Origin: an uncultured Gammaproteobacteria bacterium
GTDB lineage: Bacteria > Patescibacteriota > Microgenomatia > JALYQM01
DNA: 64,000 bases
Direction: 5' to 3'
Assembly (NCBI GenBank): GCA_964535655.1
Contig: CAZHTP010000002.1
Location: 90,054-154,053 of the forward strand
Shown: positions 1 through 64,000 of the stretch, one piece after another
How positions within the stretch are numbered: position 1 is the stretch's first letter
How the letters are laid out: each line of letters opens with the position of its first letter
The notes under the pieces: model-generated
The model's input: only the letters and a program-made list of their open reading frames with translations
The model's database searches: none
Told to the model about the DNA's origin: nothing
Position numbers and translations under genes: made by a program

Positions 1-2
1 CT

Positions 3-905
3 GACGATACTCCAGCCGGGATCGAGAGTGTTTATGGTAGTATTCCGATCATCAAGGAATATAAATCAAATATTACCCAATTGTTATATAAGCCAATTTT
101 TCCACTTGGTGCCTATCTAAATAATTTTGCGTATCAATTTAGTCACAGTTTTTACGGGCACACCAATTATATTGATGGTGTATTTAAAGATCAGGGGATT
201 TGGTATTACATTCCGCTTGTCTTTACAGTCAAAAACTCCGTTATCCTAATCTTTAGCTTATTCGGAGGGTTAGCGTTGCTTTTCACTCGTAAAAGGTCTC
301 AAAATCCGCTTTATTATTATCTATGGTTATGGATTCTATTAGTTCTTTTTTGGTCGATACAATCAAAAATACAGCTGGGTGTTCGCTACGTCATGCCTTT
401 TTATCCGTTCATGCTTATTGCAGCCGCAGCAGGGCTCTGGTATTGGTCCACAACAGTAGTAAATCAAAAATATGCTCATGTCGTAGTAATCATCTTGTGC
501 TTTTGGTACGCATGCACAACTTTGTGGACAAAAACGGCGTATTTTACATACATCAGCGAGCTGTATAAAGGTAATAATCCTATAGATTTAGTTTTTGATT
601 CAGACTACGATTGGGGTCAGGACGTATATTTAGTGCGTACTGAACAGAAAAGTAAGAACTTATACCCACTTTATTTTCGTCCCTATATTGGCGGTAATTT
701 ATCCTATGAACATATTCAAAGCGTTGATGATCCAGGAAGAGCCCTTGTTAATAAGAAAAATGGGTATTACGCATTTTCACATTCATCCCTTGTTAATGCG
801 CGTGAACATGAGCCAGCAGTATTCACATATTTTTATTCCCGTAAGCCACACTATATAATTAACCGAGTCATTTATGTCTACAAAGTCTCTTTTGATGAAA
901 AATAA
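3..905 (+). CDS. Polytopic membrane protein, C-terminal part of a GT-C-fold glycosyltransferase-like protein. The 5' end lies upstream of the window
   Basis: Reading frame is open from nt 3 to the listed ATG at 81 (no stop). Several TM helices (YYYLWLWILLVLFW...) are followed by a soluble tail. Only weak resemblance to PMT/ArnT-type enzymes. Confidence 0.35.
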   Translation, partial: DDTPAGIESVYGSIPIIKEYKSNITQLLYKPIFPLGAYLNNFAYQFSHSFYGHTNYIDGVFKDQGIWYYIPLVFTVKNSVILIFSLFGGLALLFTRKRSQNPLYYYLWLWILLVLFWSIQSKIQLGVRYVMPFYPFMLIAAAAGLWYWSTTVVNQKYAHVVVIILCFWYACTTLWTKTAYFTYISELYKGNNPIDLVFDSDYDWGQDVYLVRTEQKSKNLYPLYFRPYIGGNLSYEHIQSVDDPGRALVNKKNGYYAFSHSSLVNAREHEPAVFTYFYSRKPHYIINRVIYVYKVSFDEK

Positions 906-2136
906 CAAGTATTTAGTAGCGATAGTGCTTTTTTGTGTACTTCTTGGTGATCTAGGACGAATACCCCTTGGATCTAATCTTTTCATCAGTCTCTTGGACG
1001 TTTCAGTTGCCGTATACATAGCATTAGTAATCATGCCTATTCTTCACAGCAAAGAACCGTTGTTGAAAACGTATCTTACCTGGACAGTATTTATATTTAT
1101 AATAATGATTAATTCGCTTCTCTTCAGAAGTGCGAGTCTCCCCATCAAAGAAATTGCCATCGCGGGTCTATATCCAATAAGATGGTTTTTATACGCATTA
1201 ATTCCACTGGGAATTGTCATTACGGTCCAATCGCAGGAATTATCTCAAATTCAACTTCTCAGCTGGCTTCATAAAACAGTTATATATTTAGCTTTACTTG
1301 GATTCTTACAGTTAATCTTTTTTCCGAATTTAGGTATAATTCAACAATTCGGCTTTGATCCACATTATCTCAGGTTAGTAGGAACGTGGCTTGATCCAAA
1401 CTTCATTGGACTTGCTTTTATTTTAGGTCTGCTTGTAGTTGAAAGTACTCTTGCCAGCAGCAGCCGAAAATATGTTGTAATGGTTGCGCTCTTCCTTGCC
1501 TTGCTTGCAACCTTTTCTCGAAGCAGCTATTTGGGGTTTGCAATTTCAGGTTTAATTTACGCATTATTTCAAAGGTCTTGGCAAAAAGCAGGTATGGTGC
1601 TAGGAGCAATACTCGTACTCTATTTATCTTTTGCAATCCCTCGTCAAAACTTAGAAAAAAGCAGAAACATTGATCGAGTAGTCTCGGCAGGATCTCGATT
1701 ACAGTCGTATTCTCAGGGCATTCAGCTGTTTGAAATGCACCCCCTATTTGGCATTGGGTATAATCTTATACGTTTCGAAAAGAAGCAGCTCGGCATGCTT
1801 GACCCATCTGGCGGAGGGAATAGCGGAGCTGGAATTGATTCAAGCTGGATCTTAGTTCTTGCTACCATGGGTACAATAGGATTACTGACCTATCTTTGTT
1901 ACTGGATTCGCTTATTTTATCTTCTTATCGAGCCGGGTATCTCTGCTAAAACAAAAATGTTCCACTCCATATTGTATTCCTTAGTTCACGCTTCTCCACT
2001 TGAACATGCTGCAGCTGCGTTTGCTGTAGGGTGGTCAGTGCACAGTTGGTTTGTTAATTCATTATTTTTCACGCTTTTATCCACAATTTGGGGTATTGCT
2101 CTCGGAATAGTGTTTGTCAACAAGATTCAAAAGTAA
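874..2136 (+). CDS. Polytopic membrane protein, O-antigen ligase/Wzy_C-like
   Basis: 420 aa, ~10 TM segments, with a central periplasmic loop motif (FSRSSYLGFAISGL) reminiscent of the O-antigen polymerase/ligase family. Overlaps the upstream gene by 32 nt. Confidence 0.45.
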   Translation: MSTKSLLMKNNKYLVAIVLFCVLLGDLGRIPLGSNLFISLLDVSVAVYIALVIMPILHSKEPLLKTYLTWTVFIFIIMINSLLFRSASLPIKEIAIAGLYPIRWFLYALIPLGIVITVQSQELSQIQLLSWLHKTVIYLALLGFLQLIFFPNLGIIQQFGFDPHYLRLVGTWLDPNFIGLAFILGLLVVESTLASSSRKYVVMVALFLALLATFSRSSYLGFAISGLIYALFQRSWQKAGMVLGAILVLYLSFAIPRQNLEKSRNIDRVVSAGSRLQSYSQGIQLFEMHPLFGIGYNLIRFEKKQLGMLDPSGGGNSGAGIDSSWILVLATMGTIGLLTYLCYWIRLFYLLIEPGISAKTKMFHSILYSLVHASPLEHAAAAFAVGWSVHSWFVNSLFFTLLSTIWGIALGIVFVNKIQK

Positions 2137-2138
2137 TA

Positions 2139-2885
2139 TTACGGATTGTATGTAATTTTTCTTGATACATCAACGGATTTATTCCCAGCGTCATCTTTAG
2201 CATACATAGTTAGGATATTCTCACCTGGTTGTAGCTGCACTTTTTGCGAAAAACTTCCATCAGCATTAAGGATACCGCGCGATCCGTTTATGTAAACCTC
2301 GGTTGCTTCATCAGTTTTTCCTTTTACTTCGACTATTGTTTGCGATGCCCCACCAAAAGTGTCCCCGTTGTTAGGGTTACTCACATCCAACTTAGGCGCA
2401 CGAGTATCCAGGAAAACAGTATAAACAGAAGTAGATAAGCTTTTTCGACCGTTAGAATCTTTTGTATACGCTGAAAAGCTGTTAGAACCTTCTTGCATCG
2501 TGACATTGGCAAAGGTAAAGGATCCGCTATTATCGGCAATAACGGAAGGAGTTTCAGTGCCATTGAAAGTTAATTGAACAGACAATCCTGGTTCAGCTCT
2601 CCCTGTAATGGTAAGAGTTGCACTGTTGGTCGCATCAAATGGCAAAGAGTTAAAGCTCGGCCTTTGCAGTGGGATGGTAAGGTCGGTGTTCGTTTTATTC
2701 GGTACATTAGAGTTGCGTGTCGTATCCCATACATCGGCAATTTTAACCATAGCAGGAATTGCAAAATAGATAACTAGCACAATTCCAGCAAGGCAGAATA
2801 CAGAAATAATCGCAATTCGTCGAATTAAAGCTTGTTCGTGCTTTCGTGCAAGTAAATCTTTTTTGGGCATATATTGATTTTTCAT
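2139..2885 (-). CDS. Membrane-anchored protein with bacterial Ig-like/beta-sandwich repeats
   Basis: N-terminal TM helix, then repeated LTITGRAEPG...FTFANVT / VEVKGKTDEATEVYINGS-type Ig-like segments. The start is taken at an internal Met because the longest ORF (to 2897) runs into tRNA-Thr. Confidence 0.5.
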   Translation of the reverse strand: MKNQYMPKKDLLARKHEQALIRRIAIISVFCLAGIVLVIYFAIPAMVKIADVWDTTRNSNVPNKTNTDLTIPLQRPSFNSLPFDATNSATLTITGRAEPGLSVQLTFNGTETPSVIADNSGSFTFANVTMQEGSNSFSAYTKDSNGRKSLSTSVYTVFLDTRAPKLDVSNPNNGDTFGGASQTIVEVKGKTDEATEVYINGSRGILNADGSFSQKVQLQPGENILTMYAKDDAGNKSVDVSRKITYNP

Positions 2886-2891
2886 AATCTG

Positions 2892-2964
2892 AGCCACCTC
2901 CGGGACTCGAACCCGGGACCTCGGCTTTACGAAAGCCTTGCTCTACCACTAAAGCTAAGGTGGC
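2892..2964 (-). tRNA. tRNA-Thr (anticodon CGT)
   Basis: Cloverleaf read on the minus strand: GCCACCT-TA-GCTT-TAGTGGTA-GAGC-A-AGGCT-TTCGTAA-AGCCG-AGGTC-CCGGG-TTCGAGT-CCCGG-AGGTGGC-T. The 7-bp acceptor pairs, the T-loop is TTCGAGT, and the anticodon loop TTCGTAA gives CGT. Confidence 0.8.
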
Positions 2965-3422
2965 GCTCACTCGCATCAATTATACCAGTTAATATGCCAG
3001 CCTGGCCACTAAAGTAATCGTAGTATACCATCACAAAGCTGACAAGTAATGACAATCCGCACGAACTTGGTAAATTGGCCAATAATCGGTAACGACCAAA
3101 ATAGCTAACAAACTGAAATGAAGAATTCGCGTGACCATCGAGTATCTTGAACCACGCTCAAATTTCTTCTTTAAAATCTTAGTTAACTTTGGCAAACTCA
3201 AAGAATTGTATAATTGCTCCTAGATGGAACTTATTCATTTATCCCACTGCGTCTACCACTGTGATTACCACATCGTAACTCTTTTAGTGGAGCGGGAGAC
3301 GCAAACTATTTCGAACTCTCTGAACAACAGCTCTTTCAAACTCTAGCTCATTTTAGCAAACTCATGGAGTTATATCAACTTTCGAACAAGATAGATATCT
3401 TGTAAGCTCTTAATATACAATA

Positions 3423-3707
3423 TTAAGTTAACCTCTCTGTCGCTTTCAAAAATATCTCAGATTCCCTTGGATAAGTAATAAGTTCAGCAGTTTTCTCTCT
3501 TGAAAACCACCCGTGTTCAACAATCTTATCCCAGGAACCTAATTTAGCATTACCGGCAATTTCCAATAAATAGAAATGTGTTATTCCTTTTTTACCAGCG
3601 CGATCGGGTCTCGTATCGTCATATGTAAGCGTATTAATATATGAGGTGTCTCTGAATACAGACTTATCTACAGTTAAGCCAATCTCCTCATTTAGTTCCC
3701 TAACCAA
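3423..3707 (-). pseudogene. Truncated NUDIX hydrolase remnant (C-terminal ~94 aa only, TTG-initiated ORF)
   Basis: The peptide begins in the middle of the Nudix box (..VRELNEEIGL..). The frame upstream runs straight into the hicA stop codon with no Gly-rich first half of the Nudix motif, so the N-terminal ~50 aa are missing. Confidence 0.55.
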
Positions 3708-3752
3708 AGCACAGCATAAATAGTGTCGTTCATATATTGAGATAAAGTAATG

Positions 3753-3977
3753 TCATCTAGCTTCTTCTAAATCTTTAACCGTTAGTCCAGATTGTCGTAA
3801 AATCGCCCGGAGTGTTCCAGTAGGGATCGGTTTTGAGTGTACAGCTACTTGAGTCCATTTCCCATTTGGATGAGTAAGTTTTAAGTGACTGCCCTTCACG
3901 CCATTTTCTACAAAGCCTCGTTTTCTAAGAAGAGCGATGAATTTTTGCGGTTTAATATTACTAGGAATTTGCGGCAT
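3753..3977 (-). CDS. hicA: HicA-family mRNA interferase toxin (YcfA-like)
   Basis: Residues KPQKFIALLRKRGFVENGVKGSHLKLTHPNGKWTQVAVHSKPIPTGTLRAILRQSGL match the HicA fold signature (GSH..., H-x-K). The start is placed at the internal Met one nt after the hicB stop. Confidence 0.7.
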   Translation of the reverse strand: MPQIPSNIKPQKFIALLRKRGFVENGVKGSHLKLTHPNGKWTQVAVHSKPIPTGTLRAILRQSGLTVKDLEEAR

Positions 3978-3978
3978 A

Positions 3979-4251
3979 TTATAAAGCGAGTCGGACGCTG
4001 CTAGATACAAATACTTCTGCTGAAGCAATAATTTGTGTTTGAATATGATCTGTTGGTACTTCCTTGCCGTCCTTGGCTAAAGATTCAATTGCAAGTTCAA
4101 TACCATCTTTTATAGAGGAGAGTACTTCTTCGATAGTGTCACCGTAATCTACGACGTCGAGTGTTGGGCAATAGGCGTTATAGACCAAACTACCATCAGG
4201 ATAGCTCTCCGGTTCGATTATTATACGATAGTTTAATACCTGTTTATCCAT
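3979..4251 (-). CDS. hicB: HicB-family antitoxin (UPF0150/RNase H-like fold)
   Basis: MDKQVLNYRIIIEPESYPDGSLVYNAYCPTLDVVDYGDTIEEVLSSIKDGIELAIESL is a typical HicB N-terminal domain. It lies immediately upstream of hicA. Confidence 0.65.
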   Translation of the reverse strand: MDKQVLNYRIIIEPESYPDGSLVYNAYCPTLDVVDYGDTIEEVLSSIKDGIELAIESLAKDGKEVPTDHIQTQIIASAEVFVSSSVRLAL

Positions 4252-4422
4252 ACAGATATTATACCATGCTGAAAAGTGCTCTAACTCAATAATGTTTTTT
4301 ATTGATAAAAAACAAAAATAGAGCATTCAATAGAGAGTTTTGGGGAATAGCACATTGAACACCGAGATTAGCCCATTATATCAAGACATTATGCGTGTTG
4401 ATAACCAACACTTTTCATTCAG

Positions 4423-4494
4423 AGCGGAGGATGGGACTCGAACCCACGACGTCCACCTTGGGAAGGTGGCATTCTACCACTGAATTACCTCCGC
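4423..4494 (-). tRNA. tRNA-Gly (anticodon CCC)
   Basis: Minus-strand cloverleaf GCGGAGG-TA-ATTC-AGTGGTA-GAAT-G-CCACC-TTCCCAA-GGTGG-ACGTC-GTGGG-TTCGAGT-CCCAT-CCTCCGC-T. Confidence 0.8.
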
Positions 4495-4527
4495 ATTGTT
4501 ACACTCGTATAGTACTTGAGATTAACT

Positions 4528-5379
4528 TTATTGGCAAGTAAAGGTAAACGTATTCCCGGGATGAATTATGCCAGGGTGAATCAGTTTATTCTGCCTAGCT
4601 ATTGAACTCCACGCATAGCTATTAGTACATTTAGCTTGAGCGATACTCCACAGCGTATCACCATGGACGACCGTGTATGTTATAGCACCTTGAGGGGTTG
4701 TTTCAGCCGGCTGTAGAGGAGCAACGACAGATGCACCACCAATTGCTGGCGCAGGGCTCATGGAAGCTTTGGGAGTCGATGTCGGAGCTTGCGCTACTTG
4801 GCTTTTATCAGTTGAAGCTGCGGAAATCATCTCCACTTTAGGAACAGTAAGTACTTGCCCTTTTTCTAAAGTATTTGCGCGAGCAATTTTATTTGCAGTG
4901 GCGATATTCTTCCATTGATACCCGGTTCCATAGAACTTTTCTGATACTACCCACAATGAGTCACCTGCTTGTACTGTGTAAGTAGTAGGAAGTGTTTTAC
5001 TCTCAGTTACAGGAGCCGATGCTTGCATTACTTGCGGAGCAACACTCGCCTTTGGAGATGTAGCTGGAGAAATAGTAGGCTTAGTATTGACGGCTGTTTG
5101 AGGTGATGTTGTTACTTTAGCAGCCATAGTTACAACCGGTGATGGGCGAGTAACTTTGGCGGCGAGTACGCTGCTTGATGTTGCGCTCGGTGTTAATCCT
5201 TCACTCTTTGGCATTGAGGAGGAAACCGCAACTGATTTTTGTCCTTGATCCTTTATTAGTTTTGGAGTCTGATTATTAAAATAATTAAAAAGAAGAATTC
5301 CGGATACTACAACTACAAGAGCACCTAAGCCCATGCTTATCAATGAATCATCCCACTTTTTACCGTTATCTTCTGACAT
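4528..5379 (-). CDS. Membrane-anchored protein with two C-terminal LysM peptidoglycan-binding domains and a Ser/Thr/Ala/Pro-rich spacer
   Basis: N-terminal TM helix, and two LysM signatures (YTVQAGDSLWVVSEKFYG...VLTVP and YTVVHGDTLWSIAQAK...). Confidence 0.7.
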   Translation of the reverse strand: MSEDNGKKWDDSLISMGLGALVVVVSGILLFNYFNNQTPKLIKDQGQKSVAVSSSMPKSEGLTPSATSSSVLAAKVTRPSPVVTMAAKVTTSPQTAVNTKPTISPATSPKASVAPQVMQASAPVTESKTLPTTYTVQAGDSLWVVSEKFYGTGYQWKNIATANKIARANTLEKGQVLTVPKVEMISAASTDKSQVAQAPTSTPKASMSPAPAIGGASVVAPLQPAETTPQGAITYTVVHGDTLWSIAQAKCTNSYAWSSIARQNKLIHPGIIHPGNTFTFTCQ

Positions 5380-5428
5380 AATACCTCCAAAAAAACTAAA
5401 GAGGGCAGAAGTTTAGTAAAATTAATTG

Positions 5429-5502
5429 CGGACCCGAGCGGATTCGAACCGCCGGTCTTCGCCGTGACAGGGCGACGTGTTAGGCCTCTACACCACGGGT
5501 CC
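5429..5502 (-). tRNA. tRNA-Asp (anticodon GTC)
   Basis: Minus-strand cloverleaf GGACCCG-TG-GTGT-AGAGGCCTAAC-ACGT-C-GCCCT(G)-CTGTCAC-GGCG-AAGAC-CGGCGG-TTCGAAT-CCGC..-CGGGTCC-G. The anticodon loop CTGTCAC gives GTC. Confidence 0.75.
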
Positions 5503-5666
5503 AATAAAAAGGAGATTAACATATTCACTTTCTCCCGTCAATAAAACAAAAAGAGATATTTTTGAAAGTCCTGTGAAAATTAGTGTGAAAATATAAAATA
5601 ATTGCATTTTATAATATTAACGGTATACTTAAGATAATTATTCACCATTAAGGGAGCTCGTCATTT

Positions 5667-6230
5667 ATGGCACCGCTACTCATCGTAATAGCAATTATAG
5701 TAGTAGTACTACTCTACATTTGGTCTTTATATAACGGACTCGTCGTTTCCAAGAAACGGGTAGAAGTATCATGGAATGATATTGATATCCAACTCAAGAA
5801 AAGATATGACTTGCTGCCAGATCTTGTTGAAACAGCTAAAAAGGCCGCTAATTTAGATGAAAGTATATTTACAAAAGTTGCTCAGGTACGTTCTCAGGCA
5901 ATGGACACCGCAAAGACTACCGAAGATCCGACAGTCCGGGCACAAGTAGAGAGTCAGCTGAGCTCAGCAATAAATGGCTTGCGAGTAGCAGTCGAAGCCT
6001 ACCCTGATATCAAATCTCATAGCGAGTTACTTAATTTAATGAATTTAAATCGAGACATTGAAGACAAAATTGCCTACTCGCGACAGTTCTATAATCAAAA
6101 TGTTCTCGATTACAATACAAGAATTGCGGTATTCCCAGCAGTTCTCTTTGCAGCATCGATGGGCTTCTTACCGGCAAAGGCTTTCGAAGCAGCAGCTTCC
6201 GAACGTGAGGATGTGAAGGTCCAGTTCTAA
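5667..6230 (+). CDS. lemA: LemA family protein
   Basis: N-terminal TM helix followed by the characteristic LemA segment (YNGLV..KKRVEVSWNDIDIQLKKRYDLLPDLVETAKKAA). Confidence 0.75.
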   Translation: MAPLLIVIAIIVVVLLYIWSLYNGLVVSKKRVEVSWNDIDIQLKKRYDLLPDLVETAKKAANLDESIFTKVAQVRSQAMDTAKTTEDPTVRAQVESQLSSAINGLRVAVEAYPDIKSHSELLNLMNLNRDIEDKIAYSRQFYNQNVLDYNTRIAVFPAVLFAASMGFLPAKAFEAAASEREDVKVQF

Positions 6231-6346
6231 TCGATATCAATCCTCCGAGTATGAACGAAACCTTCATCCCGGAACGAAGTGATGGGATTACCTTAATTAA
6301 TAATAACCGTTCTTAGCTCATTCTCAGCAAGCAATATATAAAGTAT

Positions 6347-7270
6347 ATGGCGCTACCAACAGTTTATAACCAGATCAACGACAACAAGCACAAAACCTAC
6401 TATTTAATGGCAGGTTTTGTTGTTTTTATCTCATTAGTAATATGGGTCTTTGCCCGTGCGATGAATTTTGGCTCGGTCGATGCGCTTGGCATTGTCGGAA
6501 TCTCTTTCCTTCTTACTGGAGTAATTAATATATTTTCCTATTATTATTCAGATAAAGTTGTTCTCGGGCTGTCACATGCCAGAGAAGTAAGCGAATCTGA
6601 AAGCCCGCAGCTGTATCATTTGGTTGAAAATCTGTCTACAGGGGCAGGAATTCCTACGCCTAAGATTTATATTATCGAGGACAGTGCTCCCAACGCCTTT
6701 GCCACCGGGAGGAATCCGCAACATGCCTCAATTGCGTTCACGACTGGTATTTTAGAAAAGTTAGAGCGCAACGAATTAGAGGGCGTCGCAGCTCACGAAT
6801 TGAGTCATGTTCGCAATTATGACACATTATATATGACGGTAGTCGTGATCCTGGTCGGGATGATTGCATTAGTTGCAGATATTTTTATGCGATCGCTCTG
6901 GTATGGAGGCGTAGGGCGCCGACGGAGCGATAATAGCAGCGCGGGAAGTGGCGGTGGAATATTTCTGTTGATTGGAATCGTTTTTGCGATACTCTCACCT
7001 TTGATCGCTAATCTTATTAAACTGGCGGTATCTCGTCAACGAGAGTATTTAGCCGATGCTTCTGCAGTCCTTCTTACACGCCATCCAGATGGCTTAGCAA
7101 ATGCCTTAATCAAAATCGATTCTGATCGTGAGCCACTTGAAGTGGCGAATAAAGCAACCGCACATATGTACATTGTGAATCCTTTGAAAGACTGGTCAGG
7201 TAAATTAAATAACCTATTCTCAACCCATCCTTCGATTGAAGATCGAGTGGCACGATTACGCCAAATGTAA
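6347..7270 (+). CDS. htpX: Zinc metalloprotease HtpX (peptidase M48)
   Basis: Two pairs of TM helices, HEXXH zinc motif (EGVAAHELSHVRNYD) and the conserved C-terminal region. Confidence 0.85.
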   Translation: MALPTVYNQINDNKHKTYYLMAGFVVFISLVIWVFARAMNFGSVDALGIVGISFLLTGVINIFSYYYSDKVVLGLSHAREVSESESPQLYHLVENLSTGAGIPTPKIYIIEDSAPNAFATGRNPQHASIAFTTGILEKLERNELEGVAAHELSHVRNYDTLYMTVVVILVGMIALVADIFMRSLWYGGVGRRRSDNSSAGSGGGIFLLIGIVFAILSPLIANLIKLAVSRQREYLADASAVLLTRHPDGLANALIKIDSDREPLEVANKATAHMYIVNPLKDWSGKLNNLFSTHPSIEDRVARLRQM

Positions 7271-7450
7271 TAAAAGCCTATAGCTTTGTGCTTAATTGAG
7301 TATCCTTTGTCATCTTGCCTTTCTTTTTCAGCGTAGTAGAATCGTTACATGGATGACGATATTGATGCAATAGAAGAATACGATATAGATTTCTGGGTCC
7401 TACTTTTTCCGTAAGCCCTTCACAAACTGTGCTCAATAGCATAGAATAGA

Positions 7451-7753
7451 GTGTATAGAATTATGTCATTAACAAGAGACGACGTACTGCATATTGCTAA
7501 ACTTTCCCGCATAACTTTAACCGACACTGAAGTCGAAAAATTTAAAGACCAATTATCTGCCATTTTGGGTTATATCGACAAATTGAATGAGATTGATACT
7601 TCCGGAGTTGAGCCAACAATCAATACTACCGGAATAATCGACCGTATGCGCGAAGATGTAGAAAAAGCTTCCTTTAATCAGGAGGAAGCACTACAAAATT
7701 CCAAAGAAACTCATAATGGGTTTTTTGCTGTACCTAATGTATTTGATAACTAG
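7451..7753 (+). CDS. gatC: Asp-tRNA(Asn)/Glu-tRNA(Gln) amidotransferase subunit C
   Basis: ~100 aa with the GatC-like motif (LTRDDVLHIAKLSRITLTDTEVEKFKDQLSAILGYIDKL). Immediately upstream of gatA. Confidence 0.8.
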   Translation: MYRIMSLTRDDVLHIAKLSRITLTDTEVEKFKDQLSAILGYIDKLNEIDTSGVEPTINTTGIIDRMREDVEKASFNQEEALQNSKETHNGFFAVPNVFDN

Positions 7754-7762
7754 GAGACCTCA

Positions 7763-9223
7763 ATGGATACCACGAAGCTTACAATTAAAGACGCGCATGA
7801 AGGCCTAGTTTCTAAGAAATTTTCTTCCACTGAATTAACGAAAAATTACCTTGAAAAAATTAAAAAGCATAATGCTTCATATAATGTGTACTTAACTGTA
7901 ACCGAAGAAGTGGCGCTCCAACAAGCTGAGAAAATTGATGTGAAAATTAAGAGCGGAGAACTAATAGCACCTCTCGCTGGAACTCCCGCAGCAGTTAAGG
8001 ATGTTATTGTAACTAAAAACATTCGCACTACTGCTTCCTCGAGAATGCTTGAAGACTTCAAACCGCCGTACGAATCAACAACAACAGGCAGGCTTAATGA
8101 GCAGGGAATGGTCTTGCTTGGTAAAACTAATTGCGATGCGTATGCTTTTGGAGCTTCTACTGAGAATTCCGGGTATGGACCGACTAAAAACCCCTGGGAT
8201 GGTAATAAGGTGCCCGGAGGTTCAAGCGGTGGTTCGGCCGCAGCAGTTGCCGCCGATCTTGCGGTGTATTCAATTGGTACGGACACGGGCGGATCAATCA
8301 GACAGCCCGCATCCTTCTGCGGCTCAGTTGGTCTGAAACTCACCTATGGAAGAGGATCACGTTTTGGTTTGATTGCTATGGCCTCAAGCTTTGATACGCC
8401 TGGGCCAATCACTAAAACAGTCGAAGATGCAGCGCTAGTTGCTGAAGCAATTTCAGGTTACGATGAAAAAGACGGAACAACAATTGAATTACCAGTACCT
8501 AAATTTTCACAGAATATTTCACAATCAATTAAAGGAATGAAAATAGGGGTGCTCAAAGAATCATATGGAGAAGGAGTGGAAGAAGGTGTGAAAAAAGCGT
8601 TTGATCAATCGTTGCAAACCTTTCGCGAATTAGGAGCAGAGCTCATAGACATCTCAATGCCTAAATTAGCATACGGAATCGCGGCCTACTACATTCTTGT
8701 TCCATCAGAAATCTCATCAAATATGGCCCGGTATGACGGGGTGCGCTACGGACACCGATCAAATAATGCAAAATCCCTTCTTGAACTACAAATGCTTTCT
8801 CGTGGAGAAGTTCTTGAAGATGAAGTTAAGCGTCGAATTATGCTCGGCAATTATGCCTTAAGCTCGGGGTACTACGATGCCTATTATTTGAAAGCAGCTA
8901 AAGTGAGAACAGTTATTAAACGTGAGTTTCACCAGGCATTCGAAAGGTTAGATGCGATTATCTGCCCAACCAGCCCGACAGTTGCGTTTGATATCGGCTC
9001 AAAATCCGACGATCCATTGGCCATGTACTTGGCAGATATCTTTACTTGTCCTGTAAATATCGCGGGAATCCCCGGGTTATCGGTACCTTGTGGTTTTTCA
9101 GAAGGGTTACCGGTAGGATTGCAAATTATGGGTAAAGCGTTTGATGAAGAAACAATTCTTCGTATTGGTCATAATTACGAACAGGCAACAGAGTGGCATA
9201 CTAAATTCCCGGAGGTCAAATAA
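7763..9223 (+). CDS. gatA: Glutamyl-tRNA(Gln)/aspartyl-tRNA(Asn) amidotransferase subunit A
   Basis: Amidase signature (GGSSGGSAAAVAADL, GTDTGGSIRQPA). 486 aa. Confidence 0.9.
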   Translation: MDTTKLTIKDAHEGLVSKKFSSTELTKNYLEKIKKHNASYNVYLTVTEEVALQQAEKIDVKIKSGELIAPLAGTPAAVKDVIVTKNIRTTASSRMLEDFKPPYESTTTGRLNEQGMVLLGKTNCDAYAFGASTENSGYGPTKNPWDGNKVPGGSSGGSAAAVAADLAVYSIGTDTGGSIRQPASFCGSVGLKLTYGRGSRFGLIAMASSFDTPGPITKTVEDAALVAEAISGYDEKDGTTIELPVPKFSQNISQSIKGMKIGVLKESYGEGVEEGVKKAFDQSLQTFRELGAELIDISMPKLAYGIAAYYILVPSEISSNMARYDGVRYGHRSNNAKSLLELQMLSRGEVLEDEVKRRIMLGNYALSSGYYDAYYLKAAKVRTVIKREFHQAFERLDAIICPTSPTVAFDIGSKSDDPLAMYLADIFTCPVNIAGIPGLSVPCGFSEGLPVGLQIMGKAFDEETILRIGHNYEQATEWHTKFPEVK

Positions 9224-10677
9224 TGAAATATCAGCCAATCATCGGACTCGAAGTTCATGTCGAATTAAACACTAACTCTAAAATGTTTTGCTCCTGTAGT
9301 GCCGAGCATTTTGCTGTTGCTCCCAACACTCATACGTGCCCTACATGTCTTGGTTTGCCAGGCGCGTTACCTATTGTCAACAAGGTTGCTTGTGAATATT
9401 GTCTTAAAATCGGATTAGCACTCAATTGTGAATTACTCGATCATGCGGTGTTTGCACGAAAACATTATGCATACCCCGACCTACCTAAAGGGTATCAAAT
9501 TTCACAATACGAGCTCCCATTTTGTGTAAATGGTTGGATAGAAGTTGGCGGCCGTAAAATTCGCATTAAACGTGTTCATATGGAAGAAGATACCGGCAAA
9601 TTACAACACGACATGGTTGATGGTAAAAGTGTTTCGCTGGTCGATTTTAATCGAGGCGGCGTACCTTTAGTGGAAATCGTGACCGAAGCAGATTTTCGCT
9701 CGGCTGAAGAAGTAGAAGAGTATGCTCGTAAACTACAACAGTTAATGCGCTATTTAAATGTTTCAACCGCTGACATGGACAAAGGTTCAATGCGCTTTGA
9801 AGCAAATATTTCAGTACTTAAAACAGATGAAGATATTTCTGACAAACCTATTCCTGACGGCGAGTTACCAAAATTTAAAGTTGAAGTAAAAAACCTTAAC
9901 TCCTTTAAATCTCTTTCTGGTGCAGTCCGCTATGAAACAAAAGAACAGGCTGAAATTCTAGAATCAGGAAAAATTCCTAAGCAAGAAACAAAAGGTTTCG
10001 ACGATGCAAAGCAAAAGACAACCACCCAGCGCGAAAAAGAAGATGCCCACGATTATCGCTATTTCCCAGATCCAGATATTCCTCCAATGCTCTGGATGCA
10101 TCCAACAAAAAACGAACTATTAAAAAGTCTTCCAGAATTGCCTTGGGAAAAGAAACAGCGCTTTATGAGTGAACTCGGATTATCTGAATATGATGCGTCG
10201 CTCCTAACAGGGGATGTCGAACTGGCAGCCTTTTATGAAGCAGGTCTAGAGACGAATAAATCTCATGCCAAAAAATTAGCAAACTGGCTAACCGGAGAAT
10301 ATTATCGTCTGCAAAATATTAATACTGTACCAATCAAAGACTTGAAATTTAAATCCTCAGATATTATCGAAATCATTGAATTGGTCGACTCCGGAAAAAT
10401 TTCCTCGACCAACGCTAAAGTAATTTTTGAAGAACTCTTTACAAACGGTGGAAAACCGAGCACAATAATGTCAGACAAAGGACTTGAGCAAATTACCGAT
10501 ACCGGAGCTATCGAGGAAGCAGTTAAGAAAGTAATTACAGAGCAACCCAAAGCAGTCGCCGATTACCGCGGCGGTAAAGAAACAGTTATCCAATTCCTTG
10601 TTGGAATGGTAATGAAAGAACTTAAAGGTAAAGGTAATACAGAAGAAATAAAAAAGATTTTAAAAGATAACCTATGA
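9223..10677 (+). CDS. gatB: Aspartyl/glutamyl-tRNA amidotransferase subunit B
   Basis: GatB N-terminal motif (PIIGLEVHVELNTNSKMFCSC) and a C-terminal YqeY-like domain. Start overlaps the gatA stop. Confidence 0.9.
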   Translation: MKYQPIIGLEVHVELNTNSKMFCSCSAEHFAVAPNTHTCPTCLGLPGALPIVNKVACEYCLKIGLALNCELLDHAVFARKHYAYPDLPKGYQISQYELPFCVNGWIEVGGRKIRIKRVHMEEDTGKLQHDMVDGKSVSLVDFNRGGVPLVEIVTEADFRSAEEVEEYARKLQQLMRYLNVSTADMDKGSMRFEANISVLKTDEDISDKPIPDGELPKFKVEVKNLNSFKSLSGAVRYETKEQAEILESGKIPKQETKGFDDAKQKTTTQREKEDAHDYRYFPDPDIPPMLWMHPTKNELLKSLPELPWEKKQRFMSELGLSEYDASLLTGDVELAAFYEAGLETNKSHAKKLANWLTGEYYRLQNINTVPIKDLKFKSSDIIEIIELVDSGKISSTNAKVIFEELFTNGGKPSTIMSDKGLEQITDTGAIEEAVKKVITEQPKAVADYRGGKETVIQFLVGMVMKELKGKGNTEEIKKILKDNL

Positions 10678-10868
10678 CCGATAAACGCGAGTCTGGAAAC
10701 TTAGTAAAAGAACCACCACAAGAGCCTGGAATCGGGAAGATAATTGATGCCGTTCCCTTACGTACATTAAGTCCTATAGATACATTAATTCAAATACTAG
10801 GTACTCAACAGCCAGATAGAACTCCTCCTGCTGAAGCACCTAAAGAAAAAGAAGTAGGTAAACCCTAA
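10674..10868 (+). CDS. Small Pro-rich hypothetical protein (64 aa)
   Basis: ORF start overlaps the gatB stop codon (ATGA). No recognisable domain. Confidence 0.3.
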   Translation: MTDKRESGNLVKEPPQEPGIGKIIDAVPLRTLSPIDTLIQILGTQQPDRTPPAEAPKEKEVGKP

Positions 10869-10874
10869 TACTAT

Positions 10875-12485
10875 ATGGCAGAAGATATAATAGAGACCCG
10901 TGAAGGGCCAATTGATGCAAGAAATGCGGTTGATAAAGTTAAAGCATTCATGGATGCTGACGGAAAATCGTATGAACCTCCTCCAATACCTGACAGTCTT
11001 AAAGAGCTTAAAGTAAGCGCTATCGAAGCCGTTGCACTGATTGCCGAAGATGTTCAATTGCCCGGAGAAGTCAAAAAAATATTCAATCGCGAAAACCCTC
11101 GAGATTTCCCCGCTGATGCAGAACACGTCAGGCAAATGTACTTTAATGCAGAAAAGCTCAAAGATATCTATGTCGATAAAACAACTGGTCTTGAAACTAC
11201 TGCAGTAATGCGTAGAAAACTACTAGTAGATCTACGAGGTCACCTAACACAAGTACGTGATGTAATTGCTGAGTCAGGATCAATTGATGAAGCTGTTGCT
11301 GCAGTTAGAGGGAAATTGAGTGATGAATATCAAGATCAGCTTGATAAAGAGCTGCGAGTCGCGGCAACTGCAACGCACGAAGACATTGGTGATGATCCAG
11401 TCAAACAAGCAGCTGCGCGAGAAAAATTGACAAAACATATACTAGAACGAAATTTCCTACTTTCACATATGTCCACCATCGCCGTAGGAAGTTGCGATAT
11501 TCAGGGCATGAAAACTGCTAATACCTATTTTGAAATGAACCCTCGCAAGGATATGGACCCTGAAGATGCAACCAATATGCTTGGAATACGTAGACAAGGG
11601 AGAACGAAACAGGCAGTTACCAAATTGTCAGGAAATACAGAGTATAACGATTCACTTGCAAGTTTAGATGGTCAAACTGAGATAGTCTATTTTGACGAAA
11701 CAAAAGTAACACAGGTTTCCGGAGAATCATACGAGGCACGCGCCGGAGCTTTGTTAGGCGAAGAAAATCTAAAATTCCTGCGAGATAATAATATCCAAAT
11801 TATAGAATATCGTCGCCGAGTTGAAGCCGGCGATGAGGGTTCAGTTCTTGTAATCAAAGACCAAAAAACCCCAGATGGTAGACCTATCCCTATTAACAAT
11901 AAGAGACACAAAGAAAAAAATCGCACGGGTGAGCCTGATGACGTAGATGTACTTGAAAATGCATTAGCGCGAGCAAGTTATGTTCAAATTGGCGAATATA
12001 CAAAAAAACAGTCCAACAAAATAAAAAGCGTAATACGTTCATACTTCGGATGGCGTAGTTCTATTCCAGAGCAACAAGATACAGTCGAAGTGTATATTCA
12101 GGACAGAGTCTCCATTGTCAGAATGGATGAGGCACTTAAGCAATCAATTCAAGTTACCGATGCAGAGTATCAAGAAATTATGGAGAATCCAGAGCTTCTC
12201 ATCGAAAAAGCAATTGATGCTGCCTGGGCAGCTGCAGGGAATTCCATGGCCGAAGCGAAAGCCGATGAGCCCAAGAAGTATTTACGTGATGCGATTAACG
12301 GAGATCGCATGGCTCAATTGTATGTCGCTCAAAGTCACCTTAATGGCAGGGCTCTTGCTAACCCCGACAAACTTCGTCCACTTGTAACGGGTGCAGATTA
12401 TGTCGATAAGCGTAAGCTTAATCAACAGGAATTTGATGTTGTATATGCACAGGTCGAACAACGTACCTCAAAGTGGGATGAATAA
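10875..12485 (+). CDS. Acidic soluble hypothetical protein (536 aa)
   Basis: Long uninterrupted ORF with coding-like composition between gatB and dnaE. No TM helices and no recognisable motifs. Confidence 0.5.
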   Translation: MAEDIIETREGPIDARNAVDKVKAFMDADGKSYEPPPIPDSLKELKVSAIEAVALIAEDVQLPGEVKKIFNRENPRDFPADAEHVRQMYFNAEKLKDIYVDKTTGLETTAVMRRKLLVDLRGHLTQVRDVIAESGSIDEAVAAVRGKLSDEYQDQLDKELRVAATATHEDIGDDPVKQAAAREKLTKHILERNFLLSHMSTIAVGSCDIQGMKTANTYFEMNPRKDMDPEDATNMLGIRRQGRTKQAVTKLSGNTEYNDSLASLDGQTEIVYFDETKVTQVSGESYEARAGALLGEENLKFLRDNNIQIIEYRRRVEAGDEGSVLVIKDQKTPDGRPIPINNKRHKEKNRTGEPDDVDVLENALARASYVQIGEYTKKQSNKIKSVIRSYFGWRSSIPEQQDTVEVYIQDRVSIVRMDEALKQSIQVTDAEYQEIMENPELLIEKAIDAAWAAAGNSMAEAKADEPKKYLRDAINGDRMAQLYVAQSHLNGRALANPDKLRPLVTGADYVDKRKLNQQEFDVVYAQVEQRTSKWDE

Positions 12486-12627
12486 TTTATATCCAATGCA
12501 TGAAACATCCATTCTGAACAACTTTGTATCCTTGTCTTTCGTCTTCTAAAAGTCATACAATAAAGAAAAGTTCCATTAAAATTATTAAAGGATAGTTGCT
12601 AGATTTAGTCTAAAGGAAGCCATAATT

Positions 12628-15600
12628 ATGGGTGACTTTGTCCACTTGCACGTTCATACCGAGTACTCGCTGCTCGACGGTCTTTCCAAAATCAAAGATG
12701 CTATTAAGCGTGTCAAATCGTGTGGCATGGATGCTCTCGCCATTACCGACCACGGGTCAATGTTTGGAGTAATCGATTTTTATAAAGCGTGTTTAAAAGA
12801 AGAAATCAAACCGATCATCGGAGTCGAAACCTATGTGGCTCGTCGTGCTCACAATTTAAAAGAAGGACGACAAGATGCAGAGCCGTATCACTTGCTCTTA
12901 CTCGCCAAGAACTACACCGGCTATAAAAATTTAATGAAAATGATCTCTATCGCCCATATCGAAGGATATTACTATCGTCCGCGTGTTGACAAAGCCCTCT
13001 TAAGACAATTTCATGAAGGGATTGTTGCAACGAGTGCCTGTTTGGCAAATGACATCGCACGAGCGCATATTGCGGGTAATTACGACGAAGCAAAGCGAAT
13101 TGCACTGGAGTATCAAGATATATTTGGGGAAGGAAATTTCTTCCTGGAGATTCAGCGCCATCACTATCGTAATTATCTAAAAGAGCATGCCGTTGGGGAT
13201 GAAATCTATCGTGATCTTAATGACACCCAGGTAAAAGAAGATGCGGTGTATGAAGGTAACATAAAACTATCCCGCGAAACGGGGATACCGCTGGTTTGTA
13301 CGAACGACTGCCATTATGTTACCCAAGACGATGCCGAGGCCCAAGATTGCTTAATATGTATTGGTACCGGTAAGCAAATGGCGGAAACAACGAAGCGTCT
13401 ACGTATGGTTGATGCACGAGCGTATTATTTAGCTTCGGTCGAAGAGATGAAAGAGTGGTTCGCGGAAGTTCCTGATGCCGTTGAGAACACGGTGAAAATT
13501 GCCGAAATGTGTAATGTCGAAATTCCTATCGGAAAATCTGAGTTTCCGATCTTTGAAATTCCGGAAGGATTTGATCCTGACGGTTATTTAAGGCACCTCA
13601 CCTACGAAGGAGCTAAAACCCGTCTTGATATAAATGATCCGGTTGTTACAAAGCGTCTCGATTGGGAACTGGATATCATTAAAATGAAAGGGTATCCTAC
13701 CTATTTCATGATCGTAGCCGATTTTATGAACTGGGCAAGCAATAATGGGATTATCACCAATACCCGTGGCTCTGCAGCTGGATCACTCGTTTCCTATGCC
13801 ATGGGTATCACGTCAGTTAATCCACTCACGTACAATTTGCCATTTGAACGATTCTTAAACCCATTACGTCCTTCGACTCCAGATATCGATGCCGACATGT
13901 CAGACATTCATCGCGATGATCTTATTAATTATGTTAAAGAACGGTATGGGCATGATCGTGTTGCCCAAATCGGTACCTTTGGCAAATTAATGGCGCGCGC
14001 TGCAGTGCGTGACGTTGCCCGTACTCTAGGAATACCCATTAGTAAAGCCGATAAAATTGCCAAAATGGTTCCTGAAGGTTCACAAGGATTCGCTATGACT
14101 TTAACCCGTGCTCTGAATGAATCTTCAGAACTAAAGCAGTGGTACGATAGCGACTCCGAAGTCAGAAAAATCATTGATTTAGCTAAAAAAGTTGAAGGCA
14201 ATGTTCGTAACCCTTCAGTGCATGCCGCCGGCGTAGTTGTCTCGCCGGGACCAATGACTGACTTTACGCCACTTCGCATTGACGATGGAAAAATTATCAC
14301 CCAATACGATATGCATGGCGTTGAAGATGTTGGTCTGGTTAAGTTTGACTTTCTTGGTATTCGTAACCTTTCTATCCTCGGACTCGCGGTAGAAATGGTA
14401 AAAAAAGAAAAAGGTGTGGATATCGATTTGCATAAAATTCCCCTTGATGACCCAAAAACATTTGAGATTCTTGCCAAAGGGCAAACCATGGGTTTATTTC
14501 AGCTTGGTGGTTCAGGTATGACCAAATGGCTAGTTGAACTAAAGCCTGCTCGTATCGACGATCTAATGGCTATGGTTGCCTTATTCCGCCCTGGGCCAAT
14601 GGCGATTATTCCAGAATATATTAATCGCCGTTTTCATCCCGATAGAGTAAGTTACTTTGATCCACGCATGGAATCATTCTTAAAAACAACATATGGATTA
14701 ATCACATACCAAGACGATGTTTTAATGTGCGCTATTAATATGGCTGGCTACGATTGGCTCGAAGCAGATAAATTCCGTAAAGCAATGGGCAAGAAAATTC
14801 CCGAAGAGATGGCCAAGCAAAAAGAAAAATTCTTAAAAGGCTATGTTGAGCACGGCAAAGAATACAATGTTACCGATCAAAAAGCACAAGAACTTTGGAA
14901 ATTAATTGAACCATTCTCAGCATACGGATTTAACAAAGCCCATGCCGCAAGCTATGGAATCGTTGCCTACCAAACGGCCTATATGAAAGCAAACTATCCG
15001 GTGGAGTTTATGATGGCTGTCATGACTTGCGAATCAGGAAATATGGACACCATTACTGAGGCCGTTGCCGAATGTAAAAATATGGGAATTGAAGTGCTAC
15101 CTCCTGATGTAAATAAATCGCATATTGGATTTACCATCGAGAATGGTAAAGATATTCGTTTTGGAATGAACGCCATTAAAAACGTCGGTGAAGCCGCGGT
15201 TGAAGCAATTATCAAAGGTCGTGATGCTCATGGCTCGTTCACATCTCTTTATGATTTTTGTAAAAATGTTGATCTCAGGCCAGTAAACAAAAAAACTATT
15301 GAGTGTCTTATTAAAACGGGGGCAACTATCGCCTATGGCACTCGTTCAGCACAGTTATCAGTCCTTGAGCAAATTATGCAAGGTGCTGGTGCCGAACAAA
15401 AAAGTAAAGAAGCGGGTCAATCCTCGTTATTTGAAATTCTAGCAGCGGAAGCAACAGAAGACGATCCTGACGCAGGTAGCACTGAAATTCCTGTGCCAAA
15501 CTTGCCCGAGATAAATAAAAAGGAGATGCTTGCCTGGGAGAAGGAGTTACTGGGATTTTATTTAACCGAGCATCCACTTAAGGAAGCGCTTGAAAAGATA

Positions 15601-16350
15601 AATCCAGTCATCAACAAAAAACTAGGGGAGATTTCGATGGAAACTGATGTCGGGAAATATGTCAGACTCGGTGGTGCACTAGCCGAATGCCGCAAGATAA
15701 CAACCAAAGCCAGTGGCCAAGAAATGTGTTTTATCACGGTAGAAGATGATACAGGAAAGCTCGATGGGGTAGTGTTTCCGCGATTGTACGCTGAAACAAA
15801 ATTCTTTTGGGAGCAAGATCGCATCTTAATTATGGAAGTAAAAATTGAATCACGAGAAGAGAAAGTTTCTCTAATTGTTGACAAAGTCTGGGATTTAGAT
15901 CAGGTTGGAATAATTCCCGATTTTCAGGAGCGCATTGCAAGGCCACCTGGTGGCGGATTTGGCGGCGGAGGAAACTGGCCTAAAAAAGGAAATGCTGGAG
16001 AGGAAGGACAGGGTATAAAACGCATAAATCCCAATGATTATAAAATTGCGGAAGATGAACCAATCCTCCAGTCAATGCTTAGAGATAAACCCGCGAATAG
16101 GGGGGAAACAACCGTATCCTTAAAACGAAGCGATGAAGGATGCATTGAGGTCTATGTACCAGTCGGCACCACCAAGGAAAAATTATCAGAGCTGGCAATG
16201 CTTCTTCGTGAGCATAAAGGGCAGGATAAAATGGCCCTACTTGTCCCTAACGGCGAAGCTGACCTTAAACGAATCGACGTTCCGTACGGAATTCAGTACG
16301 GAATTGAGCTCAGGGAGATGGTGGAGGACCTTTTTATACCAAAGCCTTGA
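12628..16350 (+). CDS. dnaE: DNA polymerase III alpha subunit
   Basis: PHP domain ([13 protein letters not shown]), polymerase core, OB fold, then a Gly-rich linker ([11 protein letters not shown]) and a ~150-aa C-terminal extension. Confidence 0.9.
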
Positions 16351-16384
16351 TTTTATTATCAGGTATGTTAAAATCTCTATCTAT

Positions 16385-16756
16385 ATGGCATTAACATTTC
16401 AATCAACCAAAGTAGCAGATATTCGTGATTCAGCGCATATTGCAGATTTCCAAGTCGGTGATTCAGTTGTACTAGATACAAAAATCCAAGAAGGCGACAA
16501 AACTCGCGTTCAGAAATTTAAGGGAATTGTGATTCGAATTTCAGGTCGCGGTGAAAACAAAATGTTCACTGTGCGCCATATCAGCTCAGGTGGGATTGGT
16601 GTTGAAAGAACATTTCCAATCATCTCTCCATGGATCCAAAAACTTACAGTAGAAAAGCAAGGCGAAGTTCGCCGAGCTAAGCTCTATTACCTCCGCGATC
16701 GCAAAGGTAAAGCAGCTAAAGTAGTTAAAGCAAAAAATATTGCTAAAACCGCTTAG
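16385..16756 (+). CDS. rplS: 50S ribosomal protein L19
   Basis: Conserved L19 C-terminal motif ([18 protein letters not shown]). The start is placed at the Met of MALTFQ, because the listed longer ORF (16133) overlaps dnaE. Confidence 0.85.
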
Positions 16757-16775
16757 TTTTTAGTAAAGTAAGGGC

Positions 16776-17408
16776 ATGATTCTTGCTCATTCTCAATTTG
16801 AACAAAATTACTGGTCTTCAGGCAAAATGTATGTTGCCGGAATCGATGAAGTCGGGCGTGGCTGTTGGGCTGGCCCTGCCGTGGTTGGCGCAGTAATTTT
16901 TCCTCCTGAAGTTACGTTATCCTTTGAATTAGCTGATTCAAAATTACTCTCAGAAAAAAAGCGCGAAGAGATCGCAAGCCATATCTACGCCAGCGCATTA
17001 GCCTGTACCGTAGTCGAAGTTGCTTTATCAGATATAAATTCTGAAGGAGTGGGTAAGGCAATTCAAGACGGTTTTAGCACTGCGGCCGTTTCCATGCCGT
17101 TTGATCCAGATTTTGTGCTTATCGATGCATTCAAAATTAAGAATTACCCTGCAAAAAAGCAGTTAAACATCATTAAAGGCGACCAACAGTCAATTTCTAT
17201 CGCCGCAGCTTCAATAATTGCCAAAGTGTATCGAGATAAATTAATGAAGGAATTGCATCTCGAAGAATCCCGATATGGATTTAATATCAATAAGGGGTAT
17301 GGAACAAAAGCGCATCGCGAAGCCATTGCAAAACATGGCCTATGTCCTCATCATAGAAGTAGCTTTGATTTAGCAAAGTGGACTTCAGATGCCGAAAACA
17401 CACAATAA
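16776..17408 (+). CDS. rnhB: Ribonuclease HII
   Basis: RNase HII active-site region (GIDEVGRGCWAGPAVVGAVIF). The start may instead be the Met at 16827. Confidence 0.85.
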   Translation: MILAHSQFEQNYWSSGKMYVAGIDEVGRGCWAGPAVVGAVIFPPEVTLSFELADSKLLSEKKREEIASHIYASALACTVVEVALSDINSEGVGKAIQDGFSTAAVSMPFDPDFVLIDAFKIKNYPAKKQLNIIKGDQQSISIAAASIIAKVYRDKLMKELHLEESRYGFNINKGYGTKAHREAIAKHGLCPHHRSSFDLAKWTSDAENTQ

Positions 17409-17727
17409 ACTCTTGGGCGCGCAAGGCGAGGAACTCGCCACACGGTTCCTTATTCAATTGGGATACATCATTATTGAACGAAATTGGCGAACCCGCTATG
17501 GCGAAATCGACATCATTGTAAAAAAAGCCAATACACTTTACTGTGTTGAAGTTAAAACCAGAACCAACCTCTCGTACGGATATCCAATAGACGCAATCAC
17601 TCCTAAAAAAATCCAGCGAATGCAGTTAACAGCGCATATGTATGCTGCGTATACGCACTATACTGGTCCCTTAGAACTAATTATAGCCGAAGTAATTGGT
17701 AATCAATGCAGCCTTAGAAAAGTCTAA
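17389..17727 (+). CDS. yraN: YraN-family (UPF0102) endonuclease
   Basis: GEELATRFLIQLGYIIIERNWRTRYGEIDII motif. Overlaps rnhB by 20 nt. Confidence 0.75.
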   Translation: MPKTHNKLLGAQGEELATRFLIQLGYIIIERNWRTRYGEIDIIVKKANTLYCVEVKTRTNLSYGYPIDAITPKKIQRMQLTAHMYAAYTHYTGPLELIIAEVIGNQCSLRKV

Positions 17728-17803
17728 CTGCACCAATTGAACGTGTAGTGGTAAATTCCACTTAATAAGGGTATAATCATCATTACGGAAAAATAAGGAC
17801 TAT

Positions 17804-19645
17804 ATGGAACAGAAAAATATCAGAAATATCGCTATTATTGCTCACGTTGACCATGGTAAAACTACCTTGGTTGATGGGCTACTTAAGCAGTCTCACGTCT
17901 TTAGGGAGAACCAGGAAGAAATGTCTCAGACCACAATTTTAGACTCAAATACTCTTGAGCGCGAACGTGGTATTACCATTTTGGCAAAAAACACCGCCAT
18001 TCACTGGGGCGACTATAAGATCAATATTTTGGATACCCCAGGCCATGCTGACTTCTCAGGTGAGGTCGAACGCGTTCTTAATATGGCTGATGGCTGCCTT
18101 CTTGTGGTTGATGCTGCAGAGGGCGTTATGTCCCAGACAAGATTTGTTCTTAAGTTAGCTTTCAATGCTCACCTGACACCAATTGTTGTTATCAATAAAA
18201 TCGATAAAAAAGATGCCCGACCAACCGAGGTTCTCGAAGAAGTTAATGATTTATTCCTCGAGCTTGCTCAAGACGAATCTCAACTAGATTTCTCGGTAGT
18301 CTATGCAATCGGACGCGAAGGAATCGCTTCCGAGCATATCGAACAGAATACCGACGGCACCTGGGCTATAACTAAAGCAAAAGATTTATCGTATCTGTTC
18401 GAAGTAATTATCAATAAAATCCCGGCTCCAACAGGGGATGAAATGGGCGCATTTCAAATGCAGGTTACTTCCCTCGATAAAGACGACTACAAAGGAAAAT
18501 ATGTAATCGGTCGCGTCATGCGTGGAAAAGTGAAGAAAAACGATCAGTTAGGTATTTTACGTCCCGATGGTTCAAGTCAGAATAAAAAAGTTGAATATAT
18601 CTTTACCTACGAGGGCCTTCATAAAGTTGAGATCGAAGAAGCGGCAACCGGGGATATCATCGCTATCACCGGTTTTACCGAGGCAAATATTGGCGACACA
18701 TTAACGGATATAAATGTCAAAGAATCACTACCACCACTTCCCATTGAAGAGCCAACATTAAAGATGACTTTTTCTGTTAATACGTCCCCCTATGCCGGCA
18801 AAGAAGGAAAGTATTCAACGTCTCGCCAATTGCGTGATCGCCTCTATAAAGAGCTTGAAGCAAACGTTGGCTTGCGGGTTGAAGATGCTGAATCAACCGA
18901 TTCCTTCATCGTCTCAGGGCGTGGAGAGTTACATTTATCTATCCTTATTGAAACCATGCGCCGTGAAGGATATGAGTTCTCCGTATCTCGCCCTGAAGTT
19001 ATTTTTAAACAGGAAAATGGCCAGACAACCGAGCCATGGGAATTGTTAACAATTGAGGTTCCTGACGATTACACCGGTGTAGTAACAACCGAAATGGGCA
19101 TTCGAAAAGCTGAAATGGTAAACATGTTAAGCGATGGTAAAGGTGAAACTCGTTTTGATTATAAAATCGCTACACGTCACTTAATTGGATTTAGAAACCA
19201 ATTTATCTCAAATACATCTGGACGCGGCATTATGAACTCATTGTTCCTTGGCTATGAGCCTAAAGGCGACGACGTACCATTTAATCGCAACGGCGCGCTA
19301 ATTACTTCTGAATCAGGGGTTACTACAACATACGGACTTGCCAATGCTCAAGAGCGTGGTAACACTTTTGTTCCTCCGCAAACAAATGTATATGAAGGAA
19401 TGGTTATAGGCGTTAACGCTAAAAAAGAAGATATGCCCGTTAATGTATGCAAAGAAAAGAAATTAACTAACATGCGCGCTTCATCCGCTGATATTGCCGT
19501 AAAGTTAACGCCACCAATTATCATGTCGCTTGAACAATGCCTAGATTTCTTAGGGCCAGATGAACTGCTTGAAGTTACTCCGAAATCGTTGCGTCTGCGA
19601 AAACGCTATCTTACAGAGGTAGATCGACGTCGAGCATCCCGCTAA
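17804..19645 (+). CDS. typA: Translational GTPase TypA/BipA
   Basis: G1 motif AHVDHGKTTL, DTPGHADF, and EF-G-like domain order. 613 aa. Confidence 0.9.
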   Translation: MEQKNIRNIAIIAHVDHGKTTLVDGLLKQSHVFRENQEEMSQTTILDSNTLERERGITILAKNTAIHWGDYKINILDTPGHADFSGEVERVLNMADGCLLVVDAAEGVMSQTRFVLKLAFNAHLTPIVVINKIDKKDARPTEVLEEVNDLFLELAQDESQLDFSVVYAIGREGIASEHIEQNTDGTWAITKAKDLSYLFEVIINKIPAPTGDEMGAFQMQVTSLDKDDYKGKYVIGRVMRGKVKKNDQLGILRPDGSSQNKKVEYIFTYEGLHKVEIEEAATGDIIAITGFTEANIGDTLTDINVKESLPPLPIEEPTLKMTFSVNTSPYAGKEGKYSTSRQLRDRLYKELEANVGLRVEDAESTDSFIVSGRGELHLSILIETMRREGYEFSVSRPEVIFKQENGQTTEPWELLTIEVPDDYTGVVTTEMGIRKAEMVNMLSDGKGETRFDYKIATRHLIGFRNQFISNTSGRGIMNSLFLGYEPKGDDVPFNRNGALITSESGVTTTYGLANAQERGNTFVPPQTNVYEGMVIGVNAKKEDMPVNVCKEKKLTNMRASSADIAVKLTPPIIMSLEQCLDFLGPDELLEVTPKSLRLRKRYLTEVDRRRASR

Positions 19646-19956
19646 ATATGATATTCTACTAGTATGGATCAGGATATTATTATTGAAACAGACTTTCGCC
19701 CTGAAGCCCTCAAAAGGTTGCAATTAAAAACGGGCAAGATTTAAAAGACAAGCAGTGGCAGGAGTATGGAACTCTGTTTTAATGCAGCCATCGCATGGCT
19801 CATGACAATTTTGATTCAAAGGCTTTTTGCTTACAACCTGATACGTTCTGCCATTACATGCGTGATGTGGTTAACGAAGCCTCTTCAGAAATTTTATACT
19901 TTCAACCAAATACCAAAGAAAAAGTACTTGTCACCAGATAATAAAATGCTGGTTCA

Positions 19957-21528
19957 TCATGTCCCTGGTGCGCATCCACCCTTACCTGGGCCGAAACTTC
20001 CCGGATTATTATTCTGAACGAGTACTGGAATCTGTAATACACCAGTATCTGTTCCACCGCCTTTATCTACTGAACTTGTAACCATGGCCAGACAGTGCCA
20101 GCCATTCGTATATTGCGTAGTGTCCCAGGTAACACTTCCGCCAAAGGGTCCTGTTCCTTGTTTAAGTACCTTGCCAAAATTATCTGCTGCAAAAAGTGCA
20201 TCTACATTGACGCTATGCGTACCAGTGGCGATACCTCCGGAGCCAGGCTTCATGTTAGTGTTAAAGGTGTAACTTCCTGAAACTGGACCATATGGAATCT
20301 GGCTAAGGAATTGCGCATTTTCATAATTTGTACCAGTAAACCATCCACGAGCTTCAAGGAATGGAGGCGTTCGATACGTTTTTCCATGCCCATGAAACCA
20401 AGCCTGCCATCCAGTTGATGCATTAAGTCGTTGGCCATTCGAAAAATCACTAAAGAAACGAATACGGATTTCCTCATAGCCACTTAAGCTACTGGTTGGC
20501 ACATCGATAGGAACCCACCAGGTACAGGCGGCTTTCAAATCTGTCCCGTCTGAAGTACATTGAAGCGGTGGATTAAAGGATTTCTGAACTAGCGAAGTTC
20601 CACTTGGTCCTTTACCAATATCCAATTTAGAAATTTTTGAATTATTCCCTTTATGAATCATTAGACGCAAATCAAGATGCAATGTTGAACCGTTAAAGTC
20701 CTGATCCTGAGGAAAACAAGTTGCCGTATGTGTATGTCCACCAATTCCTTTTACTGATGTTTGTGTGGGAGTTTTGATTGAAGCAGTATCCATCCACCAT
20801 GCTTGAGTCTCAAGGAAAATACGTTTTTCAGGATAACGTGAGCAGTCGGTAGTATTCCCTCCACCAGAATCAGGGGGTGTAGGAACTGGGGTGCTCGTTG
20901 GCGTCGGAGTATTAGTTGAGTCAGGATTTGGCACAAAAATCACCACGTACATTGAATAGGCATTTCCTGGAATATCGCCAGCTTTTTCCATTTGATACGT
21001 CCCAGCACTTACTTGACGCTTATAAATATCATAAACTCCAATAAGCCCTTGGTCATTTTTGCGCAACAAGTACTGATTTAAATTAGAAAGATCATCGTTA
21101 GTTTGACGAGTATATTGAGTGGTAACCCATCCCGGAGCAAGCGATTGAAAAATATGTCGTGTTGCAATATACAGTGTTCCTGGTTGAGTGAGTGTTACGC
21201 TCCAACGTAAATTAGCATCATCTTTTATTTCAGTATTAGGAGTTTCAATTACGGTTCCTCCCGCCATTGCTGGATCAATACGAAAATATGTATAGCGCGG
21301 ATCACCAGAATACATCGTAGTATTGGTTTGTAAACATTTCTTGTTAAAGGTGAAACTGCCGTAACTCGTTATATTCGAAACATCACCGGGACATGCAGCT
21401 GCTTGAGTGGAATCAGACTTCCTTAAAGATTTAAATCCTGAAGATATAAATACAGCTACACCTATCATAAAGAGTGCAGGAATAATAAGGGACACAGAGT
21501 TAAATATTTTCATTCGACGATTCTTCAT
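19957..21528 (-). CDS. Secreted/membrane-anchored protein with a conserved N-terminal domain, Pro/Thr linker and large Gly/Thr-rich C-terminal domain. Paralog of 43666..44610
   Basis: N-terminal TM/signal segment, PTPTSTPVPTPP linker. The N-terminal ~200 aa align with the 43666..44610 product (e.g. QGLIGVYDIYKRQVSAGTYQM vs QGLIGLYDIYMKNIPAGTVQL). Confidence 0.6.
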   Translation of the reverse strand: MKNRRMKIFNSVSLIIPALFMIGVAVFISSGFKSLRKSDSTQAAACPGDVSNITSYGSFTFNKKCLQTNTTMYSGDPRYTYFRIDPAMAGGTVIETPNTEIKDDANLRWSVTLTQPGTLYIATRHIFQSLAPGWVTTQYTRQTNDDLSNLNQYLLRKNDQGLIGVYDIYKRQVSAGTYQMEKAGDIPGNAYSMYVVIFVPNPDSTNTPTPTSTPVPTPPDSGGGNTTDCSRYPEKRIFLETQAWWMDTASIKTPTQTSVKGIGGHTHTATCFPQDQDFNGSTLHLDLRLMIHKGNNSKISKLDIGKGPSGTSLVQKSFNPPLQCTSDGTDLKAACTWWVPIDVPTSSLSGYEEIRIRFFSDFSNGQRLNASTGWQAWFHGHGKTYRTPPFLEARGWFTGTNYENAQFLSQIPYGPVSGSYTFNTNMKPGSGGIATGTHSVNVDALFAADNFGKVLKQGTGPFGGSVTWDTTQYTNGWHCLAMVTSSVDKGGGTDTGVLQIPVLVQNNNPGSFGPGKGGCAPGT

Positions 21529-21605
21529 AATATATCTATAGTAAATGAGATAACTCACGTTATACAACAGTTAAAATTAATAGCAAAAAGTGATATAAAT
21601 AAAAT

Positions 21606-23180
21606 ATGTCAGAAAATGGAGAATATACAAAAATATCTGATCATATGATCGGAGTGAATGAAGTTGTTGAAAAAGATGCTGTTGATGATTGGAAAAGACA
21701 GCTCCACGGATTATCGTCTACTGCTCTAGTTGAAGAGTTTAATAGTGCCTTTATGTGGACCGATGCCGGGAGAACATTAGATTCCGGAGGTGTTGATCAC
21801 CTGGACTTAACAGAAAACGAACAGCACCGGGTGTTCCTTGCTCTTGAACTTATCAAAGCCGAGATGACAAAACGCGTTGATGCCGAACTTTCCGCAAAAA
21901 ATAAAACAAGGGCGCAGTTACTTAATGATTATTGGGGGCAAGGTAAAATAGATAATGAAGAACGCAGTGCAATACTTAATTATGGTCAAGCTGAGAATGC
22001 TCCGCGCGAACTATTAAACTACATTATCGTTTCTGAATTAGGGCGTGAAGAAGAACAAGCGAACCAAAAGAGTAAGGAAACCACTTATCATGCAAAGTTA
22101 ATAAAAAGCGTAACCAGAATGGCTGCCTCGGTTGTAGGTGGATTAAGCGTAATCGCTGCACTTGGAATGGCAACTACTCCACCAGTTGATCCCAGGATGG
22201 CAAGACAATCTGTAGATACACCAGAAAAATCACCATCGCCAGCTCCAACCGTGATACCAACGGAAGTGTTTACGATTACTTCAACACCCACTCGAACACC
22301 CGAACCAACAAGCGCTCCAAGCCCGACAGGAACCCCAGAACCTACACCTCATGCAATCACAGCAGAACAATATCTTATACAAACTGCCACCGCACTTCCC
22401 CCATCCGAAAGGAATACTTTAGTGCACAGTGAAGTATTTAGCAAAGAACAGATTCACGAGATCAAAAGAAGCAGTTACCAAGTGTTTATCGATAACGGTG
22501 GATGTTCAACAACAGTAATTGACAGGGACCATGAAAATATCACCTTATTGCTTGCTCGACACTGCTTCGTTTTCAGCATGAATAAAGATTTTTACATTCG
22601 AGAAAATCCTACAGTACTCCTTATTAATCCTGAAACTGGCGAGCAGACAAATATTCAAGTTGATGTTGATGGAATAATCTATAAACCAGGAAGATACGCA
22701 AGAGATGTTGCCTTAATCGTAGGAAAACTCGCTAATCCCAAATTTATTGCGCCTCCGTTCCCTAAGTCCAGAATTCTCTCAGACTATGCATTTAGTCCAG
22801 GTCAAGATACGCTTGTGACTGGATACCCTGCAATTTTAAATCAAGCAGGTCCAAGTCAAATTCGTTTTCTAACGGGAGAGGGCAAGTTTACTAAAAATCA
22901 GGACGTTGCTGAGTTGGGGGCCCCGGCTAAAGAAATGCAGTCTTTTATGTTTGAGCAAACACAAGAAATTTATACACCGATGGGTCCAGGTGCTAGTGGC
23001 GGAAGTGATTATGTAGTAATAGATGGAAAAACATATATCGTAGGGGTCAATTCTTATACTAATGTCGCGCTTATCAAGTATGATGGAACAATTCTTGATC
23101 CCATTCATGCCGGAATAAGTAATATTCCAGCCGAGTATTTAAACCAAGCCGAAGCAAAAATGAAGGCATTAAAGAAGTAA
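21606..23180 (+). CDS. Membrane-anchored protein with Pro/Thr linker and a C-terminal trypsin-like (S1-type) serine protease-like domain
   Basis: Internal TM helix at about residues 165-185 and a TPTRTPEPTSAPSPTGTPEPTP linker. Candidate catalytic triad contexts are LLARHCF (His), RDVALI (Asp) and GPGASGGSD (Ser, GDSGG-like). Confidence 0.45.
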   Translation: MSENGEYTKISDHMIGVNEVVEKDAVDDWKRQLHGLSSTALVEEFNSAFMWTDAGRTLDSGGVDHLDLTENEQHRVFLALELIKAEMTKRVDAELSAKNKTRAQLLNDYWGQGKIDNEERSAILNYGQAENAPRELLNYIIVSELGREEEQANQKSKETTYHAKLIKSVTRMAASVVGGLSVIAALGMATTPPVDPRMARQSVDTPEKSPSPAPTVIPTEVFTITSTPTRTPEPTSAPSPTGTPEPTPHAITAEQYLIQTATALPPSERNTLVHSEVFSKEQIHEIKRSSYQVFIDNGGCSTTVIDRDHENITLLLARHCFVFSMNKDFYIRENPTVLLINPETGEQTNIQVDVDGIIYKPGRYARDVALIVGKLANPKFIAPPFPKSRILSDYAFSPGQDTLVTGYPAILNQAGPSQIRFLTGEGKFTKNQDVAELGAPAKEMQSFMFEQTQEIYTPMGPGASGGSDYVVIDGKTYIVGVNSYTNVALIKYDGTILDPIHAGISNIPAEYLNQAEAKMKALKK

Positions 23181-23183
23181 ATT

Positions 23184-23744
23184 TTAATAATTTCCAACAT
23201 TATCAGGAATTCTTAATCCTAGATCATACTCTGTTTCATGGCATGCCACAGGAATTCCGTGGCAATAATTGCGTGAGGTGTCAATACCTTGTACAGCGCT
23301 TCTAAAACCTATGCAAGTGCAAGTGTGGCCTTTAGTACTCATAAATCCACTATCTCCAGACGGCTTTGGAAAAATAAATGCTATGAAGAGCAAGAGAAAA
23401 ATTATTTTATAAAGCCTTTTGCTAAGTTTACCTAATATGATAAACATGAGCGTATTAAATACTATGAATTCGAGCAAAACGTAATTAAGTAATTCTCCAC
23501 CGATAAAAATAGTTAGGGTATAAACAACTATACCCGGTATAAGCGTAGCGAGCCCCTTCTCCAGATATGAATTTTTGATTTTAGGTGTTACAGCACTGAT
23601 GCCGTAAAAAATTACTGATAAAATAAAGATACTTGGCACAATAGCCGGCTCAAGAAGGTTCATAAAAAAAGCATAAAATAGCTTTGAATTATTTTCAAGT
23701 ACAATTGTCAGGTGAAAAACTGAAGTGTATAAAAGTAGGCTCAA
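23184..23744 (-). CDS. Polytopic membrane protein, hypothetical
   Basis: 186 aa with 4-5 hydrophobic helices. Confidence 0.45.
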   Translation of the reverse strand: MSLLLYTSVFHLTIVLENNSKLFYAFFMNLLEPAIVPSIFILSVIFYGISAVTPKIKNSYLEKGLATLIPGIVVYTLTIFIGGELLNYVLLEFIVFNTLMFIILGKLSKRLYKIIFLLLFIAFIFPKPSGDSGFMSTKGHTCTCIGFRSAVQGIDTSRNYCHGIPVACHETEYDLGLRIPDNVGNY

Positions 23745-23838
23745 GTTACCACAGTTTCAACACCTCAGCAATGATATCTTTTTGGTTGAATCTATTGTGA
23801 ATGCAGCTAATCGAGGCTGGGTATCTCTGCCTGCGTAG

Positions 23839-24048
23839 TTAAAAATCAAACAACTCTTTCAACTTCACATCCAACGCATTAGCCAATTTCCAGATCGTGC
23901 GAAGCATCGGTTCTCTATGACCATTTTCAATCTCGTTGACTGAGGTAATATCTATTTTTGCTTTCAGCGATAGGTCAAGTTGTGTCATCTTCTTTTGCTC
24001 TCGTAGTTTTCGCATGCGAGCACCAAAGCGTTCAGTGATTGTAGCCAT
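23839..24048 (-). CDS. XRE-family helix-turn-helix transcriptional regulator
   Basis: 69 aa with a classic HTH_3 pattern (MRKLREQKKMTQLDLSLKAKIDITSVNEIENG). Confidence 0.7.
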   Translation of the reverse strand: MATITERFGARMRKLREQKKMTQLDLSLKAKIDITSVNEIENGHREPMLRTIWKLANALDVKLKELFDF

Positions 24049-24144
24049 AGCACGTTAATACCTCTTGCTGTGACTATGGCACCCATGCCATACTACGTCT
24101 GTGGCAAGGACGCCAAATAGTGAGCTAGGTATGAGCGTGGTTTT

Positions 24145-24696
24145 ATGAAAAGTAAGAAGAAACTATTTCTCGTTTTCGTGTGTGCAACATTGTTCAGCTA
24201 TGCTATTCGTGTGGGTGCAGATATCATCCGACCGTCGTTTAATCTTGCGTCGGACTATTGCTTGTTTGTTGACGTGGTACGCACTGAGTATAACGAAGAG
24301 ATTGGCGAAGAATACGATGTGGAAGAATGTACTGTCTTTAAGAATGATGTCGAACGTCAGAAGTATTATTATAACCGAGCCCTTGCGAGTCAAAATGGAG
24401 GTGGATTGTTTCTTTTGACGATGTTGGGTAGCGGTCTTTTTGGACTTTTGGTTGTACGTCTTTTGTTTCCCACCCAAGAGCGAACAGCGATTATCGGAAG
24501 TCCCTTTTTTGCAGTGGTTGTGATCGGCTCTATAAGTACCGTGGGAGCCTTTATGTTGTCCTATATTCTACCTGCACCCTCAAGCCATCTGCCTTTTATC
24601 GAATACCAGCATCAACGATGGAGTGATGAAATGGAGGTTCAACTTGAACAAAGAGTAGTAACTATTAACGAAGATGGAGTTATTACACGTCAATGA
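24145..24696 (+). CDS. Hypothetical membrane protein
   Basis: Signal/TM at the N-terminus and two further TM helices. 183 aa. Confidence 0.45.
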   Translation: MKSKKKLFLVFVCATLFSYAIRVGADIIRPSFNLASDYCLFVDVVRTEYNEEIGEEYDVEECTVFKNDVERQKYYYNRALASQNGGGLFLLTMLGSGLFGLLVVRLLFPTQERTAIIGSPFFAVVVIGSISTVGAFMLSYILPAPSSHLPFIEYQHQRWSDEMEVQLEQRVVTINEDGVITRQ

Positions 24697-24715
24697 AAAG
24701 GCATAATACAAACTA

Positions 24716-24952
24716 TTGAAAGGAACACTCATGACCAACTATTTGAACATGCGAACCCATCCATTTACTGCCTATACCATTCTGCTAGTGATAGGCTTAG
24801 TTATTGGAGGACTGATTGGCAACATTCTGATCTTAATAGGAACGTTTGGGCTAATAGGTGCCGTGTGGCGAAAGATGCTTCCAAAAAGAAAGCCAGATAT
24901 AATACCGATCCAAAAGACTACTAATAGTCCTAACCCGTCAGATGAAAAGTAG
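24716..24952 (+). CDS. Small hypothetical membrane protein
   Basis: 78 aa, two hydrophobic helices. Confidence 0.3.
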   Translation: MKGTLMTNYLNMRTHPFTAYTILLVIGLVIGGLIGNILILIGTFGLIGAVWRKMLPKRKPDIIPIQKTTNSPNPSDEK

Positions 24953-25166
24953 TCACAAAAAGATACTCCTAATCGTAACCATCCTTACAGTATTGTGCTT
25001 GGTGTACTCCATTCGGGCTGTATACGTAAGTAATATGTGTAAGGAAGAGATATACAAAATGCCTACTGAACAAAGCGAGTATGATGATTTTATAGTTGGT
25101 GCAGACTTTATGCTCACAACATGCTTGAAAGAGCAGTATGTCGTACCGCTTGAGATGTTCAAGTAG
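24942..25166 (+). CDS. Small hypothetical protein with N-terminal TM
   Basis: 74 aa ORF overlapping the previous gene by 11 nt. Confidence 0.25.
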   Translation: MKSSHKKILLIVTILTVLCLVYSIRAVYVSNMCKEEIYKMPTEQSEYDDFIVGADFMLTTCLKEQYVVPLEMFK

Positions 25167-25723
25167 TGGTAACGGAGAGATTATTGGTACAAAATATTGT
25201 GTAACTTTGTCGTCTAGCTGCATGAATGTAGTAGTATATGGGGTGAGCGAGTCGTAAAAATGAATACATTATATATCCAATATAAATAACCTATAGTATT
25301 TTTATTAAAGATGTGCTATACTGCCTTTTGCTCATAGAGTCACTAGGCTCACTTTCTAGCGTAACTGACTTTGTTGAGCGTAAGCTTTTAGAATGAGCTT
25401 AAGTACCTTAACAATAATTTAGTGGGGAAGATTGGGGTTTTGAGCTTGCATAGCCAAATAGACGCTTAAACATCGTCTTAAAGGCAAAGCATATAAGTTC
25501 AAAGCTCCAACAATTCCCTACTATCTAATGTAAGCAATAGAGAGAATAACTTCCACACTAGTTGGGACATTTGAGGTAAAAACTGCCTGTTTCTATCTGA
25601 AATGTCCCGAATAGTGAAAGGAGTGCCATGTAAGATGGTTTTGGAAAGGTAGCATAAATGCTACTCAAGTGACGCAAGTTGCTTGAACGTAATTCTTTAA
25701 CCACCTACTAAGGAGAACTAACC

Positions 25724-26155
25724 ATGCGTAAGTACGCCATCCTGTTCGCTCTGCTGGCCGCCCTGCTCGGGTTCATCAACACCGCCAACGCCGCCCCGGC
25801 TGAGTGCCGCCGCTGGACCTACACGCAGGACGCCGTGGACAACAAGCCCATCGCCACCGGCATCGAGCTGTTCAACCAGCAGTCGATCAGCATGACCTCG
25901 CCTGAGACGGGAGCCGTCCTTCGGTTCCGCAGCCTCAAGCCCTTCAGCGTGAATGGCGGCGAGGCCACCTGGACAGAGATCGCCCCCGGCGTCTTCACCT
26001 GGCAGTACGTCTACTACTTCCCCAAGGGGCACACCTACCGCATGAAGATCACGAACGTCGACGCCCGCGTCATCCCAACCATCCTGCCGGACGGCCCTGG
26101 CCGCGGCATCACCTGGACCAAGTGGTCGGCCCAATGCGGGGACTATCAGCAGTAG
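25724..26155 (+). CDS. Secreted small protein (143 aa, signal peptide, 2 Cys) encoded by a strongly GC-rich (~65% GC, high GC3) gene
   Basis: RBS AAGGAG 8 nt upstream of the ATG. Signal peptide MRKYAILFALLAALLGFINTANA. Codon usage (ctg, gcc, ggc, cgc) is sharply different from the rest of the window. Confidence 0.7.
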   Translation: MRKYAILFALLAALLGFINTANAAPAECRRWTYTQDAVDNKPIATGIELFNQQSISMTSPETGAVLRFRSLKPFSVNGGEATWTEIAPGVFTWQYVYYFPKGHTYRMKITNVDARVIPTILPDGPGRGITWTKWSAQCGDYQQ

Positions 26156-26756
26156 CAACTGCTAAGTCTCCACACTAGCTGACCCTACCTCTCTACTGCT
26201 TACCGCAGACAACGTTTTAAGTTGTGGTCGCCAATTGGCACCATGATTTTAAGATGACGTTTGCGATAAGATAGTAGGGAGGTAGTTATACAGTCAACGA
26301 ATCTGTATCTGATGAAGGCAAAATGAAGCCGAAACTACCAACTCAACTAACGTTAGTTCACGAAAAAAAACAACGGCGAAAAAAGTTAACACACAAACAA
26401 AGCAACCAAACACCACAACCACCCACCAACCCTCTGTTATTTATTCTCAACTAGCTATGTGTTCATGCTATTAATAAAACACAATCGTTTGATCGAGTTT
26501 TCCCCAACATTAACATTCAGACCATACAAAAAAGGCTCCTTTTGTGGAGCCATCTTTTGCGTCTTGGTTGTAAGATCTGTAGTTATAATACAGCCTATTG
26601 TTGCTGTATGTCAAACATGGATGGGCGTGATTTGCATTACATGATGTCTCATAGTTATCATCACAGTATTATTATCATGGTTGATAGGAGACGTGGAATG
26701 TTTTGGTTTAGCGGAAGCACTCTGGAGGAGATCACTGCTGTACACGAATTGGTTGT

Positions 26757-28367
26757 ATGGGTCGATCCCTCAAAGATCGTGCGAGTCTATACATCGCACA
26801 CAAGTACAGTGGATTAGTGGAGTATGAGATCTTATGGTTACTACTCCGTACTCGTTTAGAGCGTGAGCCTGAGCTCTTTGAAGTGGCACTCACCTACATG
26901 ACACTACTCCAAGAGTTTAAAGTTGAGCAAGGCTATCCGGATATTTTTACCAGTGCTCCTTTAATTTATGCGTTCATGACAGGTAATGACACAAGGCAGT
27001 ACAGCAAGTCTGGTAACGAGTTTGTTGCTAGTTTTACACCAGTAGTTAAACTGCTGATAGAGAAACAGGTCTTCCAACGATCTAGTTTGTACTACACTTT
27101 CAACAAGGCAGATAAACCTAATCAAGCACGATCTTTCCGGTTAACACCGAAGTTCTACCAATGGTTTAAGAATGTCTTAAGAAGGGAGATGGAACAGGGT
27201 AAGCTATTGAGCCACATGTTTAGTAAAGTGGCCTCAAAACGCACTACACAAGGCGACGGATGGGGTCACAACATCTCCAGGGTGCATCCACACCTGCAAA
27301 CGATGTATCACAAGTTACAAGCGGCTACGTTTGTGATTGACGTAGAGAAAGTGAACGATCTACTCGACATTACAGAACTTATCCGAGACGATAGTGGAGT
27401 TTTACATTTCTCACGCATGGTCAGTATTCGCCATGGATTATCCACGATTGCACTCACAAATACACCACAGCACCACGACAAGATTCATCTCCAACGATCG
27501 GGCAGACGGCACACGAAAGGTGGCTTACAAGCACTACCAAAAGAAGTCAGACGTGCAATCTTAAAACCCAATCAAGCAGGTCATGTATTGGTTGACTATG
27601 ATCTGGACTGTTGCCAGTTATTGCTTGCAGCGAAAGAACTTCACGCACAAAAGCTTATAGCCAAGATCACTGCTATAGTTGAGCGAGGCAGAGGTATTTG
27701 GAAGGCGATGAATATTCCAGTCTCAAAGACACACTTAAAAAAGGCAGTGTATGCACTGGTGTTTATGTGTCCCAAAGGACGAATCGTTGAATCAGTTAAA
27801 AACGAGATGGGAGATGCTGCGTTTACAACAGAACATCTCGAACAGCTGATCAGCTTCTTGGAAGATTTATACCCGCTGCGAGAGAAATGGAAAGCAAACA
27901 ACCGACAGGATTCGATTATCCGACATGAAGGCGAGAAAAACGAGCTTGGCTTAAAGTTTCATCTTGAAGAGGTTGGTAAACATGCGTTTAGTGGTGATCA
28001 ATATGCTGAATCCTACTTGCCCACCTATCGCAAGAGCCCGCAGAGCCAATACTTTGCGTGGAAGATGCAGAGCCGAGAGCAGTTCATCATTACCAGTCTT
28101 ATATCAACTCATGTCGATTATTTAATAGTCTGTGATTGCCATGATGGATTCCTACTCTCCATTCCAAAAGAGGAGGTGCACACAGCTACACAAGCTTACA
28201 GAACATTTCTCAAAGACAACTATGGCATGTATCTGAAAGGTGAAGTTTGGGAGGATGGGCAAGTTATTCCTGTCGATGAGTATGTAGACAACGATGAACA
28301 ATCGTTTGTTTTGCCAGTACCGACTTTCCAGAGTGTAGTACCTGCTTTTACCGGGGGTGGGGTATAA
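26757..28367 (+). CDS. Hypothetical 536-aa protein on the integrative element, candidate replication/primase-like protein
   Basis: Long ORF of intermediate GC. VLVDYDLD resembles the hhhDhD motif I of archaeo-eukaryotic primase-type primases. No other recognisable signature. Confidence 0.4.
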   Translation: MGRSLKDRASLYIAHKYSGLVEYEILWLLLRTRLEREPELFEVALTYMTLLQEFKVEQGYPDIFTSAPLIYAFMTGNDTRQYSKSGNEFVASFTPVVKLLIEKQVFQRSSLYYTFNKADKPNQARSFRLTPKFYQWFKNVLRREMEQGKLLSHMFSKVASKRTTQGDGWGHNISRVHPHLQTMYHKLQAATFVIDVEKVNDLLDITELIRDDSGVLHFSRMVSIRHGLSTIALTNTPQHHDKIHLQRSGRRHTKGGLQALPKEVRRAILKPNQAGHVLVDYDLDCCQLLLAAKELHAQKLIAKITAIVERGRGIWKAMNIPVSKTHLKKAVYALVFMCPKGRIVESVKNEMGDAAFTTEHLEQLISFLEDLYPLREKWKANNRQDSIIRHEGEKNELGLKFHLEEVGKHAFSGDQYAESYLPTYRKSPQSQYFAWKMQSREQFIITSLISTHVDYLIVCDCHDGFLLSIPKEEVHTATQAYRTFLKDNYGMYLKGEVWEDGQVIPVDEYVDNDEQSFVLPVPTFQSVVPAFTGGGV

Positions 28368-28525
28368 CTTTTTTAGGAGCGGTACCTGTTTTGTGCGAGA
28401 GCGGGTTTGTTGTATATATAATGTCGGCCCCTTTAACCCTTTTTTCTACAGAGGGGGTGTAGGTGCAAGGTTGCCACTGGCCAAACGTCTACTCAATGCT
28501 ATACTATAGTTGAAAGTAGTGACTC

Positions 28526-28720
28526 TTGGGAGGTATGAACCTCTTATTAACCAAGAGCACAAGTAAACAACCTACTATCGCCCAACTTCGTGAACTTCTT
28601 GGGCAAGATTATGCATCACTCCCCGACAGTGATGTTGTAGCTTTGTGGGAACATGTACTCTCCCTCACAGAGGCTTTATACCAAACAGGATTACATCTAT
28701 ATTATAAGAAAGGACAGTGA
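28526..28720 (+). CDS. Small hypothetical protein (64 aa)
   Basis: ORF immediately upstream of, and overlapping, the degenerate resolvase gene. Confidence 0.25.
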   Translation: MGGMNLLLTKSTSKQPTIAQLRELLGQDYASLPDSDVVALWEHVLSLTEALYQTGLHLYYKKGQ

Positions 28721-29157
28721 ATATGAACGCTGTTATTTACACTCGTTGTGCCGTTGAAGATAGTTTAGACATGCAGGAAAAAGCGTGTCGTCAATATGCT
28801 GAGTTGCAAGGCTACCAAGTAGTCAAAACTTATTCTGATAATGGTGTGTCGGGGCTTACATCTAATCGGGTAGGGTTGCAAAACTTATTACAGGAAATCG
28901 ATAAGGGATCAACAGTTATCGCTTACGATGATACTCGGTTGGCAAGATCTGTTGAGGAGATGCACCAGTTGTATAAGATTTTTGTACAGAAAGATGTTGA
29001 TGTTCATTTGGTTAAAGCAGGTTGTTTTCCGAAGAGTCCAACCGACAAATTAGCGTTTTACCTTACCGATTTAGTAAGAAGCTTTGATAACAATATTCGC
29101 TCGGAGAGAATAAAACGTGGTCTGCGAGCTAAGAAAAACAAAGGGCTTACAAACTAG
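28717..29157 (+). CDS. Serine-recombinase catalytic-domain-only paralog with the nucleophilic Ser replaced (YTRCAVED instead of YxRVSTDEQ), probably inactive
   Basis: 146 aa aligning along a resolvase catalytic domain (DDTRLARSVEE ~ DRLGRS; C-terminal E-helix IRSERIKRGLRAKKNKG). There is no DNA-binding domain, and Ser is replaced by Ala at the active-site position. Confidence 0.6.
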   Translation: MNMNAVIYTRCAVEDSLDMQEKACRQYAELQGYQVVKTYSDNGVSGLTSNRVGLQNLLQEIDKGSTVIAYDDTRLARSVEEMHQLYKIFVQKDVDVHLVKAGCFPKSPTDKLAFYLTDLVRSFDNNIRSERIKRGLRAKKNKGLTN

Positions 29158-29181
29158 CTCAAGCCGGGATATAAAATAGGC

Positions 29182-30711
29182 ATGAATGCGATCATCTATA
29201 CCAGAGTTTCAACAGATGAACAAGTTAAGGGATTTAGCTTGGGTACTCAGCTAAAGGACTGTCGGGAGTTCTGTGAGTCAAAGGGCTGGACTGTAGTTGA
29301 CGTCTTTCAAGAAGAGGGTGAAAGCGGCACTACTGACAATAGACCTGAACTGAAACGAATGCTTGCGTATCTACAGAAGCATCGAGGTTTAATCCAGTAT
29401 GTTGTAGTCTGGAAGATTGATCGCATTTCACGCCTAATGAAAGACCATTTCAAGATAACGGAGCTTATCGAGGAATGTGGTAGTGTGGTTGTGAGTAAAA
29501 CCGAGTCTTTCGATAAGACACTGTCAGGAGAGCTACAGCAGCGGATACTACAGGTGTTTAGTGAGTATGACAATAAAGTACGAGCTGAGCGATCAGTCAC
29601 AGGTACAAGAGGCGGATTAGAGAATGGTATCTGGATGAGAGGCATTCCAACAGGTTATAAAGGTAGAGATGCTCACAAAGTGCCTTTAGTTGATCCTATC
29701 ATGGGACCAATACTTGCGGATATTCTGGTTACTTTTTCTCGGGGTAATCATGAAGTAAAGCAGATAACGGAGCTTGCGAAACAAAGAGGATTGCTGACTC
29801 CTAAAGACGAAGAGGTTTCCGATAAGACCATGCATAAAATACTTCGTAACCCTTTTTACTATGGTTGGCTGTCGATGCAAGGTAAAAAGATACAGTATGG
29901 CGGGTATGGCAAACACCAGCCTTTAATAGACAAAGACACGTTCTTTAAGATTCAGTCGGCTATGCTCAGTCATAACAACAGATCAAACACACGTCATCGT
30001 AATAGAGAGGAGTTCCCTCTTAAGAAGTTGTTGAGGTGTGGTGTTTGTGGAGGAGATTTAACAGCTGGTTCATCCCCTAACAAAAAGAAAGTACTCTACT
30101 GGTATTATCACTGCCAAAAGTCTGAGCATCTACGTATTCCAAAAGATCTCATAGAGAAGCAGTTTGAAACTATGTTGGAGCGTATTCGTCCTACCGAAGG
30201 GATATTGAACCTATTTCGTTTGGCCATTAGAAACTTGGTCAATGAGCGAATGGGTGATGCGATAACTAATGTTCAACGAGTTGATAAGGAGCTGACAGCA
30301 CTCCGTGATGAAAAAAACGGATACGTGAGGATGAGAGCGAGAAACGAGCTTGATGAAGCATTGTTCTTTCAAATGCTGAGAGAGGTTGATGCTAAGATCA
30401 ACAAAAAAGAGATGATTCGTGCTGAGATGCGAGAGGAAGAAGTTGATATTGATAAGCTATTAGCTCTCTATGAAAGCCTTTTCAAAAATGTGGCGATGTG
30501 GTGGAGAGAAGCACCGCTAGAGTATAAGCAACAGATGCAACATCTGGTATACCCAAAAGGCATAACAGTTATGTCGAAGCTTGGAGAAATACAACACCCT
30601 GAATTAGGCTTAGCGTTCGCAATAGTTGATTCTTTGCGAAGTGGTAGTGCCTTGAGTAGCCCCGAGGGGAATCGAACCCCTGATCTCCAGGATGAGAACC
30701 TGGCGTCCTAG
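29182..30711 (+). CDS. Large serine recombinase (integrase)
   Basis: N-terminal resolvase domain (IYTRVSTDEQ), recombinase domain and Cys-rich zinc ribbon (CGVCGGDLTAG...YWYYHCQKS). The last ~18 codons (..PEGNRTPDLQDENLAS*) are encoded by the antisense of tRNA-Glu. Confidence 0.85.
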   Translation: MNAIIYTRVSTDEQVKGFSLGTQLKDCREFCESKGWTVVDVFQEEGESGTTDNRPELKRMLAYLQKHRGLIQYVVVWKIDRISRLMKDHFKITELIEECGSVVVSKTESFDKTLSGELQQRILQVFSEYDNKVRAERSVTGTRGGLENGIWMRGIPTGYKGRDAHKVPLVDPIMGPILADILVTFSRGNHEVKQITELAKQRGLLTPKDEEVSDKTMHKILRNPFYYGWLSMQGKKIQYGGYGKHQPLIDKDTFFKIQSAMLSHNNRSNTRHRNREEFPLKKLLRCGVCGGDLTAGSSPNKKKVLYWYYHCQKSEHLRIPKDLIEKQFETMLERIRPTEGILNLFRLAIRNLVNERMGDAITNVQRVDKELTALRDEKNGYVRMRARNELDEALFFQMLREVDAKINKKEMIRAEMREEEVDIDKLLALYESLFKNVAMWWREAPLEYKQQMQHLVYPKGITVMSKLGEIQHPELGLAFAIVDSLRSGSALSSPEGNRTPDLQDENLAS

Positions 30712-30730
30712 GCCGCTAGACGACGGGGCC
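30657..30730 (-). tRNA. tRNA-Glu (anticodon CTC)
   Basis: Minus-strand cloverleaf GGCCCCG-TC-GTCT-AGCGGCCTAGGAC-G-CCAGG-TTCTCAT-CCTGG-AGATC-AGGGG-TTCGATT-CCCCT-CGGGGCT-A, very close to canonical bacterial tRNA-Glu. Confidence 0.8.
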
Positions 30731-30995
30731 ATATGTATCAGTTTCCGCAATTATACAAAAATCGCTCGAATATATCAATTGAATGGTATAATAAGCTCAA
30801 TATGCATGAGCAGCCATGCCAAACGCTGTGGGACGTTAACTATGCCCCACAAAAAGACCATACTTCAGTAGTAGCCTATATCGCAGGTTTTTTCGTAATA
30901 CTACTTCCGTTACTTCCATTTTTAATTGGAGCGTCCTTACACGACTTAAGTGCAGCAATAAGTATCGCCTATTTCTGTACGGTTACCGCTCTGGT

Positions 30996-33350
30996 TTAAT
31001 TTTCGTTACTTCCAACCAATTGTAATTCTTTCCAGAGTAGCTGACTTGATTCTTTACCTACAGCATTCACAGAGATTTGCTGCGTTAATTCACGCCATCG
31101 AGTGTGCTCTTCAATTGGTTTATTATCCTTACCAGTCATTTCTTCACTATAGTGAATTGTTCGGCGCCCAGTCGACTCGACAATTATATTCTGCTTTTCA
31201 AACGATTTCGTATCATTCTGGTAATGAATTACGGGCTGTGTAATATACACATATTCTTTTACAAGTTCCCACAGCACGTCATTTACGGCTTCATTTGTCT
31301 CAGAAACGGGAAGGCCAAGTGTTTGTGCTTCAAAATAAACAATTGGATAGTGTGCTGAAGGATATCCCTGAGTTAATTGAGTTATAATCTTTGCAATATC
31401 AGTATCGCTTCTTTTATTTTTTGTACTTAATTTCATTAAGTTTGTACAAATTCGTTGAGTTAGCGCAAATTGGCGTGCAGCGGCGGCAGTTACCAATGGA
31501 TGAAACGGCGATTGTGAAGGATCCATTACTGCAGGTTGATCATCTTTTTGCTTAACAGTTTTAGTGGGTGTTGTTGCTGATGCCTGGAATATCTCACTAA
31601 TTGGCACAGAAGCAGATTCTTCGTTTAGTGCTTTTTGTAAAAGCATATGCGAAAACGTGGTATCAATGGGTGATAAAAATCCAAATGGATTCATTAATAT
31701 TGAATCAGCCGCCAGCGCAAACATTGTTGTTGCCATTGTCGATTCTTCTGGCAATATAACGTGCATTTCTTCACAGAATTCACGGATAAGTGTTGCCATT
31801 CTCCAAACGACCGTACTATCAGTATCCTGGATGAATGGAATAACAAAGAGCGACTTTTTCCTTCCTAATTTTCGTAGGTGGCTATACAGATAGCGCATAT
31901 CCTCCATTGCTAATTTGGCTTGAGCGGCATAAAAAACAAGTACTTTCCCATGAAGTGATTCTTCAAGTCGTTCTATTGCTTCCTGGGTATGTTCCCATGC
32001 TACCGGTGGCTTTCGTTGAGGGGCCATTGCTGCGACAGGTGCTTGTCGGGGAGCCTGTTGTGAACGCCGATCTTCTCGTTGCGGCTGACGCGGTGTTTCA
32101 GATCGAACATTCTCTATTCGTTGTTCAGGTTGTGACCGATCTCCAACCGGCTCCGGTTGCTGATTTCGCGGCGGACGAGCTTGCTGATCTTCTTGTCGTG
32201 GCCGTTGTTCCTCCTGTCGAGTAGGTTGCTCTTGCGGAGGCCTCGGTGGCTGAGTATTTTGTCGTGGTTGCTCTTGTCTTTGTTTCTGCTCTTGTTTTGG
32301 TTGGTCAGGTCTTGTCGGCGCAGATTGGACTGGCTGTTGTGGCTCCGGTTGCTGATTTACTGTCTCTTGAACAGGCATCTCTTGTGGTTGCTGTGTTTGT
32401 TGTTTAGGTTGCTGTGGTGGTGCCGGCTGAACAGCAGATACCGGTTTTTGTTGTTTGGGTGTCGGTGGCGCGGCTTGTTGTTGAGGAGCAGGCTGGACCG
32501 GTTGCGGTTTAGGTGCTTGTTGCTTCGGAGCAGGTGGTCTCTGTGGTGGTTGTGCTGGCTGTTGTTGAGGCATTGGTTGTTTGAACACCGAGTCAAGTGA
32601 AGGCAATGAGGGCGGTTGATTTGATGCGGCGGCTGCCATTGGTTGATTAAGCGGTGGTAATCGCTGACCGCCTGCAGGTGCGGGTGCAGACATACTTGGC
32701 GTATTTAATGGTGGCAGCCCAGGTGCGCTATTAGCTCCCTCAGGAGCATCAAATTGCAAACCACTACTCTTAAGTAAGTCGTCCAAACTTGGTAGATCGA
32801 AATTATCGTTGGGGGCATTGACTTGACCTTGCTTACTAAACGGCAACGGTGGAACTTGGCTTTGTACGGCCTGAGGAAGAGGCGCTGGTGCGGGAGAATT
32901 TTGTAGTGTAGGTGGGATCGGTGTTGCCGTCGCCTGTTCGGCCGCGGGAGATACCCCGTTAGTATAACTCTCCCACGCTAAGTCGGTTATACGTTTATAA
33001 ATCAGGTCAAAAGGGGATTTACGCATCTCTCCCTTAAGCCGCTGATAGCTCGTCATTGTTACAGTATTGTTCCCCATGGAGTCAACTACACTTAATGTTA
33101 CATCAGGAACATTTGGGGATGCCCCCGAATCATGAATTATATTAGGCAATTGAAAAAAACCAGTCTCCCTGCAATATTGGAGAGTTCCCATAACTTTATT
33201 ACGATCAATTTGCCGTTCTACAATATCTGTATCAGATTCAAAAATAAGCATTCGTCCGTTGTCGTAAATCTCAACATCGCCAGCACGAGAATTTGGCGGT
33301 AAAAGGCCACCACTCATTTTTACTAGTATTGCTAGATTTGAAACTGGCAT
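30996..33350 (-). CDS. Three-part protein: N-terminal domain, ~250-aa Pro/Gln-rich low-complexity spacer, C-terminal SDH/ClpP-class (S49-like) protease-like domain with the catalytic Ser apparently substituted
   Basis: The C-terminal segment FVIPFIQDTDSTVVW...ESTMATTMFALAADSILMNPFGFLSPID parallels the SDH-family ...HYAMSGGTLIALAADEIVMD...GPVDP, with Ala replacing Ser. The start is placed at an internal Met because the longest ORF overlaps tRNA-Lys(TTT). Confidence 0.45.
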   Translation of the reverse strand: MPVSNLAILVKMSGGLLPPNSRAGDVEIYDNGRMLIFESDTDIVERQIDRNKVMGTLQYCRETGFFQLPNIIHDSGASPNVPDVTLSVVDSMGNNTVTMTSYQRLKGEMRKSPFDLIYKRITDLAWESYTNGVSPAAEQATATPIPPTLQNSPAPAPLPQAVQSQVPPLPFSKQGQVNAPNDNFDLPSLDDLLKSSGLQFDAPEGANSAPGLPPLNTPSMSAPAPAGGQRLPPLNQPMAAAASNQPPSLPSLDSVFKQPMPQQQPAQPPQRPPAPKQQAPKPQPVQPAPQQQAAPPTPKQQKPVSAVQPAPPQQPKQQTQQPQEMPVQETVNQQPEPQQPVQSAPTRPDQPKQEQKQRQEQPRQNTQPPRPPQEQPTRQEEQRPRQEDQQARPPRNQQPEPVGDRSQPEQRIENVRSETPRQPQREDRRSQQAPRQAPVAAMAPQRKPPVAWEHTQEAIERLEESLHGKVLVFYAAQAKLAMEDMRYLYSHLRKLGRKKSLFVIPFIQDTDSTVVWRMATLIREFCEEMHVILPEESTMATTMFALAADSILMNPFGFLSPIDTTFSHMLLQKALNEESASVPISEIFQASATTPTKTVKQKDDQPAVMDPSQSPFHPLVTAAAARQFALTQRICTNLMKLSTKNKRSDTDIAKIITQLTQGYPSAHYPIVYFEAQTLGLPVSETNEAVNDVLWELVKEYVYITQPVIHYQNDTKSFEKQNIIVESTGRRTIHYSEEMTGKDNKPIEEHTRWRELTQQISVNAVGKESSQLLWKELQLVGSNEN
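31900..32640 (-). repeat. Low-complexity coding repeat (Pro/Gln/Glu/Arg-rich, ctg/ttg/ggt-rich DNA) inside 30996..33350
   Basis: Reiterated QQPxPQ / PKQQ peptide units. Generates long spurious antisense ORFs. Confidence 0.7.
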
Positions 33351-33476
33351 ATAAAAAGAGTGTATCCAAGATCGACATCTCTTGTCAATTGACCGCTGCC
33401 AGTGATACAGTATCCTAATCCAAGCGTAGACGGGTGTATATATCTCTGATATAATCATCACCGAGGAAATAGCAAT

Positions 33477-33548
33477 GGGTCGGTAGCTCAATGGTAGAGC
33501 AGCAGCCTTTTAAGCTGTTGGTTCTGGGTTCGAATCCCAGCCGACCCA
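33477..33548 (+). tRNA. tRNA-Lys (anticodon TTT)
   Basis: GGGTCGG-TA-GCTC-AATGGTA-GAGC-A-GCAGC-CTTTTAA-GCTGT-TGGTT-CTGGG-TTCGAAT-CCCAG-CCGACCC-A. Confidence 0.85.
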
Positions 33549-33600
33549 CACTATACAGTTTTTCACCTTCAATACTTGCATCATCTGTTAAAATATATTC

Positions 33601-34260
33601 ATGATAATAAATAAAAATAAGGTCATTACTATCCCTAAGGGTTTACGTGATTCGGATAATTCTTTCATTTGCCCGTGCCCAGTATGTGTCGAAAAAATGT
33701 ATGCCGAAAAAAACGAACGTGCACAGATCGAACAAGCGAAAAGCATAATCTCAAATATTTTTGAAACTTCTTCGTTAAACGTTAACGATTTACAGATCAA
33801 TGTAGCGTATGCCGACGAAATACCGATTAAACATCGCCATAGCACTCGCAGTGAACTTAAAAGCGCACAATCTGGCGTAAAAATGATTGCTACTTTTACA
33901 GCACAGTTCAATAAGAAATATCGCCATCCATTAATTTGTAAATTAAATCAGTTAGCTGAAGATTTACAGGTAGATTTAGACGACTATAATACTATGGTCG
34001 AATATGGTGATCTTATTGAAAGTCGACTATGGAAATTTGAAAGCATTGCAAAAGATTTTGAAGAGTTGCGAAATATTCTTTTTGAAGTAAATTCAGAAAA
34101 TTTTCTTGAAATAGAAAGAGTGCAAACAATACTTATTAAAATAAATGAAATTAGTAAAGAAAATAAACTACAGTTAAAAAAGCTATTTATTAAGGCGTTA
34201 AAAATTCCGGAATTTGAGCCACATTGCACTGCCGAAGATTTTCGATTAACCTATTACTAA
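33601..34260 (+). CDS. Hypothetical protein (219 aa) with an N-terminal CPCPVC motif
   Basis: ORF with coding-like composition and no recognisable domain. Confidence 0.4.
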   Translation: MIINKNKVITIPKGLRDSDNSFICPCPVCVEKMYAEKNERAQIEQAKSIISNIFETSSLNVNDLQINVAYADEIPIKHRHSTRSELKSAQSGVKMIATFTAQFNKKYRHPLICKLNQLAEDLQVDLDDYNTMVEYGDLIESRLWKFESIAKDFEELRNILFEVNSENFLEIERVQTILIKINEISKENKLQLKKLFIKALKIPEFEPHCTAEDFRLTYY

Positions 34261-34261
34261 T

Positions 34262-34714
34262 ATGAAACGTCTCCTAACACTAATCTTGCTGTGCGTCGGC
34301 GTTCTCGCTTTTATAGTATGGTCCTATCAGCGTAAAGAAGTTATTGGTAAAAAATATCTCAAAATTAATAATGTTGAAGTAATAGTTGAGTTAGCTCGCT
34401 CCGACGCGGAAAGAGCAAAAGGTCTTGGGTACCGGGATTCTTTGCCCGAAAATACTGGAATGCTTTTTGTTTTTAATGATCCAAAGCGCTGGGATTTTTG
34501 GATGGAAGGAATGCGTTTTGGTCTGGATTTCCTTTGGATAGAAAATGAAAGGGTAGTCGACATTACCGAGAGTGTTCCACCACCAAGCGAAACTGGAAAT
34601 GTTCCTGTATTTGTCCGGCCAAGAGCTGAAGTTCATTATGTTCTTGAAGTTAATAAAGGTTGGATTCAGCGACACGGACTGGCCATCGGAGATCGAGTGG
34701 AATTTCACATCTAG
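34262..34714 (+). CDS. DUF192 (COG1430) family protein
   Basis: N-terminal TM helix plus the conserved ...GLGYRDSLPENTGMLFVF...WMEGMRFGLDFLWI... pattern typical of DUF192. Confidence 0.6.
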   Translation: MKRLLTLILLCVGVLAFIVWSYQRKEVIGKKYLKINNVEVIVELARSDAERAKGLGYRDSLPENTGMLFVFNDPKRWDFWMEGMRFGLDFLWIENERVVDITESVPPPSETGNVPVFVRPRAEVHYVLEVNKGWIQRHGLAIGDRVEFHI

Positions 34715-34918
34715 CGTAGGGCATGGTACAACTATCGTCCTTGAGGAGGCGCACGATGGCAAACTTATTAGCAGCAATATTGTGTTCTTTATTGGATGGA
34801 CATCCACTCTATGGGGGCTCCCTGCATTAAAATCACTTTTAAAAGGTGCTTCTAAATCTCAATAGCCATTTACAGTCTCTCCCAACTACTTCTATAATAA
34901 GTATCACGGAGATACGCA

Positions 34919-36556
34919 ATGTTTGAACGTCCTATAGTTAAAATAACATTTGTTGTAAATACAAATGTATCTGTATCTTCACGAGATCTCGTGGAGGTGC
35001 GTAGTCTTTATGGAGAACTAAATCCCATTGATTCTGGTTCCTATTTTGAGACACTGCTGATTAACCGTTGGACAAAAGAAAAAATCTCTTACGATAAATT
35101 CTCTCAAAGCTATTACTATTCTTCAATTAATGATTCGTACAAGAAACTACCAGTTTCCCAGTATTTGCAGAGTCTTTCAATATGCACTCCTGAAATCATT
35201 ACGCGAATCATGAGTAAAGTTGAATCTATACGTAGGGAACATCCTTCTGCACAGCAAGTTGTCTTAACGCTTAGTATGAATAATGAACTAAGTGTCAATT
35301 CATTTATTGCTAACACTGATCGAATACTGCATTTTTCTCGAAGTAAAAACGACTTACAGGAAATACGTACTGGCAGCAAGAATGGCTCCGGTGTTGCGTT
35401 AGGTATGTATAAGCGAATATATAAAAAATCGGATACCTTTAGATTAGCAAAAAATACTATTATTGCGGGACCGTACGAAATTGTTAAAAACTGTGCTGAC
35501 AAACGAATTATTGGTCTCATTGTAATCCATGACGCAAAGCATCCCCACCAACACCTATCATTTTCAGGACCAAAAATAACCATCGACAGTAAATCTCTTA
35601 AAGGTCTTAAAGATGGAACCATTATCTCTCTAAATACAAGTAAAGGGGAGATTATACGTATAGGAAAAGTTCCTTCACCCAACAAACCAAAAAAGATAAC
35701 GCATAACGTATTTTATGAAGATTTTTCAATTCAAAATGGAAAATCAATCCAAGAGGCAAAAGGATATAGTTTTCTCAATGGAATGGAGTTGGTAAGGTCA
35801 ATTTTAAAGAATCATACGTCTGGTAGTTATACAGATGCCTTAGTTCATTATTTTATTCATGATCTAAAACTTAAGCCCGAAAAACCACTTCTGTATCAAT
35901 CATTATGTGTTAGTTCAGGATCTAAACATATTTTTGGAAAATCAGGTGGCCAGTATATTAGAGAAAACCCAGATTTTTTTATTGAAGAATTGGCGGCACT
36001 GCACAGGTTATTGTACATATATAATTTTATAGATATCACTCTCACACTTCCTTTTATTCGAACAGTTAAAGAACTCGAAGATGTTAAAAAACTAGTTATT
36101 CGTGAAAAACTGACAAGGTCGCATAAATTTAAACTCTTTATTACTCTTCAAGTACCATCTACAATTTTACAGTTAGAGGAGTATTTAGATGTCGGAATAG
36201 ATGGACTAATTATCGACCTGCAATGTCTTACTGACTTAACTTTAGGGATTGATTCACACGTATTTAAAAAGGATTACAAAAAAGCAGAGCATTCATATGC
36301 TTTTATGCAAGAGATCTATCAAAAAAATGATGGGGCTGGAGTAATCCAATTAAAGTATCTTGAAACAAATGGCATTACACTGGATTCAGCGATACAAAAA
36401 ATGATAAATCACTGCAATGAAGTGGCATCACGCAGAAGAATACCCTTGTTTGTATATATCCCTGATAGTTTTGAAGAAGAAGTTGAACAGGAAATTAAGA
36501 AGCAAACGCATCCCTTCGTTCCTCATAAGCTGGTGATCCATAGCCAGCATGTCTAA
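34919..36556 (+). CDS. Divergent PEP-utilizing-enzyme family protein (Enzyme I / PEP synthase-like: mobile His domain plus PEP-binding TIM-barrel domain, no ATP-grasp domain)
   Basis: GLIVIHDAKHPHQHLSFSGPKITIDSKSLKGLKDGTIISLNTSKGEI resembles the phospho-His swivelling domain. KLFITLQVPSTILQLEEYLDVGIDGLIIDLQCLTDLTLGI resembles the C-terminal IMIEIPSAA...VDFFSIGTNDLTQ region, but is degenerate. Confidence 0.45.
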   Translation: MFERPIVKITFVVNTNVSVSSRDLVEVRSLYGELNPIDSGSYFETLLINRWTKEKISYDKFSQSYYYSSINDSYKKLPVSQYLQSLSICTPEIITRIMSKVESIRREHPSAQQVVLTLSMNNELSVNSFIANTDRILHFSRSKNDLQEIRTGSKNGSGVALGMYKRIYKKSDTFRLAKNTIIAGPYEIVKNCADKRIIGLIVIHDAKHPHQHLSFSGPKITIDSKSLKGLKDGTIISLNTSKGEIIRIGKVPSPNKPKKITHNVFYEDFSIQNGKSIQEAKGYSFLNGMELVRSILKNHTSGSYTDALVHYFIHDLKLKPEKPLLYQSLCVSSGSKHIFGKSGGQYIRENPDFFIEELAALHRLLYIYNFIDITLTLPFIRTVKELEDVKKLVIREKLTRSHKFKLFITLQVPSTILQLEEYLDVGIDGLIIDLQCLTDLTLGIDSHVFKKDYKKAEHSYAFMQEIYQKNDGAGVIQLKYLETNGITLDSAIQKMINHCNEVASRRRIPLFVYIPDSFEEEVEQEIKKQTHPFVPHKLVIHSQHV

Positions 36557-36562
36557 AATATT

Positions 36563-37684
36563 ATGTATAAAATTGAAAAACTTACTGCTACTAAAATCCA
36601 ACACGGCCATAAACTGCAGCTAAATGTTGCGATTAAACTGGATAACGGTCTTCTAGTCCAAGGTGATATACCAGTATATAGTTCTAATCCCGAGGGAGAT
36701 ATCACTAAAGCCCTTGGCTTAATAAATGACATTATTGCGCAAATATTTGATGGAATAAATCCATTGCATCAAAAAGAACTCGATAAAATGCTTACAGAGT
36801 TAACCACCGTACACAATCAGGATGTTCTCGCGATAAATATTTCTTTAGGAATCTCTCTTATCCTACTAAAGGCTGCCGCTGCTTTACATAATAAACCGGT
36901 GCGGACATATCTCCAAACGATATACAGTTTAAAACAACCGTCAAGCAGGCGGATAGTGCCTGTTTTCAAATGTATAGCAGATAAAAGAGAACAAGGCCAA
37001 TTCAAAGAATTTTCAATTATACCGTCGCGAGCGTTTAGTATTGCCAAAGATTTTGAAATTTTTCGAAAAGTTAAGGCCGCCCTCGATGCAGAAATCAATA
37101 CTCCATCTGAGGTAATGAATACAGTACAACTTGAGATATTGCAAAATAAGATTTCTGAACTGGGATATACGCCTCATCGCGATATTTTTATTGGCATTAA
37201 GCCAGAATTATGTCAGGTAGCAGATAGTGAGTTTATCTGTAATGATATGGTAGGAAACGCGACACAAGATCAAATAATAGAATATTTTAGAGAGATCCAA
37301 ACGTTGTATGCCCCACTCATTACTGAAAACCCTTTCATTTATCACACGTTTAGTCCATACGCTGCGTTACATAAAGAAATTGGGGAGCAATCAATTCTCA
37401 CACTGAATACGGATATTATTAATAGTGCACATAAATGTAAGTATTTTGCTTCACTGATGCCAGGATCTATGCTTGCACTATATCCACCAAGTATCAAAAC
37501 AGTATCGCACTGTATTGAGTTAATCAAATTAGCCGAAGGAAATGATCTAAAAATAATGGTAGATACAAGTGGAATAAAAGGGAGCACTACGTTATCGGCT
37601 ATTGCCGAAGCCTTTGCTTGTGATTTTATCAAAATCGATTCGTGTACCGAGCAAGCAGAAAAGGAATTTTCTTATGTTGAATAA
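36563..37684 (+). CDS. Divergent enolase-superfamily protein (373 aa; shortened, several catalytic positions not conserved)
   Basis: N-terminus IEKLTATKIQHGHKLQLNVAIKLDNG ~ the enolase N-terminal beta-hairpin. AINISLGISLILLKAAAALHNKPVRTYL ~ GANAILAVSLAVAKAAA...PLYRYL. The C-terminus VDTSGIKGSTTLSAIAEAFACDFIKIDS ~ SHRSGETEDTTIADLAV...GQIKTGS. Confidence 0.5.
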   Translation: MYKIEKLTATKIQHGHKLQLNVAIKLDNGLLVQGDIPVYSSNPEGDITKALGLINDIIAQIFDGINPLHQKELDKMLTELTTVHNQDVLAINISLGISLILLKAAAALHNKPVRTYLQTIYSLKQPSSRRIVPVFKCIADKREQGQFKEFSIIPSRAFSIAKDFEIFRKVKAALDAEINTPSEVMNTVQLEILQNKISELGYTPHRDIFIGIKPELCQVADSEFICNDMVGNATQDQIIEYFREIQTLYAPLITENPFIYHTFSPYAALHKEIGEQSILTLNTDIINSAHKCKYFASLMPGSMLALYPPSIKTVSHCIELIKLAEGNDLKIMVDTSGIKGSTTLSAIAEAFACDFIKIDSCTEQAEKEFSYVE

Positions 37685-39251
37685 ACCTGTTAAACCGGTT
37701 GTATTACTCATTTTTGATGGCTTTGGCATCGCTCCTCCCAGTAATAGCAATGCGATAAGTTTAGCAAAAATGCCTAACTACCATAATTTTTCGGCGCGCT
37801 TCCCTCATGGTCGACTTCAAGCCAGTGGAACAGCAGTTGGTTTAACTCCCGGAGAAGTAGGGTCAACAGAGGTGGGGCATTTAAATCTCGGTGCGGGAAG
37901 AGTTGTTTATCAAGATTTACCTCGAATTAACATGTCAATTTCAGAGGGGACATTCCTCTCAATCCCGGCTCTGGTAAGCGCCGCTACTCATGCCAAAGAG
38001 AATAATTCTAATTTACATCTTATGGGGCTTGTTAGCAACGGAAATGTGCATGCTTCAATCGAACATCTGTATGCGTTAATGTGGTTTGCCAGGCAGCAAG
38101 GTATGCGATCCGATCAATTAAAAATTCATGCATTCCTTGATGGTCGCGATACCGCACCTACAGCAGGTGCAATGTTCTTGGCCGAAGTCGAGCAAAAAAT
38201 TCAAGAACTACAGATTGGACAAATTGCAAGTTTGGCAGGGCGCTACTATGCCATGGATAGAGATAACCGTTGGGATCGTATCGAAAAAGCATATAAGGCA
38301 TTAGTGTTTGCTCAGGGAGATACGGCACATTCTTCGCAGGAAGCGATTCAAAATAGTTATAAAAAAAATACGACGGATGAATTTGTCGTACCAACGATCA
38401 TCTTAGACGCAAATAATCAGCCAGTTGGTCAAATTAAAGATAATGACGCTGTAATATTTTTTAATTTTCGCTCTGACAGGCCTCGCGAATTAACGAGGGC
38501 CTTTGTCCTGGGTAATTTTAATTCTTCAGAAAAACCCACATTTGATCGCGGGAAGAGATTAGATAACGTATGCTTTGTAACTATGACTGAATATGATCGT
38601 GATGTACCAGTAAGCGGCATTGCTTTTCCGCAGGAAAAAGTAAATATGCCGCTTGCTCGAGTTCTCTCTAGTCACGATATGCGCCATTTACATATCGCAG
38701 AAACAGAAAAAGAGCGGTTTACTACTTTCTTCTTTAACGGTATGCGTGAAGATCCATTCCCCGGTGAAGAACGAATTTTTATACCCTCACCAAAAATCCC
38801 CACGTATGATCTAAAGCCAGAGATGTCCAGCTTTGAAATAACAGATACCATTCTAAAGAAATTGTCTCAGCAATCTTTTGATTTTGCCGTCATCAACTTT
38901 GCTGCTACAGACATGGTTGCGCATACAGGAAAATTAGAAGCAGCTATCAAATCATGTGAAGCTCTGGATATTTGTCTTGGAAAAATAGTTAATGCGGTAC
39001 TAATGGCTGGTGGTGCCGTAGTTCTTACTGCCGACCATGGAAATGTAGAAAAATTAATCGACGAAAATGGTGGACCTGATCCGGAACACACCAATAATCC
39101 TGTTCCTCTCTTAGTTTGCGCAGAAGGATTAACCAGTATGCAAATCCCCTATGGCATACTTGCCGATGTTGCCCCGACTATTCTTGCGTTAATGGGAATA
39201 CAAAAACCCTCAGAAATGACTGGACGAAATTTGTTACCTCAAATTCACTAA
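37674..39251 (+). CDS. gpmI: 2,3-bisphosphoglycerate-independent phosphoglycerate mutase
   Basis: N-terminus KPVVLLIFDGFG and metalloenzyme/iPGM domain order. The start is taken at the Met of MLNKPVKPV, 11 nt before the enolase-like stop. Confidence 0.85.
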   Translation: MLNKPVKPVVLLIFDGFGIAPPSNSNAISLAKMPNYHNFSARFPHGRLQASGTAVGLTPGEVGSTEVGHLNLGAGRVVYQDLPRINMSISEGTFLSIPALVSAATHAKENNSNLHLMGLVSNGNVHASIEHLYALMWFARQQGMRSDQLKIHAFLDGRDTAPTAGAMFLAEVEQKIQELQIGQIASLAGRYYAMDRDNRWDRIEKAYKALVFAQGDTAHSSQEAIQNSYKKNTTDEFVVPTIILDANNQPVGQIKDNDAVIFFNFRSDRPRELTRAFVLGNFNSSEKPTFDRGKRLDNVCFVTMTEYDRDVPVSGIAFPQEKVNMPLARVLSSHDMRHLHIAETEKERFTTFFFNGMREDPFPGEERIFIPSPKIPTYDLKPEMSSFEITDTILKKLSQQSFDFAVINFAATDMVAHTGKLEAAIKSCEALDICLGKIVNAVLMAGGAVVLTADHGNVEKLIDENGGPDPEHTNNPVPLLVCAEGLTSMQIPYGILADVAPTILALMGIQKPSEMTGRNLLPQIH

Positions 39252-39296
39252 AACTTGACAGGTACTTTTGAATAGTTCACAGTATATGCAGTAAAC

Positions 39297-39422
39297 ATGT
39301 TAGACTTTCTGCTTCGTCTCTATCGTTTTGCAACAGATACTTGCTACTTCTGTGGGAGGGCAACCGAAGAATATAGCTGGAATAAAGTCTATTGTAGTAA
39401 GTGTAATCGAAAGAGTTACTAA
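39297..39422 (+). CDS. Putative small zinc-ribbon protein (41 aa, C-x2-C-x13-C-x2-C)
   Basis: Unlisted short ORF MLDFLLRLYRFATDTCYFCGRATEEYSWNKVYCSKCNRKSY in the gpmI-lexA intergenic region. Confidence 0.25.
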   Translation: MLDFLLRLYRFATDTCYFCGRATEEYSWNKVYCSKCNRKSY

Positions 39423-39548
39423 TGATTAAAACTACTGCCAATATCTTACTATTCTTTGCAATACTACCACTCGTTATGCTTTTACGAATGGTAGTTCCAA
39501 ATACCGAAGAATAAAAAAACTCTTGTACGCAAAAAAAGAGCCCTTCTT

Positions 39549-40166
39549 TTATTGGTATTTACGTATTACTCCCACAACTTTACCTTGAATTTGTACATCG
39601 GTCGCATAAATAGGTTGCATCGTACTATTAGCTGGTTCAAGTCTAATCCTTGTTGGCTCTTTATAAAATCTCTTTAATGTTGCAAGTCCATTCTCAAGGA
39701 GTGCCACCACAATTTCACCGTTTCGCGCAGTTTCTTGTCTTTCAATAATGACAAAATCTCCATCTAAAATACCATCTTCAATCATCGATTCACCTTTAAC
39801 TTGCAAAACATAGGTAGGTTTCTTACCGGAAATCATCCCAGAGCTAACTGTCATAGCGGCATTTGGATCCGTAAAAGTTGCAATAGGTTGACCAGCTGCA
39901 ATATACCCAAGGATCGGCAGTTCAACACCTTCAAGCATATTTCCCATTTTCTTTTCAAGCACTTCTATCCCACGCACCATACCTTCGTATTTACGAATTA
40001 ACTTTTTCTTTGTTAAAGCCTGCAAGTGTTCATGTACTGTTGCAAGAGATTTAACATTTATTGCATCGGCAATTTCCTGAAGAGTAGGTGAGTAGCCATT
40101 CTTTTGAATATATTGTGAAATAAAATCTAGTATCTGACGCTGCTTTCGGTATACTATAACGGGCAT
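39549..40166 (-). CDS. lexA: LexA repressor
   Basis: N-terminal winged-helix domain (TLQEIADAINVKSLATVHEHLQALTKKKLI) and a C-terminal S24 peptidase domain (GESMIEDGILDGDFVIIE..., Ser/Lys dyad context). Confidence 0.85.
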   Translation of the reverse strand: MPVIVYRKQRQILDFISQYIQKNGYSPTLQEIADAINVKSLATVHEHLQALTKKKLIRKYEGMVRGIEVLEKKMGNMLEGVELPILGYIAAGQPIATFTDPNAAMTVSSGMISGKKPTYVLQVKGESMIEDGILDGDFVIIERQETARNGEIVVALLENGLATLKRFYKEPTRIRLEPANSTMQPIYATDVQIQGKVVGVIRKYQ

Positions 40167-40226
40167 GGTATCCTCCTGCTCTTTATAAAGTAATAATTAA
40201 AAATTCACTTTCGGTATATCCCTATT

Positions 40227-40247
40227 AAACCCGAAAGCTTCGGGTTT
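40227..40247. promoter_or_regulatory. Perfect 9-3-9 inverted repeat AAACCCGAA-AGC-TTCGGGTTT in the lexA / 40387-gene divergent promoter region
   Basis: Seen directly. It sits ~60 nt upstream of the lexA start, with no convergent gene that it could terminate. Confidence 0.4.
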
Positions 40248-40339
40248 TGTCAACAACATATATTTGGGTTTTTAACGGGTATACTATCAAAAGTAAACCT
40301 AAAATAGAATTAAGCAGTCAATTGTACAATTTAAGTAGT

Positions 40340-40354
40340 GTGTTATAATAACAC
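40340..40354. promoter_or_regulatory. 15-nt perfect palindrome GTGTTATAATAACAC overlapping a TATAAT -10-like hexamer
   Basis: Seen directly. Lies ~35 nt upstream of the 40387 ORF and ~175 nt upstream of lexA. ATTGTACAAT (40321-40330) is another nearby palindrome. Confidence 0.35.
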
Positions 40355-40386
40355 TATAATTATTTATATAAGGAAGTAGTAGATAT

Positions 40387-40812
40387 ATGAGAATTACAGC
40401 CGGTATTGTAGGTGTACTTCTTATCTTAGCAATAGTTTATTTTATCCTACCAGTAGGGGTAAAAAGAGTTGTTAACCCTTTTTATAAAAACACTACAACC
40501 GCTACCCGAACCTCCCCAGCTCCATCATCGCGTGCAGCAGTTTCCTCCGATGCCCCCGACCTATTTGTTAATGCAACCACAACACCACGGGCGTCTGCAA
40601 CAGCAATCGCTTTAGCATCAACAAAAGCTACTGCAACACCACGAGCAAGTGCAAGTGTTGACCCGTTTGCAACAGCATCTCCAAACGGAACAAGAGTAGC
40701 CGGATTACCTGGAACCGGTGATGAAGAAAGAAATCCAGAATTTTTAGTTATAGAGTTACTCGCAAGTGTGCTCGTCATTATGTTCGGGTATAAACTAAGT
40801 AAACATCTCTAA
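40387..40812 (+). CDS. Hypothetical membrane protein with Ala/Thr/Ser-rich extracellular region and C-terminal TM
   Basis: N-terminal TM (ITAGIVGVLLILAIVYFIL), a low-complexity TATPRASA repeat region, and a C-terminal hydrophobic segment. Confidence 0.4.
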   Translation: MRITAGIVGVLLILAIVYFILPVGVKRVVNPFYKNTTTATRTSPAPSSRAAVSSDAPDLFVNATTTPRASATAIALASTKATATPRASASVDPFATASPNGTRVAGLPGTGDEERNPEFLVIELLASVLVIMFGYKLSKHL

Positions 40813-40907
40813 ATTCCTCTCAAACTTACATTCACACCATACTATATACTAGGACATGCAACTTGCCCCACAGCTAAAACCAGAATGATCTAGATTTTCG
40901 GTTTTTA

Positions 40908-42923
40908 TTGGGTTACAATATCCTAATGGAAGACACCAAGTTTCAGCTTGAATCAGACTTTAAACCAACAGGCGATCAGCCACAAGCGATCGAAACCTTA
41001 ATAAAAGGACTTCAAAAAGGCGACAAAAATCAGACACTATTAGGTGTTACTGGAAGTGGTAAAACGTTCTCAATAGCCAACGTTATTCAGCAGGTGCAAA
41101 AGCCAACTCTCGTCATCTCACACAATAAAACATTAGCAGCACAACTCTATCAGGAGTTTCGCGACTTCTTCCCCAAAAACGCAGTCGAGTATTTCGTTTC
41201 CTATTACGACTACTATCAGCCAGAAGCATACGTACCACAAACCGATACCTACATTGAAAAAGAAACTGAAATAAACGAAGAAATAGATAAACTGCGACTC
41301 TCTGCCACAACGTCATTACTCACTCGTCGCGATGTAATAGTTGTGGCTTCAGTATCGTGTATCTATAATATCGGTTCTCCTAAAGAATATCAGGAAGCGA
41401 TTCTAACGGCTCATGTTGGTCAGTTCACTAACATGGACTTAGCGATGAAAGTACTTTCGCGCATGTCCTATACTCGCAACGATTTTGAATTTGCCCGCGG
41501 TATCTACCGTAGGCGCGGGGACACTCTTGATGTGTATCCATCTTATACCGATTATTTTATTCGTATCGAATTTTTAGGTGATCAAATTGATCGTATCAGT
41601 CAAATTGACCCGATGAGCGGGGAGGTTCTTGATCGCCCTAAAATGATCTCGGTATATCCGGCGAAACATTACGTCACCCCAGTTGACCGTATGGAGCAGG
41701 CGATTAAAGAAATTCGTGAAGATTTAGAAATTCGTGTGGAGCAACTTAAAGCTGAAGGCAAAACAATGGAGGCCTATCGCCTTAATCAGAGAACCAACTA
41801 TGATTTAGAGATCATTCAGGAAATCGGCTATTGCAACGGTATTGAAAACTACTCCCGCTATTTTGATGGTCGAAAACCTGGTGAAGCGCCAAATTCCATG
41901 TTGGAATTTTTTCCTAAGGATTACTTGCTTGTTGTAGACGAATCACATATCACCATTCCTCAAATTCGCGGGATGTATAATGGCGACCAGGCACGCAAAA
42001 AAACACTAGTTGATTTTGGCTTTCGGCTGCCTGCTGCTATGGATAACCGCCCCTTAAAGTTTGATGAATTCCTTCGCCGTGTTAACCAGACCATTTATGT
42101 TTCAGCAACACCGAATGACTATGAGTTGAACTTATCCGATCAAGTTGTAGAACAGCTTATTCGCCCAACAGGGATTGTTGACCCAGAAATTGAAATCCGC
42201 AAAACCGAAGGTCAAATTAAAGATTTAATGAATGAAATCCTAATAAGAGCCGAAAAAAACGAAAAAGTACTAGTTACGACCTTAACAAAACGAATGTCTG
42301 AAGATTTAACAACCTTCTTAACTGAGAAAAAAGTTAAAGTTGCGTATCTTCACTCTGAAGTGGAAACACTTGATCGTAGCGATATTCTTGACGACTTACG
42401 CCGAGGGATATATGACGTTGTTGTCGGAGTTAACTTACTACGCGAAGGGCTCGATCTTCCAGAGGTTTCGCTTGTCGCGATTCTTGATGCCGACAAAGAA
42501 GGATTTCTTCGTTCACACACCAGTTTGGTGCAAACCATGGGGCGCGCCGCACGCCACATTAATGGCAAAGTAATCATGTACGCCGATCAGGAAACAAAAT
42601 CAATGAAGTCAGCAATCGACGAAGTAAATCGTCGCCGCGAAGTACAACTTGAGTACAATAAAAAACATGATGTCACTCCGGTACAAATTACTAAAAAAAT
42701 TCGAGAAAAATTAATTGACAGAATTGTAGAAGAAGAGCCAGAAAAAGTTAAAGAAAATCGTGCTGAAGCTGTATATAATCAGGCCCTTGCAGGTGAGATT
42801 ATCCCACAAGATAAAACCAAACTGATTGTCTACTTAACCAAGAAAATGAAAGAAGCAGCAAAAGAGTTCAGGTTTGAAGAAGCAGCAGTAATAAGGGATA
42901 AGATCTCAAAACTAAAAGATTAG
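40908..42923 (+). CDS. uvrB: Excinuclease ABC subunit B
   Basis: PTGDQPQAIETL, Walker A GVTGSGKTF, and helicase motifs. The start could be the Met at 40926. Confidence 0.9.
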   Translation: MGYNILMEDTKFQLESDFKPTGDQPQAIETLIKGLQKGDKNQTLLGVTGSGKTFSIANVIQQVQKPTLVISHNKTLAAQLYQEFRDFFPKNAVEYFVSYYDYYQPEAYVPQTDTYIEKETEINEEIDKLRLSATTSLLTRRDVIVVASVSCIYNIGSPKEYQEAILTAHVGQFTNMDLAMKVLSRMSYTRNDFEFARGIYRRRGDTLDVYPSYTDYFIRIEFLGDQIDRISQIDPMSGEVLDRPKMISVYPAKHYVTPVDRMEQAIKEIREDLEIRVEQLKAEGKTMEAYRLNQRTNYDLEIIQEIGYCNGIENYSRYFDGRKPGEAPNSMLEFFPKDYLLVVDESHITIPQIRGMYNGDQARKKTLVDFGFRLPAAMDNRPLKFDEFLRRVNQTIYVSATPNDYELNLSDQVVEQLIRPTGIVDPEIEIRKTEGQIKDLMNEILIRAEKNEKVLVTTLTKRMSEDLTTFLTEKKVKVAYLHSEVETLDRSDILDDLRRGIYDVVVGVNLLREGLDLPEVSLVAILDADKEGFLRSHTSLVQTMGRAARHINGKVIMYADQETKSMKSAIDEVNRRREVQLEYNKKHDVTPVQITKKIREKLIDRIVEEEPEKVKENRAEAVYNQALAGEIIPQDKTKLIVYLTKKMKEAAKEFRFEEAAVIRDKISKLKD

Positions 42924-42924
42924 A

Positions 42925-43608
42925 TTATTCTCGTTGTGAAGACAAAATCTTGTAAAATACGCTAGCCAGTTCATATCCCCAACCGAGTGTTACAAGCCCT
43001 ATCATACTAGCTATAGATTCAATATATTGCTCTTTGATCATAGGATACCAATCGAAGATTGCCAGGATTATGCATCCCACAACAATTGGAATAAAAAACA
43101 GAGTAAACAACGTTAAAGGCGTTAACTTATATTTAACTCCAAGAAAATAAAAACCTACAATACCAACAGTTATAAGAGTTAAAAGTAGAGGAATTAAAAA
43201 AACTTCGCTTACAGAGCCGTAATAATCTTTTGAGATAACTAACAGTTCACGAAGCAGTGAACGATATTGAGAAAAAATATAGGATTCAATAAAAATACAA
43301 AACGAGAATGTTATCCAAAAGTAAATATAAGGAAAAGAAAATAAAGGAGCAAGAAAAGGCTGGTCATTAGTAAAAAAGAATCTACTTTTAAATTCTTTTT
43401 CTAACGATCGTGGCGTATATTTTAGTAAAATTAACAGGACAAGGAGCGCAACTAGAAGCGGATAACCAACCAAATATAATGGCAACTCACCAACTATACA
43501 ATGAATAAAAACTCTGATACTCACAGCAAAAGCAAAAATGACCAGAGCGAATCTGACAAAATCAGCTACATAATCATTCCATAAGGAAGTAAAAGAACGA
43601 GAAGACAT
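42925..43608 (-). CDS. Polytopic membrane protein, hypothetical
   Basis: 227 aa, 6-7 hydrophobic helices. Confidence 0.45.
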   Translation of the reverse strand: MSSRSFTSLWNDYVADFVRFALVIFAFAVSIRVFIHCIVGELPLYLVGYPLLVALLVLLILLKYTPRSLEKEFKSRFFFTNDQPFLAPLFSFPYIYFWITFSFCIFIESYIFSQYRSLLRELLVISKDYYGSVSEVFLIPLLLTLITVGIVGFYFLGVKYKLTPLTLFTLFFIPIVVGCIILAIFDWYPMIKEQYIESIASMIGLVTLGWGYELASVFYKILSSQRE

Positions 43609-43665
43609 GCAACTATAGTAGCAGGGTTAACAGTCAAAATATAGTCAAAGATTGATCGTTACAGA

Positions 43666-44610
43666 CTAGGGAAGTTTAAACAAGTCTAAAATGTCGTTTG
43701 AAACTTGCGTATGCCTATGAGGTAAACCAGTGTCAATCTCTTTGTAATTTACATCGCCATTATTATAACGATCAGTCATATCTGCTCCACATGCTGACGC
43801 AATTGACCCTGAAACTCCGGGATGGAGTCGAATGTAAGTTGTTATGTCATAAAGATGTCGCCCAGTACCATTATCATATACAGTATAACAGTCTGTAGGC
43901 TTATTGTGCTGCTTTGCAATTTCAAGTAAAGGGTCAGGTGTCGCAGTTGGCGTTGGGCTGCTAGTGGGAGTAGGGCTTGCTGATGGGTTGTTGGGCGAAA
44001 AAGCAGTAATATACATCGAATAAGCCAGACTATTCAAGCTTGAAGCAGGACCCAATTGAACCGTACCTGCCGGAATGTTTTTCATATAAATATCATATAG
44101 ACCAATCAACCCTTGCTCATTTTTTCTTTTGAAGAATTGATCAATATGCGAAAGATCAGTAGTCGTCTGCTTGCTAAAACCTTGAGAAATCCATTGTGGG
44201 GCCTGCTCAAGTCCTGGTATATGTCTAGTCATAAGAAATAACTTCCCATTGCGTTGTGTTGTTATTGACCACGACAAAGTAGTACTGTCCTTAATATCTA
44301 TATTACTAGTTTGCACATACGCGAGGTTGTTAATTGTCTCATTAGGTAGAAAAAACCTAAAACGCAAGTCATCAGAATATATCTGTCCATTGGGTACAAT
44401 ACAGCTTTTTGCAAATGATCTCCCAGCGGGGCTTAAAACAGCAAAAACAGAAGTATCACACGAAGTTTGAGCAAGTAAAGGATCTACTTTCTTCAAATCG
44501 GAATCAAGCTTCTGCGTACGTAAAGTTGCATAAACTATTAGGCAAAGCAATAAGGCTGAGATTACTACAAAAAGATTTAAGAGTAAGCCGGCATCTCGTT
44601 TCACATTCAT
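43666..44610 (-). CDS. Secreted/membrane-anchored protein, paralog of 19957..21528, with Pro/Thr/Ser linker and a small Cys-containing C-terminal domain
   Basis: N-terminal TM, shared N-terminal domain, SASPTPTSSPTPTATPDP linker. Confidence 0.6.
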   Translation of the reverse strand: MNVKRDAGLLLNLFVVISALLLCLIVYATLRTQKLDSDLKKVDPLLAQTSCDTSVFAVLSPAGRSFAKSCIVPNGQIYSDDLRFRFFLPNETINNLAYVQTSNIDIKDSTTLSWSITTQRNGKLFLMTRHIPGLEQAPQWISQGFSKQTTTDLSHIDQFFKRKNEQGLIGLYDIYMKNIPAGTVQLGPASSLNSLAYSMYITAFSPNNPSASPTPTSSPTPTATPDPLLEIAKQHNKPTDCYTVYDNGTGRHLYDITTYIRLHPGVSGSIASACGADMTDRYNNGDVNYKEIDTGLPHRHTQVSNDILDLFKLP

Positions 44611-44766
44611 AACTAACTAAGTGTAATTAAGAAACATTCGCAAAGTCAATTGCCTTGTCTTAGACTAGAAATTCCTTTACAAACATGGTACACTGATTAA
44701 CGCTTTATACCCGAAAATAACCGGAAAGCATCGAACACTAACAGTATAAAATTAAGGAGATTAGGC

Positions 44767-47700
44767 ATGTCCAAAGACCTCATATCGATTAAAGGTGCGC
44801 GTGAAAATAATCTGAAAAATATTGACGTCGACATTCCCAAACATAAGTTAGTTGTATTTACCGGGCTTTCTGGCTCAGGAAAATCGTCACTTGCTTTTGA
44901 CACTATTTACGCTGAAGGTCAAAGACGATATGTGGAGTCGCTATCATCCTATGCAAGGCAATTTCTTGGAGTAATGGACAAGCCCGATGCCGATTACATC
45001 GAAGGGCTATCACCAGCAATTTCAATCGATCAGAAAGCCGCATCGCATAATCCACGCTCAACTGTTGGTACAACTACAGAAATATATGACTATCTCCGGT
45101 TGCTTTTTGCCCGGGTTGGCCATCCGCATTGTCCAAAATGTGGTCGCGAAATCCAGCATATGTCTATTGATCAAATCGTTGACTCAGTATTTCGGCTCGC
45201 CGGCGATATCATGTCTAAAGATAAACAGGTCGCTATTCGTGGTGCTCGGCTATTTATTCTGTCTCCTGTTGTAAAAGAACGAAAGGGCGAATTTAGTAAT
45301 CTTTTTGCCGACTTGCGCAAAAAAGGATTTGCCCGTGCTCGTATCGATGGCACCGTTCGTGATCTTTCTGATGACTTTGGCCTTATTAAAACCAATAAAC
45401 ATTCAATTGATGCTCTTGTTGATCGCATTGTTATTTCACAAGACGTTAGTCAATTATTTGTTAAACAGTCAAAAGAAGGTAAAGAAGCCCTCACAACCGA
45501 TGATTTTGACAAACTGCAAAGTATCCGCACTCGGGTTTCGCAGTCGGTCGAACAAGCACTAAAGCTATCAGAAGGCACAGCAATCGTATCAGATATTCAG
45601 GATAACGATCTAAACTTTCCTCAAAACCCTCAAAAAATGGAAGATCACCTATTTTCAGAAAATTTTGCCTGTCCCTTTGACAATATTTCCTTACCAGAAA
45701 TCGAACCACGCACATTTTCTTTTAATTCGCCACAAGGCGCTTGTCCCAATTGCGCCGGGCTCGGCACAGAACTAAAAATTGATGCCGATTTAATCCTTAA
45801 CCCAAACTTAAGTATCTCTGAAGGGGGAATTTTACCTTGGAATCGCCTTTCAAGCACTGAAACGTGGTTTACTCGCATCATCAATGAAGTGGCCGCTGTA
45901 AAAGGATTTGCTATAAAGGTTCCCATTAAAGAGCTTTCATCAGAAGCGATCAATATTTTGTTAAAAGGCACCGGTAACGAGACATTTTTTGTAAAAGGCG
46001 AAAATCGCCAAGGCAAACAGACTGGATTTGAAACTGTCTTTGAAGGAGTGATTCCTAACTTACTTCGTCGTTACAAAGAAACCGAGTCAGATTATGTTCG
46101 TGGTGAAATAGAAAAATATATGCGCTCAGAAATTTGTCCAATTTGCGAAGGCAAGCGACTCAAGCCAGAGGCACTTTCTGTGACAATTAATAAAGATTCA
46201 ATTTACGACATCACAAATAATTCTATAAAAAATGCCCTTACCTGGGTGCATTCTCTACAAGCCGATAAAACCCTCTCAGATCGCGAAACCACAATCGGCA
46301 AGCCAATTCTTAAAGAAATAGTTAATCGACTACAGTTTTTAATCGACGTCGGACTCGACTACCTTACCCTCAACCGTACATCAGCAACTTTAGCAGGGGG
46401 AGAAGCACAAAGAATTCGTCTAGCTTCACAAATTGGGTCCGGGCTAACGGGAGTTTTGTACGTGCTTGACGAGCCTTCAATCGGATTGCATCAACGCGAC
46501 AATACCAAATTAATCAAAACGCTCAAGCGACTTCGTGATTTAGGAAATAGTGTCATTGTTGTCGAACATGACGAAGAAACAATGGAAGACTCAGACTATA
46601 TCTTTGACTTTGGCCCAGGTGCAGGCGAGCACGGAGGACAAATTATTGCGCACGGTACCCCCGAGGAAATTAAAAAAGATAAGAAGTCCATTACTGGTCA
46701 ATATCTATCAGGCAAAAAAATCGTTGAAGTAGATAAAAACTTCTCAGTAAAAGCTCTTATGGAGTCAGATCAGCGCCGACGGAAAAAGGTCAATGAAAAT
46801 GTAATGGAGATAAAAATTCTTGGAGCAAAAGAGCACAATTTAAAAAATATTGATGTTTCAATCCCGCTTGGCAAATTCGTTACGGTAACCGGCGTTTCGG
46901 GGTCAGGAAAATCTACATTAGTCCATGACATTTTATATAAATCACTATCCGAACATTTTTTCCATTCCAAAGATAAGCCCGGAAAACACGACGATATTGT
47001 CGGCCTTGAAGCACTCGACAAATGTGTGATGATCGATCAGTCACCTATTGGTCGTACACCACGCTCTAACCCGGCAACATACACAGGAGCCTTTACCTAT
47101 ATTCGCGAGCTTTTTGCTCGAACAACAGAAGCCCAAGTCCGTGGCTATGGCCCGGGTCGCTTTAGCTTTAATGTTAAAGGCGGGCGCTGTGAAGTGTGTC
47201 AGGGTGACGGCATGATTAAAATTGAAATGCAATTTTTACCCGATGTGTATGTAAATTGCGATGCCTGTGAAGGCAAGCGCTATAATCGTGAAGCGCTTGA
47301 AGTTCATTATCGCGGCAAGAATATCTTCGATGTTCTCAACATGACGGTCGAAGAAGGACTAGATTTCTTTGGCAGCATCCCAGCATTAAGAAACAAACTC
47401 GAAACGTTATATGATGTTGGGCTAGGATACATCCGCCTAGGCCAACCTGCAACACAACTTTCTGGTGGAGAAGCCCAGCGCATTAAGCTCGCTTCCGAAT
47501 TATCCAAACGTCCAACAGGTCACACAATGTATATCCTCGACGAACCAACAACTGGCTTGCATTTTGCCGACATCTCTCGCCTGCTTTCTATCCTGCGCAG
47601 GTTAGTCAACCATGGAAATACAGTCTTAGTAATTGAGCATAATCTTGATGTGATTAAAAACGCCGATTGGCTTATTGATCTTGGCCCTGAAGGCGGCGAC

Positions 47701-47817
47701 GGAGGTGGCACACTTGTGGCGCAAGGTTCGCCCGAAGAACTTGCCGAAGTCAAAGAAAGCTATACAGGGAAGTATTTAAAGAAAATGTTTGATAAGCAAA
47801 AAGTTTTAGGGAAGTAG
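44767..47817 (+). CDS. uvrA: Excinuclease ABC subunit A
   Basis: Two ABC ATPase modules (GLSGSGKSS; GVSGSGKST) and zinc-finger Cys clusters (CPKCGRE; CEVCQGDG...CDACEGKR). Confidence 0.9.
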
Positions 47818-47842
47818 TAAGCTCTGGTATAGTATTAGAGCA

Positions 47843-49651
47843 ATGAAAAAATTTATATTTTTTTCGGCTGTGCTACTATCTCTGGTTTTTGTAAGCCAAG
47901 CATCTGCTGATTCAGAATTTAGTGAAAAAGATTCTGTTTTGTATAACATCAACGAAGATGGCTCAACCCATGTTACGCAAAACATCAAAGTCACCAACAA
48001 AACCGCAGAGTATTACACCAATAAGTACTCGTTAAGGGTAGGAACACAAAAAATAACCAATCTAAAAGCATACGATAAGGCGCGCGCCATTAAAGCAGAT
48101 CTACAAGAAGGGACTGCTGCGGCAATAACCCTTGACTTCCCCGATCAAATAATCGGCAAAAATAGCACTCGCAGTTTTACAATTGAATACGACACGCAAT
48201 CGATTGCCCAAAAGCTCGGAACATCCTGGAGCATCACAATCCCACGAGTCTCAAGTAATGATCTTGACGAATATCTAGTAGCAATTTCAGTACCACAATC
48301 ACTTGGTGCTGCTTCAACCATTTTTCCTAAGCCCGAAAGTGAGACAATTAAAGGAATAAGAACAGAATATACTTTTAGCACTGAACAAATGACTAGCTCA
48401 GGTGTAACGCTAAGTTTTGGGGATAAGCAAGTATATACTTTAGGATTAACTTATCACTTGAGTAACACGCAAAAAAATAGCGTTTACACCGAGATCGCCT
48501 TGCCGATGAACACTCCTCACCAAACCATTGTTTACGAATCACTTAACCCAAGTCCTCAATCCATCTATGCCGACCAAGATGGTAATTATATAGCTCGCTA
48601 TATTCTCAAGCCCAAAGAAAGTATTCAGGTACAATCAATCGCCAAAGCAATTGTGTACATTAATAAGCAGTACAAAGATAACAATCTGTCTGAGTCACAA
48701 AAGAGCATATATTTAGAAAAGCAGCCATACTGGGAAAGTGATGATAAAAAAATTGTAAACCTAGCAAGTGAATTAAAAACGCCCGAGCAAATATATCGCT
48801 ACGTAGTTTCAACATTAACCTATAATGCGGCGAAAGTAAGCAACAATTTTGACCGGATAGGAGCGGCCAAAATTCTATTAAGCCCCAAAAACAGTGTTTG
48901 TATGGAATTTACCGATCTATTTGTCGCGCTTGCCAGAGCTGCTAAAATCCCCGCTCGCGAGATCAACGGCTACGCGTATACAAGCGACGCAACCCTTCGC
49001 CCAGCATCACTCTCACAAGACACTCTTCACGCTTGGCCTGAATATTATGACGATGACCAAGGTTGGGTTCAAGTCGACCCAACCTGGGAAAACACCACAC
49101 ACGGTGTTGACTACTTTAATTCTTTTGATCTCAATCACGTTGCGTTTGTAAAAAAAGGTGTAAGTAGCCAGACACCGTATCCCGCTGGTGCGTACAAAGG
49201 TGTAGATGAAAATACGCACGATGTCGTTGTTAACTTTATCTCCGAAGAACCACAGATTAATAAGGCTATTAATACAACGCTTGATACCCCAAAAAGCCAT
49301 GTTGCAGGCGCAACTTTGAATTGGAAAATAGGGATTAAAAACACCGGCAACACTGGATTTTTGGGAGACATCCTTGAGGAGGTCCAGTTTAAAGATAAAA
49401 AAACTTCACAACAGTTTCCTGTTATAGTCCCACCATTTGGATCAACAAGTATTACGGGTAATGGTCTAAAAACCGAAATGAAAGACAGTGGTACAGCTTT
49501 GATTACAGTCAAAGCCCTTGACCACGTTGTAGATAAGCAGGTAGAGATTGTTCCATTTTATCGCCACTCGGCTACTTTAGTGGGATTTCTGTATTTACTT
49601 GGTGCACCACTAGTTGCCATCTTTTCGTACAGAGTACTCCACAAAAAATAA
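47843..49651 (+). CDS. Secreted transglutaminase-like cysteine protease superfamily protein with C-terminal TM anchor
   Basis: Signal peptide, Cys-His-Asp core (CMEFTDLFVALARAAKIPAREINGY ... HAWPEYY ... WVQVDPT), and a C-terminal hydrophobic helix. Confidence 0.65.
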   Translation: MKKFIFFSAVLLSLVFVSQASADSEFSEKDSVLYNINEDGSTHVTQNIKVTNKTAEYYTNKYSLRVGTQKITNLKAYDKARAIKADLQEGTAAAITLDFPDQIIGKNSTRSFTIEYDTQSIAQKLGTSWSITIPRVSSNDLDEYLVAISVPQSLGAASTIFPKPESETIKGIRTEYTFSTEQMTSSGVTLSFGDKQVYTLGLTYHLSNTQKNSVYTEIALPMNTPHQTIVYESLNPSPQSIYADQDGNYIARYILKPKESIQVQSIAKAIVYINKQYKDNNLSESQKSIYLEKQPYWESDDKKIVNLASELKTPEQIYRYVVSTLTYNAAKVSNNFDRIGAAKILLSPKNSVCMEFTDLFVALARAAKIPAREINGYAYTSDATLRPASLSQDTLHAWPEYYDDDQGWVQVDPTWENTTHGVDYFNSFDLNHVAFVKKGVSSQTPYPAGAYKGVDENTHDVVVNFISEEPQINKAINTTLDTPKSHVAGATLNWKIGIKNTGNTGFLGDILEEVQFKDKKTSQQFPVIVPPFGSTSITGNGLKTEMKDSGTALITVKALDHVVDKQVEIVPFYRHSATLVGFLYLLGAPLVAIFSYRVLHKK

Positions 49652-49713
49652 AAAAAATCCCACCGAGGTATTACTGATGTTGTAAACAACAAAAGTAGGA
49701 TACCCCGGTGGGG
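49641..49713 (-). terminator. Rho-independent terminator for the minus-strand GC-rich gene, probably acting bidirectionally
   Basis: 13-bp stem CCCACCGAGGTAT/ATACCCCGGTGGG with one mismatch. On the minus strand it is followed by a T-run (complement of the 49641-49657 A-run). Confidence 0.55.
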
Positions 49714-49724
49714 CGAATACAAGG

Positions 49725-50714
49725 CTAGGCGCACTTGGCGACTAGAGCGCGAAGTCTCTCGACTTCGGCTAGCCAGTAACGCCCTGTGGCGGTAAGGTCG
49801 TTTCGATCGCTTTCAAGGTCACCTAGGACGTCTTGCGCTATGATGATCTGGCCGTGCTTTGTCTCAATCTGAGACTCAATGCCAGCTATCTGCGCCTTCG
49901 TGTCCTGTATTTCTCCCTTAACCTCTTGGATTGACTGCATCAGTCGGGACCTTGTCTCTCGATCAGGCTCATCCCTTAGCTCTGCCTGCAGCTTGGCGAG
50001 CTCCTCTTGAAGAGATACTAAAAGGTCCTCGGCAGCAGCCAGCTCTCTAACCAGCGCGCGCTCTGCCGCTATTAACCCTTCGAGAGTCGACTTTTGGGTC
50101 GCGATCCGACCTTCGACCTGCCGTAGGGATTTCGCGATCTCCTTAGCCTTTTCCTGTGCAGCGGCGAGCAGCGCACGAAGCTCGTTGCAGTCGCCTGACG
50201 CGGCTGCAGGTGACGGCGACGGCGCCGAGGTCGGGGCGGGTTGCGACTCGTCGTCGTTGTTCTGTTGGGCCGCTTGGTAACCACCATTGACATAGAATGC
50301 CCACAGCTCATCGCGATCTCTGACGGCTTGCCCATATTTCGCATGGTATTGCGGCTCTGTAATAACCCATGCGTTGATGTCCTGCCATTCTTGATAGGCC
50401 TTGCTCGTGGTCATATACCCTAGCGGGTTCCACACTGGCCCTACCAGAATGATGCTATAATCTCCCGCACGCGGGAGATCGTCCGTAGGCAAAACGTCAT
50501 TGATACCGACCGACTCCGGTGGTGACGTTGGCGCTGTTTCCACTGATTCCGGGGCCGCCGTTGGTGCCGATGGCACTGCGGTTGCGGCCGGCCGAGCAGG
50601 CGGCGGGGCAGGGGGGAGACAATCCCCTGTGTCCCTGCACCCAGCGCTCACTGGCGAAACCCCGAGGAGGATCCCGATCACCACTGCGAACACGAGCCAA
50701 ATTCTGGTTCTCAT
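49725..50714 (-). CDS. Secreted/lipoprotein-like protein with Pro/Ala-rich region and a long C-terminal coiled coil, encoded by a GC-rich (~60%) gene
   Basis: Start taken at MRTRIWLVFAVVIGILLGVSPVSAGC, with RBS AAGGAGG 5 nt upstream. C-terminal heptad-like LRALLAAAQEKAKEIAKSLRQVEG... region. Composition contrasts with the AT-rich flanks. Confidence 0.65.
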   Translation of the reverse strand: MRTRIWLVFAVVIGILLGVSPVSAGCRDTGDCLPPAPPPARPAATAVPSAPTAAPESVETAPTSPPESVGINDVLPTDDLPRAGDYSIILVGPVWNPLGYMTTSKAYQEWQDINAWVITEPQYHAKYGQAVRDRDELWAFYVNGGYQAAQQNNDDESQPAPTSAPSPSPAAASGDCNELRALLAAAQEKAKEIAKSLRQVEGRIATQKSTLEGLIAAERALVRELAAAEDLLVSLQEELAKLQAELRDEPDRETRSRLMQSIQEVKGEIQDTKAQIAGIESQIETKHGQIIIAQDVLGDLESDRNDLTATGRYWLAEVERLRALVAKCA

Positions 50715-51030
50715 TGCGCCCTCCTTAACGAGCAAGAATAGGGGAACATCCCCATATCAAATTCTTGCCCTTGGCACACGAGAGGCTCATACAAATGAGC
50801 GCCTTGTGTGCCAAAGGAGGATTTATTTATAGCCTTGTAAACGTGCAAATATGTATTCTGTATAGTAAATTAAATTAAGAAATTCTTAATCATTCGCCTA
50901 CAGAATCCCCGTAGTATATCAAAAATAACAGACGCAGTCAACTACTATAGGCCTACGTCGTAATACCTCAAAACTCTGGTGAAAAAGTTTAACGATGTAC
51001 TGAAAATATTAAAATTGTTAACATACACCT

Positions 51031-52341
51031 ATGTCTGAGATCAAAGACTCACTAAAAGAAACTTTAAAATCCCTGCCCGAAAAGCCAGGAGTATATCTCT
51101 ACCACGACGCAGGGAATAAAATCATATATGTCGGTAAAGCAATAAACCTGAAAAATCGCGTCCGTTCCTATTTCCAGTCGCCAGATAAGCTAGGGCCAAA
51201 AACAGCAGCACTTGTTGCCAATATTGAAAGGATCGAATATTGGGAGGTAGACAGCGAAATCGAAGCCCTTTTGCTTGAAGCAGAGCTTATCAAGCTTCAT
51301 AAGCCTCGGTACAACATAATCTTAAAAGACGATAAGTCGTATCTTTATATCAAAATCAGCACCAATGAAGAAATTCCTCGTATTTCAACCGCTCGTCGCG
51401 AAAATATTGAAGGTGTAACGTATTTTGGCCCTTTCCCTAGTGCGCAGACTGCTAAAAACGTTTTAAAGACCATTCGTCGCGTTTTTCCGTATTGTTCCTG
51501 TAGCCCTGGGCAAAACACGCAGAAAGCATGCTTTTACAATCATATTAATCTTTGCCCGGCGCCGCGTGCTGGGCTAGTAAGTCCTGAGGCGTATAAAGAT
51601 CAGTACATAAAGCAAATCACGCTATTTTTAAGTGGTAAGAAAAAACTAGTCATTAAAGAAATTGAAAAAGAGATGAATACGGCAGCGAAAGATTTGCGCT
51701 TTGAAGATGCATCCAAGCTTAAAAAGAAACTCGATGATCTAATCTATATTACGCAGTCCGTAAGAAAGCCAGCGGACTACATAGAAAACCCCAATCTAGT
51801 GGAGGACCAACGAATAAAAGTACTCGAAGAACTGCAAGCCCATATTAATAAATATATTAATTTGCCAACTCTACCCAATAGAATAGAATGTTACGATATT
51901 TCCAATATTCAAGGCAAAGAAGCCGTAGGGGCAATGGTTGTTTTTACCAATGCTCAGCCAGATAAGGGCGAATATCGCAAGTTTAAAATTCGTACAAAAG
52001 ACACACCAGACGACTTTACTATGATGTCTGAAATGCTGCGCAGGCGGCTAAACAATGATTGGGAGTTACCAGACTTAATTGTAATCGATGGTGGTAAAGG
52101 CCAACTCCAAGCAGCGCTTGACACTTTAAAAGAAGTCGGAGCCACGATTCCCGCAATTTCACTTGCAAAACGTCTCGAAGAAATATACTTTAAAGTAGAG
52201 GGTGATTTCGAAAAGATTCTCTTGCCACGCAACTCAAAGCCATTACAGTTATTGCAACACATGCGCGACGAAGCGCACCGCTTTGGAATAACTTTTCACA
52301 GGTCACTGCGCAGCAAAAAGTTACTTTCGGAAAAAATTTAA
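51031..52341 (+). CDS. uvrC: Excinuclease ABC subunit C (short form lacking the C-terminal HhH2 domain)
   Basis: GIY-YIG domain (GVYLYHDAGNKIIYVGKAINLKNRVRSYF), UvrB-interacting region, and a C-terminal RNase H-like endonuclease domain (HMRDEAHRFGITFHRSLR). 436 aa. Confidence 0.8.
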   Translation: MSEIKDSLKETLKSLPEKPGVYLYHDAGNKIIYVGKAINLKNRVRSYFQSPDKLGPKTAALVANIERIEYWEVDSEIEALLLEAELIKLHKPRYNIILKDDKSYLYIKISTNEEIPRISTARRENIEGVTYFGPFPSAQTAKNVLKTIRRVFPYCSCSPGQNTQKACFYNHINLCPAPRAGLVSPEAYKDQYIKQITLFLSGKKKLVIKEIEKEMNTAAKDLRFEDASKLKKKLDDLIYITQSVRKPADYIENPNLVEDQRIKVLEELQAHINKYINLPTLPNRIECYDISNIQGKEAVGAMVVFTNAQPDKGEYRKFKIRTKDTPDDFTMMSEMLRRRLNNDWELPDLIVIDGGKGQLQAALDTLKEVGATIPAISLAKRLEEIYFKVEGDFEKILLPRNSKPLQLLQHMRDEAHRFGITFHRSLRSKKLLSEKI

Positions 52342-52760
52342 TGAAACATATTATCCGCAATATTTTAATTGCTATCGGTGGAATCTATTTGTTAACCTTC
52401 CTTAATAGTGGATTCACCTATTCGGGAGATTATCGTACGCTTCTTTTGGCTGGCTTTGTCATGTTTTTTCTTGACACCATTGTTGAGCCTATTCTTAACA
52501 TAATTTTTATCCCGATTAATTTTCTTACAGCGGGGCTATTTAAGTGGATTGTAGCGGTTGGACTATTTTACGCTCTAGTCTACTTTGTCCCTGCTATTCA
52601 TATTAGTTCTTGGTTTTTTTCTGGCTATTCCTTAGTAGTCCCAAAGTTTAATACCATCCATATTCCTTCATACAACTTTGCCTTTTGGCCAAATTTAGTT
52701 CTATTGTCCTTTATGTATAACTTTGTAGTAGGATGGTTAAAATGGCTTTGTAGTGATTAA
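52341..52760 (+). CDS. Hypothetical membrane protein
   Basis: 139 aa, 4 TM helices. Start overlaps the uvrC stop. Confidence 0.4.
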   Translation: MKHIIRNILIAIGGIYLLTFLNSGFTYSGDYRTLLLAGFVMFFLDTIVEPILNIIFIPINFLTAGLFKWIVAVGLFYALVYFVPAIHISSWFFSGYSLVVPKFNTIHIPSYNFAFWPNLVLLSFMYNFVVGWLKWLCSD

Positions 52761-52807
52761 AAGCATTGGTTTGCGCTCCAGTCGCGCTTAGTATATAATC
52801 CTAAGGT

Positions 52808-53026
52808 ATGAAAATTCTTCAGATAATACAAATCACTCAGATTATTGTCTCTGTACTGCTTATCGTTGTGGTTTCTATTCAAGGCAAGGGGGCAGGGCTT
52901 TCCTCAACATTCGGCGGGGGAGCACTGTACAGCACACGTCGTGGAGCTGAAAAATTTGTTTTTTACGCGACCATTATTCTCGGAATCCTATTTGCCGGCC
53001 TTTCTCTCACAACATTATTTATATAA
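52808..53026 (+). CDS. secG: Preprotein translocase subunit SecG
   Basis: 72 aa, two TM helices flanking the Gly-rich motif QGKGAGLSSTFGGG. Confidence 0.6.
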   Translation: MKILQIIQITQIIVSVLLIVVVSIQGKGAGLSSTFGGGALYSTRRGAEKFVFYATIILGILFAGLSLTTLFI

Positions 53027-53044
53027 TCAGTTATAATAGCTACT

Positions 53045-54460
53045 ATGAATAAGCAGATCCGGTTCTATTCCTGGATGATTCAGGGGTATATTCGTAAGCA
53101 CACACTTAAAACACTTTTTATACTCTCCCTAATTATTATTTCAGGCTATGGGATATCTCTGTGGATTCCAACAATTACCAAGCCCAATGAAGATATTTTT
53201 ATTGAAGGGTACGTTGGTAAGTTTACTAAACGTAATTTACCACCGCAAATTCTAGACTATATCAGTTATGGTTTAGTAACAACTGACGTCCAAGGCAAAC
53301 CGATACCAAAAGCGGCCGAATCAATTGAATCAGATGGAACTGGCAAAAAATTTACCGTCAAACTACGAAAAGATATTAAATGGCATAACGGCACACCACT
53401 CCTTTCGACAGACTTAACGTATAACCTTGCTGATGTACAGATTGATAGGCCTGACGAGCACACCTTAGTTTTTACTCTTAAAGATTCCTTTGCACCATTC
53501 CCTACATTGTTAACAGGTCCACTCATTAAAATTACCTCTTCAAATGACGAAGTGCTGGGAATAGGTGATTACTACCTTGCTACAGAAGAGTACCGACAGA
53601 CTCAGTATATAACTACTATTGAATTACGTTCAGTAAAAAAATCTCCGCATATTGTAAGAATTAAATTTTATCCAACGGAACAGGATGCCGTTACTGCATT
53701 AAAGCTTGGGCAAATTCAAGGACTACGAATAACTAATTCTCAAGAAGTAAGAGATTGGAATAATGTAGTGGTGTATGAAAAAGTCATTCCTAAGCGATTT
53801 GTAGGAGTATTTTTTCAGTTAAAAGATAATTTAGTAGGGGGCAAAGAGCCTATTCTTAGACAAGCACTATCAGCAGCAATACCCGACATACCTAAGGAGC
53901 TACAATTTAAAGGGCCATTCCCCCCAGGATCATGGGCCGAATCTTCAATTGAAAGCAAATACCATAGTGCCCCCGATAAAGCGAAACTACTTCTTGATCA
54001 ATACAAGAAAAATAATAAAGGCTCAACTCAAGATCTCTCAATAACACTGTCAACGTTACCTGCGTACAAAAACACGGCCGATCACGTAGCTCTTGCCTGG
54101 GCAAATATTGGAGTAAAAACGAAAATAAATATTGTTGATAAAATCCCAGAAAATTTTCAAGCGCTTATCATTGGACAAGAAATCCCCGCCGATCCAGATC
54201 AATACAGTTTATGGCATTCCACTCAAAAGCAATCGAATATAACGAACTATGATTTTAACAAGCGAGTGGACAAAGATTTGGAAGATGCCCGAAAGACTAT
54301 TAATGAAAATGTCAGAAAAGAAAAATATGCGGATTTTGAAAAGCAGATATTAGAAGATGTCCCTGTAATCTACTTGTATCAACCTTATTATGAGTACGTA
54401 TTACTCAAGAAAAAAAATACTGAACAGGTAAAGCAGTTTAAAGGGTTTTCTTCAAAGTAG
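53045..54460 (+). CDS. Extracellular solute-binding protein, family-5-like (peptide/oligosaccharide ABC transporter SBP-like), membrane anchored
   Basis: N-terminal TM and ~450-aa periplasmic-type domain. Weak family-5 SBP resemblance only. Confidence 0.4.
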   Translation: MNKQIRFYSWMIQGYIRKHTLKTLFILSLIIISGYGISLWIPTITKPNEDIFIEGYVGKFTKRNLPPQILDYISYGLVTTDVQGKPIPKAAESIESDGTGKKFTVKLRKDIKWHNGTPLLSTDLTYNLADVQIDRPDEHTLVFTLKDSFAPFPTLLTGPLIKITSSNDEVLGIGDYYLATEEYRQTQYITTIELRSVKKSPHIVRIKFYPTEQDAVTALKLGQIQGLRITNSQEVRDWNNVVVYEKVIPKRFVGVFFQLKDNLVGGKEPILRQALSAAIPDIPKELQFKGPFPPGSWAESSIESKYHSAPDKAKLLLDQYKKNNKGSTQDLSITLSTLPAYKNTADHVALAWANIGVKTKINIVDKIPENFQALIIGQEIPADPDQYSLWHSTQKQSNITNYDFNKRVDKDLEDARKTINENVRKEKYADFEKQILEDVPVIYLYQPYYEYVLLKKKNTEQVKQFKGFSSK

Positions 54461-54570
54461 GGTTAATCTAATGAGCATCCTGTCGAGCTCTATTCTGCGC
54501 ATACTTATCAGCGCGCGCCTTCCCGCCACTTCGTGCAACTCTTTTTCTTGTTTCTACATCTGCATAGTAT

Positions 54571-54590
54571 AAACCGCGCGGTTTTGATTT
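54571..54590 (+). terminator. Candidate rho-independent terminator (AAACCGCGCGGTTT palindrome followed by a T-rich tract)
   Basis: Seen directly ~110 nt downstream of the SBP gene. Confidence 0.3.
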
Positions 54591-54599
54591 CTGACTTCG
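54587..54599 (+). repeat. 13-nt direct repeat ATTTCTGACTTCG (first copy). The second copy is at 54964-54976, inside the recombinase A 3' coding region
   Basis: Exact match seen directly. The two copies bracket the tRNA-Arg/tRNA-Lys pair. Confidence 0.5.
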
Positions 54600-54766
54600 T
54601 GTCATAGCTGCCTCCAGATATTTATATCAAATATATAATAATAATGTATAATAAGATTATCATATAAAAATATTTTGTTCAACAGGAAAAATGCGCAAAA
54701 GATATAATTTAGTTTTGTATCTCTGTTGTGATATAATTCCTAAGAACAAATCGTTAGTTTCTATCC

Positions 54767-54839
54767 GCCTTCGTAGCTTAATGGATAGAGCAGTTGGCTT
54801 CGAACCAACCGGTTGGGGGTTCGAGTCCCTCCGAAGGCA
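54767..54839 (+). tRNA. tRNA-Arg (anticodon TCG)
   Basis: GCCTTCG-TA-GCTT-AATGGATA-GAGC-A-GTTGG-CTTCGAA-CCAAC-CGGTT-GGGGG-TTCGAGT-CCCTC-CGAAGGC-A. Confidence 0.8.
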
Positions 54840-54882
54840 CCGAGCAGAAGCCAGTCTCGCGACTGGTTTTTAGTTGTTTTTT

Positions 54883-54953
54883 GGGCTGGTAGCTCAGCGG
54901 TAGAGCAGTTGCCTCTTAAGCAATTGGTCCTGGGTTCGAATCCCAGTCAGCCC
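54883..54953 (+). tRNA. tRNA-Lys (anticodon CTT). The 3' 38 nt are also the antisense of the 3' end of recombinase A
   Basis: GGGCTGG-TA-GCTC-AGCGGTA-GAGC-A-GTTGC-CTCTTAA-GCAAT-TGGTC-CTGGG-TTCGAAT-CCCAG-TCAGCCC-A. Confidence 0.8.
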
Positions 54954-56715
54954 ACAAGTTATCATTTCTGACTTCGAACTTTCCTTCGCTGGCAAGCCGT
55001 TGCATTATGTCTTGCGGTAAGCGTAAATCTATTCTTACTTGGTACGGTATTACTTGGTCTTCCTTCTTTCGACCCGCTATAACGTCTTTTTTTGTCGCTT
55101 TTCGAGTGTAAACATGGATTCTATCAACGATAAGATGTATTAAAGTTGACACTTCTTGCCTGTCTGTCATTAGCCCGTCTAAAAATGGTTTATATTGCTT
55201 TGCGAATAACTTAAAGGTTCGAGCATAAACGTTTGAAATTTCACCTTCACCGATTTGAAATTGTATTGTTGCTAAGTCTTTCTTTAATTCGACTTCTTTT
55301 CTATTTATGTTGTCCATTTTTTCGTCATATTCTGCGTCGCTAATATCGCCTCGCTCATACATACGTTTTACGTTTTGACGTCGTCGTGGCAATTCGTTTA
55401 GAACTTTTGTTATATCTGATTGTTTTTTCTCTAGCAGTCTTTTTCTGGCCTTTGTCGATTGAAGTGAATTAACATGGTTGTAGACGCTTTGGGGGTCATT
55501 TAGTAAGTCTTTTACAAAGTTCGATACAAATTGTTCTATCTCGTCGGCTGGGAAGGGAATAGCCCTACAAACAGTCGAATACTTTTTTGTATTCTTTGCA
55601 CCACATTGGTAGTAGTAAGCCCGTTTACCGTTCTTCTTAATAACCTTACTTGTTCCCGTCCAGTTAAGCGGGTCACGGTCAGAATAAGGGTCGTAGCAAG
55701 CATGACATTTTAGAAGACCAGACAATAAATAAAGGTGATTATCAGCCGTTTTCTGGCTATTTCGTAAGGCGATATCTTCTTTAATGCGTTGTTGCGCCAA
55801 TTCAAATATACCGAAGTCGATAATTGCGTCATGCTGGTATGGCGATTTTTCCCATAAAGACCTGTCAAGACGCTTACTTCCCTGGTTCTTGTTGTAATAA
55901 TAAATACCTAAATACACTTCGTCTTTAATAATTGCTCTAACAGTCGAATCGCGCCAAAAATGTGGGTCATTTATCTTCGTGCGGCCTGCCCGTCTTTTGC
56001 CATATTTAATCGCGGAAGGCGAAGGTGTGAGAACTTTTTTATCTATTAGGTAGTCAGCAATTTGCTGGGTATTTCTTTTTTCGACTACAAAAAGTTCAAA
56101 AATGTTGCGCACAATTTCAGTTTCAGGTTGTAAAATTTGAAGCCGCTTATCTTTATCCTTTTTATAGCCATAAGGCGCGTTTGCACCCATATAGACGCCA
56201 CGTTCTATCGCTTGCTTTTTGCCACCCTGCGTTCTATCTTTTGTTGTTTCCCTTTCGAGTTCAGCTACTACCCCGATAATACCTAGCATTGCTTTACCGA
56301 AGGGCGTAGAGGTATCTATACTTTCATTCGCAGAAATGAATTTTATGTCGTGAGCCTCGAAGTATTCAGTTACTTCCAGTAGGATTTTTAGCTTACGGGC
56401 GAATCTATCAATACGATAAACAAGAACAATATCAAAAGGTTTTACGCCACCTGGCGCGTTTTCTATATCTTCTTTCATTCGTATAAACGCGGGTCTTTGC
56501 TCTAAGGGCGTTGTGCCACTAACACCTTCTTCTTTGTATAAATACTGTTTGCCAGCTAAAACCATAGCGGGTTTACCGTTATCAAGATTGCCTTTAGACG
56601 CAATAATCCCTTCTATTGAAGCCTTTTGCAAAGGAATGCCGTATTTTTCCATTTGTTCGTCCGTAGATACTCGAAGATATCCCGCGGCACGAAGTGTTAC
56701 TTGTTGTTTATTCAT
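54916..56715 (-). CDS. Large serine recombinase A
   Basis: YLRVSTDEQ catalytic motif, recombinase domain, and Cys-containing zinc-ribbon region (CHACYDP...YYYQCGAKN). The C-terminus ..WADWDSNPGPIA* is translated from the antisense of the tRNA-Lys T-arm and acceptor. Confidence 0.85.
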   Translation of the reverse strand: MNKQQVTLRAAGYLRVSTDEQMEKYGIPLQKASIEGIIASKGNLDNGKPAMVLAGKQYLYKEEGVSGTTPLEQRPAFIRMKEDIENAPGGVKPFDIVLVYRIDRFARKLKILLEVTEYFEAHDIKFISANESIDTSTPFGKAMLGIIGVVAELERETTKDRTQGGKKQAIERGVYMGANAPYGYKKDKDKRLQILQPETEIVRNIFELFVVEKRNTQQIADYLIDKKVLTPSPSAIKYGKRRAGRTKINDPHFWRDSTVRAIIKDEVYLGIYYYNKNQGSKRLDRSLWEKSPYQHDAIIDFGIFELAQQRIKEDIALRNSQKTADNHLYLLSGLLKCHACYDPYSDRDPLNWTGTSKVIKKNGKRAYYYQCGAKNTKKYSTVCRAIPFPADEIEQFVSNFVKDLLNDPQSVYNHVNSLQSTKARKRLLEKKQSDITKVLNELPRRRQNVKRMYERGDISDAEYDEKMDNINRKEVELKKDLATIQFQIGEGEISNVYARTFKLFAKQYKPFLDGLMTDRQEVSTLIHLIVDRIHVYTRKATKKDVIAGRKKEDQVIPYQVRIDLRLPQDIMQRLASEGKFEVRNDNLWADWDSNPGPIA

Positions 56716-57103
56716 GGTCGTTATTAGTTCCTGGTATGTTATCTTTAACTACCTGCTCGTCTTTTGCGCGAAATCCATGTGTCAATTTATGAAGTAGTTG
56801 CTTATCCTCGGTTTCAGACGACCTTATAACCACTTCTAGCTTCCGTACACCTGTATTCTGCTTGAAGTCTATTGAATACTTATTCAGAACGAGAATGTCC
56901 AGCAAAACCCCACCTAGAGCCTGTAAATCGCTTTCTTTATAAGGTTCTTCCATATCCTGAAACTGGCTCGATTTGAAGTTTTTGTAAGGAATACCCCATT
57001 TATAAATGCACGCATTCCTTTCTATGAGAACAGACATTAGGTCGTCTGGTTGAAATAAGCCGTCTGCTTCTTCGGGAAGTTCGTATTTAGAGTTCTTTTT
57101 CAT
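56708..57103 (-). CDS. Hypothetical 131-aa protein co-transcribed with recombinase A (8-nt overlap)
   Basis: ORF overlaps the recombinase start. No recognisable domain. Its position fits an accessory or directionality factor. Confidence 0.4.
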   Translation of the reverse strand: MKKNSKYELPEEADGLFQPDDLMSVLIERNACIYKWGIPYKNFKSSQFQDMEEPYKESDLQALGGVLLDILVLNKYSIDFKQNTGVRKLEVVIRSSETEDKQLLHKLTHGFRAKDEQVVKDNIPGTNNDHE

Positions 57104-57152
57104 AAATGTTATTTCTAATTATAGCTTAAAGATGTATAATTTAGTATAAGTT

Positions 57153-57341
57153 ATGCCAAGTAAAACAAAACTACTGCGAATAAGGGAAGCCGCCGAACTG
57201 TTAGGCGTAAATCCCGAAACGTTACGACGCTGGGACAATGAAGGGCGTCTAAAGGCTATTCGCATAGGTAAAAGGCAAGATAGAAGATATAAGCCAGAAG
57301 ACGTTCAAAGGATTATTGAAGGTAAAACAAACAATGAGTAA
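57153..57341 (+). CDS. Excisionase/AlpA-like (HTH_17, MerR-superfamily) DNA-binding protein
   Basis: LLRIREAAELLGVNPETLRRWDNEGRLKAIRIG matches the Xis-type HTH pattern. Confidence 0.6.
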   Translation: MPSKTKLLRIREAAELLGVNPETLRRWDNEGRLKAIRIGKRQDRRYKPEDVQRIIEGKTNNE

Positions 57342-58818
57342 CGATAAGGGAAATACACAGCCAAAAATACTTTTTTCAGACCACTTTAATGTAGATAAAA
57401 AGGCACTTGACGAATATGGTGCTTTCGATATTTCATTAGTTGCGGATTTCCCCTTATTCATTGACCCTTTCCTTCTTTTTAATAGTAAAAAGCCTGAATA
57501 CCAGCAACTGCATGACGGAATGATTGCCTATTTGCGATTCTTACGAGACAAGTCGGTTTCCCAGCCAATAGATAAAGGATTATTAGCGGCGTGGTATCGC
57601 TTCAAAGAAGTCAAACAAAATTGGTTAGGTTTTTCTGTAGACGGAAATAGCGGTAGCGCGTTAGGGGCGGACTTTGCTAAAGCATTAAATGAAAACTTTG
57701 CGAAAATCTTTACCGATTACGGTGAAGAAAAGGTAACAAGAAGTTCCCATTTAGAAAAATTGTGTCTGATAAAAGACGGTGTTGGTAAAGACAATATAAG
57801 TGATTTCACGACTAATCTCACCTTAGACTTCTTGCTTCAATATACCCAGTCATTCGCCAAGAAATATATTGACCCCTCACTTTGCAAGGAATTCCGAATC
57901 CCTCGCGTTCGCTTTAACTATGAAACTGAATCGTGGGAAGAAGGTACTTACACACTACCGTCTTATCAAAATGACTTCGTAATTTTAACCCCAAAAGACT
58001 TACTGACAAAAGATGAAACCTGGATAAATAAAGACGACCTTGTTGAAGATTTTTATAATATCCCGAATGCTATTTCTAATGATGAACTTCGTGCGAAAAT
58101 CAACAACTACTTTAGAAGCGTATTGCCAAAAGACCCTAAAAAGAAAGACGAAAAAGAAGCTGCTATAAAAACGATACTAGAATTCCCTGAACTTATTGAC
58201 TACTACATTAAACACAAGGAAGATAACGGCGACAGAGCTACAAGCATTAGCGAACAGAAAGTAGCCCATTCAGAGTTGATGTATGTAGACCAATTTACGG
58301 CTTTCGCAAAACTGCTTGCCGAAAAGACGGACTTTTATAAAACGCCGTATGATTCTTATGACGAAGCTATGCAGCGGGTACAATACCTAAAATCAGTTAT
58401 TGAAAATAACGATGGGTACAGGTTCTTTTATGTAGATAATGAGCCGATAAGACGCGAAGAAGACTTAAAAATTGCCTACCGCCTTACTTGGCGTGGTTCT
58501 ACATTCGATTTTAATACCGAAGTAAATAATGGCCGTGGCCCAGTCGATGTAAAAGTGTCTAAAGGTTCGGCCGATAAAAGTCTTGTCGAACTGAAACTAG
58601 CTACAAATACACAACTTGAAAGGAATTTGCAAAACCAGGTGGGTGTTTATGAAGAAGCAAACAACACGAAGAAAAGTATCAAAGTTATTATCTACTTTAC
58701 CTTTCAAGAATTGCGACGCGTTCAAGGAATACTTAAAAGGTTAGGCCTCGAAGGAAAAGAAAATGTCGTTTTAATTGACGCACGGAAAGATAACAAAACG
58801 TCGGCTTCAAAAGTATAA
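57316..58818 (+). CDS. Hypothetical 500-aa protein with a C-terminal PD-(D/E)xK-like motif (candidate nuclease)
   Basis: The C-terminal segment GRGPVDVKVSKGSADKSLVELKLA fits a PD-x(n)-ExK nuclease motif. The gene ends 3 nt before the methyltransferase gene. Confidence 0.4.
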   Translation: MKVKQTMSNDKGNTQPKILFSDHFNVDKKALDEYGAFDISLVADFPLFIDPFLLFNSKKPEYQQLHDGMIAYLRFLRDKSVSQPIDKGLLAAWYRFKEVKQNWLGFSVDGNSGSALGADFAKALNENFAKIFTDYGEEKVTRSSHLEKLCLIKDGVGKDNISDFTTNLTLDFLLQYTQSFAKKYIDPSLCKEFRIPRVRFNYETESWEEGTYTLPSYQNDFVILTPKDLLTKDETWINKDDLVEDFYNIPNAISNDELRAKINNYFRSVLPKDPKKKDEKEAAIKTILEFPELIDYYIKHKEDNGDRATSISEQKVAHSELMYVDQFTAFAKLLAEKTDFYKTPYDSYDEAMQRVQYLKSVIENNDGYRFFYVDNEPIRREEDLKIAYRLTWRGSTFDFNTEVNNGRGPVDVKVSKGSADKSLVELKLATNTQLERNLQNQVGVYEEANNTKKSIKVIIYFTFQELRRVQGILKRLGLEGKENVVLIDARKDNKTSASKV

Positions 58819-58820
58819 TT

Positions 58821-59831
58821 ATGAAATATATTGCATATACAGTAAAAGGCCTTGAAGATGTCGCTAGGCAAGAAATTAAAGATTTAATCCGTGAAGTGAA
58901 CTTTGCAGACTTAAAACCTAAAAGGATTATCTTCGAAACTAACGATACTAACGCATTAACTAGCTTAAAAACGATTGATGATATTTGTTTACTACTTGTT
59001 ACAAGTGAAGTATCAAACGTCGACGAAGTTTTAGACACTTTTAAGGATATAAACCTAGAAGCGGCAAGGGAACACATAGAACAATATCGAAAGATTGGGG
59101 ATACTTTTTCTGTTACTTTTAGTTTGGCTAAAACGAAGATTAAAACAGAAGAACTTCAAAGCTCTCTAAGTAAGATTATTAGCGAGCGTTACAACTGGGA
59201 ATATACAGAACTCGACCACTCTAATTTCGATGTACGCGTTTTTATAGATAATAAAGAACTGTATGTCTCGGTGCGTCTTACAGAAAAGCCATTATTCCAT
59301 AGAAGTTACCGCACAGTTTCTTCTAAAGGTGGTTTAAGACCTAGTATTGCCGCCGCCCTGGTTAAACTTGCCACAATGGATAGCAAAGGTACTGTCGTAG
59401 ATAATTTCTGTGGTAGTGGAACGATACTCGCCGAAGCATACCTTGCAGGTAATGATATTTACGGTGGGGATATTGAAAATACAGCAGTCGAAGCTACTTT
59501 ACAGAACCTATCTAATTTAGGGTGTAAAACAGACGGTAAGATTAAAAGGTTAGACGCTCTAAAAGCACCATGGAAGGATAATCAATTCGATTTTGCTATA
59601 TCTAACTTGCCATGGGACAAGCAAATTGAAATTAAAAGCGTTACCGATTTATATGTCGGTTCGCTATCAGAATATGCTCGTATCTTAAAACCAGACGGAA
59701 GATTATGTCTATTAGTATCCAAACCAGATTTGCTAATCAAACACGCTAAGACATTTTTCCCAAAGAAGAAGATAGAAAAGATTCAAATAGGATTTTTAGG
59801 GCAAACACCTTCAATAATTACGATTATTTAA
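58821..59831 (+). CDS. SAM-dependent methyltransferase with N-terminal THUMP-like domain (RlmL/Trm14/UPF0020-like)
   Basis: N-terminus MKYIAYTVKGLEDVARQEIKDL (THUMP-like), motif I VDNFCGSGTILAEA (cf. DPMCGSGT), and catalytic motif IV-like ISNLPWD (cf. DPPY/NPPW). Confidence 0.55.
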   Translation: MKYIAYTVKGLEDVARQEIKDLIREVNFADLKPKRIIFETNDTNALTSLKTIDDICLLLVTSEVSNVDEVLDTFKDINLEAAREHIEQYRKIGDTFSVTFSLAKTKIKTEELQSSLSKIISERYNWEYTELDHSNFDVRVFIDNKELYVSVRLTEKPLFHRSYRTVSSKGGLRPSIAAALVKLATMDSKGTVVDNFCGSGTILAEAYLAGNDIYGGDIENTAVEATLQNLSNLGCKTDGKIKRLDALKAPWKDNQFDFAISNLPWDKQIEIKSVTDLYVGSLSEYARILKPDGRLCLLVSKPDLLIKHAKTFFPKKKIEKIQIGFLGQTPSIITII

Positions 59832-60328
59832 GAAGGTTTTATATTTTCTTCAATCCACTTATCTAAATTCATTTGTTGATTGTAGGTAATATATTCTTCG
59901 TCTTCGGTGGGTTCTTCAAACATATCTAATGCTCGTTTAAGTGTTACTTCTTCGAGCTGACCCCGTTCTTGTGTTTTTTCGTTGATTTCCCACCGTCTTT
60001 TGATTTCCTCTAATGGAACATTAAGATAGATAACATTAAACTTTTTCCCTAAACTTTCCGCTATATTTCTGGCTGTTTGTCGCTCGCTTCTTTTAAGATT
60101 ACCCAGGTCTAAAACGACCGTTTTGTCTTCTTTCAGTAGCTTTTTTAGCTTTTCGTATCCTTCTGAATAAACGGTATTCCAGTCTTCTTGTGTCATATCT
60201 TCCACTTCAAAGCCTTTTTCGTCTATAACGTCGTCCATAGAAACTTTGATAAACCCAAAACGATTTACGAGTTCTTTAGTTAAAGTTGTTTTTCCTGAAT
60301 ATGGAAGCCCTGTTAATATATAAAGCAT
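59828..60328 (-). CDS. Small P-loop NTPase/kinase (AAA_33/polynucleotide-kinase-like)
   Basis: Walker A GLPYSGKTT within a 166-aa single-domain protein. Its stop overlaps the methyltransferase stop (convergent). Confidence 0.5.
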   Translation of the reverse strand: MLYILTGLPYSGKTTLTKELVNRFGFIKVSMDDVIDEKGFEVEDMTQEDWNTVYSEGYEKLKKLLKEDKTVVLDLGNLKRSERQTARNIAESLGKKFNVIYLNVPLEEIKRRWEINEKTQERGQLEEVTLKRALDMFEEPTEDEEYITYNQQMNLDKWIEENIKPS

Positions 60329-60352
60329 GTTTAGATTATATCTGATAACGCA

Positions 60353-60952
60353 TTATTTAGCTTCTTGTTCTTTGCTTCTTACGTAATCGTGGTGTCGATT
60401 AAGAAGGTTTTCAAGTAACCTGGCTTCTTCTTCGTTTCTTGGTGCGCCAAGTTGTTGTGAATCACCTCGTTTTTTATTTAATTTTTCAAAGTATTTCATT
60501 TGGTCTAAATACCACATTGCGGCACGAACATTTGGTTGTCTTTCTGATACTAGAATATAAATTGTTTCTTTCGTTAAAGGGTGCGTAAAGGCACGGTAAC
60601 ATGGCTTACGCCCCTCTATAGCAAATGCCAAAGCTAATTGCGCTTGCATTGTTAAATTGTCCTTTGCCAGGCTAGCGACCCGCTGAAATGTTTCAGAGCT
60701 GGCCATGTATTTTTGCCGAGTATTTTCAGGGATATGTGCGTAAATAGCCGAATTTTTGTACGTATGGCCGAGGGATAGATAAAACAAAAAGTTATGAAGT
60801 TTTTCGGCGGTTAATTCTATCTTTCTACCACGCCTTTTTGGGTCTTTCGCGTTAGACAATTCTTTTACAATACTGCGATACACGCTATCAGAAACGTGTT
60901 GTTGAATAAATTCTTCTTCAAATGTTTGTATTACTTCTTTTCTTATATCCAT
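60353..60952 (-). CDS. Hypothetical protein (199 aa)
   Basis: ORF immediately downstream of recombinase B. The basic N-terminal segment (KRRGRKIELTAEKLHNFLFYL) could be DNA-binding. Confidence 0.35.
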   Translation of the reverse strand: MDIRKEVIQTFEEEFIQQHVSDSVYRSIVKELSNAKDPKRRGRKIELTAEKLHNFLFYLSLGHTYKNSAIYAHIPENTRQKYMASSETFQRVASLAKDNLTMQAQLALAFAIEGRKPCYRAFTHPLTKETIYILVSERQPNVRAAMWYLDQMKYFEKLNKKRGDSQQLGAPRNEEEARLLENLLNRHHDYVRSKEQEAK

Positions 60953-60956
60953 AGGC

Positions 60957-62864
60957 TTAATTAGCTAGGCTTTGTAGAAAACTGTTATTTCTAGAAGCAA
61001 AGTGAAGAATTTTAAGGTCAATATCGTTATAATAGAACTGTAACGGAAGTATTTCTTTCTTGTTTAGTTCTGGGTCAGAAATGCTGTCCCACCATTTATC
61101 ATTTTCCACCGTGAACCCAGAATCCAATAAGTTATTTAACATATTATGTGGTAATTTAATCTGGATATCTATCCCATTTGGGATCATTTGGTTGTCTTTT
61201 TTTTGACCAGCTATTTTGTCTTCTTCATTGCGTGGTCTTGCCTGAACAATAATTTTATCTACGATTGAACTAATTAGTTCTTTCAAGAGTTTTGGATCTC
61301 TATTTGTGCTTTGTAAAAAGTCTTTGTATTTTGTCTTAAATTGTTCAAAAACATCCAAATACCCGTCATATAAAATGAAATCACTCAATTGCCGATCAAT
61401 TTCAATAATCTTGTTTTCATAATCTAATTGCTTTTTAATAATTTGTTCTTTATACGCTTGTGCTTTTTCAGCAGAATACACTCCGTGCAATAACGCTTCT
61501 TCATTTCGTGCAATTTGTGCAGGTATACCACCAAGCAATTTCTTGTACTGCTTAATATCGTCTTGCAACTTATCCTTAGCTAATCTTGTAGATTTAAGAT
61601 CACCATAGTGTTTGTAAACTGCTGTAGGGTCTTTTAAGAGGTTTAGTATAAATTGTGTGACATACGCTTCAATTTGCTTAGCAGGAATAGGAATCACAGG
61701 GCATACAGTATCAAACTTTTTTCGGTTTTTCCTATTGCATTGGTAATAGTAAATATATTCTGTCTTGGCTTTATTTTTATGTTTAACACCAGTCCATCCG
61801 AATGATTGATTTTTGGTTAGTAACTTATTTTGATCCAAACTTTCACAATATTTACACTGCAAAAGACTTCCTAATAAATATTCATTTGTATTCGGCTGAT
61901 GATTTATTTTCCTCTCCTTTAGATCTGCGACTCGTAACTGTACAAGCTCAAATAAATGAAAGGGAATGATTGCTGGTTGACTGTATTTTGAGAGAGTCCA
62001 CTCATCTTTAGCGAGCTTTTTACCTTTTTTGGTTTTATTAAAGTAGTAACTACCAGTATATATATCATTTGTTAAAATTTTTTTGACTTGCTCTGCTCTC
62101 CAAAAGAAAATACTATTTTTTTTATTACTATCACCAAGTCTTTTATTGTTTATTATGGCTGAGTCTTCGGGACTTTCTATCATTTCTTCTTGTAGTAAAT
62201 CTGCAATCTGCTGATAAGTGTATTTATGGACACTAAAAAGTTCATGTATTCTTTGAACAATTTTTTCCTCACTAGGTAAAATAATCAATTTCTTATCTTC
62301 ACCACGAATGTATCCATATGGGGGTTGTTTTCCTGCTACCGAACCTTTGTTTTTTGCTACTTCTAGTCCTGACTGAGTTCTTTCAAGAATAACCTCACGT
62401 TCTAGCTCAGCTATCACTCCCATTATGCCAAGCATAGCCCTACCGAACGAATTTGAGGTATCGATGCTTTCTAATGCCGATATGAATTCAACTTTATTCT
62501 TAGCTAGAAAGTCACTTATTTCAAGTAAAATTGTTAGTTTTCTAGCGAATCTATCAATTTTATACACAAGTACAACATCAAAAGGTTTATTTTCACCAGC
62601 ATTTACTAAGTCTTCAATTAGCCTAGAAAACGCTGGACGTTCGTTAATGGGGGTGGTTCCTGAAATGCCATCATCAACATAAACATAGTTCTCACCAGCG
62701 AGAATCATTCGAGGTCTATTATCGTCAAGTACTCCTTTTGTTTTGATAATTGCTTCTACTGTTGCACGTTGCATTTCCAGACCGAACCTCTCTTTCTGAT
62801 CTTCGGTGGAAACTCGTAAATATATTGCAGCTTTTATTTGAGTTTGGGTATTTTCAATTATCAT
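60957..62864 (-). CDS. Large serine recombinase B (paralog of A)
   Basis: IYLRVSTEDQ catalytic motif. Aligns with recombinase A through the N-terminal ~170 aa at high identity. Zinc-ribbon Cys cluster (CKYCESLD...YYYQCNRKN). Confidence 0.85.
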   Translation of the reverse strand: MIIENTQTQIKAAIYLRVSTEDQKERFGLEMQRATVEAIIKTKGVLDDNRPRMILAGENYVYVDDGISGTTPINERPAFSRLIEDLVNAGENKPFDVVLVYKIDRFARKLTILLEISDFLAKNKVEFISALESIDTSNSFGRAMLGIMGVIAELEREVILERTQSGLEVAKNKGSVAGKQPPYGYIRGEDKKLIILPSEEKIVQRIHELFSVHKYTYQQIADLLQEEMIESPEDSAIINNKRLGDSNKKNSIFFWRAEQVKKILTNDIYTGSYYFNKTKKGKKLAKDEWTLSKYSQPAIIPFHLFELVQLRVADLKERKINHQPNTNEYLLGSLLQCKYCESLDQNKLLTKNQSFGWTGVKHKNKAKTEYIYYYQCNRKNRKKFDTVCPVIPIPAKQIEAYVTQFILNLLKDPTAVYKHYGDLKSTRLAKDKLQDDIKQYKKLLGGIPAQIARNEEALLHGVYSAEKAQAYKEQIIKKQLDYENKIIEIDRQLSDFILYDGYLDVFEQFKTKYKDFLQSTNRDPKLLKELISSIVDKIIVQARPRNEEDKIAGQKKDNQMIPNGIDIQIKLPHNMLNNLLDSGFTVENDKWWDSISDPELNKKEILPLQFYYNDIDLKILHFASRNNSFLQSLAN

Positions 62865-62953
62865 AATAGTTCATGGTAGAGTATCTCTGTTTAGTAAAAT
62901 TATTATGATTATCCTATATAACTGTGAACTATATCAAGAGTTTGTTATGAGTT

Positions 62954-63571
62954 TTAAGCCCATTCAATGTCTCGTGTGCTTGCTAGCTCTTTTCCATATT
63001 TTTGCAAGATTCGTTTTATACGGTCTTCTCCTGCTTGCTTACTTTCCTGAACTACTGGTTCAGTATGGACTGTTAAGGTGATGTTAAGTTTTGGAATCAT
63101 ATCCATAGCAAGTTTCATTGATTCAAAATATGTTCTAGTTTTGTACGAGCGTTTGATTGTATCTGTTTCTTGGTACATTTGTTCACGGAAGTAAGGAACG
63201 TCGATAACAAGGAACTGTTTTATTTGCTCTGATAGCGTTTCCTTGACGTTTATCTTCTCTATATCGAATTTTTGTTGCTCCTTTACTAGTGGTTTTGTGC
63301 TTACTTCTGAGGGTGTGAAGTGTTTATTTCGATAGTTATAAAGTGCGGTTCTGCTTGGTAGTGGTGTATTCGGATAGCTATCCGTTAATTGTTTAAGTAT
63401 TGAAGATGGGGAATAGTGTTGTTTGAGTAGTTTATCTATGTTTTGTTTTATCTCAGTTGGCAGTGATTGAATGCCGTCAACAAATCCTGCTTTTCGTATT
63501 TGTCTGGCTTTGTGTAATTGCCGTAGACGGTGGTTCTTGGTGTGTTTCGATACTTTACTCATACTGGACAT
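62954..63571 (-). CDS. Hypothetical basic protein (205 aa)
   Basis: ORF upstream of recombinase B on the same strand. Confidence 0.4.
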   Translation of the reverse strand: MSSMSKVSKHTKNHRLRQLHKARQIRKAGFVDGIQSLPTEIKQNIDKLLKQHYSPSSILKQLTDSYPNTPLPSRTALYNYRNKHFTPSEVSTKPLVKEQQKFDIEKINVKETLSEQIKQFLVIDVPYFREQMYQETDTIKRSYKTRTYFESMKLAMDMIPKLNITLTVHTEPVVQESKQAGEDRIKRILQKYGKELASTRDIEWA

Positions 63572-63697
63572 AGTACACCCTTTTTTGACTCATTTAGCAA
63601 GGTGATTATGTAGTGTACTGGACGGTTTTTGAATATTTTATTTGAAACTCCCTCTATCTGAACTTACTATATTGGGAGTTTTCCAATACTGTATTTT

Positions 63698-63922
63698 CTA
63701 TACAGTTGAAGGGTATAAGTCGTCTACCGTTGCATTGAGTGCTTTTGCAATTCGGTAAAGGTTATATGAAGACGGTGTAATTCGGGCATTTTCGATCAAG
63801 TTTATATACGTTCTGGAAAACCCTGATTCGCCAGATAGATCATCAAGGGTCAAATTCTTCTTTTTTCGTATATTTCGGATATTGTTTCCGACTATTTCCA
63901 TAAACTTTGACTTGGAAAGCAT
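63698..63922 (-). CDS. XRE-family helix-turn-helix transcriptional regulator
   Basis: IRNIRKKKNLTLDDLSGESGFSRTYINLIENA is a classic HTH_3 pattern. Confidence 0.7.
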   Translation of the reverse strand: MLSKSKFMEIVGNNIRNIRKKKNLTLDDLSGESGFSRTYINLIENARITPSSYNLYRIAKALNATVDDLYPSTV

Positions 63923-64000
63923 GCCTTATTTATAGGAAAATGGACAAATTTTCACATCATAATATCGTTAACATTAGTTATTGATAATGCTATTAAGTAA

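Follow-up and report, generated by a model that had tools for sequence, protein, structure and literature searches.

Morons of phages are genes with a promoter and a terminator of their own, and their GC content differs from that of neighbouring genes (PMC3594210). The locus described here lies in a 64-kb window, the whole stretch of DNA that was analysed, and it resembles phage morons, e.g., the gene 15 element of HK97, in that a single extra gene is found between genes that abut in relatives. It also has its own promoter and factor-independent terminator, both predicted here, a GC content unlike that of its neighbours, and a product that is predicted to be exported, moron products often being envelope or secreted proteins. 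However, the window gene is situated in the conserved core chromosome and not in a prophage, and it is without a phage homologue. Horizontally acquired islets and ORFan insertions are also similar, as these are lineage-specific, have atypical codon usage and lack homologues in close relatives. The window insert differs from them in being an unusually complete expression unit without a mobility gene, tRNA site or repeat scar.

At the protein level, EnvC and PcsB are exported coiled-coil hairpin proteins that activate cell-wall hydrolases. Like these, and like the alpha-hairpins of periplasmic adaptors, the window protein combines a signal peptide with a small globular domain and a long coiled coil of two antiparallel helices, parts that in the window protein would likewise act outside the membrane. 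However, its globular domain is N-terminal, i.e., the order is reversed, and it lacks the LytM, CHAP and lipoyl/beta-barrel domains and resembles none of these proteins in sequence. A terminal Cys pair is not known from the EnvC, PcsB or periplasmic adaptor families. Spanins (Rz/Rz1 or unimolecular) are anchored in the membrane at one end or at both, and they are encoded in a lysis cassette together with holin and endolysin. Rz/Rz1 resemble the window protein in a signal that is, in the latter, ambiguously lipobox-like, in a Pro-rich stretch, in coiled-coil helices and in cysteines, which are functionally important in spanins, but the window protein is one 329-aa chain without an N- or C-terminal membrane anchor. 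The coiled-coil arms of SMC, Rad50 and JetC give weak profile matches and the top Foldseek matches over residues about 176-325. The window protein is without ATPase heads and is predicted to be exported, and the resemblance is one of generic coiled-coil composition.

Composition and placement of the gene

The GC content of the gene is 58.4%, compared with 40.5% for the window, and the GC maximum of the whole window is the 990-nt stretch that starts at position 49701, with 58.8% (mean 40.6%, sd 3.7%, all 64 kb). The GC3 of the gene is 0.609, whereas the 43 other ORFs have a mean of 0.334 (sd 0.046, range 0.25-0.44; z = 5.9). Thus the foreign composition ascribed to the gene in the initial annotation holds at synonymous sites when the composition tests are rerun, and the codon usage of the gene is foreign to the window. 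No similarity was found between the insert and the remaining part of the window. Features of the locus are in Table 1.

Table 1. Positions of the insert and of the features encoded in it, in window coordinates.
Feature	Position	Strand	Details
Lineage-specific inserted segment, 1379 nt	49652..51030		Transglutaminase-like stop codon to uvrC ATG; empty sites in relatives
GC-rich part of insert	49659 to about 50830		Fine GC profile
AT-rich promoter DNA of insert	50831-51030		Fine GC profile
Sigma-70-like promoter, predicted	50913..50941	-	TTGACT, 17-nt spacer, TG-n-TATACT; 10/12 consensus matches, extended -10
5′ leader, ~190 nt, predicted	50715..50906	-	MFE -69.1 kcal/mol, z = -4.8
50768-50817 hairpin read in opposite sense, then AUUUAUUUAU	50768..50829	+	-37 kcal/mol, z = -6.1
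Shine-Dalgarno AAGGAGG	50720..50726	-	5 nt upstream of ATG
Coding sequence, 329 aa + stop	49725..50714	-	ATG at 50714
Signal peptide, residues 1-24	50643..50714	-	MRTR, hydrophobic core IWLVFAVVIGILLGV (15 residues), then SPVSA; by inspection
CRDTGDC motif, residues 26-32	50619..50639	-	Identical in both family members
Pro/Ala/Thr-rich linker, residues 33-67	50514..50618	-	pLDDT < 50
Conserved aromatic-rich domain, residues 68-150 (83 aa)	50265..50513	-	64% identical to homologue P0002; without Pfam or PDB match
Second low-complexity linker, residues 151-175, Ser/Pro/Ala/Asp-rich	50190..50264	-	8% identical to P0002
Antiparallel coiled-coil hairpin, residues 176-328	49731..50189	-	Helices 176-248 and 252-328; AF2 pLDDT > 90
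Intrinsic terminator, predicted	49643..49712	-	Hairpin 49659-49712, then U8-A-U6

The gene is flanked by a Transglut_core gene (47843-49651) on one side and by uvrC (51031-52341) on the other. These flanks are collinear with those of relatives (uvrA, transglutaminase-like gene, uvrC, a core gene of the Phage_holin_4_2 family, SecG), and region 51031-54955 is collinear with the core genes of a relative. About 4 kb of conserved core genes are found between the gene and the nearest recombinase element. The collinear core flanks thus support the placement given earlier, between the transglutaminase-like gene and uvrC and outside both serine-recombinase elements. As side observations on other proteins encoded in the window, DnaE scores highest with Thermus, followed by M. 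tuberculosis and E. coli, and BipA aligns with E. coli BipA with only ~655 bits over 613 aa.

Empty sites and borders of the insert

Relatives display a tight junction at this position. The transglutaminase-like gene and uvrC are separated by 14 nt in a close relative (L007, GCA_964403585.1) and in a Logan contig (L008), and by 11 nt in one distant relative (L004); in a second distant relative (L005) the two genes overlap. UvrA and UvrC of L007 and L008 are 93% and 81% identical to those of the window, and UvrA of the two distant relatives is 60-62% identical. The tight junction is therefore present in three independent lineages, two of these distant, and tblastn with the gene product gave no match in the four loci. 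With 1379 nt here against 0-14 nt in relatives, the segment represents an insertion gained in this lineage. Thus ~1.38 kb of foreign DNA has been inserted, in this lineage only, at the otherwise tight transglutaminase-like/uvrC junction, and the empty sites directly demonstrate the acquisition that had been proposed for the gene.

Both junctions are also present, with 100% identity to the window, in two Logan contigs, one of 7235 nt that spans uvrA into uvrC (run SRR8893623) and one of 1207 nt (run SRR8893624). A literature search with the run and assembly accessions gave no match.

Direct repeats at the gene borders had been put forward as possible remnants of insertion. A search of the insert borders found no target-site duplications, terminal repeats or other insertion scars. 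The repeats at the borders are 10-nt inverted pairs only (49718-49727/50830-50839 and 49665-49674/50960-50969), and in 1.5 kb chance alone would produce about one pair of this kind. The insert has a single gene and no recombinase or transposase. Integron cassettes have at their 3′ end an attC with R″/R′ core sites (RYYYAAC ... GTTRRRY), with an integron integrase nearby. An integron gene cassette was rejected here, as the 3′ hairpin arms of the insert (CCCACCG/CGGTGGG) are without core sites and the window recombinases are of the serine type and several kb off.

Homologue and database searches

When 1.84 billion representative proteins were searched exhaustively, one true homologue emerged, P0002, with the same architecture. 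When a 93-aa domain query (residues 68-160) is used, the match has E = 8.6e-33 and 65% identity over the matched stretch. Synonymous sites are saturated between the two genes (pS 0.81-0.83), and a pN of 0.26 in residues 26-150 against a pS of 0.83 shows purifying selection on the N-terminal half. The P0002 gene is likewise GC-rich within AT-rich DNA. Its flanks do not align with the window flanks, with the exception of the ribosome-binding-site/start string GGAGG(G)CGCAA(A)ATG, which is common to both loci. The two proteins form an orphan family with two known members, predicted to be exported, and their comparison shows the window ORF to be a real coding gene.

Three further candidates from the exhaustive HMMER search (P0003-P0005) were rejected; each stretch has at most 12 bits and E > 2e4, and the low whole-protein E stems from the addition of near-identical repeats. 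A word-index homologue search returned the window protein alone. For the N-terminal half with the domain of residues 68-150, no family was returned by Pfam at E <= 10, and the best profile match in PDB, with E = 0.25, is not significant. The whole protein compared with Pfam, NCBIfam, PHROGs, PADLOC and PDB sequences yields only coiled-coil noise far below cut-offs. The SMC/Rad50/JetC matches were rejected as well: they have 18-25 bits against cut-offs of 567-729 (25.1 vs 729.4 for TIGR02169) and are confined to residues 176-325. Peptide patterns, including the degenerate YHAKY.QAVRDR, had no match in JGI metagenomes and IMG/VR.

Protein architecture

Sec signals have a positive n-region followed by an h-region of 10-15 hydrophobic residues, and positions -3 and -1 are occupied by small ones. 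On inspection, the MRTR start and hydrophobic core of the window protein, followed by V-S-A/G, conform to this type, with T-L-A/H in P0002, and a signal peptidase I cut between VSA and GC is probable. A lipobox reads [LVI][ASTVI][GAS]C, and its Cys at +1 is invariant and conserved within a family. The window sequence V-S-A-G-C agrees with a loose pattern of PROSITE style, although position -3 is Ser, and T-L-A-H-C of P0002 has the disallowed His at -1. Thus of the signal/lipoprotein-like N-terminus in the initial annotation the signal is retained; the lipoprotein reading is ambiguous for the window protein and lacks support when the family is considered.

The CRDTGDC motif follows, and its C-x5-C spacing suggests a small disulfide loop. 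The Pro/Ala-rich spacer previously noted is evident in residues 26-67, where 12 Pro and 9 Ala are found among 42 residues. The aromatic-rich domain displays the motifs NDVLPTDDLPR, WNP, YQEW, AWV, YHAKY.QAVRDR and NGGY. Beyond the second linker, the two helices of the hairpin have continuous heptad registers, with the turn at the only Pro of the hairpin (P250). A coiled coil had been noted before and is present, although with ~150 residues folded as a hairpin it is longer than the ~120 residues first given.

Exactly four Cys are found, at equivalent places, in the window protein and in P0002. Cys176 and Cys328 are at the open end of the hairpin, which is probably stapled by a disulfide between them. 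The hairpin is 19% identical to that of P0002, with Cys and Pro positions kept; the distances from the distal Cys pair to the turn Pro are 74 and 78 residues in the window protein and 77 and 79 in P0002. In AF2 models with one or two sequences, residues 1-173 are poorly modelled (pLDDT 30-45 for the conserved domain). The Foldseek matches are therefore confined to long helical hairpins of generic type, which correspond to the coiled coil; the periplasmic adaptor EmrA is among them.

From these features a path for the product may be suggested. It would leave the cell via Sec, with signal peptidase I most likely cleaving after VSA, and outside the cell two probable disulfides would form, C26-C32 within CRDTGDC and C176-C328 across the open end of the hairpin. 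The flexible Pro/Ala linker would bear the conserved 83-residue domain, and the fast-diverging hairpin is probably a stalk, spacer or oligomerisation module. Strong purifying selection is seen in the aromatic-rich domain only, and this domain is therefore likely a ligand-binding module, although this is a guess. Judged from its sequence, the protein most likely functions in binding or adhesion, at the cell surface or in association with the envelope.

Predicted transcription unit

The insert appears to be a complete transcription unit with promoter, leader, gene and terminator. The minus-strand unit would be expressed from its own sigma-70-type promoter, with a long leader, a strong Shine-Dalgarno sequence and a hairpin/U-tract end. 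The predicted leader has a 5′ hairpin, a hairpin with 23-bp arms (50768-50817) and a second hairpin (about 50731-50769). A leader segment, CCUCCUU (50814-50820), is predicted to pair with the Shine-Dalgarno sequence, with pair probabilities of 0.93-1.0 for six of the seven nucleotides in the fold prediction. When this anti-Shine-Dalgarno segment is mutated in silico, the mean P(unpaired) of the Shine-Dalgarno sequence rises from 0.10 to 0.82. The pairing is thus predicted to hold translation down. It should be noted that the leader of the P0002 locus has different hairpins without such pairing, and the leader fold is without comparative support.

The terminator hairpin has -32.5 kcal/mol (z = -6.0). 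Its U-tract overlaps the adjacent host gene, being complementary to the A-rich sequence with which the transglutaminase-like gene ends (AAA AAA TAA) and to six further A. Both the strong ribosome binding site and the dedicated hairpin/T-run terminator of the initial annotation are confirmed at the sequence level. On the plus strand, the 50768..50829 hairpin is possibly a terminator or insulator against antisense read-through from the uvrA/transglutaminase genes. An Rfam search over leader and flanks gave nothing credible.

Origin of the insert

The locus is quite probably a chromosomal, moron-like, horizontally acquired and self-contained unit that codes for an orphan exported protein, with foreign DNA of ~1.38 kb having entered the transglutaminase-like/uvrC junction in this lineage only. 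This would be an ordinary kind of horizontal gene transfer, of a gene from a protein family with only two known members.

It is unlikely that the gene is cargo that remained when a phage or some other mobile element decayed or delivered it. In that case it would be a moron, or it would code for a superinfection-exclusion or surface lipoprotein or for a lysis protein similar to spanins. The moron-like anatomy, with its own predicted promoter and terminator and deviant GC, is consistent with such cargo, as are the lipobox-compatible N-terminus and the Pro-rich and coiled-coil parts, which loosely recall o-/i-spanins. In addition, three large serine recombinases are found next to tRNA genes in the window. 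However, conserved core genes are on both flanks of the one-gene insert, and INPHARED phages and PLSDB plasmids (blastn, tblastn) as well as IMG/VR gave no match at the DNA or protein level, with only the coiled-coil noise from PHROGs and PADLOC. All relatives have the neighbouring Phage_holin_4_2 gene among their core genes. A spanin was rejected specifically, as the protein has no second hydrophobic segment, whether C-terminal transmembrane or other, the insert has no lysis genes or cassette, and the homologue is without a lipobox.

A native, fast-evolving gene that was lost by the relatives, with GC-richness from amino-acid composition or mRNA selection, is improbable. The Pro/Ala/Gly/Arg-rich composition does raise GC1 and GC2 (0.66 and 0.48), and an 831-aa ORF of the window, with a GC3 of 0.327, shows that Pro/Gln-rich stretches may be GC-rich yet native. 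In the gene described here, however, GC3 is 0.609, and G/C-ending codons are over-represented for all twelve amino acids examined. Thus the anomaly is synonymous and is more than a Pro/Ala effect. Loss would also require three separate events, each restoring near-perfect abutment, to account for the tight junction in three lineages.

An assembly chimera or contamination, i.e., a GC-rich fragment of another organism spliced into the contig, would fit the abrupt changes in composition at about 49700 and at about 50830 and had been named beforehand as grounds for rejecting the acquisition. It is highly improbable, however, since both junctions are found unaltered in the assemblies of two separate runs and the terminator U-tract made from the A-rich 3′ end of the host gene is a functional, non-random join.

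Implications

The acquired unit may not be alone. The initial annotation counted two separate GC-rich genes for secreted proteins in the window, and this is consistent with ORF 25724-26155: it encodes a signal peptide, its GC3 is 0.917, and its sequence bears no relation to that of the gene at 49725-50714. A speculative extension, which we regard as doubtful, is a hidden pool of small self-expressing GC-rich cassettes, encoding exported, disulfide-stapled coiled coils with a new binding domain, that repeatedly enter AT-rich small-genome bacteria. If such a pool exists, one possible route is the uptake of DNA from a GC-rich organism that is a partner or host. The cassette genes would then be molecular footprints showing which organisms live together, and the anti-Shine-Dalgarno lock of the leader would be a built-in silencing of a foreign gene until it is needed. 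Homology searches for a GC-rich donor found the domain in no GC-rich genome among the 1.84 billion representatives; a donor, if found, would be a handle on the ecological partners of the lineage.

Current understanding is not overturned by the insert or its gene. The locus does provide a clean, datable single-gene horizontal acquisition in a conserved cluster of DNA-repair genes, in an uncultured bacterium with a small, low-GC genome, with empty sites for comparison. The two-member orphan family adds a new conserved domain, predicted to be extracellular, and what is probably an unusual Cys-stapled coiled-coil hairpin. The locus also indicates that moron-like "plug-and-play" units occur outside of prophages as well.

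Base composition and start codon

The GC content of the studied ORF is 58.4%, against 40.5% for the window, and the highest GC of the whole 64 kb is found in the 990-nt window from position 49701, with 58.8% (mean 40.6%, sd 3.7%). The excess extends to synonymous sites: GC3 is 0.609, against 0.334 ± 0.046 (range 0.25–0.44) in 43 other ORFs (z = 5.9), and codons ending in G or C are over-represented for 12 of the 12 amino acids examined. A contrasting case is the 831-aa ORF at 30996-33491 on the minus strand, where the GC-rich stretch is simply rich in Pro and Gln and has a GC3 of 0.327. Thus some GC peaks in the window are native and not all are foreign, but the composition of the studied ORF is foreign, as the initial annotation had proposed, and does not simply follow from its richness in Pro and Ala. 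At 32001-33000, the GC-rich middle of the 831-aa ORF is of low complexity, Pro/Gln-rich and host-like in GC3; the C-terminal part of the ORF gives a weak match to a ClpP-like SDH-type protease.

GC3 is linked to genomic GC by the Muto-Osawa / Lawrence-Ochman relation. By this relation, a GC3 of 0.61 would point to a donor of at least ~55% GC, or higher if amelioration has begun.

A mechanical ORF list places the start at a TTG at 50735, which was rejected as it would overlap the ribosome-binding site. The strong site noted earlier is indeed present upstream of the ATG; coordinates of the features are in the table.

Features of the studied gene, its protein and the insert
Feature	Coordinates	Strand	Details
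Studied ORF	49725-50714	-	ATG at 50714, 329 residues
Shine-Dalgarno AAGGAGG	50720-50726	-	5 nt upstream of ATG
Terminator hairpin (predicted)	49659-49712	-	13-bp arm + internal stem; -32.5 kcal/mol, z = -6.0; then U8-A-U6
Sigma-70-like promoter (predicted)	50941-50913	-	TTGACT, 17 nt, TG-n-TATACT; 10/12 matches
Hairpin read on plus strand	50768-50817	+	-37 kcal/mol, z = -6.1; then AUUUAUUUAU
Signal peptide	residues 1-24		MRTR, 15 hydrophobic residues, V-S-A↓G
CRDTGDC motif	residues 26-32
Pro/Ala/Thr linker	residues 33-67
Aromatic-rich domain	residues 68-150
Ser/Pro/Ala/Asp linker	residues 151-175
Two long helices	residues 176-328		continuous heptad registers

Another GC-rich ORF, at 25724-26155 on the plus strand, codes for 143 aa with a signal peptide (GC 64.6%, GC3 0.917, z = 12.5). 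Its GC step falls exactly at the start and stop codons, and TAAGGAG precedes it. Short Logan contigs of three runs carry the same protein, whose cluster contains Logan sequences only and none from NCBI. No Pfam family matches it, and its sequence is unrelated to the studied gene.

Insertion between the transglutaminase-like gene and uvrC

The 90% cluster of the window UvrA is represented by a protein on a 1.57-Mb contig of the close relative GCA_964403585.1 (locus L007). In L007 and in L008, a Logan contig from a different run, the order uvrB, Cyt-b5-like gene, uvrA, Transglut_core gene, uvrC, Phage_holin_4_2-family gene and onward is collinear with the window. Amino acid identities between relative and window are 93% for UvrA, 63% for the transglutaminase-like protein, 81% for UvrC and 86% for a 139-aa protein, with ~73% nucleotide identity. 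From the transglutaminase-like stop codon to the uvrC ATG there are 14 nt in L007 and L008; in the distant relatives (UvrA 60–62% identical) there is an 11-nt gap in L004 and an overlap in L005. The same junction in the window measures 1379 nt (49652-51030). A tblastn search with the studied protein gave no match in any of the four loci. Thus a gain in the window lineage, the acquisition first proposed, is far more parsimonious than three losses, each restoring the abutment of the genes.

An assembly chimera or contamination is strongly disfavored. Logan assemblies from two different runs, one contig spanning window positions 44689-51923 and the other 49678-50884, are each 100% identical to the window and each cross both composition junctions.

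The gene was also said to be in neither recombinase element, and this holds, since 51031-54955 is core sequence collinear with the relative (uvrC, the 139-aa membrane protein, SecG, an SBP_bac_5 protein, tRNA-Arg and tRNA-Lys) and the serine-recombinase element starts only beyond tRNA-Lys. Three large serine recombinases are present in the window. That at 29182-30711 overlaps tRNA-Glu (30656-30730), that at 54916-56715 abuts tRNA-Lys (54883-54955), beyond which synteny with the relative ends, and the third is at 60957-62864; the three regions are probably integrated elements. In L007 the SBP_bac_5 gene and tRNA-Arg are separated by a ClpP gene (18507-19193) that is absent from the window (54468-54473). 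UvrC is short in the window lineage, with 436 aa (window 51031-52341; L007 14896-16206), and has GIY-YIG, UvrC_M, UVR and RNaseH-like domains, with no helix-hairpin-helix domain listed. In all relatives seen, uvrB, uvrA and uvrC are clustered around the conserved transglutaminase-like membrane protein.

Insert borders and predicted regulatory sequences

Direct repeats had been suggested as possible remnants of insertion, but no target-site duplication or terminal repeat was found at the borders. Within the insert there is no small ORF with a family match and no RNA family, and the insert does not resemble any other part of the window. At the left edge the host gene ends in AAA AAA TAA, followed by six further A, a T and then a hairpin. 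This hairpin and its U-tract, which is partly the complement of the A-rich end of the transglutaminase-like gene, agree with the dedicated terminator noted initially and are predicted to form a strong intrinsic terminator.

From the promoter match, transcription is predicted to start near 50906, which would give a leader of ~190 nt. The leader folds with -69.1 kcal/mol (z = -4.8 against shuffles), and in the minimum free energy structure CCUCCUU (50814-50820, plus strand coordinates) pairs with the Shine-Dalgarno and closes a junction holding two hairpins. The partition function pairs CCUCCUU with six of the seven Shine-Dalgarno nucleotides at p = 0.93–1.0, and when CCUCCUU is replaced in silico the Shine-Dalgarno has a mean unpaired probability of 0.82 instead of 0.10. 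Anti-Shine-Dalgarno pairing was absent from the leader of the homologue described below, where the hairpins differ, and the anti-Shine-Dalgarno leader is thus without comparative support. The plus strand hairpin could halt antisense read-through from the uvrA and transglutaminase genes ahead of uvrC. For uvrC itself, a separate promoter has probably survived the insertion (candidate TAAAAT at 51010-51015, by inspection). These promoter, leader and insulator readings are predictions.

Protein structure and homologue

Both AlphaFold2 runs fold helices 176-248 and 252-328 into an antiparallel hairpin with pLDDT above 90, and give no usable model for residues 1-173. The coiled coil seen initially is therefore real, as its heptads also show, but it is a two-helix hairpin over residues 176-328 and not a stretch of ~120 residues. 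Foldseek matches are generic long helical hairpins only (SMC arms, dynein stalk, PI3K iSH2, HP0958, EmrA, YscO). Matches in Pfam, NCBIfam, PHROGs, PADLOC and PDB are all on the coiled coil and far under cut-offs, and the N-terminal half searched alone gave no match.

An exhaustive HMMER search of 1.84 billion cluster representatives with residues 68-160 found one true homologue, P0002 (336 aa, E = 8.6e-33, 65% identical across the aligned part). Three further matches were rejected as repeat proteins, with single stretches of ≤12 bits and E-values from summed near-identical repeats. Searches of JGI metagenomes, IMG/VR, INPHARED phages and PLSDB plasmids yielded no family member. A word-index search with the 83–85-aa domain returned 0 candidates and missed even the parent protein, and such short-query nulls do not equal absence.

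The architecture of P0002 is that of the window protein, and each of the two has exactly four Cys, in equivalent places. Two of these Cys form a C-x5-C within an identical CRDTGDC, and the others are at the start and the end of the coiled coil, 77 and 79 residues from the single turn Pro in P0002 and 74 and 78 in the window protein. The two proteins are 61% identical over residues 26-67 and 64% over residues 68-150; in the second linker and the coiled coil the values are 8% and 19%, respectively. With synonymous sites saturated (pS 0.81–0.83), pN is 0.26 over residues 26-150 and 0.61 over the coiled coil. Taken together, these values and the Cys and Pro positions indicate a real, selected coding sequence with a conserved function carried by the small domain, while the hairpin appears to keep only its geometry, i.e., heptads, turn and terminal Cys pair. 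The terminal Cys would be adjacent in an antiparallel hairpin, and a disulfide staple, which would fit an exported protein, follows naturally. The signal peptide noted initially is retained. Its lipoprotein-like reading is not supported at the family level: in P0002 position -1 of the putative lipobox is His, and signal peptidase I cleavage (VSA↓G, TLA↓H) is more likely than lipidation.

The P0002 gene is on a 1.5-kb Logan contig, L006, with 52.4% GC and GC3 0.49, against flanks of 37–41% GC and a GC3 of 0.30 in a neighboring gene fragment. The only string that the flanks of L006 and of the window have in common is GGAGG(G)CGCAA(A)ATG, at the start; they are otherwise unrelated. From these compositions and flanks, both known members seem to have entered AT-rich genomes independently, out of a GC-richer pool that has so far escaped sampling. 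Long hairpins, at 103-157 and 1236-1290, bracket the P0002 gene too, with sequences unrelated to those of the window. The folding z-score is -7.9 for its leader region as a whole (1-200) and -4.0 for the 3′ region (1190-1330), which has a terminator-like hairpin.

Host lineage

The window DnaE scores higher with Thermus (833 bits) than with M. tuberculosis (724) or E. coli (704), and BipA gives only ~655 bits over 613 aa with that of E. coli. These scores indicate that the lineage is not a typical gammaproteobacterium, contrary to the record titles of the two distant MAGs, L004 and L005 ("uncultured Gammaproteobacteria"), labels that may be unreliable. Many window gene starts (e.g., 47843, 53045, 57103, 60328) have a TATAAT-like box 6–12 nt before the ATG and no Shine-Dalgarno, and the uvrC start of the relative (L007 14882-14898) has a TATAAT-like pattern too, GTTATAATATATTCATG. 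This arrangement suggests a lineage in which mRNAs are commonly leaderless or have a very short leader.

Comparison with known systems

A phage moron is extra DNA between abutting genes of a phage genome, with deviant GC and its own promoter and terminator (PMC3594210). The insert shares three of these four features, its promoter and terminator being predicted, but is not resident in a phage genome; thus it is moron-like and not a moron. The nearest functional analogues of the protein are exported proteins in which a small globular module accompanies a long antiparallel coiled coil, such as EnvC/PcsB-type regulators and adaptor-protein hairpins, but their domain order differs and there is no sequence relationship. 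SMC-family membership was rejected. A spanin is ruled out by the lack of a membrane anchor and of a lysis cassette, and an integron cassette by the lack of attC core sites and of an integron integrase.

With minor corrections, the initial annotation and its interpretation stand: an orphan gene for an exported protein was acquired horizontally, and the acquisition is real and has clear limits. Horizontal acquisition of a single gene is a well-known kind of event, and none of the findings challenges current understanding. What is new here is a tiny protein family, in which the inferred Cys-stapled hairpin and the predicted anti-Shine-Dalgarno leader are neat details.

Follow-up and report, generated by a model that had tools for sequence, protein, structure and literature searches.

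A putative 6.14-kb integrative element at the 3' boundary of a tRNA-Lys gene with the attachment site inside its large serine recombinase reading frame

Nucleotides 54956-61092 of the window, by which is meant the entire stretch of 64,000 nucleotides analyzed, very probably constitute a 6.14-kb integrative element (element A) located at the 3' boundary of a tRNA-Lys(CTT) gene. Its attachment site, attP, would lie within the reading frame of its own large serine recombinase, hereafter referred to as LSR A, and thus integration would split the gene. A second element, B, would follow in tandem. An earlier sequence-only reading had already suggested that an integrative element with a large serine recombinase (LSR) is located at this tRNA. 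A copy of the element at a tRNA-Val(GAC) gene and the sharp ends described below agree with that suggestion, and the observation on which it was founded is confirmed; its interpretation is partly supported. The features of the region are listed in Table 1.

Table 1. Features of elements A and B and of the target gene (window coordinates).
Feature	Position	Strand	Remarks
Host tRNA-Lys(CTT), target gene	54883..54954	+	Intact through discriminator A73 (54954); ARAGORN, Rfam RF00005
LSR A, integrated-state reading, 599 aa	54916..56715	-	Resolvase, Recombinase, Zn_ribbon_recom domains
attL	54932..54979	.	B arm 54932-54953, core AC 54954-54955, P' arm 54956-54979
131-aa conserved ORF, core module	56708..57103	-	3' end overlaps LSR start
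62-aa HTH_17/MerR-type DNA-binding protein	57153..57341	+	Pfam HTH_17, E = 1.8e-12
500-aa conserved core protein (DUF8370/DUF8371)	57316..58818	+	Pfam matches on the L082 and L083 orthologues
Variable cargo	58821..60328	.	THUMP + UPF0020 methyltransferase 58821-59831 (+); AAA_33 kinase 59828-60328 (-)
199-aa conserved ORF near the far end	60353..60952	-	77-80% DNA identity to L082 1254-1850
Last 44 codons and stop of LSR A (WDSISDPELNKKEILPLQFYYNDIDLKILHFASRNNSFLQSLAN, then stop)	60957..61091	-	Far end; read here as LSR B tail
LSR B ORF as read, A's codons fused	60957..62864	-	Second LSR; 41% identity to LSR A
attR of element A = left junction of element B	61067..61116	.	Sharp similarity start; pattern match 61067-61091
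LSR B proper, residues 1-591	61092..62864	-	Paralogue of A, recombinase of the neighboring element
205-aa ORF, element B	62954..63571	-	ORF call
XRE regulator, element B	63698..63922	-	Domain match

Results

LSR A is a bona fide large serine recombinase, as had been proposed, with a catalytic domain, a recombinase domain, and a zinc ribbon bearing a coiled coil. The resolvase-type catalytic domain (PF00239) is matched with E-values of 3.3e-31 in LSR A and 1.2e-33 in LSR B, and the recombinase domain (PF07508) and the zinc ribbon (PF13408) are matched C-terminally. The R15-V16-S17 stretch, which includes the catalytic S17, is invariant in 40 homologues, and the zinc-ribbon cysteines C337, C340, C371, and C383 are invariant in the homologue alignment. 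In a structure model of LSR B, long helices at residues 395-520 are positioned between the zinc-ribbon elements. Relatives in the PDB include a 500-aa integrase (9iu2), SPbeta YokA (9dxh), the TP901-1 integrase, and gamma-delta resolvase. The recombinases encoded between 54.9 and 64 kb are of the serine type, and none of the ten open reading frames called there matches a tyrosine-recombinase family.

The tRNA-Lys(CTT) gene was called by ARAGORN at 54883-54955 and by Rfam (RF00005, 72.5 bits) at 54883-54954, and the end of the LSR A reading frame overlaps it by 39-40 nt. Residues 1-587 are encoded by the element (54955-56715). The last 12 codons, corresponding to residues 588-599 (WADWDSNPGPIA), are the exact antisense of the tRNA, and the stop codon, TAA, is the reverse complement of 54916-54918 and overlaps the anticodon at 54915-54917. 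These coordinates bear out the original description of a recombinase gene that ends antisense to the tRNA and stops in its anticodon loop. Where the stop falls is incidental, as it arises from the sequence of the tRNA-Lys anticodon loop; all LSRs found at Lys tRNAs (CTT or TTT) stop 39 nt into the tRNA.

The element at locus L082 lies at a tRNA-Val(GAC) gene and shares 94% DNA identity with window positions 54932-58817, the similarity stopping at ..AACTTGTGGGC. Despite this identity, its tRNA differs from that of the window from the acceptor stem onward. The left break is identical in L003, L004, L005, and L083, at other tRNAs, and relatives with 75-80% identity are located at Val-TAC, Glu-TTC, and Glu-CTC. 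The family similarity always stops at the core dinucleotide AC, which is formed by discriminator A73 and the next C. As judged from these alignments, the tRNA-antisense tail of LSR A is host DNA rather than an element-borne copy of the tRNA, and the crossover occurs at A73/C74 (54954-54955), not within the anticodon loop. Positions 1-73, which form the mature tRNA, are left unaltered by the insertion, and the 3' trailer alone differs. The B arm of attL is the T-arm and the acceptor 3' strand of the tRNA, and the P' arm, AAGTTATCATTTCTGACTTCGAAC, doubles as codons ..KFEVRNDNL of LSR A.

The far end had been expected beyond position 64000, marked by a direct repeat of the tRNA 3' segment. No second copy of that segment, GGTCCTGGGTTCGAATCCCAGTCAGCCC, is present in the window, even with three mismatches allowed, and no tRNA repeat was observed within the ~10 kb flank of each related locus (seeds of at least 11 nt; other tRNA genes and chance matches aside). 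The attR lies instead at 61067-61116, inside the window. The conserved arm (GTGGGACAGCATTTCTGAC..GAAC) starts sharply at the position of 61091-61092 in at least eight independent contexts. The onset of similarity, a G followed across the boundary by TGGGACAGC, is seen in six unrelated flanks as well as in L088 and L172, and the loci sharing it with element A are L082, L002, L004, L005, L083, L088, and L172. Small open reading frames from further, mutually unrelated flanks read in to the same Trp and support this boundary. The P arm of attR extends from 61067 to 61090 (reverse complement GGGACAGCATTTCTGACCCAGAAC) and is followed by the core AC at 61091-61092 and by a flank, 61093-61116, that is a P'-type arm made of the last codons of LSR B. 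Both ends of the element are sharp, with the 2-bp core in direct orientation. All that attR of element A has in common with attL is this core, plus a degenerate tRNA-like arm, the distal arm of the element being just loosely tRNA-like. The core dinucleotide GT (AC when read on the tRNA strand) is the sole sequence common to every attL and attR examined, and the host-side B' arms display no clear common motif.

The rebuilt attP is pseudo-palindromic, ~50 bp in length, and reads GTTCGAA-GTCAGAAATG-ATAACTT-GT-GGGACAG-CATTTCTGAC-CCAGAAC. One of the element half-sites consists of the final 24 nt of conserved coding sequence in the LSR gene (KFEVRNDNL), and the other is the weakly tRNA-like far arm. 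The site so reconstructed is typical of LSR sites and lies inside the LSR reading frame. The arms contain a 10-nt perfect inverted repeat, and GTTC occupies positions 21-24 in both, counted from the core; throughout the family, the GTTC of the LSR tail lies 20 nt ahead of the core. The tRNA half-site contains GGGANTCGAACCC at positions 10-22 from the core, within the acceptor and the T-arm, and its GTTC is at positions 17-20. The attP arms thus have the motif 4 bp more distant from the core than the tRNA arm does, as is to be expected of a serine integrase. This arrangement fits the model of a 25-bp attP half-site with a shifted ZD motif (PMC3783163), the offset being 4 bp here versus 5 bp in the Listeria model. 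The short att sites, the 2-bp crossover, and the outer motif nearer the center in attB all appear to be those of an LSR. The sequence-only reading was correct in placing attP towards the 3' end of the recombinase gene, and incorrect in assigning the tRNA-derived tail to it and the crossover to the anticodon loop.

The displaced 44 codons lie 6.1 kb from the body of the LSR A gene. Such an extension, encoded on the same strand as the LSR, occupies the far end in L082, L002, L004, L005, L083-86, L088, and L172, the distal 44-47 codons being conserved, and homologous extensions occur in the distant subfamilies L006, L021, and L016. Once the junction is rebuilt, the extension continues the LSR frame; in L023 the core falls in a different codon phase, and the extension is nonetheless in frame. 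In six of six elements tested its frame is the sole open one, the other five frames having stops in each. Beyond the 27-nt arm, the nucleotide differences by codon position number 62/53/185, and the median dN/dS is ~0.1. At the boundary this frame lacks a start codon of its own, and a stop just upstream closes it in L082. On this comparative evidence, excision would lengthen LSR A by 44 conserved residues, the displaced part being only the last 44 of 631. Searches with profiles of the extension in a clustered 5.8-billion-protein collection and its 1.84-billion-representative library yielded only short read-in ORFs and no LSR carrying the extension besides LSR B of the window. Translation of the 631-aa form can only be inferred because no circle, free attP, or extension-bearing LSR was found. 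In the AlphaFold model the extension has pLDDT values of 40-56, and therefore no structural role can be proposed for it.

The genes encoding LSR A and LSR B share a strand and are separated by 4.2 kb. LSR B ends in a tail with the family geometry, with GTTC 20 nt ahead of the core and its own complete P'-type arm and core, and this tail abuts the P arm of element A. Further genes of element B occupy 62954..64000 (minus strand); the element runs past the end of the window, and no second P arm was found in 61100-64000. Across element B the GC content drops to ~0.33-0.36; the flanking chromosome and the greater part of element A are at ~0.39-0.40. An att junction separates LSR A from LSR B, which differs from the CcrAB-type two-recombinase arrangement, and A-type elements without a neighboring LSR occur in at least six contexts. 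The fusion of A's 44 codons to LSR B in the window, as read from the sequence, argues that A and B are tandem elements, and this tandem arrangement would in turn be the reason for the fusion. Of the two explanations initially offered for the paired recombinases, tandem elements is retained and a two-recombinase system is not. The Xis-like HTH gene, the second paralogous LSR, and the XRE gene were all recovered as first described.

With respect to the remaining genes of element A, an orthologue of the 131-aa ORF adjoins the LSR in L082 and L083-L086; it has no family match. The 62-aa HTH_17 protein, which is kept in L082 and L083, falls in a PHROG annotated as "excisionase and transcriptional regulator" and is a candidate regulator or directionality factor. 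The 500-aa core protein matches PHROG 30194 over its full length (E = 6.7e-40) and the PADLOC candidate PDC-M36A (E = 1.6e-21). The cargo position is taken by an ABC transporter in L082. A weak small-terminase-like HTH match is all that was obtained for the 199-aa ORF. Candidate accessory genes are those for the HTH_17 protein and for the 131-aa and 199-aa products.

The element family is widespread in, and confined to, CPR (Patescibacteria) genomes. Among the 27 CPR-family loci with the LSR ORF end on the contig, 23 have the ORF overlapping a tRNA 3' end. The corresponding number for more distant LSR homologues is 1 in 34, that one also being from a CPR lineage, and therefore the abutment of LSR and tRNA is not due to chance. 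Exactly at the junction is where 66 of 122 family proteins stop. LSRs that are at least 75% identical to LSR A are located at five different tRNA species, and the target choice of the enzyme is relaxed. The homologues are mostly single LSR genes at tRNAs, and decayed and tandem copies are present. Neither an excised circle nor a free attP nor an empty attB was found: a junction scan of metagenome contigs gave just another attR, and the viral contigs held nothing relevant to a circle or attP.

Discussion

In the proposed mechanism, LSR A would insert the element precisely where the tRNA ends on its 3' side, presumably by the standard LSR catalytic pathway, with the strands exchanged at the dinucleotide A73-C74. 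The acceptor and T-arm of the tRNA would provide the host half-site, and the element half-sites would join as attP. Following integration, codons 1-587 would remain beside the tRNA and be followed by an immediate stop or by a few antisense-tRNA codons, according to the tRNA hit, and the 44 codons would move to the opposite end of the element. The circle junction is predicted to read ..AATGATAACTTGTGGGACAGCATTTC.., and the 631-aa full-length protein would be produced from the excised circle only. How active or stable the enzyme is, or in which direction it works, may depend on the presence or absence of the conserved C-terminal peptide. Tentatively, and with rather less than even confidence, the displaced peptide may be viewed as an integration-state sensor, whereby the 631-aa enzyme of the circle is integration-competent or stabilized and the integrated 587-aa core with its tRNA-set tail differs in directionality or stability. 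If true, LSR A would be the first bacterial, serine-type self-splitting integrase. [quoted passage not shown] The family is unusual in that tRNA targeting and self-splitting integrase genes have been thought limited to tyrosine and archaeal integrases.

The boundaries might be correct and the recombinase might simply end at ..NL(W), with the 44 codons conserved as the attP arm, as a small peptide in its own right, or as a promoter or leader of the 199-aa gene. No database protein save LSR B joins an LSR body to the peptide, over half of the family's proteins terminate exactly at the junction and retain all known LSR domains, and AlphaFold gives the peptide no confident fold. This is nevertheless unlikely in light of the third-position bias (185 versus 62 and 53) beyond the 27-nt arm, the dN/dS of ~0.1, and the stops in the other five frames of every element. 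A separate peptide would also have to contend with the missing start codon at the boundary and the stop just upstream in L082, and the joined frame is always continuous with the LSR, even in L023 with its shifted phase. Far less probable is the notion that attP bears the tRNA-Lys 3' half in the end of the integrase gene, such that crossover in the anticodon loop restores the tRNA and leaves a tRNA fragment at an attR beyond the window. Tyrosine integrases are as a rule organized in this way (PMC4383910), and both the frame ending in the anticodon loop and the 12 exactly antisense codons conform to it. It is at odds, however, with the tRNA-Val(GAC) that a 94%-identical element carries from the acceptor stem on, with the Val-TAC, Glu-TTC, and Glu-CTC locations of the 75-80% relatives, and with the 66 of 122 proteins that stop at the junction. 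The far end at 61091-61092 and the lack of a tRNA-segment repeat in the window or the ~10 kb flanks of related loci argue against it as well.

The same-strand paralogous genes only 4.2 kb apart, together with the hybrid frame joining B to A's distal codons, could be taken to mean that A and B are two subunits required by one element, like CcrA and CcrB of SCCmec, and that the 61.09 kb site is internal. We regard this as very unlikely: A-type elements end at the same nucleotide beside unrelated, non-LSR flanks (L082, L002, L004, L005, L083, L088), the LSR B tail includes a full P'-type arm and a core of its own, and the homologues are mostly single LSR genes at tRNAs. Hardly any credence can be given to the LSR being an immobile, domesticated host gene beside tRNA genes, serving, for example, in regulation or inversion. 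Its very wide and uniform tRNA linkage across CPR lineages and the absence of observed circles would accord with such a role, but near-identical copies at different tRNAs carry different cargo, both ends are sharp and have a common, directly oriented 2-bp core, some copies are decayed or arranged in tandem, and the GC content of element B departs from that of the flanking chromosome and most of A. An integrative element A that splits its own recombinase gene and lies in tandem with B is thus the preferred interpretation.

Comparison with known systems

Like the LSRs of A118/LI, Bxb1, phiC31, TP901-1, and SPbeta SprA, LSR A combines resolvase catalytic and recombinase domains with a zinc ribbon containing a coiled-coil insert. 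It also shares with those phage and ICE enzymes the short att sites, the 2-bp crossover, the pseudo-palindromic attP arms of ~25 bp, and the outer motif nearer the center in attB (PMC3783163). Unlike them, the CPR family targets the terminal nucleotide of a tRNA, with several tRNAs used by near-identical enzymes, and its attP lies inside the enzyme's own frame, such that integration removes the last 44 codons. The word "tRNA" is absent from the largest survey of LSR attachment sites (PMC10083194).

Islander-type islands and prophages of tyrosine integrases provide a parallel in the insertion at the 3' side of a tRNA, the integrase adjoining the tRNA, the functional tRNA, and the tandem accretion at one tRNA. 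They differ in that here the enzyme is of the serine type, there is no element tDNA fragment and no displaced tRNA fragment, and only 2 bp are shared; the Islander hallmark of a tDNA fragment with a displaced tRNA direct repeat was not observed in the window or at related loci. The "suicidal" archaeal integrases of SSV1, pTN3, and pT26-2 likewise have the recombination site within an integrase gene that is split on integration into a tRNA target, and the comparisons above point to both properties in LSR A. The SSV-type traits of a Phage_integr_3 tyrosine recombinase, an archaeal host, and a separated catalytic domain are not seen in this serine enzyme of CPR hosts. In contrast to those tyrosine recombinases, the bacterial serine recombinase loses a 44-residue tail and keeps all of its catalytic and DNA-binding domains.

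phiRSM has a small resolvase-type enzyme, and the segment common to its attP and attB is the 3' end of a tRNA. The resolvase-like integrase of phiRSM and the LSR-carrying minority of Prochlorococcus tycheposons resemble the present system in placing a serine-family enzyme at a tRNA site. phiRSM is cited in PMC7192596, and the tycheposon preprint reports an LSR in 27 of 937 tycheposons and related elements (bioRxiv 10.1101/2020.12.28.424599). The serine-recombinase passages of that preprint contain no split gene, terminal-nucleotide crossover, or multi-tRNA targeting.

In mycobacteriophages with integration-dependent immunity (BPs, Brujita, clusters G, N, and P), attP is also located in a coding sequence, and the C-termini of the free and integrated forms differ. 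The end of the shortened protein is set by the junction at the tRNA gene, in BPs via one flanking host base and here via the last bases of the tRNA. In those phages, however, which use a tyrosine integrase, it is the repressor that is split, and the tail that it loses is a degradation tag of the ssrA-like kind (PMC9262239), whereas here it is the recombinase itself that would be divided.

Results

The integrative element considered here (element A) lies at the 3' end of a tRNA-Lys(CTT). From the ARAGORN and Rfam placements listed in the table, the discriminator A73 falls at 54954, and the next base is the C at 54955. The gene that enters this tRNA encodes a large serine recombinase (LSR A) in which the catalytic serine and the four zinc-ribbon cysteines are invariant among homologues, and a structure-database comparison returned matches to solved serine integrases. 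As claimed in the sequence-only reading, the last 12 codons of the gene (WADWDSNPGPIA) are tRNA antisense, and the stop codon overlaps the anticodon. An HTH_17 gene, an XRE gene, and a second recombinase (LSR B, belonging to the neighboring element B) are likewise present as described.

Coordinates of the features discussed (window numbering)
Feature	Position	Strand	Remarks
tRNA-Lys(CTT)	54883-54955		ARAGORN
tRNA-Lys(CTT)	54883-54954		Rfam
ORF A (LSR A)	54916-56715	minus	599 aa; three Pfam domains of a large serine recombinase
attL, tRNA-side junction of A	54954-54955		AC, taken as crossover dinucleotide
attR, far junction of A	61091-61092		AC, taken as crossover dinucleotide
Element A	54956-61092		6,137 bp, as given by the putative junctions
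DUF8370/DUF8371 core protein	57316-58818		500 aa; matches uncharacterised PHROG 30194 (full length) and PADLOC phage-defence candidate PDC-M36A (N-terminal half)
LSR B	60957-62864		41% identical to LSR A
LSR C	29182-30711	plus	509 aa; Resolvase, Recombinase, and Zn_ribbon domains; 25% identical to LSR A
tRNA-Glu(CTC)	30656-30730	minus	entered by LSR C
ORF upstream of LSR C	28717-29157		146 aa; resolvase domain only
tRNA-Lys(TTT)	33477-33549		ends ..CCCA-C
ORF in GC-rich segment	49725-50735	minus	336 aa

A protein search yielded more than 380 homologues of LSR A, and those with a named source all come from CPR (Patescibacteria) lineages. Their conserved sequence stops at ..F(E/G)V(K/R)xxNL, beyond which lies either a stop codon or the antisense of various tRNAs. 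Among 27 genome loci that have the ORF end on the contig and reach an identity of 31% or more (36% or more in every case except one), the recombinase overlaps the 3' end of a tRNA in 23, the tRNAs being Val-TAC, Glu-TTC, Lys-CTT, Lys-TTT, Gly-TCC, Gly-CCC, Ala-TGC, and Leu-CAG. Only one of 34 more distant homologues from other phyla adjoins a tRNA, and it derives from Peregrinibacteria, which likewise belong to the CPR.

Contig L082, in which the same element occurs, is decisive. Its DNA is 94% identical to window 54932-58817 and its recombinase 98% identical in protein sequence, but the gene adjoins tRNA-Val(GAC), not tRNA-Lys. Identity extends through ..AACTTGTGGGC, and divergence begins with the acceptor stem. 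The break point is the same at Val-TAC, Glu-TTC (twice), and Glu-CTC, which carry recombinases 75-80% identical to LSR A. Judged by these comparisons, the tRNA-antisense tail of LSR A is host DNA. The stop codon in the anticodon loop thus marks no crossover and is only a by-product of the tRNA-Lys sequence.

Read leftward, the similarity between the window and L082 returns at 61091, starting GTGGGACAGCATTTCTGAC. The same far-end sequence begins abruptly, always after a G, beside unrelated flanks in L002, L004, L005, L083-86, L088, and L172, and several small database ORFs enter from other, mutually unrelated flanks to reach the same tryptophan. AC (tRNA strand) are the sole bases shared by every left and right junction, and on these alignments we take them to be the crossover dinucleotide. 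The sequence-only reading expected the tRNA-Lys 3' segment to recur as a direct repeat marking attR beyond position 64000; no such repeat occurs in the window, and none that was convincing in ∼10 kb of flank per related locus. In other subfamilies, palindrome-guided and weight-matrix searches located distal ends only in L004, L006, L016, L021, and L023. Note that tRNA-Lys(TTT) of the window also carries the core dinucleotide, yet is without an element. None of the seven tRNA genes in the window encodes CCA.

The joined ends of element A read GTTCGAA-GTCAGAAATG-ATAACTT-GT-GGGACAG-CATTTCTGAC-CCAGAAC. On either side of the core of this rebuilt attP, positions 8-17 form a perfect 10-nt inverted repeat, and each arm has GTTC at positions 21-24. 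The tRNA arm has the same GTTCGAA, as its T-loop, at positions 13-20, 4 bp nearer the core than in attP. In the Listeria integrase structure, the attP half-sites are 25 bp in length and the outer motif is moved centreward in attB by 5 bp (PMC3783163), as compared to 4 bp here; the rebuilt attP resembles the site of a serine integrase. The inner-arm GTTC is the Phe codon of a conserved KFEV/RFGV and lies 20 nt before the core family-wide, such that the same codons would double as a DNA site. Common to all six A-type targets is GGGANTCGAACCC at positions 10-22, which would explain the use of several tRNAs; their host-side trailers share no clear motif. The predicted circle junction is ..GAAGTCAGAAATGATAACTTGTGGGACAGCATTTCTGACCCAGAAC.., and excision of A alone would leave ..CCCAGTCAGCCCACCATTTATCATTTTCCAC...

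The far-end arm (P arm) runs on, in the strand and frame of the recombinase, into 44-47 codons (WDSISDxELKRQEILPLQFYYDDIDIKILHYAT..), referred to here as the extension. Its frame is the only stop-free one in the six elements tested. Past the 27-nt arm, nucleotide differences number 62, 53, and 185 at codon positions 1, 2, and 3, respectively, and the median dN/dS is 0.1 (14 pairs), providing evidence that the extension codons are under selection at the protein level. This frame lacks a start codon at the boundary, and in L082 a stop shortly upstream closes it. In remote subfamilies (L006, L021, and L016), related peptides are recognisable after the distal arm. In L023 the codon phase at the core differs, and a matching shift of the peptide keeps it in frame with its recombinase. 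On this layout integration splits the recombinase gene. Read most simply, the excised circle would encode a 631-aa enzyme and the integrated copy a 587-aa core with any residues that the tRNA happens to add.

Junction and peptide searches revealed neither a circle nor a recombinase-extension fusion besides LSR B of this window, and profile searches with the extension peptide against a 5.8-billion-protein collection and its 1.84-billion-representative library returned short read-in ORFs only. The sole candidate circle junction from a scan of metagenome contigs (L088) proved to be another attR, its host flank ending by chance in AACTTG. The sole candidate attP from a viral contig scan for the inverted repeat (L087) is a fortuitous palindrome within a GC-rich gene of a phage. 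A scan of viral contigs for the P arm gave no match. The IMG/VR contigs contain only two family members; in L089, an IMG/VR contig, no tRNA follows the recombinase and there is no terminal repeat. In a search for an empty site, homologues of the radical-SAM neighbor of L083 were not syntenic. The AlphaFold model of LSR B has a confident body and an extension without confidence, and no Pfam matches were obtained for the extension, the 131-aa ORF, or a 199-aa ORF.

The flank of the far arm at 61092 is the end of LSR B, and since the two abut, the LSR B frame continues into the displaced codons of A as a 635-aa ORF. The sequence-only reading had left a choice between a two-recombinase system and tandem elements. 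The tail of LSR B has its own family-type arm at this position (GTTC 20 nt before the core), as tandem elements would, and A-type elements elsewhere end at flanks that are not recombinases, which argues against one element with two enzymes. By the evidence of this junction, A and B are tandem elements. A search within the window did not reveal the far (right) end of B. The core module common to L082 and L083 consists of the recombinase, an overlapping 131-aa ORF, a divergent HTH_17 gene, and the 500-aa DUF8370/DUF8371 protein, which may be a defence or a maintenance gene. Cargo varies by copy, with a methyltransferase and a kinase in element A and an ABC transporter in L082.

Additional loci

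The third recombinase of the window, LSR C, ends in a tail reading ..SSPEGNRTPDLQDENLAS followed by the stop; the far end of its element was not found. In L172 (GCA_964432675.1), the UvrC-holin-CofD-SecG-SBP gene order is as in window 51-54.5 kb, and a decayed mini-element of ∼1 kb (10001-11063) lies at tRNA-Lys(CTT). Immediately after the far arm and extension comes a recombinase of which just the C-terminal 251 aa remain, and the outer flank is similar to an LSR-B-type tail. L023 contains two identical copies of the far arm and extension (3552 and 6407), each after the same hairpin-forming flank, which points to stacking or degradation of elements upstream of the single recombinase at tRNA-Val(TAC). 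L011 contains an exact 16-nt copy of recombinase tail and core (AAGATTGATAATTTGT) at 6180-6195, within an ORF on the minus strand and 5.6 kb upstream of the actual junction. This copy may have been left by an earlier insertion or may have arisen by chance.

Window 49500-51000 has a GC content of 0.53-0.54 versus ∼0.40 for the genome and coincides with the 336-aa ORF. CPR-type loci and CPR-like neighborhoods occur in many MAG records labelled "uncultured Gammaproteobacteria", "Pseudomonadales", or "Yersinia" (L002, L004-L007, L015-L017, and L026-L028), and also in the L025 contig, labelled Methanofastidiosum. The taxonomic labels of those records look unreliable.

Discussion

By every feature testable here the CPR family is one of large serine recombinases; it differs in its target, crossover position, and split gene. 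Genomic islands classically insert at tRNA genes, a preference attributed to tyrosine integrases. The CPR enzymes target the same genes by a different route: the comparison of loci shows serine integrases that apparently cleave at the terminal tRNA nucleotide without copying any of the tRNA, half of their target being the conserved T-arm. Such a scheme would explain why near relatives use many tRNAs and why elements pile up in tandem. CPR mobile elements are poorly known, and a common class of small ones (about 6-12 kb in mapped loci) is here defined with exact boundaries, from which automatic annotation is now possible. For genome engineering, these serine integrases are of interest in that the motif they naturally target occurs in the tRNA genes examined and is conserved in a wide range of tRNAs.

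The word tRNA appears nowhere in a large survey of LSR attachment sites (PMC10083194). A minority of Prochlorococcus tycheposons, which are sited at tRNAs, carry such a recombinase, for which the passages on serine recombinases in that report give no mechanism (bioRxiv 10.1101/2020.12.28.424599). In the integration-dependent immunity of mycobacteriophages, attP resides in the repressor gene (PMC9262239), whereas in the CPR family it resides in the recombinase gene, a testable link between integration state and the form of the enzyme. Integrases that split their own genes are tyrosine enzymes and have been considered unique to archaea (PMC8371274). Placement of the attachment site within the recombinase gene, so far reported for those archaeal enzymes only, is shared by the CPR serine family.

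Follow-up and report, generated by a model that had tools for sequence, protein, structure and literature searches.

A predicted nuclease, an RNA-type methyltransferase and a small P-loop kinase as probable mosaic cargo of a serine-recombinase element in a Microgenomates genome

The integrative element and its ends

The window, by which we mean the whole stretch of 64,000 nucleotides that was analysed, comes from a Microgenomates (CPR) genome and contains an integrative element of approximately 6.1 kb (~54956-61092) that is inserted at a tRNA-Lys(CTT) gene and is moved by a large serine recombinase (LSR). The target of integration is this tRNA gene (54883..54955, + strand; identified with ARAGORN and Rfam), with its 3' end immediately next to the left end of the element. 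The junction, at which ...CAGCCCA is followed directly by CAAGTTATCATTTCTGACTTC, is kept in three elements that lie behind different tRNA genes, namely tRNA-Lys (window), tRNA-Gly (sister element L008) and tRNA-Glu (sister element L001). Comparison of the junctions places a recombinase half-site (P' arm, CAAGTTATCATTTCTGACTTCGAACT) at the left end (54956..54981). It forms an inverted repeat with the arm at the right end, with 83% complementarity between positions 54963-54980 and 61066-61083 (pair I15 of the repeat search).

The recombinase, LSR1, is a protein of 599 aa encoded on the minus strand (54916..56715) with matches to the Pfam domains Resolvase (3.3e-31), Recombinase (1e-19) and Zn_ribbon_recom (9e-8). 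LSR1 shares 77-80% identity with the L001 and L008 recombinases, and its last ~13 codons run into tRNA-Lys. The start of LSR1 is overlapped by 8 nt by the gene for a 131-aa protein (56708..57103, -), which accompanies the recombinase in every sister element (66-86% identity in L001, L008 and L015) and has no match in Pfam, NCBIfam, PADLOC or PHROGs. The rightward operon begins with a gene for a MerR/excisionase-type HTH protein of 62 aa (57153..57341, +; HTH_17 1.8e-12, MerR_1 7e-12, excisionase domain TIGR01764 1e-8), upstream of which a conserved TGTATAAT box is found both in the window and in L008.

At the other end lies p199 (199 aa; 60353..60952, -), a conserved right-end gene with homologs in the same position in L001, L008 and L015. 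Its product is weakly similar to a terminase-small-subunit-like HTH (phrog_4102, 4.9e-5). The right end of the element is formed by the final ~46 codons of a serine-recombinase ORF (60957..61094, -), which include the P arm AGTTCTGGGTCAGAAATGCTGTCCCAC (61066-61092), and blastn homology with L008 stops at 61094. In the window this fragment is fused in frame to LSR2 (635 aa; 60957..62864, -; Resolvase 1.2e-33, Recombinase 6.1e-18), which shares 41% identity with LSR1 and is the recombinase of a second, tandem element that extends past the window end. A recombinase fragment of ~40-45 codons also follows p199 in L001, L008 and L015, all of which are without LSR2.

The Resolvase, Recombinase and zinc-ribbon domains of the recombinase, the small HTH/excisionase-like gene, the imperfect inverted half-sites at the ends and the insertion at tRNA genes are all likenesses to other LSR integrative elements. 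Recombinase domains are found at one end, the half-sites are inverted, and the same element frame recurs at tRNA-Lys, -Gly and -Glu (window, L008 and L001, respectively). The element differs in where crossover takes place, namely within the 3'-terminal part of the recombinase ORF; integration therefore transfers the final ~46 codons to the opposite end of the element, and the integrated copy ends inside the tRNA.

The three cargo genes

An earlier note on this DNA had described three ORFs here, which are found at 57316..58818 (+, 500 aa from a TTG), 58821..59831 (+, 336 aa) and 59828..60328 (-, 166 aa); that they are carried on a mobile element is borne out by the element boundaries and the sister elements. 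While the first ORF is as described, its start is probably not, and ATG 57334, giving 494 aa, is the likelier one: it overlaps the stop codon of the HTH gene upstream (57153..57341), and homologs begin at the equivalent position. The gap between the first two genes is 2 nt rather than 3 nt (stop 58816-58818, ATG 58821). The second and third genes converge, and their stop codons do overlap, with 2 nt in common (59829-59830). The statement that none of the three proteins matches a standard family was mistaken for the second and third, which pass Pfam gathering scores.

The 494-aa protein (57334..58818, +) is encoded in the variable cargo slot of the element and comprises an N-terminal module (residues ~1-370) and a C-terminal domain (~375-485). 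The C-terminal domain has the core alpha-beta-beta-beta-alpha-beta fold, with a catalytic acid on strand 2 and (D/E)xK on strand 3. Residues E375, D405, E419, K421, Q435 and Y439 are invariant in 47 homologs, and the PVD...ELK motif singled out earlier corresponds to P403-V404-D405 and E419-L420-K421, again in columns that are invariant across these homologs. Fold and conserved residues thus agree with the earlier suggestion that the protein ends in a predicted nuclease of the PD-(D/E)xK superfamily, and the proviso that a nuclease fold might be lacking does not apply. The closest folds are those of the type II restriction enzymes BstYI, BamHI, OkrAI and BglII.

A sequence search with the 494-aa protein gave no PDB or Pfam match, even at E 10, and sequence similarity to single-protein PD-(D/E)xK defence nucleases and effectors such as Shedu SduA, Can2/Card1, Cap4 and McrC, or to type II restriction enzymes of the BamHI/BstYI/BglII group, is not detectable. 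Nor is the N-terminal module related to CARF, SAVED, the N-domain of Shedu or known DNA-recognition domains. However, among the matches listed, 120 of 120 homologs carry precomputed DUF8370 (PF28123) and DUF8371 (PF28130) annotations, including relatives that are 97% and 95% identical, and it is on near-identity to such annotated homologs, not on a direct model scan, that the assignment of the window protein to these DUFs rests. The PADLOC profile PDC-M36A matches residues 21-267 (profile positions 9-248 of 457; E 1.6e-21), and phrog_30194 also matches (6.4e-40).

The second protein (336 aa; 58821..59831, +) is, as had been supposed, a SAM-dependent methyltransferase, with matches to Pfam UPF0020 (PF01170; 80.4 bits, gathering score 22.3, E 1.8e-22) and THUMP (PF02926; 21.8 bits, gathering score 20.6). 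Its best solved relatives are Trm14 and TrmN, the alignment to Trm14 (3tlj, 5.8e-18) spanning motif I and motif IV. The best full-length models are Trm14, EmtA and RlmL, all of them RNA enzymes; DNA methyltransferase models reach only the SAM-binding stretch (residues ~170-270). Across 25 homologs D194, F196, C197, G198, G200, D217, N262, P264 and W265 are invariant, and the reported motifs DNFCGSGT and NLPW show little or no variation. The order of THUMP followed by a Rossmann methyltransferase domain is that of Trm14/TrmN (tRNA m2G6), Trm11, RlmL and EmtA, and motif I (DxFCGSG) and motif IV (NLPW, NPPY-type) are those of the THUMP-UPF0020 N2-guanine RNA methyltransferases. These matches identify the protein as a predicted member of this m2G-type class, but not at equivalog level, as its scores against the NCBIfam equivalogs are all far below cut-off (Trm14_Arch, 101 vs 280; EmtA, 97 vs 625; RlmK/L, 68 vs 466; and a further model, 81 vs 480). 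Most likely it would place N2-methylguanosine on host tRNA or rRNA. The subfamily was seen here only in Microgenomates/CPR genomes, where homologs with 44-50% identity occupy ordinary chromosomal neighbourhoods beside RuvC/YebC, pseudouridine synthase, tRNA synthetase and similar genes, unlinked from the kinase, which is absent there. The earlier note had allowed that this might be a housekeeping rRNA/tRNA m2G enzyme with conserved synteny; it does fall among housekeeping-type m2G RNA enzymes, but its synteny is not conserved.

The third protein (166 aa; 59828..60328, -) had been read correctly as a small P-loop kinase. Its matches are to AAA_33 (65.8 bits, cut-off 27, E 6.8e-18), to KTI12 (52 bits, cut-off 22), to the phage polynucleotide kinase family phrog_505 (4.3e-13) and, weakly, to PNK-3'Pase TIGR01663 (2.1e-5). 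The best solved relative is the kinase domain of PSTK, with residues 1-142 aligned to residues 12-148 of 3adb_A (259 residues; 1.1e-5). The Walker A sequence GLPYSGKT is invariant across 20 homologs, as are G12, K13, T14, D32, R83 and R112. Walker A, the catalytic Asp (D32) and the lid arginines are shared with the PSTK/KTI12/AAA_33 kinases, and on these matches the protein is predicted to be related to the PSTK/KTI12 kinase domain. In contrast to PSTK itself, it scores 45 bits against an equivalog cut-off of 290 and is without the tRNA-binding (tRNA(Sec)) C-terminal domain; in contrast to polynucleotide-kinase-like proteins, it is a single domain without phosphatase or ligase domains. Homologs with 54-71% identity are likewise found in ordinary CPR chromosomal neighbourhoods, adjoining RuvX/YceG/rpoB, UDG/GroEL or glyoxalase genes, unlinked from the methyltransferase, which is absent from them.

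Conservation of the gene set

Of 80 metagenomic DUF loci, only a single one, itself a relative with 97% identity, has the nuclease, methyltransferase and kinase genes together. In the sister element L008 (Daviesbacteria) the methyltransferase, kinase and p199 genes are kept and an unrelated 264-aa ORF occupies the nuclease slot, the DNA homology between the window and L008 breaking at 57330 and resuming at 58815. An Amesbacteria element has the nuclease gene, with the methyltransferase and the kinase both absent. The nuclease and methyltransferase genes are therefore not co-inherited, as they are apart in both L001 and L008. The genes for the methyltransferase and the kinase are unremarkable and lineage-specific, and only happen to lie next to the nuclease gene.

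The DUF8370/DUF8371 family

The 494-aa protein belongs to a family of at least 3,257 clusters (50% identity), which has spread horizontally and across bacterial phyla. Its N-terminal module is unusually conserved, with 55-60% identity between phyla. Among the 87 genes directly next to DUF genes are matches to Methylase_S (10), ResIII (6), HsdR_N (3), Eco57I/MmeI (3), TIR (3), YgjP-like (3) and GmrSD (2), as well as AlwI, AAA_13 and KAP NTPase. The earlier question of whether homologs occur in defence islands can thus be answered for the nuclease family, many of whose neighbours are restriction-modification or defence genes. One homolog is encoded directly after hsdM-hsdS, and another is encoded on a plasmid after a methyltransferase-helicase-GIY-YIG set.

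The active-site residues are missing only in relatives that have another effector domain. D405 is gone in relatives with an appended TIR (P0394, P0399), in those with caspase/CHAT, with or without EAD7 (P0357, P0367, P0375), and in one with an appended SIR2 (P0372); E419, Q435 and Y439 are mostly gone from these as well. Forms of ~490-500 aa keep all four residues. Because the nuclease site is kept only where there is no other effector domain, the comparison offers a clean argument as to which part of the protein would be the effector.

PDC-M36 is a phage defence candidate from the 'guilt-by-embedding' screen of Payne et al. (bioRxiv 10.1101/2024.01.29.577857), which looked for genes lying within defence systems. 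Both it and the 494-aa family are embedded in restriction-modification or defence loci. However, only the N-terminal module is common to the two, as the PDC-M36A profile stops short of the C-terminal nuclease, and PDC-M36 is a three-gene cassette (FAM_01399>>FAM_00303>>FAM_00303), whereas the window gene is without a conserved partner. PADLOC found no other PDC-M36 components among the neighbours in the window.

Discussion

The gene content of the element is probably best explained as mosaic cargo carried by an LSR element, with no three-gene system: a DUF protein that we infer to be a sensor-effector, an m2G-type methyltransferase and a PSTK/KTI12-related kinase. The 494-aa family looks like a predicted anti-phage sensor-nuclease. 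The proposed mechanism is that of a stand-alone, single-protein immune sensor-effector, in which the N-terminal module of ~370 aa would sense an invader-related cue, and sensing would release the C-terminal PD-(D/E)xK nuclease (E375, D405, E419-x-K421, Q435-xxx-Y439). The released nuclease could then cut nucleic acid, leading either to restriction of the invader or to killing of the infected cell. More tentatively, and at slightly less than even chances, the DUF8370 N-terminal module may define a large family of single-protein immune sensors with interchangeable outputs (PD-(D/E)xK, TIR, caspase/CHAT, SIR2). If so, its unusual conservation would imply that it senses a highly conserved trigger.

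The lasting value of the locus is in this protein, which represents a very large family catalogued as two DUFs only. The family has the hallmarks of immune genes, namely embedding in restriction-modification operons, defence neighbourhoods and outputs that can be swapped (TIR, SIR2, caspase or nuclease). If the immune reading is true, it would add a widespread single-gene defence system and, for CPR bacteria, a rare case of immunity that is mobile, with these genome-reduced bacteria gaining DUF8370-type immunity via small serine-recombinase elements. The methyltransferase and kinase matter less, as CPR-specific members of known enzyme classes.

It is possible, though unlikely, that the 494-aa protein is instead a conventional stand-alone restriction enzyme that cuts invader DNA directly and is not an abortive sensor-effector; in one version it would be an Mrr-like, modification-dependent type IV enzyme that recognizes modified or foreign DNA through its N-terminal module. 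The resemblance of its nuclease domain to type II restriction enzymes is consistent with this, as are the frequent location of the gene within type I restriction-modification operons and its independence of a cognate methyltransferase. The mrr gene of E. coli adjoins hsdRMS, which parallels this location. However, the relatives in which a TIR, SIR2 or caspase effector has taken the place of the active nuclease argue against it, since exchanges of this kind are typical of immune proteins that act by suicide or signalling and not of sequence- or modification-specific restriction enzymes, and no known DNA-reading domain (winged helix, SRA, DUF3883 etc.) was found in the N-terminal module.

Rather less probable still is that the methyltransferase and kinase work together on a shared RNA substrate, for instance a tRNA, as accessory or counter-defence cargo in tRNA protection or repair. 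Their convergent arrangement with overlapping stops is kept in the window, in Daviesbacteria L008 and in Woesebacteria L011 and L012, at 55-85% identity for the methyltransferase and 73-93% for the kinase. The pair is inside the element in the window and L008 and adjoins tRNA-Asn in L011, and both proteins resemble tRNA-directed enzymes (Trm14/TrmN and PSTK/KTI12). Convergent genes are not co-transcribed, however, and the partner is not next door in six other methyltransferase contexts (L013, L014, L095-L098) or in five other kinase contexts (L102-L106). Moreover, the part of the kinase that aligns to PSTK (residues 1-142) corresponds to the kinase domain and not to the tRNA-binding C-terminal domain.

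That the 494-aa protein serves the mobile element itself, through maintenance, addiction, exclusion of rivals or processing of transfer DNA and not host immunity, seems very unlikely. The gene does occur on integrative elements, a Tn3-family transposon, conjugative plasmids and 14 IMG/VR viral or prophage contigs, and its product matches two PHROG families. Yet it lies in a variable slot and is absent from L008, whose frame is otherwise whole; its neighbours mostly have to do with restriction-modification or defence and not with transfer or replication; and the family is absent from 50,697 deposited phage genomes.

The earlier interpretation is partly supported as a whole, but its central proposal, that the three genes form one cargo module, is largely refuted by the comparative data and we give it hardly any credence. 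Such a system would have represented a novel type of restriction or RNA-repair module. In its favour, little space separates the DUF gene from the methyltransferase gene and the two probably have a common promoter upstream of the HTH gene, all three genes travel together in the window lineage and in L015, and the kinase has its polynucleotide kinase matches; against this stand the single co-occurrence among 80 loci, the swapped slot in L008 and the Amesbacteria element. An atypical restriction-modification or defence set can be rejected, as the methyltransferase is of the THUMP, RNA-binding type, closest to the tRNA m2G enzyme Trm14, is not a DNA methyltransferase with a target-recognition domain, and is not co-inherited with the nuclease. 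An RNA-end repair set of the Pnkp/Hen1 kind is likewise rejected: the Pfam and NCBIfam profile matches include no Hen1-type, phosphatase or ligase/adenylyltransferase domain, and the single-domain kinase, convergent with the methyltransferase, is unlinked from it in all five other contexts sampled from the kinase side.

Gene organisation at 57316-60328

The window derives from a genome of the CPR/Microgenomates group, and the nearest named relatives of the three genes at 57316-60328 belong to Candidatus Daviesbacteria, Levyibacteriota, Woesebacteria and Amesbacteria. The three ORFs are present as described in an earlier note on this DNA, which took the first to encode 500 aa. That ORF stands, but its start is more likely the ATG at 57334, giving a 494-aa protein (57334-58818, plus strand), since this codon overlaps the stop codon of the upstream HTH gene (57153-57341; 62 aa, MerR/excisionase-type) and homologs start at the matching position. 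The distance from its stop codon to the ATG of the methyltransferase gene (58821-59831, plus strand) is 2 nt rather than 3 nt, and the stop codons of the methyltransferase gene and of the gene for a 166-aa P-loop kinase (59828-60328, minus strand) do overlap, having 2 nt in common on opposite strands. The motifs previously picked out by eye, PVD...ELK in the 494-aa protein, DNFCGSGT and NLPW in the methyltransferase and Walker A in the kinase, all coincide with alignment columns that show little or no variation among homologs. Between 56600 and 61200, predicted promoters and terminators were fewer than in shuffled controls.

A small serine-recombinase element

The proposed location on a mobile element is borne out: all three genes belong to an integrative element (element A) whose left end neighbours a tRNA-Lys(CTT) gene (54883-54955). 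From left to right it carries the large serine recombinase gene LSR1 (54916-56715, minus strand), whose final codons run into the tRNA gene, a conserved 131-aa gene (56708-57103, minus strand), the HTH gene, the 494-aa gene, the methyltransferase and kinase genes, the 199-aa gene p199 (minus strand) and, at the right end, a stretch of recombinase ORF made up of its last ~46 codons. Sister elements from Daviesbacteria (L008) and Amesbacteria (L001) are inserted at tRNA-Gly(CCC) and tRNA-Glu(CTC), respectively. The left-end sequence CAAGTTATCATTTCTGAC... immediately after the tRNA is common to all three, as is the right end, ...GTCAGAAATGCTGTCCCAC, which is the inverted repeat of the left end. 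Based on these shared ends, element A spans about 54956-61092, with the methyltransferase and kinase genes inside it. In a DNA comparison of the window with L008, homology covers 54932-57330 and 58815-61094, and the one break coincides exactly with the 494-aa gene.

A Woesebacteria locus without a recombinase first suggested that the methyltransferase and kinase genes might be chromosomal genes merely adjoining the element. L008 shows the same frame at another tRNA, running from recombinase to p199 to a detached recombinase tail, and the chromosomal reading was therefore rejected for the window. In that Woesebacteria locus (CP065002.1, 7688-9504) the gene pair lies directly after tRNA-Asn(GTT), and it may be a degenerated element of this type or else the place on the chromosome from which the pair came.

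The start of LSR1 is overlapped for 8 nt by the 131-aa ORF, which is 66-86% identical in every sister element and matches no family; its product may be a recombination directionality factor or a regulator. The L008 copy of the recombinase is split in two and probably non-functional.

Independent cargo

The account of the locus with most support is that a small serine-recombinase element carries cargo genes independent of one another. The earlier note had treated the three genes as one module, acting either in a restriction-modification-like manner or in RNA repair of the Pnkp/Hen1 kind; neither interpretation is supported, and the linkage of the genes is not conserved across loci. A scan of metagenome contigs, with aligned members of the 494-aa family as the query, returned 80 loci, and only one of these, a 97%-identical relative, had the methyltransferase and kinase genes by tblastn. 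L008 keeps the methyltransferase, the kinase and p199, and its 494-aa slot is filled by an unrelated 264-aa ORF. In the Amesbacteria element the 494-aa gene is present (82% identity), the methyltransferase and kinase are absent, and Ldh_2, His_Phos_1 and HIT genes take their place.

Methyltransferase homologs of 44-50% identity sit in ordinary chromosomal neighbourhoods without an adjacent convergent kinase gene, which is likewise absent beside two closer or similar homologs (L013 and L014). Kinase homologs of 54-71% identity adjoin RuvX-YceG-rpoB, UDG/GroEL or glyoxalase genes and have no methyltransferase beside them. The convergent pair was seen only in the window lineage, L008 and one Woesebacteria chromosome.

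The 264-aa ORF of L008 (7196-7990, Daviesbacteria GCA_016186955.1) has no match in Pfam or PHROGs and may be another cargo or defence gene of the same hot spot. Between its 494-aa gene and p199 (9480-12834, Amesbacteria GCA_001773775.1), L001 has a 205-aa gene followed by the Ldh_2, His_Phos_1 and HIT genes. This cargo is metabolic-looking, and these small elements therefore shuttle housekeeping-like genes among CPR lineages.

The methyltransferase scores above the Pfam gathering thresholds for THUMP and UPF0020, has Trm14 and TrmN as its best solved relatives and retains motifs I and IV; it falls far under every NCBIfam equivalog cut-off. The kinase passes the Pfam thresholds for AAA_33 and KTI12, and aligns with PSTK over the kinase domain only; its Walker A motif, D32 and lid arginines are all retained. 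Neither subfamily seems to occur outside CPR genomes.

The 494-aa protein family

Word-indexed homologs of the 494-aa protein number more than 6,398, with precomputed Pfam assignments to DUF8370 and DUF8371, and a profile search placed 3,257 representatives of 50%-identity clusters in the family. Identity between members from different phyla is 55-60%, and 60 columns are invariant in an alignment of 47 sequences. The protein itself gave no Pfam or NCBIfam match with a model set that lacks DUF8370/8371, not even when its halves were scanned one by one at E 10, and in the PDB neither sequence nor profile searches gave more than chance matches. No literature naming DUF8370 (PF28123), DUF8371 (PF28130) or PDC-M36 was found.

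Relatives to which a further domain is appended, namely TIR, SIR2, or caspase/CHAT either with EAD7 or without it, give the most telling evidence on the family. They have undergone deletion of the GRGPxD loop, and most have lost E419, Q435 and Y439; all of the ~490-500-aa forms retain the nuclease-site residues. Such a distribution is consistent with a conserved sensor or scaffold whose effector can be exchanged, the effector in the window protein being the nuclease. Five shorter relatives (P0401, P0404, P0423, P0425 and P0443; 438-477 aa) keep the N-terminal module and lack D405, and a Pfam scan of three of them (P0401, P0404 and P0425) recognised no replacement effector domain. By analogy with the three-gene PDC-M36 cassette, these short forms may depend on partner genes.

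Homologs do occur in defence neighbourhoods, restriction-modification families being the commonest among immediate neighbours. In a Pfam scan of 87 immediate neighbour proteins at 67 loci, the families met most often were HsdS (10), ResIII (6), HsdR_N (3), Eco57I/MmeI (3), TIR (3), YgjP-like (3), DNA methylases (2) and GmrSD (2), with AlwI, AAA_13 and KAP NTPase at 1 each, and one homolog lies directly downstream of hsdM-hsdS. Plasmid copies, annotated only as hypothetical proteins, are found within a Tn3-family transposon and also after a methyltransferase-helicase-GIY-YIG set; cultivable hosts of family members include Sinorhizobium (pSmeSM11a, WP_012881185.1) and Paenarthrobacter (a plasmid copy). 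None of 50,697 deposited phage genomes has a copy, and IMG/VR contigs yielded just 14. The N-terminal half of the 494-aa protein matches the PADLOC candidate PDC-M36A (1.6e-21), PDC-M36 being a candidate three-gene cassette from a screen for defence-embedded genes (bioRxiv 10.1101/2024.01.29.577857). The genomic context points to defence, and the 494-aa protein is a stand-alone member of a large, uncharacterised and probably defensive family with a sensor-nuclease layout; its part in defence and its mode of sensing are both inferred.

Recombination sites and neighbouring recombinases

The recombination site of the element family lies within the 3' end of the serine-recombinase ORF, as seen on comparing the recombinase tails of the window (54916-54981 and 60957-61094), L008 (10139-10273), L001 (12861-12974) and L015, the 97%-identical relative (7058-7171). 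In integrated copies the recombinase terminates in or at the tRNA, the window copy ending ...NDNLWADWDSNPGPIA, and its last ~40-46 codons, homologous to residues 591-635 of a second large serine recombinase, LSR2, are placed at the far right end beyond p199. Excision would restore the full-length recombinase ORF, with p199 after it, and the change of tail between the integrated and free states could act as a switch.

In the window the right end of element A is fused in frame to LSR2 (60957-62864), in an arrangement resembling two elements in tandem around an attP-like junction. The second element (60957-64000) carries LSR2 (635 aa), a 205-aa gene and a 74-aa XRE-type HTH gene, and continues past the window end, so that its cargo and far end lie outside. 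The junction regenerates a full-length LSR2 ORF and looks like an intact attP, with the P arm from element A and the P'-like arm TTTATCATTTTCCACCGTGAAC from the second element. A third serine-recombinase-like ORF (29182-30711, plus strand; 509 aa, about 25% identity with LSR1) overlaps at its 3' end a tRNA-Glu(CTC) gene (30656-30730, minus strand); here too a recombinase ORF runs into a tRNA gene, and L001, the Amesbacteria relative of element A, is inserted at this tRNA species.
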